48,034 nt of DNA from a virus (taxonomy: Duplodnaviria > Heunggongvirae > Uroviricota > Caudoviricetes), in IMG/VR virus record IMGVR_UViG_3300029079_000001. One strand, 5' to 3'. The position numbers and the translations under genes are program-made. The first letter of the stretch is position 1, and every line of letters starts with the position of its first letter. The notes under the pieces are model-generated. The model had not been told where the DNA came from. It searched no databases and saw nothing but the letters and a program-made list of their open reading frames with translations. Shown here in pieces: positions 1 to 48,034 of this stretch.

Positions 1-1
1 C

Positions 2-2329
2 CGGCCGTCGGATAAGGTGTGGACCTATAACCGCAGTAATGTGGTGATGCCGGATGATGGCGCGCCGTTCCGCTACAGTTTCAGCGCCCTGAAGGACCGC
101 CATAATGCCGTTGAGGTGAACTGGATTGACCCGAACAACGGCTGGGAGACGGCGACAGAGCTTGTTGAAGATACGCAGGCCATTGCCCGTTACGGTCGTA
201 ACGTCACGAAGATGGACGCCTTTGGCTGTACCAGCCGGGGGCAGGCACACCGCGCCGGGCTGTGGCTGATTAAAACAGAACTGCTGGAAACGCAGACCGT
301 GGATTTCAGCGTCGGCGCAGAAGGGCTTCGCCATGTACCGGGCGATGTTATTGAAATCTGTGATGATGACTATGCCGGTATCAGCACCGGTGGTCGTGTG
401 CTGGCGGTGAACAGCCAGACCCGGACGCTGACGCTCGACCGTGAAATCACGCTGCCATCCTCCGGTACCACGCTGATAAGCCTGGTTGACGGAAGTGGCA
501 ATCCGGTCAGCGTGGAGGTTCAGTCCGTCACCGACGGCGTGAAGGTAAAAGTGAGCCGTGTTCCTGACGGTGTTGCTGAATACAGCGTATGGGGGCTGAA
601 GCTGCCGACGCTGCGCCAGCGACTGTTCCGCTGCGTGAGTATCCGTGAGAACGACGACGGCACGTATGCCATCACCGCCGTGCAGCATGTGCCGGAAAAA
701 GAGGCCATCGTGGATAACGGGGCGCACTTTGACGGCGAACAGAGCGGCACGGTGAATGGTGTCACGCCGCCAGCGGTGCAGCACCTGACCGCAGAAGTCA
801 CTGCAGACAGCGGGGAATATCAGGTGCTGGCGCGATGGGACACACCGAAGGTGGTGAAGGGCGTGAGCTTCCTGCTCCGTCTGACCGTAACAGCGGACGA
901 CGGCAGTGAGCGGCTGGTCAGCACGGCCCGGACGACGGAAACCACATACCGCTTCACGCAACTGGCGCTGGGGAACTACAGGCTGACAGTCCGGGCGGTA
1001 AATGCGTGGGGGCAGCAGGGAGATCCGGCGTCGGTATCGTTCCGGATTGCCGCACCGGCAGCACCGTCGCGGATTGAGCTGACGCCGGGCTATTTTCAGA
1101 TAACCGCAACGCCGCATCTTGCCGTTTATGATCCGACGGTACAGTTTGAGTTCTGGTTCTCGGAAAAGCGGATTACGGATATCAGGCAGGTTGAAACCAG
1201 CGCACGTTATCTTGGTACGGCGCTGTACTGGATAGCCGCCAGTATCAATATCAAGCCGGGCCATGATTATTATTTTTACATCCGCAGTGTGAACACCGTT
1301 GGCAAATCGGCATTCGTGGAGGCTGTCGGTCGGGCGAGCGATGATGCAGAAGGTTACCTGGATTTTTTCAAAGGCCAGATAACCAAATCCCATCTCGGCA
1401 AGGAGCTGCTGGAAAAAGTCGACCTGACGGAGGATAACGCCAGCAGACTGGATGAGTTTTCGAAAGAGTGGAAAGACGCCAACGATAAATGGAATGCCAT
1501 GTGGGGCGTCAAAATTGAGCAGACCAAAGACGGCAAACATTATGTCGCGGGGCTTGGCCTCAGCATGGAGGATACGGAGGAAGGCAAACTGAGTCAGTTC
1601 CTGGTTGCCGCTAACCGTATCGCGTTTATTGACCCGGCAAACGGGAATGAAACGCCGATGTTTGTGGCGCAGGGCAACCAGATATTCATGAACGAAGTGT
1701 TTCTGAAGTATCTGACGGCTCCCACCATTACCAGCGGCGGTAATCCTCCGGCATTTTCCCTGACACCGGACGGGCGGCTGACCGCTAAAAATGCGGATAT
1801 CAGCGGTAACGTGAATGCGAACTCAGGAACGCTCAACAATGTCACGATTAACCAGAACTGTACGATTAAGGGCATGCTGGAGGCGACCCAGGTCAGAGGG
1901 GATTTCGTTAAAGCTGTATCAAAAGCCTTCCCGAAAAAAGTCGGTACGTGGGGTAACACGGAAACACCAAACGGTACGGTTACAGTCACCATCAGCGATG
2001 ATCATAACTTTGACCGCCAGATTATTATTCCGCCCATTATCTTTAACGGAATAGCGTATGACGATCCGGGGAGCGGAAATAACCCAGGAGGCACGCGATA
2101 CACGGGTTATGGTTTTGAAGTTCGCAAAAACGGCGTATTAATCGCATCCAGAGAAACTAAAGGGGCCATTCCCGGTAGTTACAGTGCAGTTATTGATATG
2201 CCTAGTGGTGGTGGTAGCGTCACTCTGGAGTTTAAGGTTTTCCAGAAAGGCAATCAGGGGGCAGGCAATATCACCGACTGTACGGTGATTGTGACCAAAA
2301 AAGCGGCTTCCGGCATCAGTATTCGTTGA
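2..2329 (+). CDS. J: Tail tip / host-specificity protein J, C-terminal ~770 aa; the 5' part of the same gene is at 46843..48034 (circular permutation)
   Basis: Open frame runs from the window start; product continues the ORF at the window end across the 108-bp terminal overlap; contains fibronectin-III-like repeats and lies in lambda gene order after I. Confidence 0.85.
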
Positions 2330-2351
2330 AATATTTATAACCCCAATAAAT

Positions 2352-2377
2352 GGCGTCAGGAATGACGCCTTTTTTAT
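2352..2377 (+). terminator. Intrinsic terminator after J
   Basis: Hairpin GGCGTCA-GGAA-TGACGCC followed by a T-run. Confidence 0.6.
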
Positions 2378-2399
2378 TGCAGAAAAGCGAGAGGTAATT

Positions 2400-2999
2400 A
2401 TGCGTAAATTATGTGCTGTTATTCTGTCCGCAGTAGTCTGGCTGGTTGCCGCTGGTACGCCAGCGAGCGCAGCAGAGCATCAGTCCACACTAAGCGCCGG
2501 GTATCTTCAGACCCATACTGATATGCCAGGCAGTGATGACCTGAAGGGCATTAACGTGAAATACCGTTATGAATTTACGGACACGCTGGGGCTGGTGACG
2601 TCATTCAGTTATGCCAATGCCAAAGATGAGCAAAAAACGCATTACAGCGATACCCGCTGGCATGAAGATTCAGTGCGTAACCGCTGGTTCAGCATGATGG
2701 CGGGGCCATCTGTACGCGTGAATGAATGGTTCAGTGCTTATGCGATGGCAGGTGTGGCTTACAGCCGTGTTTCGACGTTCTCCGGGGATTATCTCCGCGT
2801 AACTGACAACAAGGGGAAAACGCACGATGTGCTGACCGGAAGTGATGACGATCGCAACAGCAACACGTCTCTGGCGTGGGGAGCTGGCGTGCAGTTTAAC
2901 CCGACCGAATCCGTGGCCATTGATATTGCTTATGAAGGCTCCGGCAGTGGCGACTGGCGCACTGACGGTTTCATCGTGGGTGTCGGTTATAAGTTCTGA
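2400..2999 (+). CDS. lom: Outer membrane protein Lom (Ail/Lom family beta-barrel)
   Basis: 199 aa, signal peptide, C-terminal ...GFIVGVGYKF beta-barrel end; closely matches recalled lambda Lom. Confidence 0.9.
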   Translation: MRKLCAVILSAVVWLVAAGTPASAAEHQSTLSAGYLQTHTDMPGSDDLKGINVKYRYEFTDTLGLVTSFSYANAKDEQKTHYSDTRWHEDSVRNRWFSMMAGPSVRVNEWFSAYAMAGVAYSRVSTFSGDYLRVTDNKGKTHDVLTGSDDDRNSNTSLAWGAGVQFNPTESVAIDIAYEGSGSGDWRTDGFIVGVGYKF

Positions 3000-3025
3000 T
3001 TAGCCAGGTAACACAGTGTTATGAC

Positions 3026-3053
3026 AGCCCGCCGGTTCAGGCGGGCTTTTTTG
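3026..3053 (+). terminator. Intrinsic terminator after lom
   Basis: Hairpin AGCCCGCC-GGTTCA-GGCGGGCT followed by TTTTTT. Confidence 0.7.
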
Positions 3054-3057
3054 TGGA

Positions 3058-5439
3058 GTGGATATGGCAGCAGTAAAAATCTCAGGTGTGCTGAAAGATG
3101 GTGCGGGAAAACCAATACAGAACTGCACTATTCAACTGAAGGCAAAGCGTAACAGCACCACGGTACTGGTGAACACGGTTGCCTCTGAAAATCCTGATGA
3201 AGCCGGGCGTTACAGTATGGACGTTGAGTATGGTCAGTACAGCGTCATCCTGTGGATTGAGGGTTCTCAGCCATCACATGTTGGGACCATTACCGTCTAT
3301 GAAGGTTCCAGTCCGGGGACGCTGAATGATTTTCTCGGTGCCATGACGGAAGATGATGTCATGCCGGAGGCATTGCGCCGTTTTCAGGAAATGGTGGAAG
3401 AAGCGGCACGCAACGCCGAAGCCGCTTCTCAGAGCGCAGCGGCGGCAAAGAAATCCGAAACTGCAGCGGCATCATCGAAGAACGCGGCGAAAACCTCAGA
3501 AACGAATGCAGCTAACAGCGCACAGGCGGCAGCGACCTCACAGACTGCATCGGCAAACTCCGCGACAGCAGCTAAAAAATCAGAAACCAACGCGAAAAAT
3601 AGCGAGACAGCCGCAAAGACGAGCGAAACCAACGCAAAGTCCAGCCAGACGGCAGCGAAGACCAGCGAAACGAATGCCAAAGCCAGTGAAACTGCGGCGA
3701 AAAACAGCCAGGATGCAGCGGCCCAAAGCGAGAGTGACGCAGCTGGTTCTGCAAGTGCGGCGGCTTCTTCTGCCACTGCATCAGCCAACAGTCAAAAAGC
3801 TGCAAAAACCAGCGAAACCAACGCAAAGTCCAGCCAGACGGCAGCGAAAACCAGCGAAACGAATGCCAAAGCCAGTGAAACTGCGGCGAAAAGCAGTCAG
3901 GATGCAGCAGCCGAAAGCGAGAGTGCTGCAGCTGGCTCTGCAAGCGCGGCGGCTGCTTCTGCCACTGCATCAGCCAACAGTCAAAAAGCAGCAAAAACCA
4001 GTGAAACCAATGCAAAGACAAGCGAGACTGCAGCGGCGAACTCGGCGAAAGCATCGGCAGCAAGCCAGACAGCAGCTAAAGCAAGTGAAGACGCAGCCAG
4101 AGAGTATGCAAGTCAGGCAGCAGAGCCGTATAAATATGTCTTACAGCCGCTGCCTGATGTGTGGATACCATTTAACGATTCGCTGGATATGATTACGGGC
4201 TTTTCGCCATCATATAAAAAAATTGTTATTGGTGACGATGAAATAACGATGCCTGGCGACAAGATTGTTAAGTTTAAACGTGCATCGAAAGCAACCTATA
4301 TTAACAAATCTGGTGTGCTGACAGAGGCTGCCATTGACGAGCCACGATTTGAACGTGATGGTCTGCTTATTGAGGGGCAAAGAACAAACTACATGCTCAA
4401 TTCGGAAAGCCCTGCCAGTTGGGGGCGATCGTCAAATATGGATGTGCCCGAAACAGGGACGGATAATTTTGGTTTTACCTATGGAAAGTTTGTCTGCAAC
4501 GATTCTCTGATTGGGCAAACCTCAGCCATTAATATGGCATCAATTGCTGCAACAAAGTCAGTTGATGTCTCAGGCGATAATAAATACGTGACAACCTCAT
4601 GTCGTTTTAAAACAGAACTGCAGGTAAGGTTGCGTATCCGGTTTGATAAATATGACGGTAGCGCAACAACTTTTCTTGGTGATGCGTATATTGATACACA
4701 AACGCTTGAAATTAATATGACAGGCGGTGCTGCCTCAAGGATTACAGCGAGAGTCAGAAAGGACGAAGCTACCGGATGGATTTTTGCAGAGGCAACAATT
4801 CAGGCAATTGATGGGGAGTTAAAAATAGGTTCTCAGATACAGTATTCTCCTAAGCAGGGCGGGGCAACCGTATCTGGTGACTATATTTATCTGGCCACCC
4901 CACAAGTAGAAAATGGGCCTTGTGTATCATCTTTTATTATATCAGGAACGACGGCGGCGACCCGCGCAAGCGATATAGTTACAGTTCCCATTAAGAATAA
5001 TCTTTATAATCTTCCTTTTACGGTTCTTTGTGAGGTACATAAGAACTGGTATAAAACGCCAAATGCAGCGCCGCGTGTTTTTGATACCGGCGGTCATCAA
5101 ACCGGAGCGGCTATTATTCTTGGCTTCGGTTCTTCAGCAGATTACGACGGATTTCCTTATTGCGATATTGGAGGAGCTAACAGACGGGTAAACGAAAACG
5201 CATCGCTTGAAAAAATGGTTATGGGGATGCGTGTAAAGTCAGATCAGTCTACGTGCTCAGTAAGTAACGGGCGTATATCCAGCGAAACAAAAACCACATG
5301 GTCCTGTATTCAGAACACCGCAATTATCCGTATTGGAGGCCAGACTACAGCCGGGTTACGTCATTTATTTGGTCATGTCAGGAATTTCAGAATATGGCAC
5401 AAGGCATTGACTGATGCTCAGGTGGGGGAGTCAATCTAA
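3058..5439 (+). CDS. stf: Side tail fiber protein (lambda Stf-like N-terminus, divergent AT-rich C-terminal receptor-binding part)
   Basis: N-terminus ...AAVKISGVLKDGAGKPIQNCTIQLKAKRNSTT... resembles lambda Stf; Ala/Ser/Thr-rich KTSETNAK repeat region; likely true start ATG at 3064. Confidence 0.8.
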   Translation: MDMAAVKISGVLKDGAGKPIQNCTIQLKAKRNSTTVLVNTVASENPDEAGRYSMDVEYGQYSVILWIEGSQPSHVGTITVYEGSSPGTLNDFLGAMTEDDVMPEALRRFQEMVEEAARNAEAASQSAAAAKKSETAAASSKNAAKTSETNAANSAQAAATSQTASANSATAAKKSETNAKNSETAAKTSETNAKSSQTAAKTSETNAKASETAAKNSQDAAAQSESDAAGSASAAASSATASANSQKAAKTSETNAKSSQTAAKTSETNAKASETAAKSSQDAAAESESAAAGSASAAAASATASANSQKAAKTSETNAKTSETAAANSAKASAASQTAAKASEDAAREYASQAAEPYKYVLQPLPDVWIPFNDSLDMITGFSPSYKKIVIGDDEITMPGDKIVKFKRASKATYINKSGVLTEAAIDEPRFERDGLLIEGQRTNYMLNSESPASWGRSSNMDVPETGTDNFGFTYGKFVCNDSLIGQTSAINMASIAATKSVDVSGDNKYVTTSCRFKTELQVRLRIRFDKYDGSATTFLGDAYIDTQTLEINMTGGAASRITARVRKDEATGWIFAEATIQAIDGELKIGSQIQYSPKQGGATVSGDYIYLATPQVENGPCVSSFIISGTTAATRASDIVTVPIKNNLYNLPFTVLCEVHKNWYKTPNAAPRVFDTGGHQTGAAIILGFGSSADYDGFPYCDIGGANRRVNENASLEKMVMGMRVKSDQSTCSVSNGRISSETKTTWSCIQNTAIIRIGGQTTAGLRHLFGHVRNFRIWHKALTDAQVGESI
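3622..3999 (+). repeat. Two tandem copies of a 189-bp (63-codon) unit inside stf
   Basis: AGCGAAACCAACGCAAAGTCCAGCCAGACGGCAGCGAAG... recurs at 3622 and 3811 with few mismatches. Confidence 0.8.
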
Positions 5440-5720
5440 TGAAAGATTTAACACTCAAATTTGCCGACAGGGCCGACTTTTCGGCCTTTATGGAGAGTAT
5501 TGGCTATTATGATGACGAGTCGATGCAGGATGATATTCTTATTGACGTGATAGGTAACGTGTACAAAGAAACCGGAGAACTTACTGAAGATGGCGAGCCG
5601 GTATGTGTTAAGGAAGACGGATATTTTGTAAACGTGCGCATCATTAATGATGCAAAAAAATCGTCAATATTCGATGAATACGTGGTTGCTGTTGAGCATC
5701 AACTTCGTGGCTGGATGTGA
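5439..5720 (+). CDS. Hypothetical protein (93 aa), tail-fiber associated by position
   Basis: ATG overlaps the stf stop (ATGA coupling); acidic product with no recognised motif. Confidence 0.5.
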   Translation: MKDLTLKFADRADFSAFMESIGYYDDESMQDDILIDVIGNVYKETGELTEDGEPVCVKEDGYFVNVRIINDAKKSSIFDEYVVAVEHQLRGWM

Positions 5721-5729
5721 GGAAGAAAA

Positions 5730-6770
5730 ATGGCTACATCGACAGTAATTCCTGAAGACATCAAAACGCTAAAATCCGACGTTAGCAAATTAAAAAACGA
5801 TCAAGGAAGCTACGCAACAAAATCATATGTAGACAGCAAAGATGAAACCGTTGGTGACTGGTCTGCTTCATGGTATCAGCAGGTATTGCCAACTAGCGGA
5901 GCTATATTTGGGAGAAAACTCCGCTCAACTCACCGGACGGCAGGTGTTGAGGATGCGTATTGCGAACTATACCTCAAAAAATGGATAGACAGTCCAGGTA
6001 ACGCAATGGCGCGCCTTAACCTGAACGATAACGGGACAAACATTTGCTGGGACTTTACCAACCTTTATGGCGGTACGATGATTTTTCCCGGTGACAGCGG
6101 ATACCTCAAAATGGGTAACTGCCTTATGTCATACAGCAAGCGTGGAAGTAACGCGCTTATTAAATTTGATTACACCGACACATTACAGATCAAATATGCC
6201 AATCATGGGTCAACCATGACATTAAACACACAGGGAACCGCTTATGCTGGTGTTACTGCTCAATTGTGGGGCAACTCCAGCCGTCCTGTTGTTTATGAAG
6301 TCGGTGTTGATGGTGGCGCTTATATGTTCTATGCGCAGAAAACTACCAGCAATACCTACGAATTAACGGTTAACGGCGCGTGCAATGCAAGTGCATTTAA
6401 TCAAGGCTCTGACCGGGATCTGAAAGACAATATTCAGGTGATCGATAATGCAACCGACCGCATTCGTAAAATGAACGGCTATACATACACGCTTAAAGAA
6501 AACGGTATGCCTTACGCTGGTGTTATTGCACAAGAAACCCTGGAAGCCATCCCCGAAGCCGTAGGGTCTATGATGAAATATCCAGACGGCGGGAGTGGAT
6601 TAGATGGAGAAGAAGGTGAACGGTATTACACTGTAGATTATTCTGGTGTTACTGGCTTGCTTGTTCAGGTAGCCAGAGAGTCAGACGACAGAATAACAGC
6701 ACTGGAAGAAGAAAACGCAGAATTAAGACAAAGATTATCTGCAATTGAGGCGGCGCTTGCGTCTAAATAA
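5730..6770 (+). CDS. Tail fiber / tail spike tip protein with C-terminal intramolecular chaperone (peptidase S74-like) domain
   Basis: C-terminal ...NQGS-DRDLKDNI... matches the S-D-x-x-x-K autoproteolysis motif, followed by a coiled-coil tail (EEENAELRQRLSAIEAALASK). Confidence 0.65.
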   Translation: MATSTVIPEDIKTLKSDVSKLKNDQGSYATKSYVDSKDETVGDWSASWYQQVLPTSGAIFGRKLRSTHRTAGVEDAYCELYLKKWIDSPGNAMARLNLNDNGTNICWDFTNLYGGTMIFPGDSGYLKMGNCLMSYSKRGSNALIKFDYTDTLQIKYANHGSTMTLNTQGTAYAGVTAQLWGNSSRPVVYEVGVDGGAYMFYAQKTTSNTYELTVNGACNASAFNQGSDRDLKDNIQVIDNATDRIRKMNGYTYTLKENGMPYAGVIAQETLEAIPEAVGSMMKYPDGGSGLDGEEGERYYTVDYSGVTGLLVQVARESDDRITALEEENAELRQRLSAIEAALASK

Positions 6771-6776
6771 TATTAA

Positions 6777-6798
6777 GGGGCCGAGCGCCCCGTTTTAT
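6777..6798 (+). terminator. Intrinsic terminator after the fiber genes
   Basis: Hairpin GGGGCC-GAG-CGCCCC followed by GTTTTATT. Confidence 0.6.
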
Positions 6799-6806
6799 TG
6801 GGTAGG

Positions 6807-7106
6807 ATGAAAATGGATATAACACCTTTCCTTCATGCTCTTTGTGCTGTGGCTGCGCAGCTACTGATTGGTCTTTTTACCGGGAACTGGGCTTACGGAG
6901 CGATAGCCGGTTGTACGTTCTTCATTGCGCGTGAACACACCCAGGCAGAATATCGCTGGATTGAAATGTTCGGGCATGGCAAGCGGATTAACATGCCGTG
7001 GTGGGGCGGTTTTGATCCGCGCGTGTGGGATGTGGCAAGCCTGATGGATTTTGCTGTGCCGGTGGTGGCGTGTCTGCTGGTCTGGCTGTTGGTTTATCGT
7101 GGGTGA
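6807..7106 (+). CDS. Small integral membrane protein (about 95-100 aa, 2-3 predicted TM segments), moron-like
   Basis: Hydrophobic stretches LHALCAVAAQLLIGLF and FAVPVVACLLVWLLVY; the ORF track starts at TTG 6798, but ATG 6807 or 6813 (better RBS) is more likely. Confidence 0.5.
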   Translation: MKMDITPFLHALCAVAAQLLIGLFTGNWAYGAIAGCTFFIAREHTQAEYRWIEMFGHGKRINMPWWGGFDPRVWDVASLMDFAVPVVACLLVWLLVYRG

Positions 7107-7240
7107 AAAAAGGTGAGCTGTATATGCAACGGAGGAAGAAACCCCGTTGCTGGAAGCCTGGAAAAAGTATCGGGTGTTGTTGAATCGTGTTGATACATCA
7201 CTATCTCCAGATATCGAGTGGCCAAGTCAACCATAAATCA

Positions 7241-7270
7241 ATATCCCCTGCAATGCAGGGGATATTTCTT
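7241..7270. terminator. Hairpin between convergent genes (membrane ORF on + and sopB on -), probable bidirectional terminator
   Basis: ATATCCCCTGCA / TGCAGGGGATAT inverted repeat with T-rich flank. Confidence 0.55.
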
Positions 7271-8234
7271 AATTATCAGTAGATTGTTCCTCTAGTAACA
7301 ACTCAATTCTGCTTAGTATTTCTTTAGATATTTTTCGGCTATCAATTTTTATAGTTACAAAATTACCTTTATATCTAGCCGTGATCCCTTCCCCATATTT
7401 TTTCTCGTCTTTTGTTTTTTCCTCGTCGCCAACCAGAACAGAGTCAGATAATATTTGTATAATCCGTGAAGCTTCTAAATCCTCGCCGTTTTTTTTAATT
7501 GCCAGAAGATGATGAGCAGCATTGCTCATGGCAGCCATGTTTTTTTTGTAGACCTTAAACAAAGAATCTCCAGCACGAGCTGACAGTTCTCCTGGATGAT
7601 TGAAGATAGCTAATATATCTTTTGGTAGACCAGCTGTATTAATACAGCGAGTGATAATATTTCTGTCTATATTTTCAGCCTCGGCTAATGCTTTAACGTT
7701 ACCATCAAAGTCATTTAGCTTGCGTAAGTATCTCTTTCCTCTTTCGTATGCACTAATAGGCCTATAATCGTTACCAATTTGGGATAACCAATGCATCTGT
7801 TCATCGTCGAGATCACCTATTAAGACGCGATAGTCACATCCTGTTAATATCGCTGCTTTTCTTCTACGTGAGCCGTCAGCGACTTCAACGATTCCAGACA
7901 CTTTTCTGGCGAAAGCTGGATTTTGTTGTCCAGACGTTAGAAAAGATGGGATTAAATCGGCTAGAGAGGATTCATTTAATAAATCTTGATCGCGTTCATT
8001 ACCTAGCCATACCATTGTTGCCATTTCAACTTTATCTGCGGGAATTGTCTCTAACTTAAAGTTAACATTACGTCCGCATACTGGCAAAGTTATGCTGTTA
8101 CCGGTTAATGAACTCAGTTGACGTTTTAAATCACCAACCATAGGTGATACGGGCTGATGTTCAGGGGCATGATGATTATTACTCATAATGCGATTAATAT
8201 CTGGAGCATTTTTTAGAAGAGAGCGCTGTTTCAT
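7269..8234 (-). CDS. sopB: Partition protein SopB (ParB-type centromere-binding protein)
   Basis: 321 aa; ParB-like motif ...GSRRRKAAILTGCDYRVLIGDLDDEQ...; translationally coupled downstream of sopA. Confidence 0.8.
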   Translation of the reverse strand: MKQRSLLKNAPDINRIMSNNHHAPEHQPVSPMVGDLKRQLSSLTGNSITLPVCGRNVNFKLETIPADKVEMATMVWLGNERDQDLLNESSLADLIPSFLTSGQQNPAFARKVSGIVEVADGSRRRKAAILTGCDYRVLIGDLDDEQMHWLSQIGNDYRPISAYERGKRYLRKLNDFDGNVKALAEAENIDRNIITRCINTAGLPKDILAIFNHPGELSARAGDSLFKVYKKNMAAMSNAAHHLLAIKKNGEDLEASRIIQILSDSVLVGDEEKTKDEKKYGEGITARYKGNFVTIKIDSRKISKEILSRIELLLEEQSTDN

Positions 8235-9400
8235 TATTCGTTCTCCCAGCGAGGTTTTATTAGATCATCAAAAATTTCTCGGCAAACAGGGTCCCATATA
8301 GAAACAGCATTTCTCCATGCATTCAATGTTGAACGTTGGTTTGCTGCTTGTTCAAATACTGTTCTCATTTTTATCTGGCCTTTACCTACTTCATCGGTAA
8401 CGCGTACAACCTGACGTAATACCATTGATCCCCATGTATTTCTTATTTGTTCTTCCATCCATCGTGATTGATTCCCTGTAGTGAGACTATATTTAGTCAG
8501 AAGTAAGCGAACGGTTGGCTCAAATCCACCTAGGTCAACGCTTTCCAATAGATCGAGAAGCATTGTGAAAAACTGTAGAACAGAAGCGTAATCAAATAAT
8601 TCTGCAGGTGTAGCAACAACAATAACGTCAGCGGCACAAACAACGTTAATGGTTCCTGTACCGAGGTTCGGAGCACTATCTATAACGATAACATCGTAGT
8701 TATCCCAAACTGATTCAATAGCTGCGCGCAGCATAAGGTGTGGAGGATGAGGCAATTTACCCTGAGCATGATATTGCATGAGATCTGTTTCTATACGATG
8801 TAAAGCTAGGCAGCTAGGGATAATGTCTAGCCCAGGCCAACATGTTGGCTTTATAGCATATTCAGCGTTATCGCGTTCTCCTAAGTAAAATGGCAGTAAA
8901 GTATCCTCGGCATGGATATGTAAATCAGGAACATAACCGTGATACATAGAGGCCGTGCCTTGAGGATCGTTACCTTCAACCAAAAGAACACGATGACCTT
9001 GTAATGCTAACCATTGAGCTTGATGTACCGCAGACGATGTTTTATAAACGCCGCCTTTGTGTGACATAACGGCAAGCACAACAGGGTTTTTATCTTGTGG
9101 TCGTTGGTTTGGGTTGCCAAAAACTGCTCGCATACTGTTGATTTGATCTATGGTATAACCAGCACGACGTTCAATTCTTCCTCTCATTTCAAAGTCAGGT
9201 GCAGGTAAACGCCCGCTCTTCTCAGCATCTCTAATTGCTTGAGGAGTTACACCAATTAAATCTGCTACTTCAGTTATACCCCATCGGCGGGTGATACGCC
9301 GAGCTTCAGGACTATCATCACCGAATTGAGCGATTGCAATTGCTTGGGTCATTTCTTGACCTCTCGTAACACAATCTTGCAATAACTTTTTCAAAGACAT
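8234..9400 (-). CDS. sopA: Partition ATPase SopA (ParA/Walker-type, F SopA-like)
   Basis: 388 aa; deviant Walker A MSHKGGVYKTS; extensive similarity to recalled F-plasmid SopA (HTH ...AIAIAQFGDDSPEARRITRRW...). Confidence 0.9.
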   Translation of the reverse strand: MSLKKLLQDCVTRGQEMTQAIAIAQFGDDSPEARRITRRWGITEVADLIGVTPQAIRDAEKSGRLPAPDFEMRGRIERRAGYTIDQINSMRAVFGNPNQRPQDKNPVVLAVMSHKGGVYKTSSAVHQAQWLALQGHRVLLVEGNDPQGTASMYHGYVPDLHIHAEDTLLPFYLGERDNAEYAIKPTCWPGLDIIPSCLALHRIETDLMQYHAQGKLPHPPHLMLRAAIESVWDNYDVIVIDSAPNLGTGTINVVCAADVIVVATPAELFDYASVLQFFTMLLDLLESVDLGGFEPTVRLLLTKYSLTTGNQSRWMEEQIRNTWGSMVLRQVVRVTDEVGKGQIKMRTVFEQAANQRSTLNAWRNAVSIWDPVCREIFDDLIKPRWENE

Positions 9401-9421
9401 ACTGTCATCTCCAGCTTGTAA

Positions 9422-9499
9422 CTTTGCTTAATAATTAAATCTTTGCTTATTTCTAGCAAATTTGCATGAAAAAGGCAAAGCAAAACGAAAAACGCAAAG
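9422..9499. promoter_or_regulatory. sopAB promoter/operator region with CTTTGC/GCAAAG repeats
   Basis: CTTTGC at 9422 and 9441; GCAAA(G) at 9456, 9475, 9494; the F sopAB operator carries CTTTGC repeats bound by SopA. Confidence 0.55.
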
Positions 9500-9687
9500 G
9501 TGAATATTTGAGCTAAATCATCTTTTGTTCCCCTCCCGAAATGCATAAAACGAACAACGATATAATCATAACTAATTGATATTTATTATCTTTTTAAAGA
9601 AAGGAAATCATGTAAAACTAGGGAAACATGATAAGAATCATCAATGAGATACGTTTTCTCTATTAGTTCTCCCAATCTTACCAATAC

Positions 9688-9833
9688 GAGAACATAAACA
9701 GAGAACATAAAAATCAAGTAATGATACAAACACAATAAAGAACATAAATAAAGAATTAAAACCAATGCTAAATAAAGCAGTACATAATATGAGAACATTA
9801 CACCAAATGAGAACATTAATCAAGAACACAACG
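9688..9833. repeat. Six direct (A/G)AGAACA(T/C) iterons left of the telomere palindrome; probable protelomerase/regulatory binding sites (tos-like)
   Basis: GAGAACATAAAC (9688), GAGAACATAAAA (9701), AAGAACATAAAT (9738), GAGAACATTACA (9791), GAGAACATTAAT (9809), AAGAACACAACG (9822); inverted ATGTTCT copy about 9949 on the right side. Confidence 0.6.
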
Positions 9834-9835
9834 AA

Positions 9836-9877
9836 ACATAATTCCCCATTATACGCGCGTATAATGGGGAATTATGT
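9836..9877. other. telRL: Telomere resolution site (telRL-like): 42-bp perfect palindrome with central TACGCGCGTA
   Basis: ACATAATTCCCCATTATACGCGCGTATAATGGGGAATTATGT equals its own reverse complement; the 22-bp core CCATTATACGCGCGTATAATGG matches the recalled N15 telO; lies immediately upstream of telN. Confidence 0.8.
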
Positions 9878-10047
9878 CCTGATTTTTAGAACAAAGTCAA
9901 GGAACAAATTTAAACGTTCCGATATTGTGTTTTTGTTTATTATCCGTCATTATGTTCTGTTAGTTTGTGACTAAGTTAACGCGTTATTAGTTATCTTATT
10001 CTCAAATTGTGTTACGATAATCAGAGCTGATAATCTGGAGAGGAAAG

Positions 10048-11949
10048 ATGAGCAAAGTAAAAATCGGTGAATTAATAAACTCACTTGTTAGCGATGTTGA
10101 GTCAATAGATAACTCTGACCGTCCTCAAGGGGAAAAAACAAAAAAAATAAAGGCTGTTGCATTAAAATTTAAAAATGCATTATTTAATGACAAGCGAAAG
10201 TTTAGGGGGAAAGGATTAGAAAAAAGAATTACAGCCAACACATTCAATGCCTATATGAGCAGGGCCAGAAAACGGTTTGATGATAAACTTCATCATAGCT
10301 TTGAAAAAAATATACATCGCCTATCTGAAAAGTATCCTTTATATAATGAGGAGCTATTGTCATGGCTTTCTCTACCTGCTGCCGATATTCGCCAGAGAAT
10401 GTCAGCTTTACAGGCAAAATTAAAATTAATTCTCCCTTTATCAGAAGATTTATCTAATATCAGAATTGGTGATAACAAAAGTCATAATAAGTTATTAAAA
10501 TTATCAAATAAATATAAAGAGTGGCAATTCGCCATATCTGATTTAACTAGCGATAACTGGAAAGATAAGCGCGATTATTTATATAAATTACTACAGCAAG
10601 GATCTGCCTTACTTGAGGAGTTGAATCAGCTAAAAGTTAACCATGAGATTCTCTATCATCTTCAACTAAGCCCTGCCGAACGCGCATCTATCCAGCAACG
10701 ATGGGCGGACGTTCTGCACAATAAGAAACGTAACGTGGTGGTCATTGATTACCCTAAATATATGCAAGCTATTTACGATATTATAAATAGCCCTGCTACA
10801 TTAAATAATCTAAACACTCGTTCAGGTATGGCTCCTTTGGCATTTGCACTTGCAGCATTGTCAGGAAGACGAATGATTGAGATTATGTATCAAGGTACAT
10901 TTACTGTTTCTGGTAAGTATACCGTTGATTTTTTAGGCCAAGCAAAAAAAAGAACTTCTGATGATATAACCAGAAAAATATATACATTATGCGAAGCAAA
11001 AACATTTGTTTATTTAATAAATGTACTTCGCTCATGCCCAGCAGCATCTGATTTTGATGATGTCGTTAAAGGTTATGGAGATAACGACACACGCTCTGAA
11101 AACGGACGGATTAATGCCATATTAGCAAAGGCTTTTAACCCGTGGGTTAAATCATTTTTCAAAGATGACCGCCGTGTTTATAAAGATAGTCGTGCTATTT
11201 ATGCCCGTATTGCGTATGAAATGTTTTTCCGCGTAGATCCTCGTTGGAAAAACGTAGATGAGGATGTTTTCTTTATGGAAATTTTAGGCCATGACGATGA
11301 AAACACTCAATTACACTATAAGCAATTCAAGCTGGCCAACTTCTCAAAGACATGGAGGCCAAATACTGGAAACGAAAATACCAGGCTGGAAGCATTGCAG
11401 CAGCTTGATGACGAAATGCCAGGATTCGCCAGAGGAGATGCCGGGGTTCGTCTGCATAACACAGTTAAGCAGCTGGTAGAGCAGGACCCCTCTATAAAAA
11501 TCACGAACAGCACTCTAAGAGCATTCAAATTTAGCCCTACAATGATTAGTCGATACCTGGAATTTGCTGCTGATGCTCTGGGGCAATTTGTTGGCGAAAA
11601 TGGACAATGGCAGCTGAAAATAGATTCTCCAGAAATCGTTATGCCTGACGAAGAAGAGCTGGAAGCAATACCTGAACAGACGGATGAATTATCAGAGGAT
11701 GACGATCTGGATGACGACGAAATTGAGATAGAGGAAGAGGAAGAGGAAGAGGAAGAGAGCGTAGAAGAACAGCAACCGCCCGCGCCTTCTTCACCTGTAT
11801 CTAAGCCGGTATTTAAGCCCGTGAGAAATATTGGTGATGGCTCATACGTTGTTGAGTTTCATTATAATGGCCAGAATTATGCTTGGTCCGGCATTGCAAA
11901 CAGCCCTATATCAGCAATGCAGTTAGCATGGCTGACATATTTCGGATAA
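10048..11949 (+). CDS. telN: Protelomerase TelN (telomere resolvase)
   Basis: 633 aa; N15 TelN-like sequence throughout with an acidic EEEEEEE C-terminal region; directly adjacent to the palindromic target. Confidence 0.9.
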   Translation: MSKVKIGELINSLVSDVESIDNSDRPQGEKTKKIKAVALKFKNALFNDKRKFRGKGLEKRITANTFNAYMSRARKRFDDKLHHSFEKNIHRLSEKYPLYNEELLSWLSLPAADIRQRMSALQAKLKLILPLSEDLSNIRIGDNKSHNKLLKLSNKYKEWQFAISDLTSDNWKDKRDYLYKLLQQGSALLEELNQLKVNHEILYHLQLSPAERASIQQRWADVLHNKKRNVVVIDYPKYMQAIYDIINSPATLNNLNTRSGMAPLAFALAALSGRRMIEIMYQGTFTVSGKYTVDFLGQAKKRTSDDITRKIYTLCEAKTFVYLINVLRSCPAASDFDDVVKGYGDNDTRSENGRINAILAKAFNPWVKSFFKDDRRVYKDSRAIYARIAYEMFFRVDPRWKNVDEDVFFMEILGHDDENTQLHYKQFKLANFSKTWRPNTGNENTRLEALQQLDDEMPGFARGDAGVRLHNTVKQLVEQDPSIKITNSTLRAFKFSPTMISRYLEFAADALGQFVGENGQWQLKIDSPEIVMPDEEELEAIPEQTDELSEDDDLDDDEIEIEEEEEEEEESVEEQQPPAPSSPVSKPVFKPVRNIGDGSYVVEFHYNGQNYAWSGIANSPISAMQLAWLTYFG

Positions 11950-11960
11950 AGCATACAGTA

Positions 11961-11984
11961 AAGGCACCGAATTATCGGTGCCTT
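11961..11984. terminator. Bidirectional hairpin between convergent telN and the antirepressor-like operon
   Basis: AAGGCACCGA-ATTA-TCGGTGCCTT 10-bp stem. Confidence 0.6.
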
Positions 11985-11994
11985 GTTGTGTGGT

Positions 11995-12159
11995 CTACCT
12001 CGCCTGCCCCTTTTCGTCCTCATCCAACTTTCTGATGGCCGTAGAATCAATACCCGCCGCCATACACACATCAGATGCAACAAACCACGGTTCGCCGTTA
12101 ATCATCACTACACGAACCTGATGCTCTTCCTGAAAGGAAAATACTGCTAACGCGCTCAT
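11995..12159 (-). CDS. Truncated Bro-N-domain antirepressor fragment (54 aa)
   Basis: MSALAVFSFQEEHQVRVVMINGEPWFVASDVCMAAGIDSTAIRKLDEDEK matches the Bro-N consensus; ATGA coupling to the upstream ORF; below the 60-aa cut-off of the ORF track. Confidence 0.6.
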   Translation of the reverse strand: MSALAVFSFQEEHQVRVVMINGEPWFVASDVCMAAGIDSTAIRKLDEDEKGQAR

Positions 12160-12389
12160 TCAGCCTCCTTATCGTGCAGCAATTGCGACGAGAGCGATGC
12201 TGAATAACCCTGTGCTTCGTGTGTGAGCTCACACGCAATTTGAAGGAGTTTCCCTGCTTCTGAGAGATAAATCGACGCCTCACAACTGGAGATTGTCCGA
12301 TGGGCTGATGATACGAGCGCATAGACCTGAGCCAGACGTTCATCCAACGATTCCAGCAGGCCAACAGTGTTCATTTTTACCTGATTCAT
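12156..12389 (-). CDS. Hypothetical protein (77 aa), middle gene of the coupled three-gene operon
   Basis: ORF with overlapping start/stop (ATGA) on both sides. Confidence 0.5.
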   Translation of the reverse strand: MNQVKMNTVGLLESLDERLAQVYALVSSAHRTISSCEASIYLSEAGKLLQIACELTHEAQGYSASLSSQLLHDKEAE

Positions 12390-12550
12390 GCAGCCACCTC
12401 GCGCACCGGAATACGGGCAGATAATACCAGGACAAACCGGCTGGCGAACTGGCGACGAGCTTCCCGTTCAGATGACGCGATGGTGGAAAGATGATGGATG
12501 TGTGACTTTTTGTCTGTGCGAACGATTGCCGCAAATTTGAATTTGAACAT
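12386..12550 (-). CDS. Hypothetical small protein (54 aa), first gene after the leader terminator
   Basis: MFKFKFAAIVRTDKK...; stop overlaps the next start; not in the ORF track (<60 aa). Confidence 0.4.
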   Translation of the reverse strand: MFKFKFAAIVRTDKKSHIHHLSTIASSEREARRQFASRFVLVLSARIPVREVAA

Positions 12551-12711
12551 GGTATGCACTCCGTTTAATTGGTCGTGCTACCACCAGAGTTCCTACGCTC
12601 TATATGGCGGTAGCCCAGACGGGGGTAGGAATACCGGTAAACGAAGAAACCGGCCAGCTAAAAGCTGCCCCATCTGAGCCACCATAAATTTGGTGTACGC
12701 AGATTTTACAC

Positions 12712-12736
12712 ACAAAAAAACACGCTGGCGCGTGTT
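12712..12736 (-). terminator. Intrinsic terminator inside the leader of the antirepressor-like operon
   Basis: On the minus strand AACACGC-GCCA-GCGTGTT followed by TTTTTTT. Confidence 0.7.
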
Positions 12737-12739
12737 GTG

Positions 12740-12900
12740 CGCTTCATTTACTCGGGTTCCTACGCCCGGCTACGGGATTTACCGTAGCAGAGTAAACTTT
12801 ACCGTCAAAACGACGCGCACGTCAATAATTTGCAAAGACATTTTACCCCGTGACCAGTCACGGGGACAGGTGTTTTTATAATTTGCTTGAACGAGTGATC
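12740..12900 (-). ncRNA. Candidate leader/small regulatory RNA region (N15 CA / P4 CI RNA-like control of the antirepressor operon)
   Basis: No ORF; 9-bp-stem hairpin CCCCGTGAC/GTCACGGGG at 12846..12865; lies upstream of the terminator; the 10-mer GTTCCTACGC occurs twice (12589, 12756) with a partially complementary GGTAGGAAT at 12624. Confidence 0.35.
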
Positions 12901-12926
12901 AGAAGTTGATCGTTAATCAAAGGCCA

Positions 12927-13238
12927 TTACTGATTAAGAGATTGGAAATACCTAACTAACTTACCGGCATCATCACATTTTTCTTTATCTTCGTCCTTAA
13001 CATAGCCGCGACAAAAGGCTGAATAAAATTTTGCATTTTCAGAAGCAAAAGCAGCCGTCGAAAGGAGCAGCTCTTTGCATGACTCTTTTGATGCAGCATC
13101 GGGATTATTTTTACATGCAAGCTCCGCTGATGAGTTAATAACAGAAATGCTATCTTCCTGGGCATAAACCGCAGCAGAAAAGGCAAAACATAAAACAAAA
13201 ATAAAACTCTTCACTTTATCTCCTGTAACAGTCATCAC
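12927..13238 (-). CDS. Secreted Cys-rich small protein (signal peptide, ~80-aa mature part)
   Basis: N-terminus KSFIFVLCFAFSAAVYA|QED is a Sec signal; four Cys in the mature part; AT-rich. Confidence 0.55.
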   Translation of the reverse strand: MMTVTGDKVKSFIFVLCFAFSAAVYAQEDSISVINSSAELACKNNPDAASKESCKELLLSTAAFASENAKFYSAFCRGYVKDEDKEKCDDAGKLVRYFQSLNQ

Positions 13239-13241
13239 AAT

Positions 13242-13649
13242 TCAATCAACTTTTTTAGCATCAGCCATACGATTCAACCAGGAATCAACAATCGGTTGCT
13301 CATCTACAGAATGTTTACCAGGTATAACTCGCCAGCTATCTTGCGAAAATCTGCCGTACTTACGCGGGAATAGGCCTTTCTTTATCTCCCGCCATGTAGT
13401 AGGAAAACCATCCACAAAAGTACCAATTAACAGGAGAGGGACAAAAATCAGAGCTACAAACCATCGTGCAAGAAAGTGTTCAACAACAACATTTTCACCG
13501 TTGTAGTAATACGCATACGCATCCAATATGCGAATTTTCCTTACCTTAAAAATAGCCTTATGCTGAGAACGACTTAACTTGATACGAATGTATCCCTTAT
13601 CCAAAGGGGATTCGTATTTGTATGATTGAACAGCCATTTTTAACCCCAC
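13242..13649 (-). CDS. Membrane-anchored hypothetical protein (135 aa)
   Basis: Central TM segment WFVALIFVPLLLIGTFV. Confidence 0.5.
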   Translation of the reverse strand: MGLKMAVQSYKYESPLDKGYIRIKLSRSQHKAIFKVRKIRILDAYAYYYNGENVVVEHFLARWFVALIFVPLLLIGTFVDGFPTTWREIKKGLFPRKYGRFSQDSWRVIPGKHSVDEQPIVDSWLNRMADAKKVD

Positions 13650-13966
13650 TCACCATCAGCAAACAAAGCGTTATACTCTGACAATGGTAGACGGTTGCCC
13701 TCGATGTAGAGATTCAGTTCATACTTCGTCTCCGGGTTTTCCTTGTCGGCTCGTTCCCAACGCTCAGCAGCCTTACGCGCCAATAATTCCACTGCTTTCA
13801 GATAATCCTCCGTACGGAACCAGCCAAAGATAAGGCCACGATCTGTTACAGCCCAGGCGACCTTTTTTTCTTCCTCCTGGATAGCCCTAATGCGTCGTTC
13901 GCACTCATCCCGGCAGAACTGCAGCTGACGGTAATCAAGTTTGTCCAAAAATGCCGTAGTAGACAT
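13640..13966 (-). CDS. Hypothetical soluble protein (108 aa)
   Basis: ORF overlapping its neighbours; charged, Cys-x-x-x-Cys near the N-terminus. Confidence 0.5.
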   Translation of the reverse strand: MSTTAFLDKLDYRQLQFCRDECERRIRAIQEEEKKVAWAVTDRGLIFGWFRTEDYLKAVELLARKAAERWERADKENPETKYELNLYIEGNRLPLSEYNALFADGEWG

Positions 13967-13970
13967 ATTT

Positions 13971-14162
13971 TTACTCCCCGTTCACCGAAAATTCACGATA
14001 GAAACGTTTCCACATACGATAAGTCTGCGCAAATTGTTCACCACGAAACATCGCCTTCCTGGCCTTCATGTTTTCCTTGTGAGACTTTCGGTCTATGAAC
14101 CAAAACCATTGATGGAACACACAAAGCAAGAGACACAAAGATAATATCCAATCATTACCCAT
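13971..14162 (-). CDS. Small membrane protein (63 aa), translationally coupled to the repA stop
   Basis: ATG at 14162 overlaps the repA stop; TM segment WILSLCLLLCVFHQWFWFI; the ORF track gives a longer 13971..14279 frame. Confidence 0.5.
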   Translation of the reverse strand: MGNDWILSLCLLLCVFHQWFWFIDRKSHKENMKARKAMFRGEQFAQTYRMWKRFYREFSVNGE

Positions 14163-17100
14163 AGAAAGCGCCCTGCTCTTCGTAGCTGCATGAGCTATTC
14201 CCCGTAATGTATTCACGTAACCGCCGCAGCTCATTGCTGGAAAGGTGATCCATGAACTCTGTGAGGTACAGGGATGCAAACGTCATAGCTATGCTGGCTG
14301 ATGACCATGATGACATAGTGGCCAACTCCTCACTGGAAAGCGCACTCATCGCCCAGGACTCAGGTACAGCCACTGGCAACACGGCCAAAGCCTCAGAAAT
14401 TACTGAATGAGGGGCGTTTTGAACCTGCTCGTTTGTGGATCGCGTTTTATCATCCATATATATATTGAGATCCAAATCGCGATCCATTTCGATGGCTGTC
14501 TTCTCGGCTTTACGCGTTTTTAGGGTTAGGCCATCTTTCTGACGCTGAACAAGAATATCCAGCATAAATGCCGCTGATTCAGGCTCAACAAAACGCAAGG
14601 TTGGACGCTTATCGCCGTCTCTGCCGCGACGTTTACCTGTTTTAAGGCCAAGAGAGTCGCAAATGTTTTTAAACAACGCTTCCGGCACTTTAGGCTTCCC
14701 TTTTGGCGTCATAAAACCACCAATGTGCAGAACGTTATTCAACAGGTCACGGCGTTCGGCTGTCATGAGGTTATCTCGAGCGAATTTGAGACGCTCCTGA
14801 GTCGCCTCGCCGGTCATAGTCTCAGGGTTGATACCGCAGTCGATAAAGTACTGCCGGAGAGTTGCTGATTTAAGCGCATAGAAACCGCGCGCCCCGACTT
14901 CAACAGTAGGAGTAGCTTTTACCTTGTGATCGATTATTCCAGGGAATTTAGTTTTAAAGACATCATCAGCCTGCTCGCGAGTCATCGCGGTCACTACAAA
15001 ATATTGCCACTGTCCCGCCTGACGGTATGCGTAGGTAAAATTGATGGCTGCTTCTTCCCGGTCGTAACGACGAGCTGTTACCTCATCTAAAAGCATTGTT
15101 TCATAGCGGCGAACTTTGTCTCGAGCACCATCGAAATAGAATTTCAGCGTGCCTTCTTCAACCGGTAGTTTCAGTTCGTTTTCAATATCCCAGCGGACAA
15201 GTTTTGCCTGTTCTTCAAGCGTCAGCGCGCGTTTTTTTAGCAGTTCTTCACGCTCTGATTCTTGTGGAGTTTCTGTATTGAGGTGCAGATCCAGTGTCTG
15301 TTCCCACACAATATCCCGCGCTTCTTTACGCAGATCTTTACCGATATCATTCGCAGCATAATCGGTGGCCAGCGGTGATACCTTATAACCGTCGCTGTGC
15401 ATGATGCAGATCATGTTGCTGGCGTAGTCGTTACGCGCAGTCGCTTCAATTGCGGCTGCTTTAATTTTCATCCTGGTAAAGTCGGTATTGGCCACCCCCA
15501 TTGATATACGGTCGCCATCGAAAACGACATCCGTCAGTTCACCGTTCATACCTGCGGTAGCAAGCAATGCCTGGGCGAATGCTCGTTCTATTTTTTGCGG
15601 GTCAGTTTCTCGTTTTGCACGAGCTTTATCAAAGCCGATAATAAATTCTTTTGCTGTACGGTCGCGGCGTAGCATTTGCACTGCGTCGCTGGGTACAACT
15701 TCACCACAGAACATGCCGAAATGACGGTCAAAATGTTTTTGCTCAATCGACACGCCGGATGAAATAGACGGGCTATAAATCAGGCCGTCGTATTTTTTGA
15801 CCATCTTTTTCGGTTGATTGGTAAATGCTTCAACTTCTGGCTCTGGTTTGTTTTTCTGGTTTACACACAGAAATTTCTTACCAGGAAAATGCATTCTCAG
15901 GGTGGCTGTCACATCTTCTGCAAAGGTGGAGCTGTCGGTGGCCAACATGATTTTTTCGCCATCCGATACAGCTTTCACCACCTCGGTCATGATGCGATCT
16001 TTTTCTGTATAAAAAACCCGGATTGGCTCACCTGTTTCGCGGTTGCGAACATCAACAGGTAATTCAATTACGTGGATCTGCAGCCATGCCGGTAAACCTA
16101 GTTCTTCACGGCGTTTCATAGCCAGTTCAGCCAGGTCAACCAGTAGATCGTTCGCATCAGCATCCACCATGATTGGGTGTTGTTCCGTTCTGGCCAGCGC
16201 GTCAATTAGCGTATTGAATACAGCAACCGGGTTTTCCATAGCCCGACCGGAAAGAACGGCACGTAGCCCTTGCGTGGCCTCGTCAAAGCCAAAATAGTCG
16301 TGCTGGCGCATCAACGGTTGCCAGCAGTTTTTAACAATCGAGTTTATGCAGATGGTCAGTTTACTGGCGTATGGAGCAATTTCCTGATAGCCAGGGTCCT
16401 GATAGTGCAGGATATCGGCTTTTACACCTTTTCCTTCTGTCATCATTTCCCACAGGCCACCAATAAGGGAGACACGGTGAGCAACAGAGATACCACGTTC
16501 TGAGCTATGCATTAACGGTCGTAACAATCCAGTAGATTTGCCGGAACCCATACCAGCACGGACGATGACTATCCCCTGTAGTGATTGCACGTACTTCAGG
16601 ACATCATCGGTCATTACCGAAGTTTCAAAACGCTTATAGGTGATATGTTGAGGGCGTTTATTGGGATCAGTTATGCGTTCGCTGAAAGAGCGCGGAGCCT
16701 GGGCAATACGGCACTTTTTATTCAGGCGACGGGCAATGTGGTCTTTTACCGTAGCACGATAGATATTTTCCAGTCCCATTTCACGCAGAACGATGCAGAA
16801 CATGTTAAATAAATCTGACGGACTGTTAGGAACCGGGCAGGTTAGCATGCCAATATCCACCGCTCTCAGCAGCTCTTTGGCAAAAGTACGACGGTTATCC
16901 CGCTTAATTGTCTTCAGGCGGTTGAGCGTCAGAGATAGCAAATCAGTACCGGTTTTCAGGCGGTTTGCTGTTGCAAATAGTTGACGTGCTGTTTCACGAA
17001 GTCCACGTAGTTTGTGCAGGTCGTTGAAGTCACTGCACTCCATTTGCGGATCGTCTTCAAAAGTTGGATAGACGCAGCGGACATCGTTGAATTTCGATAA

Positions 17101-18150
17101 GATTTCATAGCCAGTCCGCAGGCCGGTATTCCCTTTTCCTTCTGTGGCAGATTTCCGGTCATTATCCAGTGCGCAGGTGATTTTTGCCGCCGGGTACATG
17201 TTTACCAGTTGTTCCACAACATGAACCATGTTGTTAGCGGATACAGCGACAACCACAGCGTCAAAGCGTTTATCTTTTTTCGTGGCAAGCCAGATGGATG
17301 CACCAGTAGCAAAACCTTCTGTAACAGCGATGTTTTGCGCCCCTTTCAGCTCACCGATAACAAAGCAGGCACCGACGAAATCGCCGCTGGTTACTGCGCT
17401 GGTCTGGTATTTCCCACCTTGTTTGTCGATTCGCTGCCAACCCACAATACGACCATCATAACGACCGTCCAGGTGAGCCAGAGGGATAGCCATATATGTG
17501 GTTGGCCCCCGGCTCCATTTCGCACTGTCGTGACTGGTCACGCGACGCACATCACATGAACTAAAAACGTCACGAATACCTTTTTTAATCGCATATGGCC
17601 ATGAGCCGTCTTCAGCCTGAGCATGTTCCCACGCGCTGTGGAATGCCAGCCATCCCAGCAAACGTTCATGGTCCATTTGGTTGTTTTTCAGGTCATTAAT
17701 TCGTTTTTGTTCTTCACGGCGACGACGTGCTTCGGCCTGACGTTCTATTCTTTCCCGTTCTTCTTCCGGTTGTGCGACCACGGTCGCATTATTCCGTTGT
17801 TGCTCACGGCGATATTCAGAAAACAGGAAGGAGAAACCGCTCCATGAGCCAGCATCGCTGCCTTTATGGACGAAGTTAATGAACGGGTAATCAATCCCTT
17901 TGCTGTGTTCCAGCCTGGAGTAAATTTCTACGCGTCCTTTCAGGCTCTTTTCGAGAGCTTCTGGAGATGTTTTATTGTATGAAGAGTAACGCTCAACCCC
18001 CCCGCGAGGGTTGAGTTGGATGTTGTCGGAACAGGCAGACCAGTTGATACCAGCCATCTGTGCCAGCTCGGTTAGTTCATCCCGTGCTGCTTCAATTAGC
18101 GAGAACGGATCGCTGCCAAAGCGATCCGCATAGAAATCGTTTAATGTCAT
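14155..18150 (-). CDS. repA: Replication protein RepA (multidomain primase-helicase, N15 RepA-like)
   Basis: 1331 aa; Walker A GMGSGKST in the helicase part; position and size match N15 repA; sopC-like palindrome #1 lies inside it at 17771..17788. Confidence 0.85.
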   Translation of the reverse strand: MTLNDFYADRFGSDPFSLIEAARDELTELAQMAGINWSACSDNIQLNPRGGVERYSSYNKTSPEALEKSLKGRVEIYSRLEHSKGIDYPFINFVHKGSDAGSWSGFSFLFSEYRREQQRNNATVVAQPEEERERIERQAEARRRREEQKRINDLKNNQMDHERLLGWLAFHSAWEHAQAEDGSWPYAIKKGIRDVFSSCDVRRVTSHDSAKWSRGPTTYMAIPLAHLDGRYDGRIVGWQRIDKQGGKYQTSAVTSGDFVGACFVIGELKGAQNIAVTEGFATGASIWLATKKDKRFDAVVVAVSANNMVHVVEQLVNMYPAAKITCALDNDRKSATEGKGNTGLRTGYEILSKFNDVRCVYPTFEDDPQMECSDFNDLHKLRGLRETARQLFATANRLKTGTDLLSLTLNRLKTIKRDNRRTFAKELLRAVDIGMLTCPVPNSPSDLFNMFCIVLREMGLENIYRATVKDHIARRLNKKCRIAQAPRSFSERITDPNKRPQHITYKRFETSVMTDDVLKYVQSLQGIVIVRAGMGSGKSTGLLRPLMHSSERGISVAHRVSLIGGLWEMMTEGKGVKADILHYQDPGYQEIAPYASKLTICINSIVKNCWQPLMRQHDYFGFDEATQGLRAVLSGRAMENPVAVFNTLIDALARTEQHPIMVDADANDLLVDLAELAMKRREELGLPAWLQIHVIELPVDVRNRETGEPIRVFYTEKDRIMTEVVKAVSDGEKIMLATDSSTFAEDVTATLRMHFPGKKFLCVNQKNKPEPEVEAFTNQPKKMVKKYDGLIYSPSISSGVSIEQKHFDRHFGMFCGEVVPSDAVQMLRRDRTAKEFIIGFDKARAKRETDPQKIERAFAQALLATAGMNGELTDVVFDGDRISMGVANTDFTRMKIKAAAIEATARNDYASNMICIMHSDGYKVSPLATDYAANDIGKDLRKEARDIVWEQTLDLHLNTETPQESEREELLKKRALTLEEQAKLVRWDIENELKLPVEEGTLKFYFDGARDKVRRYETMLLDEVTARRYDREEAAINFTYAYRQAGQWQYFVVTAMTREQADDVFKTKFPGIIDHKVKATPTVEVGARGFYALKSATLRQYFIDCGINPETMTGEATQERLKFARDNLMTAERRDLLNNVLHIGGFMTPKGKPKVPEALFKNICDSLGLKTGKRRGRDGDKRPTLRFVEPESAAFMLDILVQRQKDGLTLKTRKAEKTAIEMDRDLDLNIYMDDKTRSTNEQVQNAPHSVISEALAVLPVAVPESWAMSALSSEELATMSSWSSASIAMTFASLYLTEFMDHLSSNELRRLREYITGNSSCSYEEQGAFYG
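17771..17788. repeat. sopC-like centromere palindrome #1 (inside repA)
   Basis: TGTGCGACCACGGTCGCA. Confidence 0.6.
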
Positions 18151-18204
18151 TTTTTAGCCATTCCATGCGAATTATGTTTTTTCGGGTTGAAAAAATCCGC
18201 AGGA

Positions 18205-18260
18205 GCAGCCACAATAAACGCATCTTGAATTGACGGAATCCGTCGCGTTACTGTGGCTGC
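18205..18260. promoter_or_regulatory. Large imperfect inverted repeat in the repA leader
   Basis: GCAGCCACAATAAACGC ... GCGTTACTGTGGCTGC with a 23-bp spacer. Confidence 0.4.
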
Positions 18261-18272
18261 TTCCTGAAAAGG

Positions 18273-18302
18273 ACCCGAGTTTGCCGACTCGGGTTTTTTT
18301 TC
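18273..18302. terminator. Hairpin plus T-run between cB and repA
   Basis: ACCCGAGT-TTGCCG-ACTCGGGT followed by TTTTTTTT on the plus strand; U-containing flank on the minus strand. Confidence 0.55.
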
Positions 18303-18395
18303 GTCTTTTTTCTGCTGCTGTAACCTGAGTCAACCCACAGAACATATGCCCTGCATTAAACCAGATTTACAGCAAACAATAAACCCCGTATTAAG

Positions 18396-18992
18396 TCATC
18401 TACCCTCAACCATGAATGATTTGATCGTTCCGACTATTTGGTGAACAAATTCAAGATCGCTTTTCCTGAAGATGGCGCGTTGTGAGTTTGTTCCATCCAG
18501 ATAGTAATTTTCATCATCAAAACGGGCCAGGCGCTGGATAGTGATATTTCCTGCAGTATCACGAACCAGAACATCCTCGCCGGGGACCAGTTCCAGCGCA
18601 GAATCGACCAGGAGAAAATCGCCTGGCTGATAGTTTCCCTGCGTAAGATTGCTGATAGTTAACGCATACACAGTATTGCGCTGGCTGATGAATGGCAGGA
18701 ATCGCTCAGTATTTGGAACCTGTCCCGGCTTCCACTCTTCATCCGGCCCACTTTCAGTTGTGCCAATAACAGGAATGCGATCAGGGTCATATTCTGTCCC
18801 ATATAGCACCCAATGCACTGGCTTGCGTAAGCACTTAGCCAGGGCAATACCTATCTCCAGTGACGGCATTACGTCGCCACGTTCTAAGTTTTGGACGCCT
18901 GCTATAGAGATATCGACAGCCTCAGCAACTTCTCGCAACGTCAGCTTCATCTCTAAACGGCGTGCTTTCAGTCGTTCGCCTCGTGTTTTCAT
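18396..18992 (-). CDS. cB: Prophage repressor CB (CI-like: N-terminal HTH plus C-terminal S24 LexA-like domain)
   Basis: 198 aa; HTH LTLREVAEAVDISIAGVQNLERG; divergent from cro across an operator-containing intergenic region. Confidence 0.8.
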   Translation of the reverse strand: MKTRGERLKARRLEMKLTLREVAEAVDISIAGVQNLERGDVMPSLEIGIALAKCLRKPVHWVLYGTEYDPDRIPVIGTTESGPDEEWKPGQVPNTERFLPFISQRNTVYALTISNLTQGNYQPGDFLLVDSALELVPGEDVLVRDTAGNITIQRLARFDDENYYLDGTNSQRAIFRKSDLEFVHQIVGTIKSFMVEGR

Positions 18993-19014
18993 ACTGTAAT
19001 CATAAATGATCTTC

Positions 19015-19056
19015 TTATAGCTGGCTATAAAATTTATTTATTATAGCTAGCTTTAA
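19015..19056. promoter_or_regulatory. Immunity operator sites between cB and cro
   Basis: 16-bp palindromes TTATAGCTGGCTATAA (19015..19030) and TTATAGCTAGCTTTAA (19041..19056). Confidence 0.7.
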
Positions 19057-19083
19057 TTGTTGTTTATTGTTTATAATAACAAC

Positions 19084-19305
19084 ATGAAACCAGAAGAACT
19101 TATTCGCCACTTTGGCAGTGTAGAAAAAGCAGCGGCAGGGGTAGGTGTAACACCCGGAGCTGTTTACCAATGGTTAACCGCTGGAGAGATTCCTTCATTG
19201 CGGCAAAGCGATATTGAAGTTCGTACTGCTTATAAGCTGAAGAGTGACTTTACAACTCGGCGGGTAAAGCAGTCGATTAAGGAGAGTCGTAAGCGTGGAG
19301 CTTGA
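19084..19305 (+). CDS. cro: Cro-like HTH regulator
   Basis: 73 aa from ATG 19084 (the ORF track uses upstream TTG 19057); HTH AAGVGVTPGAVYQWL; divergent from cB. Confidence 0.7.
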   Translation: MKPEELIRHFGSVEKAAAGVGVTPGAVYQWLTAGEIPSLRQSDIEVRTAYKLKSDFTTRRVKQSIKESRKRGA

Positions 19306-20005
19306 GTATATACGCAGCTGCGTCTCTACGGCATTGGCTGATGTTCATTATCGCCAGCGTGGCATTCTGGAGGTCCAGCTTGAGCAGATGCGTCTCGGTA
19401 GATCAGGACGGTTTAACAATAAACCAGTCCGCTCAATCAGTGTGGGGGATGATAACTCATACGAAGTGTCCGTTCCTGCTGAGCCGGTTAGATTCCACCA
19501 GGGGAAAACATTTAAACAATCATCAATGTTGCTCACTGATATTGATTTTCAGAGCGCCAGCTGGCGCAGGGCTATTGGTCAGTTGAATAACGAGGAATCA
19601 GCCTGGCTTTATTATTGCTACGGATGCAAGCCTGATTACAACAATGATGTGATTGTTTGTCAGTGGTTATGGCTTGATTTTCTGGTTGCTCATTCGGGGG
19701 GCGGCTTTAAAAAAATGAAGGCCTCCACGAAAAAAGCCATGCGGAAATTGATTTATTACGCGGCACAGCAGGTTAAATCAGAACTTACGTGTGCTGAGTC
19801 AGTTGATGAGAGAGAACAGGACAGGCATCTGAGTTTTCTACTGAATATATCTATTGATAGCTGGAGACAAGATTATAAAGAACGCTGGCTTTTAATTAAG
19901 TCGCGATGTCTGAGCTTAAATCGAACTGCATTATTAAATGCGGCGGAGAAGCGCAGTGAAATCATCAAACGCCATCGGGCAGGAAGTGCCATTCTGCCTT
20001 TGTAA
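19295..20005 (+). CDS. Hypothetical early protein (236 aa), possibly a Q-like late regulator
   Basis: Directly follows cro; Cys-containing YYCYGCKPDY region; assignment is by position only. Confidence 0.35.
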   Translation: MELEYIRSCVSTALADVHYRQRGILEVQLEQMRLGRSGRFNNKPVRSISVGDDNSYEVSVPAEPVRFHQGKTFKQSSMLLTDIDFQSASWRRAIGQLNNEESAWLYYCYGCKPDYNNDVIVCQWLWLDFLVAHSGGGFKKMKASTKKAMRKLIYYAAQQVKSELTCAESVDEREQDRHLSFLLNISIDSWRQDYKERWLLIKSRCLSLNRTALLNAAEKRSEIIKRHRAGSAILPL

Positions 20006-20012
20006 ACAAGTT

Positions 20013-20258
20013 ATGTTCAGGAAACCGTCGAAGCCAGAATTAAGGTATTCGGGGGTAAGAAATGAATATGTTATCTGGTGTCCAACTTGTGGTTACAGGA
20101 CACGACCAGATAGTAATAAGCAGTCTGTAATTGCCGATTGGTATTTATCAAATCAGCCAGGTAATAAGCATATAGAAAATCTTTGGATTAAGCGTTACTT
20201 GGAAATCAGAGAGGGTGCGACCGTGGTCGCACAAGAAAATGAAAATAACGCCATTTAA
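20013..20258 (+). CDS. Small zinc-ribbon protein
   Basis: ATG at 20013; CxxC pair in ...VIWCPTCGYRTRPD...; sopC-like site #2 lies near its 3' end. Confidence 0.45.
   Translation: MFRKPSKPELRYSGVRNEYVIWCPTCGYRTRPDSNKQSVIADWYLSNQPGNKHIENLWIKRYLEIREGATVVAQENENNAI
20215..20232. repeat. sopC-like centromere palindrome #2
   Basis: GTGCGACCGTGGTCGCAC. Confidence 0.6.
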
Positions 20259-20442
20259 GCAGGGGCCGATGACGCATGATGAAGCAGAGCGTCTTTCAGA
20301 TACTTATCGGCGGCGTGGTAAGAAAGTTCTGGTTGTTCGTTCTGATTTTTTAGGTGATGGATATTGCGTTTATGTTCATTTACCTGAATCAGAAAGAACG
20401 CCAAAGCCATCCAGAACATATCAACAGAAAATTTGGGTATAG
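20215..20442 (+). CDS. Hypothetical small protein
   Basis: ORF only; start ambiguous (alternative ATG at 20239). Confidence 0.35.
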   Translation: MRPWSHKKMKITPFKQGPMTHDEAERLSDTYRRRGKKVLVVRSDFLGDGYCVYVHLPESERTPKPSRTYQQKIWV

Positions 20443-20465
20443 ATAAACGTTGAGGAGAATTATTC

Positions 20466-21065
20466 GTGACTAATCAGATTATTTACGACAGGAAACGGTC
20501 TGATGTAATGATTGACCTTGAAGCAATGGGTACTAACACATGTGCTCCAATTGTTTCTATCGGGGCAGTGTTTTTTTCTCCAGAAAGTGAGGAATTAGGT
20601 CCTACTTTTTATGTGCCAGTGAATCTCAGAAGTTCGATGTTGAATGGTGGTGTCGCTGATGGTGATACTATTTTATGGTGGTTGAAACAGAGCAAGGAAG
20701 CCAGAGCCGCAATTTGTACTAATGATGCCCTTGATATTAAGGATGCACTTTTTGAATTATCACACTTTATTACTTGTCATGCATGTAATTTAAAAAAATT
20801 GAAAGTATGGGGAAATGGAGCAACGTTCGATAATGTAATTTTACGCGGTGCTTATGAGCGCGTTGGCTTAGCCTGTCCGTGGGAATATTTTAATGATCAG
20901 GATGTTCGAACAATCGTTAATCTTGGTCAGTTTATTGGTTTTAATCCTAAAAAAGATATGCCATTTGATGGCGAACGACACAATGCCCTGGCTGATGCTA
21001 TTCATCAGGCTAAATATGTATCCGCAATTTTCTCCCGTCTTGTAAAAGGGCAAGGAGAATCGTAA
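20466..21065 (+). CDS. DEDDh-type 3'-5' exonuclease (DnaQ-like fold)
   Basis: Exo motifs DLEAMG (N-terminal D-x-E) and HNALADA (H-x-x-x-x-D) near the C-terminus; GTG start with GAGGAG RBS. Confidence 0.6.
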   Translation: MTNQIIYDRKRSDVMIDLEAMGTNTCAPIVSIGAVFFSPESEELGPTFYVPVNLRSSMLNGGVADGDTILWWLKQSKEARAAICTNDALDIKDALFELSHFITCHACNLKKLKVWGNGATFDNVILRGAYERVGLACPWEYFNDQDVRTIVNLGQFIGFNPKKDMPFDGERHNALADAIHQAKYVSAIFSRLVKGQGES

Positions 21066-21484
21066 TGGCAAAGGCTTTTACACCAGAACAGAGGGAAGAA
21101 CTGAATAAACAAATTGTGGAACTCGTGCGCCTGAATGGACGAGGAACGGTTAGGCAACTTGCGGATGAAACTGGTATTAGCCGGTGTGCTGTTAGTCGTT
21201 TATCAAGAGAGCTTGCTGCCAGTGGTGATTTGTATATCTCTGGCTCCGGGATATTTCTGTCTGCACAAGCACGCAAGGACTGGCAAAACGCCCGTAAAAA
21301 ACTATCAAGAGTAAAGCCGAAGACATCGGTAGTGGTTGATCCAGACCTTATCTGGTCATTACCTGACGGAGAAATACGTCGTTACGACAGGCGCTTGAAC
21401 ATGATTTGTCACGATTGCCGGAAAAGTGAAGTTATGCAGCGTGTGCTGGCTTTTTATCAGGGAAATTTTCAGGAGGTGGCGTAG
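21065..21484 (+). CDS. Putative winged-helix/HTH DNA-binding protein
   Basis: GTVRQLADETGISRCAVSRLSREL helix-turn-helix-like segment. Confidence 0.45.
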   Translation: MAKAFTPEQREELNKQIVELVRLNGRGTVRQLADETGISRCAVSRLSRELAASGDLYISGSGIFLSAQARKDWQNARKKLSRVKPKTSVVVDPDLIWSLPDGEIRRYDRRLNMICHDCRKSEVMQRVLAFYQGNFQEVA

Positions 21485-21774
21485 TGAATATCGACACCAC
21501 GATAACGATCGATACGCTCCTAAATTCCGGTCTGGCACTTCTCGGTTGGCTTTACATCATGTCCCGTACATGGCGATGGCTGGGTTCCATTTTCCTGAAA
21601 CAGTGGAAAAAACGGCGCAAACAGGAACTACGCCAGAAGGCATTAGAAGCGTTCTATGACGCATTTGAACTTGGCAGCATTGAACCAGGCACAACAGCCA
21701 AGATAGCGACAAAAGGCGACCTGATGATAGTGATGTTCCGACAGGAGAGAGCAGAGAAAGGGGAATCAGCATGA
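21484..21774 (+). CDS. Small membrane-anchored hypothetical protein
   Basis: N-terminal hydrophobic segment LLNSGLALLGWLYIM. Confidence 0.4.
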   Translation: MNIDTTITIDTLLNSGLALLGWLYIMSRTWRWLGSIFLKQWKKRRKQELRQKALEAFYDAFELGSIEPGTTAKIATKGDLMIVMFRQERAEKGESA

Positions 21775-22349
21775 AATTTTCCAAATTTTCTGAGTTGGTG
21801 AATCGTATTTTGTCCAACAACCACAGCCATCGTCGCGATATGGATGTAACAATCGTTATTCATTCGCCTGGCAGCATTGGTTCAACACCTTCAGTTGAGG
21901 TTCAGTCAATTCACGCTGGTTTTGATTGGGATTCCGGGAAAGTGCTTATTTTCCCATCACAGCCACTGACCACGCTAACACCAGAACAGATTACTGATAT
22001 CACTGATAGTGTGCGCAAAGGTCAGTCCTGGCACGCATATCAGGAATACAAAAAGCATAAAGAGCAGTTGGAAAAATTGTCTATTGAGCTGGAAGCTGCA
22101 AGAAAGCGAATTTCAGAACAGGGAAATAAAGTAATACCAGTGTCAGCTGAATTGCCACCTGCAAATGAAAGTGTTCTGTTATTTGATGCTAACGGAGAAG
22201 GCTGGCTGATTGGCTGGCGTTCTCTCTGGTACACCTGGGGACAAAAGGAAACCGGAGAATGGCAGTGGACATTTCAGATCGGGGATCTTGAAAACGTCAA
22301 TATCACTCACTGGGCAGTAATACCAAAGGCACCGGAGGCAGGGGCATAA
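21771..22349 (+). CDS. Hypothetical protein (192 aa)
   Basis: ORF in an overlapping-stop/start operon. Confidence 0.45.
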   Translation: MKFSKFSELVNRILSNNHSHRRDMDVTIVIHSPGSIGSTPSVEVQSIHAGFDWDSGKVLIFPSQPLTTLTPEQITDITDSVRKGQSWHAYQEYKKHKEQLEKLSIELEAARKRISEQGNKVIPVSAELPPANESVLLFDANGEGWLIGWRSLWYTWGQKETGEWQWTFQIGDLENVNITHWAVIPKAPEAGA

Positions 22350-22762
22350 TGACCACATTTACCGACAAAGAACTGATTAAAGAAATCAAAGAGCGCATAG
22401 GCAGTCTGGATGTGCGAGACAATATTGAGCGCCGTGCTTATGAAATTGCTTTGGTATCGCTGGAAGCAGAACCGGTGGCATGGCTGCATTCAGACAATGG
22501 CTTAGGTATTCCGGCAATAACACGGAGTAAAAACATTGCTGACAGTTGGTTATCAAAGGGCTGGTATGTTCAGTCGCTATATGTAGCCCAGCCACTGCCG
22601 GTGGTGCCGGATGATAATCGTATTCAGTTTTCTGTTTCACTTCCTGCAGCGTTTGGTGGAGATAAATATTTTATTGATGGTGTATTTCAACCTTTGAGAT
22701 ATGAGCGTGACTGTGAAAAAGCGGTTGTGGCCGCTGGCGGTGTAGTTAATTGGGTTAAGTAA
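22349..22762 (+). CDS. Hypothetical protein (137 aa)
   Basis: ATGA-coupled ORF. Confidence 0.45.
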   Translation: MTTFTDKELIKEIKERIGSLDVRDNIERRAYEIALVSLEAEPVAWLHSDNGLGIPAITRSKNIADSWLSKGWYVQSLYVAQPLPVVPDDNRIQFSVSLPAAFGGDKYFIDGVFQPLRYERDCEKAVVAAGGVVNWVK

Positions 22763-22777
22763 TTTTAAGGAGGATTT

Positions 22778-23104
22778 ATGGCGCTGACACCGGCAGAACG
22801 GCAAAGGAGACGCAGGGAACGGTTGAAGAAGGAAGGCACATCAAGACGGGACTGGATTCTGGAGCCTGACGAGTTACGTATGTTGGGAGAAATTTGTGTA
22901 TTGCGTAGACCGGGGCGAGTTCCATATTCAGAGAATGAAGTCATTGGTCTGCTGATCAGGAAAAACTATAAGGAACTGCAGAAGCAGCTATCTACTACTT
23001 GCCCACGATGTGGTCAAAAAATGCCTGTTTCAGAATGCATTTTTGATGGTGAAGACTCATGTCACCTTACAACTACGAGGCTGAAACTTGCGCTCAAAGT
23101 GTGA
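22778..23104 (+). CDS. Hypothetical basic protein with C-terminal CxxC motif
   Basis: Arg-rich N-terminus RQRRRRERLKK; CPRCG motif. Confidence 0.4.
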   Translation: MALTPAERQRRRRERLKKEGTSRRDWILEPDELRMLGEICVLRRPGRVPYSENEVIGLLIRKNYKELQKQLSTTCPRCGQKMPVSECIFDGEDSCHLTTTRLKLALKV

Positions 23105-23235
23105 CTGGTCACGGAATGATAAACGAAGCGAAAAGAGCTTTTCTTATGGTGATGATGGGCTTTTGTAGGTGGTTGAGTGAGGCGTAGGAAGAGAACATAA
23201 ATATCTGACTACAAAGCTATTAACCCAGTTAATCC

Positions 23236-23258
23236 ATTGAAAGTTGGCTATAAAATTT
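23236..23258. promoter_or_regulatory. Candidate CB operator half-site/promoter upstream of the 23309 gene
   Basis: GGCTATAAAATTT is identical to the right half of the 19015 operator. Confidence 0.45.
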
Positions 23259-23308
23259 GAGTTTTAACCTGTAATTTTATACAGTATCAAATAACCTTTT
23301 TTAATTAA

Positions 23309-23527
23309 ATGGTATTAGATTCAATGACTGAAGCATCTGTATCAACTCTTGAAGAACTCGAATCAAACCTAAAAGACATCGACGCCGTTTTGGATCTGGT
23401 TAGCGTTGCTCTGGCTTCTCCCGAAGCTAGCTTGCATCTTGGCGAGATTTCACGGCTTGTTAGTATGTCGCGGGAGATTGCTCAGAATTGCCAACAAGCG
23501 ATTGCTGTTGAGTGTTTACATCATTGA
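23309..23527 (+). CDS. Hypothetical acidic small protein (72 aa), candidate repressor-controlled early/anti-immunity function
   Basis: ORF downstream of the operator-like site. Confidence 0.4.
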   Translation: MVLDSMTEASVSTLEELESNLKDIDAVLDLVSVALASPEASLHLGEISRLVSMSREIAQNCQQAIAVECLHH

Positions 23528-23570
23528 TACACACCCCGCCCTTCTGGACGGGGTAGCGAAAAGTGATTAA

Positions 23571-23858
23571 TCAATAGACGGCATTAATATTAATCGTTGC
23601 GCCACATGCTTGGGCATATTTTGATAAAGTTTTCATGCTTGCTCCTAAAGGATTGCTTTCCAGGCGGCTGATGGCGGACGGGCGCAAGCCCATTCTTTCT
23701 GCCAGAGCTGACTTCGTTAAACCTGCTCTTTCCCTCATTTCGTATAACATTTCGACCATCTCCAGTTCTTTATCGGCCTCTTCATATCCTTTGATAGCTT
23801 CTGGAGTGTTGAGTAGTTTTTCCTTTACTTCGTTAAACGGGATGCCTTTTGCTTTCAT
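23571..23858 (-). CDS. HTH (XRE-family) antitoxin, HigA-like
   Basis: 95 aa; HTH LTKSALAERMGLRPSAISRLES; start overlaps the upstream toxin stop. Confidence 0.65.
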   Translation of the reverse strand: MKAKGIPFNEVKEKLLNTPEAIKGYEEADKELEMVEMLYEMRERAGLTKSALAERMGLRPSAISRLESNPLGASMKTLSKYAQACGATININAVY

Positions 23859-24169
23859 CAGTTCATCTCCTTCAGGCGAGTTCTGGCGATTTCTATAGCC
23901 TTTACTGGTGTTTTCTGTGTCTTTTTTACAAATGCATGCAATAGATAAATTTCGTTACCAGTCGCGTAGGCGTATAGCGTTCTTGCGATATTTTTATCCC
24001 CTACTCTTAGTTCAAAGAGTCCTCCGCCTATTACACGGCTATGGGGCATCTTAAGTTTGTTTCCTTCTTTCTCAAGCCGTTCAATTAGCCTGGTCATGCG
24101 ACCTCGCAGATCGTCTGGTAGTTCAAGCAGTTCATCCAGTGCTGCAGGGTGGGTTATCACGTTAAACAT
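23858..24169 (-). CDS. RelE/ParE-superfamily toxin, Gp49/HigB-2-like
   Basis: 103 aa from ATG 24169 with AGGAGG RBS; toxin-upstream-of-antitoxin (hig-type) order; ...LFELRVGDKNIARTLYAY... core. Confidence 0.55.
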   Translation of the reverse strand: MFNVITHPAALDELLELPDDLRGRMTRLIERLEKEGNKLKMPHSRVIGGGLFELRVGDKNIARTLYAYATGNEIYLLHAFVKKTQKTPVKAIEIARTRLKEMN

Positions 24170-24227
24170 ATTATAGCCTCCTAACGCGCAAAATACACCA
24201 AAACGAGAAAACATTGCAAACATAAAA

Positions 24228-24245
24228 TTTCACTAAAAAGTGAAA
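24228..24245. promoter_or_regulatory. Palindromic operator in the toxin-antitoxin promoter
   Basis: TTTCAC-TAAAAA-GTGAAA inverted repeat 60 bp upstream of the toxin start. Confidence 0.5.
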
Positions 24246-24315
24246 AATAACGCTGGATGTGTTCGTTTGGCAGAGTTACAGTTCGTGTTGTTGAGGGGGA
24301 TAACCCACTAACTGT

Positions 24316-24555
24316 ATGAATTTGGAGGATATTATGAATTATCAAGGTAACGAAAAAATGCGCGACGACGTTGCTGAGATAGCTAACGAACTGTATGAGT
24401 TGTGGCAGAAGGTTGAACGTTTCGAAAAGGAATATGGTTTCAACAGTACCAACCTAGCAGACCGACTGGCTGGTCGCTTAGTTGGGACTATGGGGCCAAA
24501 ACTGGCTGAGTTGAACCGCTTTATGGCTGATGTTGATTTCCAGTTTCAAGATTGA
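24316..24555 (+). CDS. Hypothetical protein (79 aa)
   Basis: ORF with GGAGG RBS. Confidence 0.45.
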   Translation: MNLEDIMNYQGNEKMRDDVAEIANELYELWQKVERFEKEYGFNSTNLADRLAGRLVGTMGPKLAELNRFMADVDFQFQD

Positions 24556-24568
24556 TTAGAGAGGCGTT

Positions 24569-24796
24569 ATGAATATTAATGAAATTCGTGGAAATATGAC
24601 TGAAGCGGCCCTGAGTGTGGAATGTGTTATGCGTGGATACCCACGCATTTCCCTGAAAGAGTTAAGCGAAGCCTGTTTTTTGAGTCAAGTTGCCGTTGAA
24701 TTTATCATCGAACAGATGATCTGTTTTGGGGTTGCAAAGCGTAGTGGATCTGGTCGATATTCTTTGACCGATGAATATAAGCAGGCAACTTTCTAA
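24569..24796 (+). CDS. Hypothetical protein (75 aa)
   Basis: ORF; followed by sopC-like site #3 and terminator hairpins. Confidence 0.45.
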   Translation: MNINEIRGNMTEAALSVECVMRGYPRISLKELSEACFLSQVAVEFIIEQMICFGVAKRSGSGRYSLTDEYKQATF

Positions 24797-24800
24797 AAAC

Positions 24801-24818
24801 TGTGCGACCACGGTCGCA
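24801..24818. repeat. sopC-like centromere palindrome #3
   Basis: GTGCGACCACGGTCGCAC (intergenic). Confidence 0.6.
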
Positions 24819-24904
24819 CAGCACAAAAACGAAAAAGCTTGGCAAAATGACGGTTTTTAGTTATTGTTTTGTTAAGTTGGGTTTTTTGTACCCAACAGCC
24901 AACA

Positions 24905-24935
24905 AGCCGCCTTTATGGCGGTTTTTTTGTGCCTG
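24905..24935 (+). terminator. Intrinsic terminator(s) after the 24316..24796 genes
   Basis: AGCCGCC-TTTA-TGGCGG followed by TTTTTTT; a second hairpin GTTGGGT...ACCCAAC lies upstream. Confidence 0.55.
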
Positions 24936-25063
24936 AAAAGTGGGCGCAGGACAATTTGCAGCTTGTCCTGCGGTCAACCCATGCCAGAGCTATAGGCTGA
25001 ACCTAAAGCCCACCCGCGATGCGCATCGCCGGGTTAGCTTACCCAGGCAAAAAAATAATAGCT

Positions 25064-26140
25064 ATGTTCAAAACCACTAATATTCATGGCGCACAACTCG
25101 TTTGCGCAGATTCTCTGCAATTTATCAAAACCATCCCTGATAACTCGGTCAATTTGATTGCAACAGACCCACCATACTTCGGCGTAAAGGCTAACGCATG
25201 GGATAACCAGTGGGATAGCGATGCTGACTTTTTGGGGTGGATTGACGAATTTTTGGCAGAATTTTGGCGGATATTGGCCCCTAATGGCAGCCTGTATATG
25301 TTTACCGGCTCTCGCCTTGCGTCAAAAATTGAATTATTAACTCGCGACCGTTTCAATGTTCTGAACCATATCATTTGGGCTAAACCCAGTGGTATGTGGC
25401 GCGGTTGTCATAAAGAAAGTTTAAGGGCTTATTTTCCTGCTACTGAAAGAATATTATTTGCAGAGCATTACGGCGCGTCAGGTTATGCTAAAGGTCAGTC
25501 AGGTTATGCTTCAAAATGTGCAGATTTAAGAAAAAATATTTTTTCTCCACTAATTGATGCTTTTTCGCTGGCTCGCCGTCAGTTAGATATATCAGCCGCA
25601 GACATTAATTCAGCGACAGGAAAGCAGATGTGTTCGCACTGGTTTTCTTATTCGCAGTGGCGGCTTCCATCATTAATTGATTTTAATAAACTATGCGAAT
25701 TATTTCGCAGGAAGGCAGATTCACTCGGTGTCCCGTGTCCATATCCTTTTAATGTTGATTATTCAGAACATGAAAAGCGTTATAGCGATCTGAAATTGCA
25801 TTATGAGGAAGTAAAGAAGCAGTATGATGATTTGAAGGCTCAGTATGAAAATTTGCGCCGCCCATTTCATGTTACTGCTGATGTACCTTATACCGATGTA
25901 TGGGAGTTTCCTCCTGTGCAATATTATCCTGGCAAGCACCCATGTGAAAAACCTGCAGCGATGATGGAACATATTATAAAGAGTAGTTCACGCCCCGGAG
26001 ATATCGTTGCCGATTTCTTTATGGGATCAGGCTCAACTATTAAAGCTGCGCTGAAGTTAGGACGTCAGGCAATAGGTATTGAGATTGAGGGCGAACGTTA
26101 TCTTCAGACAGTTGATGAAGTGAAAAAGTTATTTGAGTAA
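25064..26140 (+). CDS. Orphan N6-adenine (beta-class, CcrM-like order) DNA methyltransferase
   Basis: DPPY catalytic motif (IATDPPYFG) N-terminal to the AdoMet motif FFMGSGST; ATG 25064 preferred over the longer 25019 frame. Confidence 0.75.
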   Translation: MFKTTNIHGAQLVCADSLQFIKTIPDNSVNLIATDPPYFGVKANAWDNQWDSDADFLGWIDEFLAEFWRILAPNGSLYMFTGSRLASKIELLTRDRFNVLNHIIWAKPSGMWRGCHKESLRAYFPATERILFAEHYGASGYAKGQSGYASKCADLRKNIFSPLIDAFSLARRQLDISAADINSATGKQMCSHWFSYSQWRLPSLIDFNKLCELFRRKADSLGVPCPYPFNVDYSEHEKRYSDLKLHYEEVKKQYDDLKAQYENLRRPFHVTADVPYTDVWEFPPVQYYPGKHPCEKPAAMMEHIIKSSSRPGDIVADFFMGSGSTIKAALKLGRQAIGIEIEGERYLQTVDEVKKLFE

Positions 26141-26154
26141 CTGGAGAATATATT

Positions 26155-26184
26155 CCCCTGCCGTTTTTGGTAGGGGTTATTTTT
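26155..26184 (+). terminator. Intrinsic terminator between the methylase and the lysis cassette
   Basis: CCCCTGCC-GTTTTT-GGTAGGGG followed by TTATTTTT. Confidence 0.55.
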
Positions 26185-26235
26185 GCCATATAGTTTCCAA
26201 GCCGAAACCTCAGCAACTATTGCGAGGTAAGAGAT

Positions 26236-26508
26236 ATGAAGATGGATGAACGATACAGCAGTGCATCTTATGGTAGCGCTGGTCTTGCTGCGTTCTTTGC
26301 CAGCCTGTCATTGCAGGATTGGGGCTTCATTATCGGTGTCGCGTTCAGCATTATCCTCGGTGTGCTTACATACCGGCTCAATAAACGCGAGCAGATGAAG
26401 CGCACGAAGATATTGCAGGACATATTGGATAAAACTAATACCAATAATCTTTCTGCTACAGCGATGGTTATTGGAGAGCTGGGGAAGAGAGCACCGAAGG
26501 AAATATGA
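26236..26508 (+). CDS. Class II holin (pinholin S21-like), MKM dual-start motif
   Basis: 90 aa; two TM segments ([27 protein letters not shown]); start overlaps into the endolysin gene. Confidence 0.7.
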
Positions 26509-27005
26509 TGCAGTCATCATTACGCAAAGCTGTCACAGTTGCTATTGGTGGCGGGGCTATTGCCATAGCGTCTATGCTCATCACTGGCCCAAGTGGTAAC
26601 GATGGTCTGGAAGGTGTCAGTTACATACCATACAAAGATATTGTTGGCGTATGGACTGTATGTTACGGACACACCGGAAAAGACATCATGCTAGGTAAAA
26701 CGTATACCGAAGCAGAATGCAAAGCTCTCCTGAATAAAGACCTTGCCACTGTCGCCAGACAAATTAATCCGTACATCAAAGTCGATATACCGGAAACAAC
26801 GCGCGGCGCTCTTTACTCGTTCGTTTACAACGTGGGCGCTGGCAATTTCAGAACATCGACGCTTCTTCGCAAAATAAACCAGGGCGATATCAAGGGCGCA
26901 TGTGACCAGCTACGTCGCTGGACATACGCTGGCGGTAAGCAATGGAAAGGGCTGATGACTCGCCGTGAGATTGAGCGTGAAGTCTGTTTGCGGGGGCAAC
27001 AATGA
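26505..27005 (+). CDS. SAR endolysin (phage lysozyme, T4-lysozyme-like fold)
   Basis: 166 aa; Gly/Ala-rich N-terminal signal-anchor [19 protein letters not shown]; lysozyme core ...[11 protein letters not shown]... Confidence 0.8.
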
Positions 27006-27093
27006 GCATGATTTGCTTTTTCATGGCAGCGTTGCTCGCATTCAATGGCAACGATGCGTGGCCGTGGTTTCTGGCCGTTGGAGTGTTGATGTC

Positions 27094-27555
27094 ATGAGTC
27101 GGTTAACCGCGATTATCTCCGCTCTGGTTATCTGCATCATCGTCTGCCTGTCATGGGCTGTTAATCATTACCGTGATAACGCCATCTCCTACAAAGAGCA
27201 GCGCGACAAAAACGCCAGAGAGTTGAAGCTGGCGAACGCCACCATCAAAGACATGCAGATCCGCCAGCGTGATGTAGCGGCTCTGGATGCCAAATACACG
27301 AAGGACTTAGCTGATGCTAAAAAGCAGCTTGATGATTTGCAGCGTTGTGTTCGCACTGGCAAGTGTGGGCTGCACCTCAACGCCAGATGTCCCGCGAACG
27401 GAGCGACCATCACCGGCGGCCTGGGCGATGCTACCGGCCCCCGACTTACTGACTCCGCTGAACGGGATTATTTCATCCTCAGAGAGCGAATCGTCACAGT
27501 GACGAAACAGGTTGGATATTTGCAGGAGTACATCAGGACGCAATGCCTGAATTAA
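27094..27555 (+). CDS. Rz: Spanin inner-membrane subunit Rz
   Basis: 153 aa from ATG 27094; N-terminal [17 protein letters not shown]; coiled-coil body; closely matches recalled lambda Rz. Confidence 0.85.
27314..27502 (+). CDS. Rz1: Spanin outer-membrane lipoprotein Rz1 (embedded in Rz, +1 frame)
   Basis: 62 aa; lipobox LASVGC; Pro-rich. Confidence 0.8.
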
Positions 27556-27596
27556 TTCCTCTGCATCAAAAACTAACTTAATTTGTTGGATAGTGA

Positions 27597-27923
27597 ATGA
27601 AAATTTATATTTCCGGACCAATGACGGGATATGAGAATTTTAATCGTGACGCCTTTAATAAAGAGGCTGAGCGTTTATCACGTCATGCTCACGTAGTCCT
27701 GAACCCGGCGATTTTTCCTAATGGCCTGACACAACGTGCACACATGGAGATTTGCTTTGCAATGCTTCGCTGTGCTGATGCTATTTTGATGCTTCCTGGC
27801 TGGAAAACATCTGCCGGAGCCACTGCGGATTACCATTACGCATACAAGATGGGGATGCCGGTATTCACTACGCTGAATTATCCGCCAGCTTGTTCCTCGT
27901 GTGCGACCGTGGTCGCACGCTAA
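27597..27923 (+). CDS. DUF4406-like protein (nucleoside 2-deoxyribosyltransferase-like fold)
   Basis: MKIYISGPMTG... N-terminal signature; sopC-like site #4 lies in its last codons. Confidence 0.55.
   Translation: MKIYISGPMTGYENFNRDAFNKEAERLSRHAHVVLNPAIFPNGLTQRAHMEICFAMLRCADAILMLPGWKTSAGATADYHYAYKMGMPVFTTLNYPPACSSCATVVAR
27901..27918. repeat. sopC-like centromere palindrome #4
   Basis: GTGCGACCGTGGTCGCAC. Confidence 0.6.
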
Positions 27924-27928
27924 ATTCC

Positions 27929-27996
27929 GCGCTGCATCGTCGCCGTATTCCCGCATTAACTATGACCGTAGCCCGACGGGGAACTCCTCTGCGCGA
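27929..27996. repeat. Left copy of a ~68-bp direct repeat flanking the AT-rich cassette
   Basis: GCGCTGCATCGTCGCCGTATTCCCGCATTAACTATGACCGTAGCCCGACGGGGAACTCCTCTGCGCGAG; second copy at 29713..29780 with 4 mismatches. Confidence 0.8.
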
Positions 27997-28120
27997 GTGT
28001 GCGGAAATAATCAAAAACGATGCACACCGGGTTTTTACCGCGCTATTGATTCGCGGGTTTGTCCCTCATGCTCGCCAGTCCTGTGCGAGGGTGGAAGAAA
28101 CAGGGCATGTATTCAGGAGC

Positions 28121-28138
28121 GTGCGACCGTGGTTGCAC
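28121..28138. repeat. sopC-like centromere palindrome #5 (one mismatch)
   Basis: GTGCGACCGTGGTTGCAC. Confidence 0.5.
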
Positions 28139-28161
28139 GGTATCTTTGTCAGGAGGTTTTG

Positions 28162-29022
28162 ATGAAAGAGTTGCAAAAAATTAATTCAATAATGGAAAGG
28201 TTAAGTGCTCTTGAGCGTAAGCTGGACGATTGTGGAAAGCTGTGTGTTGAAAAGCAAAATGAGCTTTACCGAGAATTTTTTACAATCGTAAGTGAGCTGA
28301 TGCCAATTGTTAATAACTGCCTGATGACATCCAGATTTTTTAATGTCGATGCTACTACATCCAGAAAATTTTCTGTGAAAATTCAAGAAAGAGTTTCTGG
28401 TAGTGTGACAAGAGAGATGGCTGAACAGTTGGTGGCAATGAGCAATAAAACAAAAAGAAAAAAGGCATTGCTTGTAACAGCAAATCAGCTTTCAGGGCGC
28501 GTTGACTTTCAGGTCAGACAGGGTGGGCGTGTACTGGTAAATGATGCGTTCGTTGGACGTAGCTTTAGTCCTTACTCGATGAAATATGATGTTGATGCAG
28601 ATGATCAGGATATCAGCATTTCCTGGAAATCTGAGACAGCAGGGATTGTATTAACAGCAGAGTTGTTGAGTGATGATAAAAATGATGTCCAGCATCATTT
28701 GGACGAAAAGAATCATATTTCTGAAATTTGTATGAAGCCACGCAGCGGAATGACTTTATTGTCACGCACTCTTGCTGCTGGCTTTTCTGCACCGGAAAAA
28801 CGTGTGCTTCTGGTAGTGCCTGAAGATGCAGATATTCGACCACTGAATGGCTGTGATGTTATTAGTGCAAAAACATTGCATACCCGCGTCATTCCTGTAC
28901 CGGATGTGGTCATTATTGATGATGTTGAGAAATGCAAGTCTGTTTCCTCAACTGCCACAATCAAGCGAATTTTACGTTGTAGCACGTCGGCTGTTGTATT
29001 CCGGAAGCAGTTACATAACTAA
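28162..29022 (+). CDS. Hypothetical cytoplasmic protein (287 aa), AT-rich cassette gene 1
   Basis: ATG 28162 with AGGAGG RBS (the track's 27901 start reads through the repeat); N-terminal coiled-coil-like segment; no recognisable family. Confidence 0.6.
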   Translation: MKELQKINSIMERLSALERKLDDCGKLCVEKQNELYREFFTIVSELMPIVNNCLMTSRFFNVDATTSRKFSVKIQERVSGSVTREMAEQLVAMSNKTKRKKALLVTANQLSGRVDFQVRQGGRVLVNDAFVGRSFSPYSMKYDVDADDQDISISWKSETAGIVLTAELLSDDKNDVQHHLDEKNHISEICMKPRSGMTLLSRTLAAGFSAPEKRVLLVVPEDADIRPLNGCDVISAKTLHTRVIPVPDVVIIDDVEKCKSVSSTATIKRILRCSTSAVVFRKQLHN

Positions 29023-29146
29023 CCAGTTTTGTTTTGCAGAACATCCTCAACTAAAAGCTTATAGAAAGAGAACCTGAGATATTTTTTCTGTCTCTCGTAG
29101 TTGTTTATTTTTTTTCGAACAGGCTTACAACTTACAGGATATAAAC

Positions 29147-29596
29147 ATGCAAGAAGAAGCAAATAAAATTCTTGTTGATTTATTGAAGAAGGCCAGCGAT
29201 GGAATTGATTCCGCCATTGCATTCAGTCAGGCACAGATTCCGGATGTTGTTCATCAGTTGCTGGTATGGAATATGGTTGATAGCCTGATTAAAACATTAA
29301 TAGCCATTTCAACAATCCCGCTAGTTATTTGGTTTATGAAGAAACAGTACCAAAAAGTTGAAATTGGTAAGTTCGATAATGAAGGATGGTCATGGGAAAA
29401 ATGGAAGCCTAAATACAAACAGACTATGATTTGGGAAAGTAACGGTGAGATTAGTTTTCTTATCTTACCATTAGCAGCAGTTTTTGTTCTGTGGGTAAGT
29501 TTTATTATTGCTGTAGTAACCAATATGACATGGTTAAAAATCTGGTTGGCACCTAAGTTATATCTAATCGAATACGCAGCATCACTAATTAAATAG
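29147..29596 (+). CDS. Hypothetical membrane protein (149 aa, two TM segments), AT-rich cassette gene 2
   Basis: TM segments LIKTLIAISTIPLVIWF and ISFLILPLAAVFVLWVSFIIAVV. Confidence 0.55.
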   Translation: MQEEANKILVDLLKKASDGIDSAIAFSQAQIPDVVHQLLVWNMVDSLIKTLIAISTIPLVIWFMKKQYQKVEIGKFDNEGWSWEKWKPKYKQTMIWESNGEISFLILPLAAVFVLWVSFIIAVVTNMTWLKIWLAPKLYLIEYAASLIK

Positions 29597-29712
29597 TCCA
29601 TTACAAAAGCCATTCGCTACTGAGTGGCTTTGATAATGGCTTATACCCTACACGGGATAACTTAACTGATATCCCTTTTAACGGATAAATGTATTCAAGC
29701 CTGACACATCAT

Positions 29713-29780
29713 GCGCTGTATCGTCGCTGTATTCCCGCATTAACCATGACCGTAGCCTGACGGGGAACTCCTCTGCGCGA
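29713..29780. repeat. Right copy of the ~68-bp direct repeat
   Basis: GCGCTGTATCGTCGCTGTATTCCCGCATTAACCATGACCGTAGCCTGACGGGGAACTCCTCTGCGCGAG. Confidence 0.8.
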
Positions 29781-29805
29781 GCATGCAGGATGTTGATTCA
29801 TTGCT

Positions 29806-29823
29806 GTGCGACCGTGGTCGCAC
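29806..29823. repeat. sopC-like centromere palindrome #6
   Basis: GTGCGACCGTGGTCGCAC. Confidence 0.6.
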
Positions 29824-29879
29824 GACGCAGGTCTGTCAGACATTGAATTCATTGCGAATAAACCAGAACGCCTGCGGGT

Positions 29880-30094
29880 CCTTTCCGGCGATCCGGCAGG
29901 CTACGGGGCGGAAGGCGCGCGGGTTTTCGCTATTTATGAAAATTTTCCGGTTTAAGGCGTTTCCGTTCTTCTTCGCCGTAACTTAATGTTTTTATTTAAA
30001 ACACCCCCTGAAAAGAAAGGAAACGACAGATGCTGAAAACGGGCTTTTTGGCCTCTGTCGTTTCCTTTCTCTGTTTTTGTCCGTGGAATGAACA
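29880..30094. other. cos: cos region (cosQ/cosN/cosB-like) upstream of Nu1
   Basis: ...ACGGGGCGGAAGGCGCGCGGGTTTTCGCTATTTATGAAAATTTTCCGGTTTAAGGCG... is near-identical to the recalled lambda left end, except that the 12-nt cosN position reads GGGCGGAAGGCG. Confidence 0.7.
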
Positions 30095-30614
30095 ATGGAA
30101 GTCAACAAAAAGCAGCTGGCTGATATTTTCGGTGCGAGTATCCGTACCATTCAGAACTGGCAGGAGCAGGGAATGCCCGTTCTGCGAGGCGGTGGCAAGG
30201 GTAATGAGGTGCTTTATGATTCTGCCGCCGTCATAAAATGGTATGCCGAAAGGGATGCTGAAATTGAGAACGAAAAGCTGCGCCGGGAGGTTGAAGAACT
30301 GCGGCTGGCCAGCGAGGCAGATCTTCACCCCGGAACACTTGAATTTGAGCGCCATCGCCTGACCCGTGCTCAGGCGACGGCGCAGGAACTGAAAAATGCC
30401 AAAGAATCGGCTGAAGTGGTGGAAACCGCATTCTGTACTTTCGTGCTGTCGCGTATAGCAAGGGAAATATCCAGTATTCTCGACGGTATTCCTCTGTCGG
30501 TGCAGCGACGTTTTCCTGAGCTGGATAACCGGCATATTGATTTCCTGAAACGGGATATCATCAAAGCCATGAACAAAGCAGCCGCGCTGGATGAACTGAT
30601 ACCGGGGTTGCTGA

Positions 30615-30640
<26 letters not shown>
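30095..30640 (+). CDS. nu1: Terminase small subunit Nu1
   Basis: 181 aa, MEVNKKQLADIFGASIRTIQNWQEQGMPV..., lambda Nu1-like. Confidence 0.9.
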
Positions 30641-34321
<3,681 letters not shown>

Positions 34322-34341
<20 letters not shown>

Positions 34342-35641
34342 TCTCCCGCATATTGCCAGCATGGCCTTTAATGAGCCGCTGATGCTTGAACCCGCCTATG
34401 CGCGGGTTTTCTTTTGTGCGCTTGCAGGCCAGCTTGGGATCAGCCGCCTGACGGATGCGGTGTCCGGTGACAGCCTGACTGCCCAGGAGGCACTCGCGAC
34501 GCTGGCATTATCCGGTGATGATGACGGACCACGACAGGCCCGCAGTTATCAGGTCATGAACGGCATCGCCGTGCTGCCGGTTTCCGGCACGCTGGTCAGC
34601 CGGACGCGGGCGCTGCAGCCGTATTCGGGGATGACCGGTTACAACGGCATTATCGCCCGTCTGCAACAGGCTGCCAGCGATCCGATGGTGGACGGCATTC
34701 TGCTCGATATGGACACGCCAGGCGGGATGGTGGCGGGGGCATTTGACTGCGCTGACATCATCGCCCGTGTGCGTGACATAAAGCCGGTATGGGCACTGGC
34801 CAACGACATGAACTGCAGTGCAGGTCAGCTGCTTGCCAGTGCCGCTTCCCGGCGTCTGGTCACGCAGACCGCCCGGACAGGCTCCATCGGCGTCATGATG
34901 GCTCACAGTAATTACGGTGCTGCGCTGGAGAAACAGGGCGTGGAAATCACGCTGATTTACAGCGGCAGCCATAAGGTGGATGGCAACCCCTACAGCCATC
35001 TTCCGGATGACGTCCGGGAGACACTGCAGTCCCGGATGGACGCAACCCGTCAGATGTTTGCGCAGAAGGTGTCGGCATATACCGGCCTGTCCGTGCAGGC
35101 TGTGCTGGATACCGAGGCTGCAGTGTACAGCGGTCAGGAGGCCATTGATGCCGGACTGGCTGATGAACTTGTTAACAGCACCGATGCGATCACCGTCATG
35201 CGTGATGCACTGGATGCACGTAAATCCCGTCTCTCAGGAGGGCGAATGACCAAAGAGACTCAATCAACAACTGTTTCAGCCACTGCTTCGCAGGCTGACG
35301 TTACTGACGTGGTGCCAGCGACGGAGGGCAAAAACGCCAGCGCGGCGCAGCCGGATGTGAACGCGCAGATCACCGCAGCGGTTGCGGCAGAAAACAGTCG
35401 CATTATGGGGATCCTCAGCTGTGAGGAGGCTCACGGACGCGAAGAACAGGCCCGCGTGCTGGCAGAAACCCCCGGTATGACCGTGGAAACGGCCCGCCGT
35501 ATTCTGGCCGCAGCACCACAGAGTGCACAGGCGCGCAGTGACACTGCGCTGGATCGTCTGATGCAGGGGGCACCGGCACCGCTGGCTGCAGGTAACCCGG
35601 CATCTGATGCCGTTAACGATTTGCTGAACACACCAGTGTAA
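34322..35641 (+). CDS. C: Head maturation protease/scaffold C
   Basis: GTG start at 34322 overlapping the end of B as in lambda; VTAELRNLPHIASMAF...; the track's longer 34208 frame is an upstream extension. Confidence 0.8.
35035..35641 (+). CDS. nu3: Scaffold protein Nu3 (in-frame internal start within C)
   Basis: Internal ATG (MDATRQMF...) at the lambda Nu3-equivalent position. Confidence 0.55.
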
Positions 35642-35650
35642 GGGATGTTT

Positions 35651-35983
35651 ATGACGAGCAAAGAAACCTTTACCCATTACCAGCCGCTGGGCAACAGTGA
35701 CCCGGCTCATACCGCAACCGCGCCCGGCGGATTGAGTGCGAAAGCGCCTGCAATGACCCCGCTGATGCTGGACACCTCCACCCGTAAGCTGGTTGCGTGG
35801 GATGGCACCACCGACGGTGCTGCCGTTGGCATTCTGGCGGTTGCTGCTGACCAGACCAGCACCACGCTGACGTTCTACAAGTCCGGCACGTTCCGTTATG
35901 AGGATGTGCTCTGGCCGGAGGCTGCCAGCGACGAGACGAAAAAACGGACCGCGTTTGCCGGAACGGCAATCAGCATCGTTTAA
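35651..35983 (+). CDS. D: Head decoration protein D
   Basis: 110 aa, [27 protein letters not shown]..., lambda gpD-like. Confidence 0.9.
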
Positions 35984-36002
35984 CCTGACCCTTCATCACT
36001 AA

Positions 36003-36025
36003 AGGCCGCCTGTGCGGCTTTTTTA
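36003..36025 (+). terminator. Partial terminator hairpin between D and E
   Basis: GCCGC-CTGT-GCGGC followed by TTTTTT. Confidence 0.5.
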
Positions 36026-36037
36026 CGGGATTTTTTT

Positions 36038-37063
36038 ATGTCGATGTACACAACCGCCCAGCTGCTGGCGGCAAATGAGAAGAAATTTAAGTTTGATCCG
36101 CTGTTTCTGCGTCTCTTTTTCCGTGAGAGCTATCCCTTCACCACGGAGAAAGTCTATCTCTCACAAATTCCGGGACTGGTAAACATGGCGCTGTACGTTT
36201 CGCCGATTGTTTCCGGTGAGGTTATCCGCTCCCGTGGCGGCTCCACCTCCGAATTTACGCCGGGATATGTCAAGCCGAAGCATGAGGTGAATCCGCAGAT
36301 GACCCTGCGTCGCCTGCCGGATGAAGATCCACAGAATCTGGCAGACCCGGCTTACCGCCGCCGTCGCATCATCATGCAGAACATGCGAGACGAAGAGCTG
36401 GCCATTGCTCAGGTCGAAGAGATGCAGGCCGTTTCTGCCGTGCTTAAGGGCAAATACACCATGACCGGTGAAGCCTTCGATCCGGTTGAGGTGGATATGG
36501 GCCGCAGTGCGGCGAATAACATCACGCAGTCCGGCGGCACGGAGTGGAGCAAGCGTGACAAGTCCACGTATGACCCGACCGACGATATCGAAGCCTACGC
36601 GCTGAACGCCAGCGGCGTGGTGAATATCATCGTGTTTGATCCGAAAGGTTGGGCGCTGTTCCGTTCCTTCAAAGCCGTCAAGGAGAAGCTGGATACCCGT
36701 CGCGGCTCTAATTCCGAGCTGGAGACAGCGGTAAAAGACCTGGGCGAAGCGGTGTCCTATAAGGGGATGTATGGCGATACGGCGATCGTCGTGTATTCCG
36801 GACAGTACGTGGAAAACGACGTCAAAAAGAACTTCCTGCCGGACAACACGATGGTGCTGGGGAACACTCAGGCACGCGGTCTGCGCACCTATGGATGCAT
36901 TCAGGATGCGGACGCACAGCGCGAAGGTATTAACGCCTCTGCCCGCTACCCGAAAAACTGGGTGACCACCGGCGATCCGGCGCGTGAGTTCACCATGATT
37001 CAGTCAGCACCGCTGATGCTGCTGGCTGACCCTGATGCGTTCGTGTCCGTACAACTGGCGTAA
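36038..37063 (+). CDS. E: Major capsid protein E
   Basis: 341 aa, lambda gpE-like. Confidence 0.9.
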   Translation: MSMYTTAQLLAANEKKFKFDPLFLRLFFRESYPFTTEKVYLSQIPGLVNMALYVSPIVSGEVIRSRGGSTSEFTPGYVKPKHEVNPQMTLRRLPDEDPQNLADPAYRRRRIIMQNMRDEELAIAQVEEMQAVSAVLKGKYTMTGEAFDPVEVDMGRSAANNITQSGGTEWSKRDKSTYDPTDDIEAYALNASGVVNIIVFDPKGWALFRSFKAVKEKLDTRRGSNSELETAVKDLGEAVSYKGMYGDTAIVVYSGQYVENDVKKNFLPDNTMVLGNTQARGLRTYGCIQDADAQREGINASARYPKNWVTTGDPAREFTMIQSAPLMLLADPDAFVSVQLA

Positions 37064-37104
37064 TCATGGCCCTTCGGGGCCATTGTTTCTCTGTGGAGGA
37101 GTCC

Positions 37105-37494
37105 ATGACGAAAGATGAGCTGATTGCCCGTCTCCGCTCGCTGGGTGAACAACTGAACCGTGATGTCAGCCTGACGGGGACGAAAGAAGAACTTGCGCTC
37201 CGTGTGGCAGAGCTGGAAGAGGAGCTTGATGACACTGTCGATCAGGATACCCCTATCAGCCCGGAAAATGCGCTGACCGGGCATGAAAATGAGGTGGTAT
37301 CAGCGCAGCCGGATACCGTGATTCAGGATACTGCTGAACTGGTCACGGTCGTGGCACTGGTGACGCTGCATACCGATGCACTTCACGCCACGCGGGATGA
37401 ACCTGTGGCATTTGTGCTGCCGGGAACGGCGTTTCGTGTCTCTGCCGGTGTGGCAGCCGAAATGACAGAACGTGGCCTGGCCAGAATGCAATAA
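37105..37494 (+). CDS. FI: DNA packaging protein FI
   Basis: MTKDELIARLRSLGEQLNRDVSLTG..., lambda FI-like; the track start 37066 is upstream. Confidence 0.85.
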   Translation: MTKDELIARLRSLGEQLNRDVSLTGTKEELALRVAELEEELDDTVDQDTPISPENALTGHENEVVSAQPDTVIQDTAELVTVVALVTLHTDALHATRDEPVAFVLPGTAFRVSAGVAAEMTERGLARMQ

Positions 37495-37505
37495 CGGGAG
37501 GCGCT

Positions 37506-37859
37506 GTGGCTGATTTCGATAACCTGTTCGATGCTGCCATTGCCCGCGCCGATGAAACGATACGCGGGTACATGGGAACGTCAGCCACCATGACATCCGG
37601 TGAGCAGTCCGGTGCTGTGATACGTGGTGTTTTTGATGACCCTGAAAATATCAGCTATGCCGGACAGGGCGTGCGCGTTGAAGGCTCCAGCCCGTCCCTG
37701 TTTGTCCGGACTGATGATGTGCGGCAGCTGCGGCGCGGCGACACGCTGACCATCGGTGAGGAAAACTTCTGGATAGACCGGATTTCGCCGGATGATGGCG
37801 GAAGCTGTCATCTCTGGCTTGGGCGTGGCGTGCCGCCTGCCGTTAACCGTCGTCGCTGA
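37506..37859 (+). CDS. FII: Head-tail connector protein FII
   Basis: 117 aa, lambda order. Confidence 0.85.
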   Translation: MADFDNLFDAAIARADETIRGYMGTSATMTSGEQSGAVIRGVFDDPENISYAGQGVRVEGSSPSLFVRTDDVRQLRRGDTLTIGEENFWIDRISPDDGGSCHLWLGRGVPPAVNRRR

Positions 37860-37870
37860 AAGGGGGATGT

Positions 37871-38449
37871 ATGGCCATAAAAGGTCTTGAGCAGGCCGTT
37901 GAAAACCTCAGCCGTATCAGCAGAACGGCGGTGCCTGGTGCGTCAGCAATGGCCATTAACCGCGTTGCTTCATCCGCGATATCGCAGTCGGCGGCACAGG
38001 TTGCCCGTGAGACAAAGGTACGCCGGAAACTGGTAAAGGAAAGGGCCAGGCTGAAAAGGGCCACGGTCAAAAATCCGCAGGCCAGAATCAAGGTTAACCG
38101 GGGGGATTTGCCCGTAATCAAGCTGGGGAATGCGCGGGTTGTCCTGTCCCGCCGCAGGCGTCGTAAAAAGGGGCAGCGTTCATCCCTGAAAGGTGGCGGT
38201 AGCGTGCTTGTGGTGGGAAACCGTCGTATTCCCGGCGCGTTTATTCAGCAACTGAAAAATGGCCGGTGGCATGTCATGCAGCGTGTGGCCGGGAAAAACC
38301 GTTACCCCATTGATGTGGTGAAAATCCCGATGGCGGTGCCGCTGACCACGGCGTTTAAACAGAATATTGAGCGGATACGGCGTGAACGTCTTCCGAAAGA
38401 GCTGGGCTATGCGCTGCAGCATCAACTGAGAATGGTAATAAAGCGATGA
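37871..38449 (+). CDS. Z: Tail completion protein Z
   Basis: 192 aa, lambda order. Confidence 0.85.
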   Translation: MAIKGLEQAVENLSRISRTAVPGASAMAINRVASSAISQSAAQVARETKVRRKLVKERARLKRATVKNPQARIKVNRGDLPVIKLGNARVVLSRRRRRKKGQRSSLKGGGSVLVVGNRRIPGAFIQQLKNGRWHVMQRVAGKNRYPIDVVKIPMAVPLTTAFKQNIERIRRERLPKELGYALQHQLRMVIKR

Positions 38450-38841
38450 AACATACTGAACTCCGTGCAGCCGTACTGGATGCACTGGAGAAGCATGACA
38501 CCGGGGCGACGCTTTTTGATGGTCGCCCCGCTGTTTTTGATGAGGCGGATTTTCCGGCAGTTGCCGTTTATCTCACCGGCGCTGAATACACGGGCGAAGA
38601 GCTGGACAGCGATACCTGGCAGGCGGAGCTGCATATCGAAGTTTTCCTGCCTGCTCAGGTGCCGGATTCAGAGCTGGATGCGTGGATGGAGTCCCGGATT
38701 TATCCGGTGATGAGCGATATCCCGGCACTGTCAGAGTTGATCACCAGTATGGTGGCCAGTGGCTATGACTACCGGCGCGACGATGATGCGGGCCTGTGGA
38801 GTTCAGCCGATCTGACGTATGTCATTACCTATGAAATGTGA
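38446..38841 (+). CDS. U: Tail terminator protein U
   Basis: 131 aa, lambda gpU-like. Confidence 0.85.
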
Positions 38842-38848
38842 GGACGAT

Positions 38849-39589
38849 ATGCCAACACCAAATCCTCTGGCACCGGTGAAAGGGGCCGGAACCACCCTGT
38901 GGGTTTATAAGGGGAACGGTGACCCTTATGCGAACCCGCTTTCAGACGTTGACTGGTCGCGTCTGGCAAAAGTTAAAGACCTGACGCCCGGCGAACTGAC
39001 CGCAGAGTCCTATGACGACAGTTATCTCGATGATGAAGATCCGGACTGGGCCGCGACCGGGCAGGGGCAGAAATCCGCCGGAGATACCAGCTTCACGCTG
39101 GCGTGGATGCCCGGAGAGCAGGGGCAGCAGGCGCTGCTGGCGTGGTTTAATGAAGGTGATACCCGTGCCTATAAAATCCGCTTCCCGAACGGCACGGTCG
39201 ATGTGTTCCGTGGCTGGGTCAGCAGTATCGGTAAGGCGGTGACAGCGAAGGAAGTGATCACCCGTACGGTGAAGGTCACCAATGTGGGACGCCCGTCGAT
39301 GGCAGAAGATCGCAGCACGGTAACAGCGGCAACCGGCATGACCGTGACGCCTGCCAGCACCTCGGTGGTTAAAGGGCAGAGCACGACGCTGACCGTGGCA
39401 TTCCAGCCGGAAGGCGCAACCGACAAGAGCTTCCGTGCGGTGTCTGCGGATAAAACAAAAGCCACCGTGTCGGTCAGTGGTATGACCATCACCGTGAAAG
39501 GTGTTGCTGCAGGCAAGGTCAACATTCCGGTCGTATCCGGTAATGGTGAGTTTGCTGCGGTTGCAGAAATCAACGTCACCGCCAGTTAA
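38849..39589 (+). CDS. V: Major tail tube protein V
   Basis: [22 protein letters not shown]..., lambda gpV-like including the C-terminal Ig-like domain. Confidence 0.9.
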
Positions 39590-39604
39590 TCCGGAGAATC
39601 AGCG

Positions 39605-40027
39605 ATGTTCCTGAAAACCGAATCATTTGAACATAACGGCGTGACCGTCACGCTTTCTGAACTGTCAGCCCTGCAGCGTATTGAGCATCTCGCCCTGATG
39701 AAACGACAGGCAGAACAGGCGGACTCCGACAGCAACCAACAGGTTGCTTTGGCAGACCTTATCAGAACCGGTGCTTTTGTGGTGGCGATGTCCCTGTGGC
39801 ATAACCATCCGAAGAAGACGCAGATGCCGTCCATGAATGAAGCCGTTAAACAGATTGAGCAGGAAGTGCTTACCACCTGGCCCGCGGAGGCAATTTCTCA
39901 TGCTGAAAACGTGGTGTACCGGCTGTCCGGTATGTATGAGTTTGTGGTGAATGATGCTCCTGAACAGACAGAGGACGCCGGGCCTGCAGAGCCTGTTTCT
40001 GCGGGAAAGTGTTCGACGGTGAGCTGA
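39605..40027 (+). CDS. G: Tail assembly chaperone G
   Basis: 140 aa, lambda gpG-like. Confidence 0.85.
   Translation: MFLKTESFEHNGVTVTLSELSALQRIEHLALMKRQAEQADSDSNQQVALADLIRTGAFVVAMSLWHNHPKKTQMPSMNEAVKQIEQEVLTTWPAEAISHAENVVYRLSGMYEFVVNDAPEQTEDAGPAEPVSAGKCSTVS
40002..40008 (+). promoter_or_regulatory. Programmed -1 ribosomal frameshift slippery heptamer for the G-T fusion
   Basis: GGGAAAG at the 3' end of G, as in lambda. Confidence 0.75.
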
Positions 40028-40443
40028 GTTTTGCCCTGAAACTGGCGCGAGAGATGGGGCGACCCGACTGGCGCGCCATGCTTGCCGGGATGTCATCCAC
40101 GGAGTACGCCGACTGGCACCGCTTTTACAGTACCCATTATTTTCATGATGTTCTGCTGGATATGCACTTTTCCGGGCTGACGTACACCGTACTCAGCCTG
40201 TTTTTCAGCGATCCGGATATGCATCCGCTGGATTTCAGTCTGCTGAACCGGCGCGAGGCTGACGAAGAGCCTGAAGATGATGTGCTGATGCAGAAAGCGG
40301 CAGGGCTTGCCGGAGGCGTCCGCTTTGGTCCGGACGGGAATGAAGTTATCCGCGCTTCCCCGGATGTGGCTGAAATGACGGAGGATGACGTAATGCTGAT
40401 GACAGTATCAGAAGGGATCGCAGGAGGAGTCCGGTATGGCTGA
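40009..40443 (+). CDS. T: T portion of the tail assembly chaperone G-T (expressed by -1 frameshift from G)
   Basis: Open -1 frame overlapping the G 3' end with no independent RBS; lambda order. Confidence 0.75.
   Translation: MFDGELSFALKLAREMGRPDWRAMLAGMSSTEYADWHRFYSTHYFHDVLLDMHFSGLTYTVLSLFFSDPDMHPLDFSLLNRREADEEPEDDVLMQKAAGLAGGVRFGPDGNEVIRASPDVAEMTEDDVMLMTVSEGIAGGVRYG

Positions 40444-48034: not shown

What the first reader, a model, noticed from the sequence alone, without database searches (positions are those of the whole stretch)
29900..29925. cosN-position 12-mer differs from the canonical lambda cohesive end despite near-identical flanks
The surrounding sequence matches the recalled lambda left end almost base for base, but the 12 nt at the cohesive-end position read GGGCGGAAGGCG rather than GGGCGGCGACCT. 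If real, this changes the cohesive-end sequence; alternatively it could be an assembly artefact at a virion DNA end.
Basis: partly seen in the sequence, partly recalled or inferred. Interest (0 to 1): 0.4.

Follow-up and report, generated by a model that had tools for sequence, protein, structure and literature searches.

The report
Natural variant of lambda's sticky end
The odd 12 bases are real: they are a recurrent natural version of the lambda-type cohesive end, changed only in the half that lambda's cutting enzyme is known to tolerate, so the finding is genuine but ordinary.

Summary
Observation confirmed. Window 29906-29917 reads GGGCGGAAGGCG exactly where lambda has GGGCGGCGACCT. Positions 7, 8, 9, 10 and 12 differ. 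cosQ, the CG pairs at both nick sites, cosB (R3, R2, R1) and the Nu1 DNA-binding domain are identical to lambda.

It is not an assembly artefact. The same site occurs in 2 phage records, 80 complete E. coli genomes (inside closed chromosomes and on ~46-kb plasmid records) and 78 IMG/VR contigs.

No gpA or Nu1 residue tracks the allele, and one variant locus encodes a gpA identical to lambda's. Identical flanks carry either allele: L009 and L189 are 99.7% identical over 7 kb, with 5 of 19 mismatches inside these 6 bp.

Feiss et al. 2015 report that differences at bp 7-12 of cosN are common among lambda-like phages (N15, Gifsy-1) and that lambda terminase nicks such variants normally. So this is another right-half cosN allele, unusually divergent. 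By inference it gives 5'-GGGCGGAAGGCG ends that are as stable as lambda's but would not anneal with them.

The genome itself is not lambda. It is an N15-like linear phage-plasmid (protelomerase, telRL, SopAB, RepA) carrying lambda's packaging and structural module. Low interest.

The parts
29876..29882 (+). cosQ (GGGTCCT), the packaging-termination signal, 23 bp upstream of the cohesive-end sequence as in lambda
   Evidence: Exact match located. Aligned to lambda. The same cosQ-N23-cosN spacing anchored the censuses.
29904..29919 (.). cosN: the 12-bp cohesive-end sequence (29906-29917, GGGCGGAAGGCG) plus the conserved CG dinucleotide outside each inferred nick site. The top-strand nick would fall at 29905/29906 and the bottom-strand nick at 29917/29918.
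   Evidence: Nick positions are inferred from identical spacing to R3 and cosQ and from published lambda biochemistry (PMC4669245, PMC9026076). They were not measured.
29912..29917 (.). Variable right half of cosN (bp 7-12): AAGGCG here, CGACCT in lambda
   Evidence: It behaves as a discrete allele on otherwise identical flanks.
29955..29970 (+). cosB R3 (lambda bp 50-65), the critical TerS/Nu1 binding site; identical to lambda
   Evidence: R3 coordinates are from PMC9026076.
29971..30013 (.). R3-R2 spacer that in lambda holds the IHF site I1. It has 4 substitutions relative to lambda. The position of I1 was assigned by homology only.
   Evidence: Alignment. The order R3-I1-R2-R1 is from PMC4669245.
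30014..30029 (-). cosB R2 (inverted relative to R3 and R1); its 16-mer is identical to lambda
30055..30070 (+). cosB R1; its 16-mer is identical to lambda
30095..30640 (+). Nu1 (terminase small subunit, 181 aa). It has 12 substitutions relative to lambda, all at residues 71-148. The N-terminal DNA-binding domain is identical to lambda's.
   Evidence: Pfam PF07471, E 1e-95; comparison with lambda.
30615..32540 (+). gpA (terminase large subunit, 641 aa, ATPase plus endonuclease domains). It has 7 substitutions relative to lambda (98.9% identity).
   Evidence: Pfam PF05876 and PF20454; comparison with lambda; no residue tracks the cosN allele.

Best explanation
The 12-mer is a genuine, functional natural allele of the lambda-type nicking site cosN.

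Proposed mechanism:
- This positions gpA to nick the top strand at 29905/29906 and the bottom strand at 29917/29918.
- Virion DNA then carries 12-nt 5' overhangs, 5'-GGGCGGAAGGCG on the left end and 5'-CGCCTTCCGCCC on the right end.
- After injection these anneal to each other and are ligated.
- In this N15-like genome the resulting circle would then be opened at telRL by the protelomerase.

The changes are confined to bp 7-12. In that half of cosN, nicking is driven by Nu1/R3 anchoring rather than by base recognition, so no change in terminase is needed.

The allele moves between otherwise identical phages as a short cassette, by one of two routes that I could not separate. One is short-patch conversion within the invariant flanks. 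The other is packaging from a cos of one type to a cos of the other, followed by resolution of the 12-bp heteroduplex.

Shown: the sequence, its recurrence, the intact cos architecture, the absence of co-varying terminase residues, and shared flanks. Inferred: the nick positions, the overhang sequence, functionality, and the exchange mechanism.
For: (1) Recurrence. The exact 36-mer is in YDC107_1 and PhiR46_1. It gives 85 places in 80 complete E. coli genomes, 70 chromosomal and 15 on plasmid records. It is in 78 IMG/VR contigs. It lies inside an integrated lambdoid prophage of a closed chromosome.

(2) The same 6-mer is kept on at least 16 cos-like upstream 23-mers, after setting aside the three high-GC chance matches. 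It is also found on at least three different cosB types and with 36 distinct gpA sequences. That pattern indicates maintenance, not decay.

(3) cosQ, the CG pairs at the nick sites, R3, R2, R1 and the Nu1 DNA-binding domain are identical to lambda, and gpA is 98.9% identical.

(4) No gpA or Nu1 residue segregates with the allele. The largest frequency difference is 0.30, at I459V. One variant locus encodes a gpA 100% identical to lambda's. Both alleles occur on lambda-type gpA and on gpA about 65% identical to it.

(5) Published genetics and biochemistry (PMC4669245):
- Differences at bp 7-12 are common among lambda-like phages (N15 at 9 and 12; Gifsy-1 at 8, 9 and 11).
- Mutations in bp 7-12 have minimal effect on cos cleavage.
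- Lambda TerL works equally well on cosN-lambda and cosN-N15.
I confirmed the N15 12-mer GGGCGGCGTCCG. I also recovered the Gifsy-type and mEp213-type alleles in the census.

(6) Predicted duplex stability of the variant ends is -18.6 kcal/mol, against -19.0 for lambda. GC content is unchanged at 10 of 12.

(7) Cassette behaviour. L009 (canonical) has 0 differences from L001 and L189 (variant) over -150..+412. L009 and L189 are 99.7% identical over 7,053 bp with 19 mismatches, 5 of them in these 6 bp.
Against: - No virion ends were sequenced for any phage carrying this allele. No phage record or IMG/VR contig starts at the 12-mer.
- No read data are available for the window.
- Five changes in six positions is more than any right-half variant whose cleavage I could find tested in the literature I could read.
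- The run GCGCGCG at the right nick offers alternative CG steps, so a shifted bottom-strand nick is not formally excluded.
- The viability of PhiR46_1 is inferred only from its record metadata (host ECOR13).
- The main survey of cosN variation (Vahanian et al. 2017, Virology 509:140) could not be read.
Confidence: 0.85

Rival explanations
1. Assembly or sequencing artefact created where virion DNA ends meet, for example a mis-joined or badly polished cohesive end.
For: The window is a circularly permuted, assembled-as-circle genome: the J ORF runs across the window ends. The cos junction was therefore closed by the assembler. No reads are available.
Against: The identical 36-mer occurs in 28 or more listed E. 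coli complete-genome records at 100%. These include integrated chromosomal prophages, where there is no DNA end. It also occurs in 78 IMG/VR contigs on many different flanks. An artefact would not reproduce the same 6-mer across independent projects and platforms.
Confidence: 0.02
2. A new cosN specificity: the changed right half is recognised by a co-evolved terminase nuclease, so lambda terminase would not cut it and this terminase would not cut lambda cosN.
For: There are five changes in the nicking site. gpA of the window has 7 substitutions relative to lambda, 4 of them in the nuclease/C-terminal part: V377L, I459V, T532M and G621S.
Against: None of these substitutions, nor any other gpA or Nu1 position, segregates with the allele in 40 variant versus 45 canonical gpA sequences or in 45 versus 54 Nu1 sequences. 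One variant locus has a gpA identical to lambda's. Near-identical phages differ only in the allele. Published work shows that right-half changes do not affect cleavage (PMC4669245).
Confidence: 0.05
3. An inactivated cos in decaying prophages or plasmids, so that the element is no longer packaged.
For: Most carriers are prophages in bacterial genomes. Some carrier loci have truncated gpA ORFs.
Against: Decay would give scattered variants rather than one 6-mer shared by about 80 loci with intact cosQ and cosB and full-length gpA in 40 of 45 variant loci long enough to judge. The window encodes a complete, uninterrupted genome. Two carriers are deposited as phage genomes, one with a propagation host different from its name strain.
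Confidence: 0.03
4. The allele is maintained by selection as 'private' cohesive ends. These would stop the genome's ends from annealing with those of the very common lambda-type prophages, or with cos-bearing satellites, in the same cell. That would act as a recombination and packaging isolating barrier, and would be especially useful to a phage-plasmid.
For: The predicted lambda x variant heteroduplex pairs only the 6 left-half bases (-9.5 kcal/mol, against about -19 for matched ends). A 2-bp mismatch already costs about 4-fold in yield (PMC4669245). E. coli genomes carry up to 8 canonical cos sites each. The allele is enriched on plasmid records: 15 of 85 places against 19 of 7,849 for the canonical allele (odds ratio 88). 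It is also enriched in window-like upstream contexts, 11 of 47 against 2 of 77. The polymorphism is discrete and present within near-clonal lineages.
Against: The enrichment is not corrected for shared ancestry. Most variant loci (36 of 47) are in ordinary lambdoid contexts. Many other right-half alleles exist, as expected from simple lack of constraint. No fitness data exist.
Confidence: 0.15

Closest known systems
Bacteriophage lambda cos (cosQ-cosN-cosB; NC_001416 joined ends)
   Same: Same cosQ, the same 23-bp cosQ-cosN spacing, the same left half GGGCGG and the same CG at both nick sites. R3, R2 and R1 are identical. Nu1 starts about 190 bp from bp 1. The Nu1 DNA-binding domain is identical and gpA is 98.9% identical.
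   Different: bp 7, 8, 9, 10 and 12 of the cohesive-end sequence differ: AAGGCG instead of CGACCT. Rotationally symmetric pairs within the 12-mer change from (2,11), (3,10), (6,7) to (2,11), (4,9). The predicted ends would not anneal with lambda ends.
Phage N15 cosN (GGGCGGCGTCCG) and the N15/lambda cohesive-end mismatch system (Feiss et al. 2015, PMC4669245)
   Same: It is also a natural right-half variant with G at bp 12 and an unchanged left half. The genome type is the same: a linear phage-plasmid with protelomerase, telRL, SopAB and RepA. Experiments show that lambda TerL uses such a variant as well as its own site.
   Different: The window differs from N15 at bp 7-10. It has lambda's complex cosB (R3-I1-R2-R1) and lambda Nu1/gpA, not N15's single-R3 cosB and its TerL, which is 64.9% identical to lambda's (PMC4669245).
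Other documented right-half alleles: Gifsy-1 (differs at bp 8, 9, 11) and mEp213/LLS (GGGCGGCGCGCT; PMC12315714)
   Same: They show the same pattern: left half and nick-flanking CG conserved, bp 7-12 free to vary. Both alleles were recovered in my IMG/VR census, as CAGCGT in 32 loci and CGCGCT in 2 loci.
   Different: The 6-mer is different. This allele has more changes from lambda (5) than those described in the papers I could read. Unlike them, it sits mostly on a cosB/terminase module that is essentially lambda's own.

Membership tests
Lambda-like cos site (12-nt 5'-overhang cohesive-end site: cosQ-cosN-cosB) | 7-bp cosQ (GGGTCCT) at the lambda distance upstream of cosN | tested here: met
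   29876-29882, 23 bp before bp 1
Lambda-like cos site (12-nt 5'-overhang cohesive-end site: cosQ-cosN-cosB) | [quoted passage not shown] | tested here: met
   TACG|GGGCGGAAGGCG|CGCG. In the unbiased N12 census, 1 of 120 sites had a left-half change.
Lambda-like cos site (12-nt 5'-overhang cohesive-end site: cosQ-cosN-cosB) | Complex cosB with R3, R2 (inverted) and R1 at lambda spacing from cosN | tested here: met
   R3 at 29955-29970, R2 at 30014-30029 and R1 at 30055-30070, all identical to lambda. bp 13-70 are identical.
Lambda-like cos site (12-nt 5'-overhang cohesive-end site: cosQ-cosN-cosB) | Adjacent Nu1-type small and gpA-type large terminase genes | tested here: met
   PF07471 E 1e-95; PF05876 and PF20454
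Lambda-like cos site (12-nt 5'-overhang cohesive-end site: cosQ-cosN-cosB) | Virion DNA physically ends in 12-nt 5' overhangs produced at this site | not testable with these tools
   No reads or end sequencing are available. No record or contig starts at the 12-mer.
Phages with cohesive ends identical to lambda (lambda, and the 115 of 120 canonical sites in the census) | 12-mer GGGCGGCGACCT | tested here: not met
   5 of 12 bases differ
Documented class of natural right-half (bp 7-12) cosN variants (Feiss et al. 2015; Vahanian et al. 2017) | All differences from lambda confined to bp 7-12, with the terminase-recognition elements otherwise intact | tested here: met
   Differences at bp 7, 8, 9, 10 and 12 only. 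The class is described in PMC4669245.
Documented class of natural right-half (bp 7-12) cosN variants (Feiss et al. 2015; Vahanian et al. 2017) | This particular 12-mer is listed in the published surveys | tested here: inconclusive
   The literal string and its reverse complement are absent from the searchable literature in any phage context. Vahanian et al. 2017 is not held, and sequences printed in figures are not searchable.
N15-like (Ravinvirus-type) linear phage-plasmids | Protelomerase gene with an adjacent telRL palindrome, plasmid partition genes and a RepA-type primase | tested here: met
   TelK/ResT domains at 10048-11949. A 42-bp perfect palindrome at 9836-9877 contains the N15 telO core. 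SopB-HTH and ParA-type genes lie at 7269-9400. A 1,331-aa Toprim/origin-binding protein lies at 14155-18150. The nearest record, YDC107_1, is filed under Ravinvirus.
N15-like (Ravinvirus-type) linear phage-plasmids | N15-type simple cosB (a single R3, gene 1 starting at bp 89) and N15 packaging specificity | tested here: not met
   The window has lambda's cosB and lambda's Nu1 DNA-binding domain.

The most novel reading that the evidence does not exclude
AAGGCG and CGACCT are two discrete, mutually non-annealing 'mating types' of the lambda cohesive end. They would be kept as a polymorphism within the same phage lineages because private ends protect a genome from forming dead-end hybrids with the near-ubiquitous lambda-type prophages and cos-bearing satellites in E. 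coli. This would matter most for N15-like phage-plasmids. Alleles would switch by heterologous cos-to-cos packaging followed by resolution of the 12-bp heteroduplex.
Probability: 0.12. Interest if true: 0.5.

Novelty: new member of a known kind. Interest (0 to 1): 0.2.

Why it matters
The practical consequences are modest.
- Annotation and end-prediction tools, and people, should not assume that a lambda-like packaging module has GGGCGGCGACCT ends. About 1% of lambda-type cos sites in complete E. coli genomes carry this alternative, and close to half of those on plasmid records do.
- Cosmid, in vitro packaging or end-ligation work with such phages would meet ends that are incompatible with lambda's.
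- The allele is a natural five-base test of the published claim that bp 7-12 of cosN are unconstrained.
- The finding of near-identical phages that differ only here gives a clean starting pair for asking whether cohesive-end identity has any fitness consequence.

Tried and rejected
- Literal searches of the literature for GGGCGGAAGGCG and its reverse complement gave only unrelated plant and Streptomyces papers.
- Vahanian et al. 2017 could not be retrieved.
- I found no paper describing the PhiR phage series. The YDC107 hits concern plasmids and a tail cryoEM structure, not cos.
- I looked for direct end evidence, meaning phage records or IMG/VR contigs that begin at the 12-mer. There were none.
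- The one-genome-per-species scan gave one real hit (Escherichia sp. E1V33). The other three hits were chance matches in high-GC genomes with no cos-like flanks. I therefore learned little about host range beyond Escherichia.
- I considered a local inversion as the origin. The reverse complement of CGACCT is AGGTCG, not AAGGCG, so this was rejected.
- AAGGCG also occurs at lambda bp 49-54, at the edge of R3, which could hint at templated mutation. A 6-mer coincidence within about 200 bp is too likely by chance, so I left this as a note.
- I looked for a chain of single-base intermediates from the lambda allele to this one among the sampled alleles. No complete path was found. The only one-step neighbour seen is CAGGCG, in one locus.
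- I tested for co-varying terminase residues and found none.

Full report
**1. The observation**

Window 29906-29917 reads GGGCGGAAGGCG. Lambda's own sequence (NC_001416) begins GGGCGGCGACCT. An alignment of the window to lambda's joined right and left ends puts the two 12-mers in exact register.

BLAST hits to lambda records start at lambda base 13, immediately after the 12-mer. The differences are at bp 7, 8, 9, 10 and 12. The left half GGGCGG and C11 are kept.

The flanks are almost unchanged. From cosQ to the nick, 4 of 35 bases differ. From bp 13 to the Nu1 start, 7 of 178 differ, and bp 13-70 are identical. Against that ~5% background, five or more changes in six positions has P about 2e-6. 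The canonical 12-mer occurs nowhere in the window.

**2. It is not an artefact**

The 36-mer spanning the site was found in three collections:
- two deposited phage genomes, YDC107_1 and PhiR46_1, at 100% identity;
- 80 of 5,426 complete E. coli genomes, as 85 places, of which 70 are chromosomal and 15 are on plasmid records of about 46 kb;
- 78 IMG/VR contigs.

In strain CFSAN018748 the site lies inside a classical integrated lambdoid prophage in a closed chromosome. That prophage has intD next to a tRNA-Arg gene, exo/bet/gam, O/P-type replication genes, Q, lysis genes, Nu1 and A. No DNA end exists there.

The allele is found on at least 16 different cos-like cosQ-cosN spacers and on at least three cosB types. 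One 6-mer reproduced across so many independent assemblies and backgrounds cannot be an end-joining error.

**3. What surrounds it**

Every other element of a lambda cos is present and located:
- cosQ GGGTCCT at 29876-29882;
- the CG dinucleotide outside each nick site;
- R3 at 29955-29970, R2 (inverted) at 30014-30029 and R1 at 30055-30070, each identical to lambda.

Nu1 (30095-30640) has 12 substitutions, all outside the N-terminal DNA-binding domain. gpA (30615-32540) has 7 substitutions in 641 residues. The packaging specificity should therefore be lambda's.

The genome as a whole is not lambda. The ends of the window join to give an uninterrupted 1,174-codon J-type open reading frame, so the window is a complete, circularly permuted 48,034-bp genome. 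Its early region encodes:
- a protelomerase (10048-11949);
- a 42-bp perfect palindrome containing the N15 telO core (9836-9877);
- SopA/SopB-type partition genes (7269-9400);
- a 1,331-residue RepA-type primase (14155-18150).

The nearest record, YDC107_1, is filed under Ravinvirus and annotated with a protelomerase. The window is therefore an N15-like linear phage-plasmid that carries lambda's packaging, head and tail module.

**4. Does the terminase co-vary with the allele?**

I extracted gpA from 40 variant and 45 canonical loci and Nu1 from 45 and 54 loci. No position segregates with the allele. The largest frequency difference in gpA is 0.30, at the conservative I459V polymorphism.

One variant locus encodes a gpA 100% identical to lambda's. 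Both alleles occur with lambda-type gpA and with a gpA type about 65% identical to it. The same nuclease evidently serves both alleles.

**5. What the literature says**

Feiss et al. [quoted passage not shown] Their examples are N15 and phiD326 (bp 9 and 12) and Gifsy-1 (bp 8, 9 and 11). The same paper reports that:
- earlier mutational and biochemical work found right-half changes to have minimal effect on cos cleavage, because TerS bound at R3 positions TerL for the bottom-strand nick;
- lambda TerL gives equal bursts with cosN-lambda and cosN-N15;
- a 2-bp cohesive-end mismatch is tolerated, with about a fourfold loss of yield.

PMC12315714 cites a further allele, GGGCGGCGCGCT, for mEp213/LLS. 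A dedicated survey exists (Vahanian et al. 2017, Virology 509:140; cited), but I could not read it.

My own checks agree with these statements. N15 begins GGGCGGCGTCCG. A cosQ-anchored census of IMG/VR returned more than twenty right-half alleles, including the N15, Gifsy-type and mEp213-type ones.

The window's allele therefore fits an established pattern. Its particular 12-mer does not appear in the searchable literature.

**6. Most likely mechanism**

Terminase assembles on the unchanged cosB. It nicks at 29905/29906 (top strand) and 29917/29918 (bottom strand) and separates the strands. This leaves 5'-GGGCGGAAGGCG and 5'-CGCCTTCCGCCC overhangs.

These have the same GC content as lambda's (10 of 12) and nearly the same predicted duplex stability (-18.6 against -19.0 kcal/mol), so cyclisation should be normal. 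In this genome the circle would then be resolved at telRL into the linear plasmid form.

The nick positions, the overhang sequence and functionality are inferences from conserved spacing, conserved proteins, recurrence and published lambda biochemistry. No end has been sequenced.

**7. Extra observations**

(a) The allele behaves as a cassette. Identical 23-bp upstream and 60-bp downstream flanks carry either allele.

One canonical contig (L009) has no differences from variant loci L001 (PhiR46_1) and L189 across -150..+412. L009 and L189 come from the same metagenome. They are 99.7% identical over 7,053 bp with 19 mismatches, five of them in these six bases.

Two routes could produce this. 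Because the flanks are nearly invariant among lambda-like phages, a conversion tract of under about 100 bp would leave no other trace. Alternatively, packaging from a cos of one type to a cos of the other gives a chromosome with a heteroduplex limited to the 12 bp. Replication or nick translation would then resolve it, as Feiss et al. showed for the N15/lambda pair. I cannot distinguish these.

(b) A lambda x variant heteroduplex is predicted to pair only through the six left-half bases (-9.5 kcal/mol). The two end types should therefore be effectively incompatible.

(c) The allele is rare overall. There are 85 places for it in complete E. coli genomes, against 7,849 for the canonical 36-mer.

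It is nevertheless common on plasmid records, with 15 places against 19 for the canonical allele (odds ratio 88, not corrected for ancestry). Among IMG/VR loci, 11 of 47 variant sites have window-like upstream DNA, against 2 of 77 canonical sites. Most carriers are still ordinary lambdoid prophages.

These points allow, but do not establish, a selective "private ends" reading.

**8. Verdict**

The sequence feature is real and almost certainly functional. It belongs to the documented class of right-half cosN variants and needs no new mechanism.

It is a further, unusually divergent member of a known kind. Interest is low: a specialist would not be surprised. The discrete allele switch within near-identical phages and the enrichment on phage-plasmids are small points that may be worth a follow-up.

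Noticed in passing
window 7269-18150 (telRL 9836-9877; protelomerase 10048-11949; SopB/SopA-type 7269-9400; RepA-type 14155-18150): The genome is an N15-like linear phage-plasmid, not a lambda. It has a protelomerase, a 42-bp perfect palindrome containing the N15 telO core, partition genes and a giant primase. These are combined with a packaging/head/tail module about 96-99% identical to lambda. telRL is intact, cos is joined, and the J ORF spans the window ends, so the record is the circular map.
   Followed up: partly
L395 (NZ_CP028192.1) locus 22847-35347: In the chromosomal lambdoid prophage that carries the same cosN allele, the portal gene is split by an insert of about 10.8 kb. The insert encodes an integrase, BRO-N, Icd-like protein, primase, SSB, major capsid protein, head decoration protein and a small terminase subunit. 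It looks like a capsid-forming satellite (cf-PICI-like) integrated into the helper's portal gene.
   Followed up: no
L150 and L158 (both from IMGVR_UViG_3300045988_113976, 56,122 bp): One 56-kb contig holds two copies of the variant cos region as a 100%-identical inverted duplication of at least 9.1 kb. This is what read-through of a hairpin telomere of a linear plasmid prophage would produce in an assembly.
   Followed up: partly
window 29954-29959 versus 29912-29917: The variant right half AAGGCG is identical to the 6-mer at lambda bp 49-54 (TTTAAGGCGTTT), at the left edge of R3 in the same cos. This may be chance. It could also hint at a templated origin or at a second weak Nu1 contact.
   Followed up: no
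E. coli complete genomes: The canonical lambda cos junction occurs at 7,849 places in 4,230 of 5,426 complete E. coli genomes, with up to 8 per genome. About 49 lambda-type cos/terminase regions sit on plasmid records of roughly 46-62 kb. N15-like phage-plasmids with lambda late genes are therefore a recurrent component of E. coli plasmid lists.
   Followed up: partly
window 25019-26140: A DNA methyltransferase gene (N6/N4 type, PF01555) lies in the late region upstream of the lysis genes. It is also annotated in YDC107_1.
   Followed up: no
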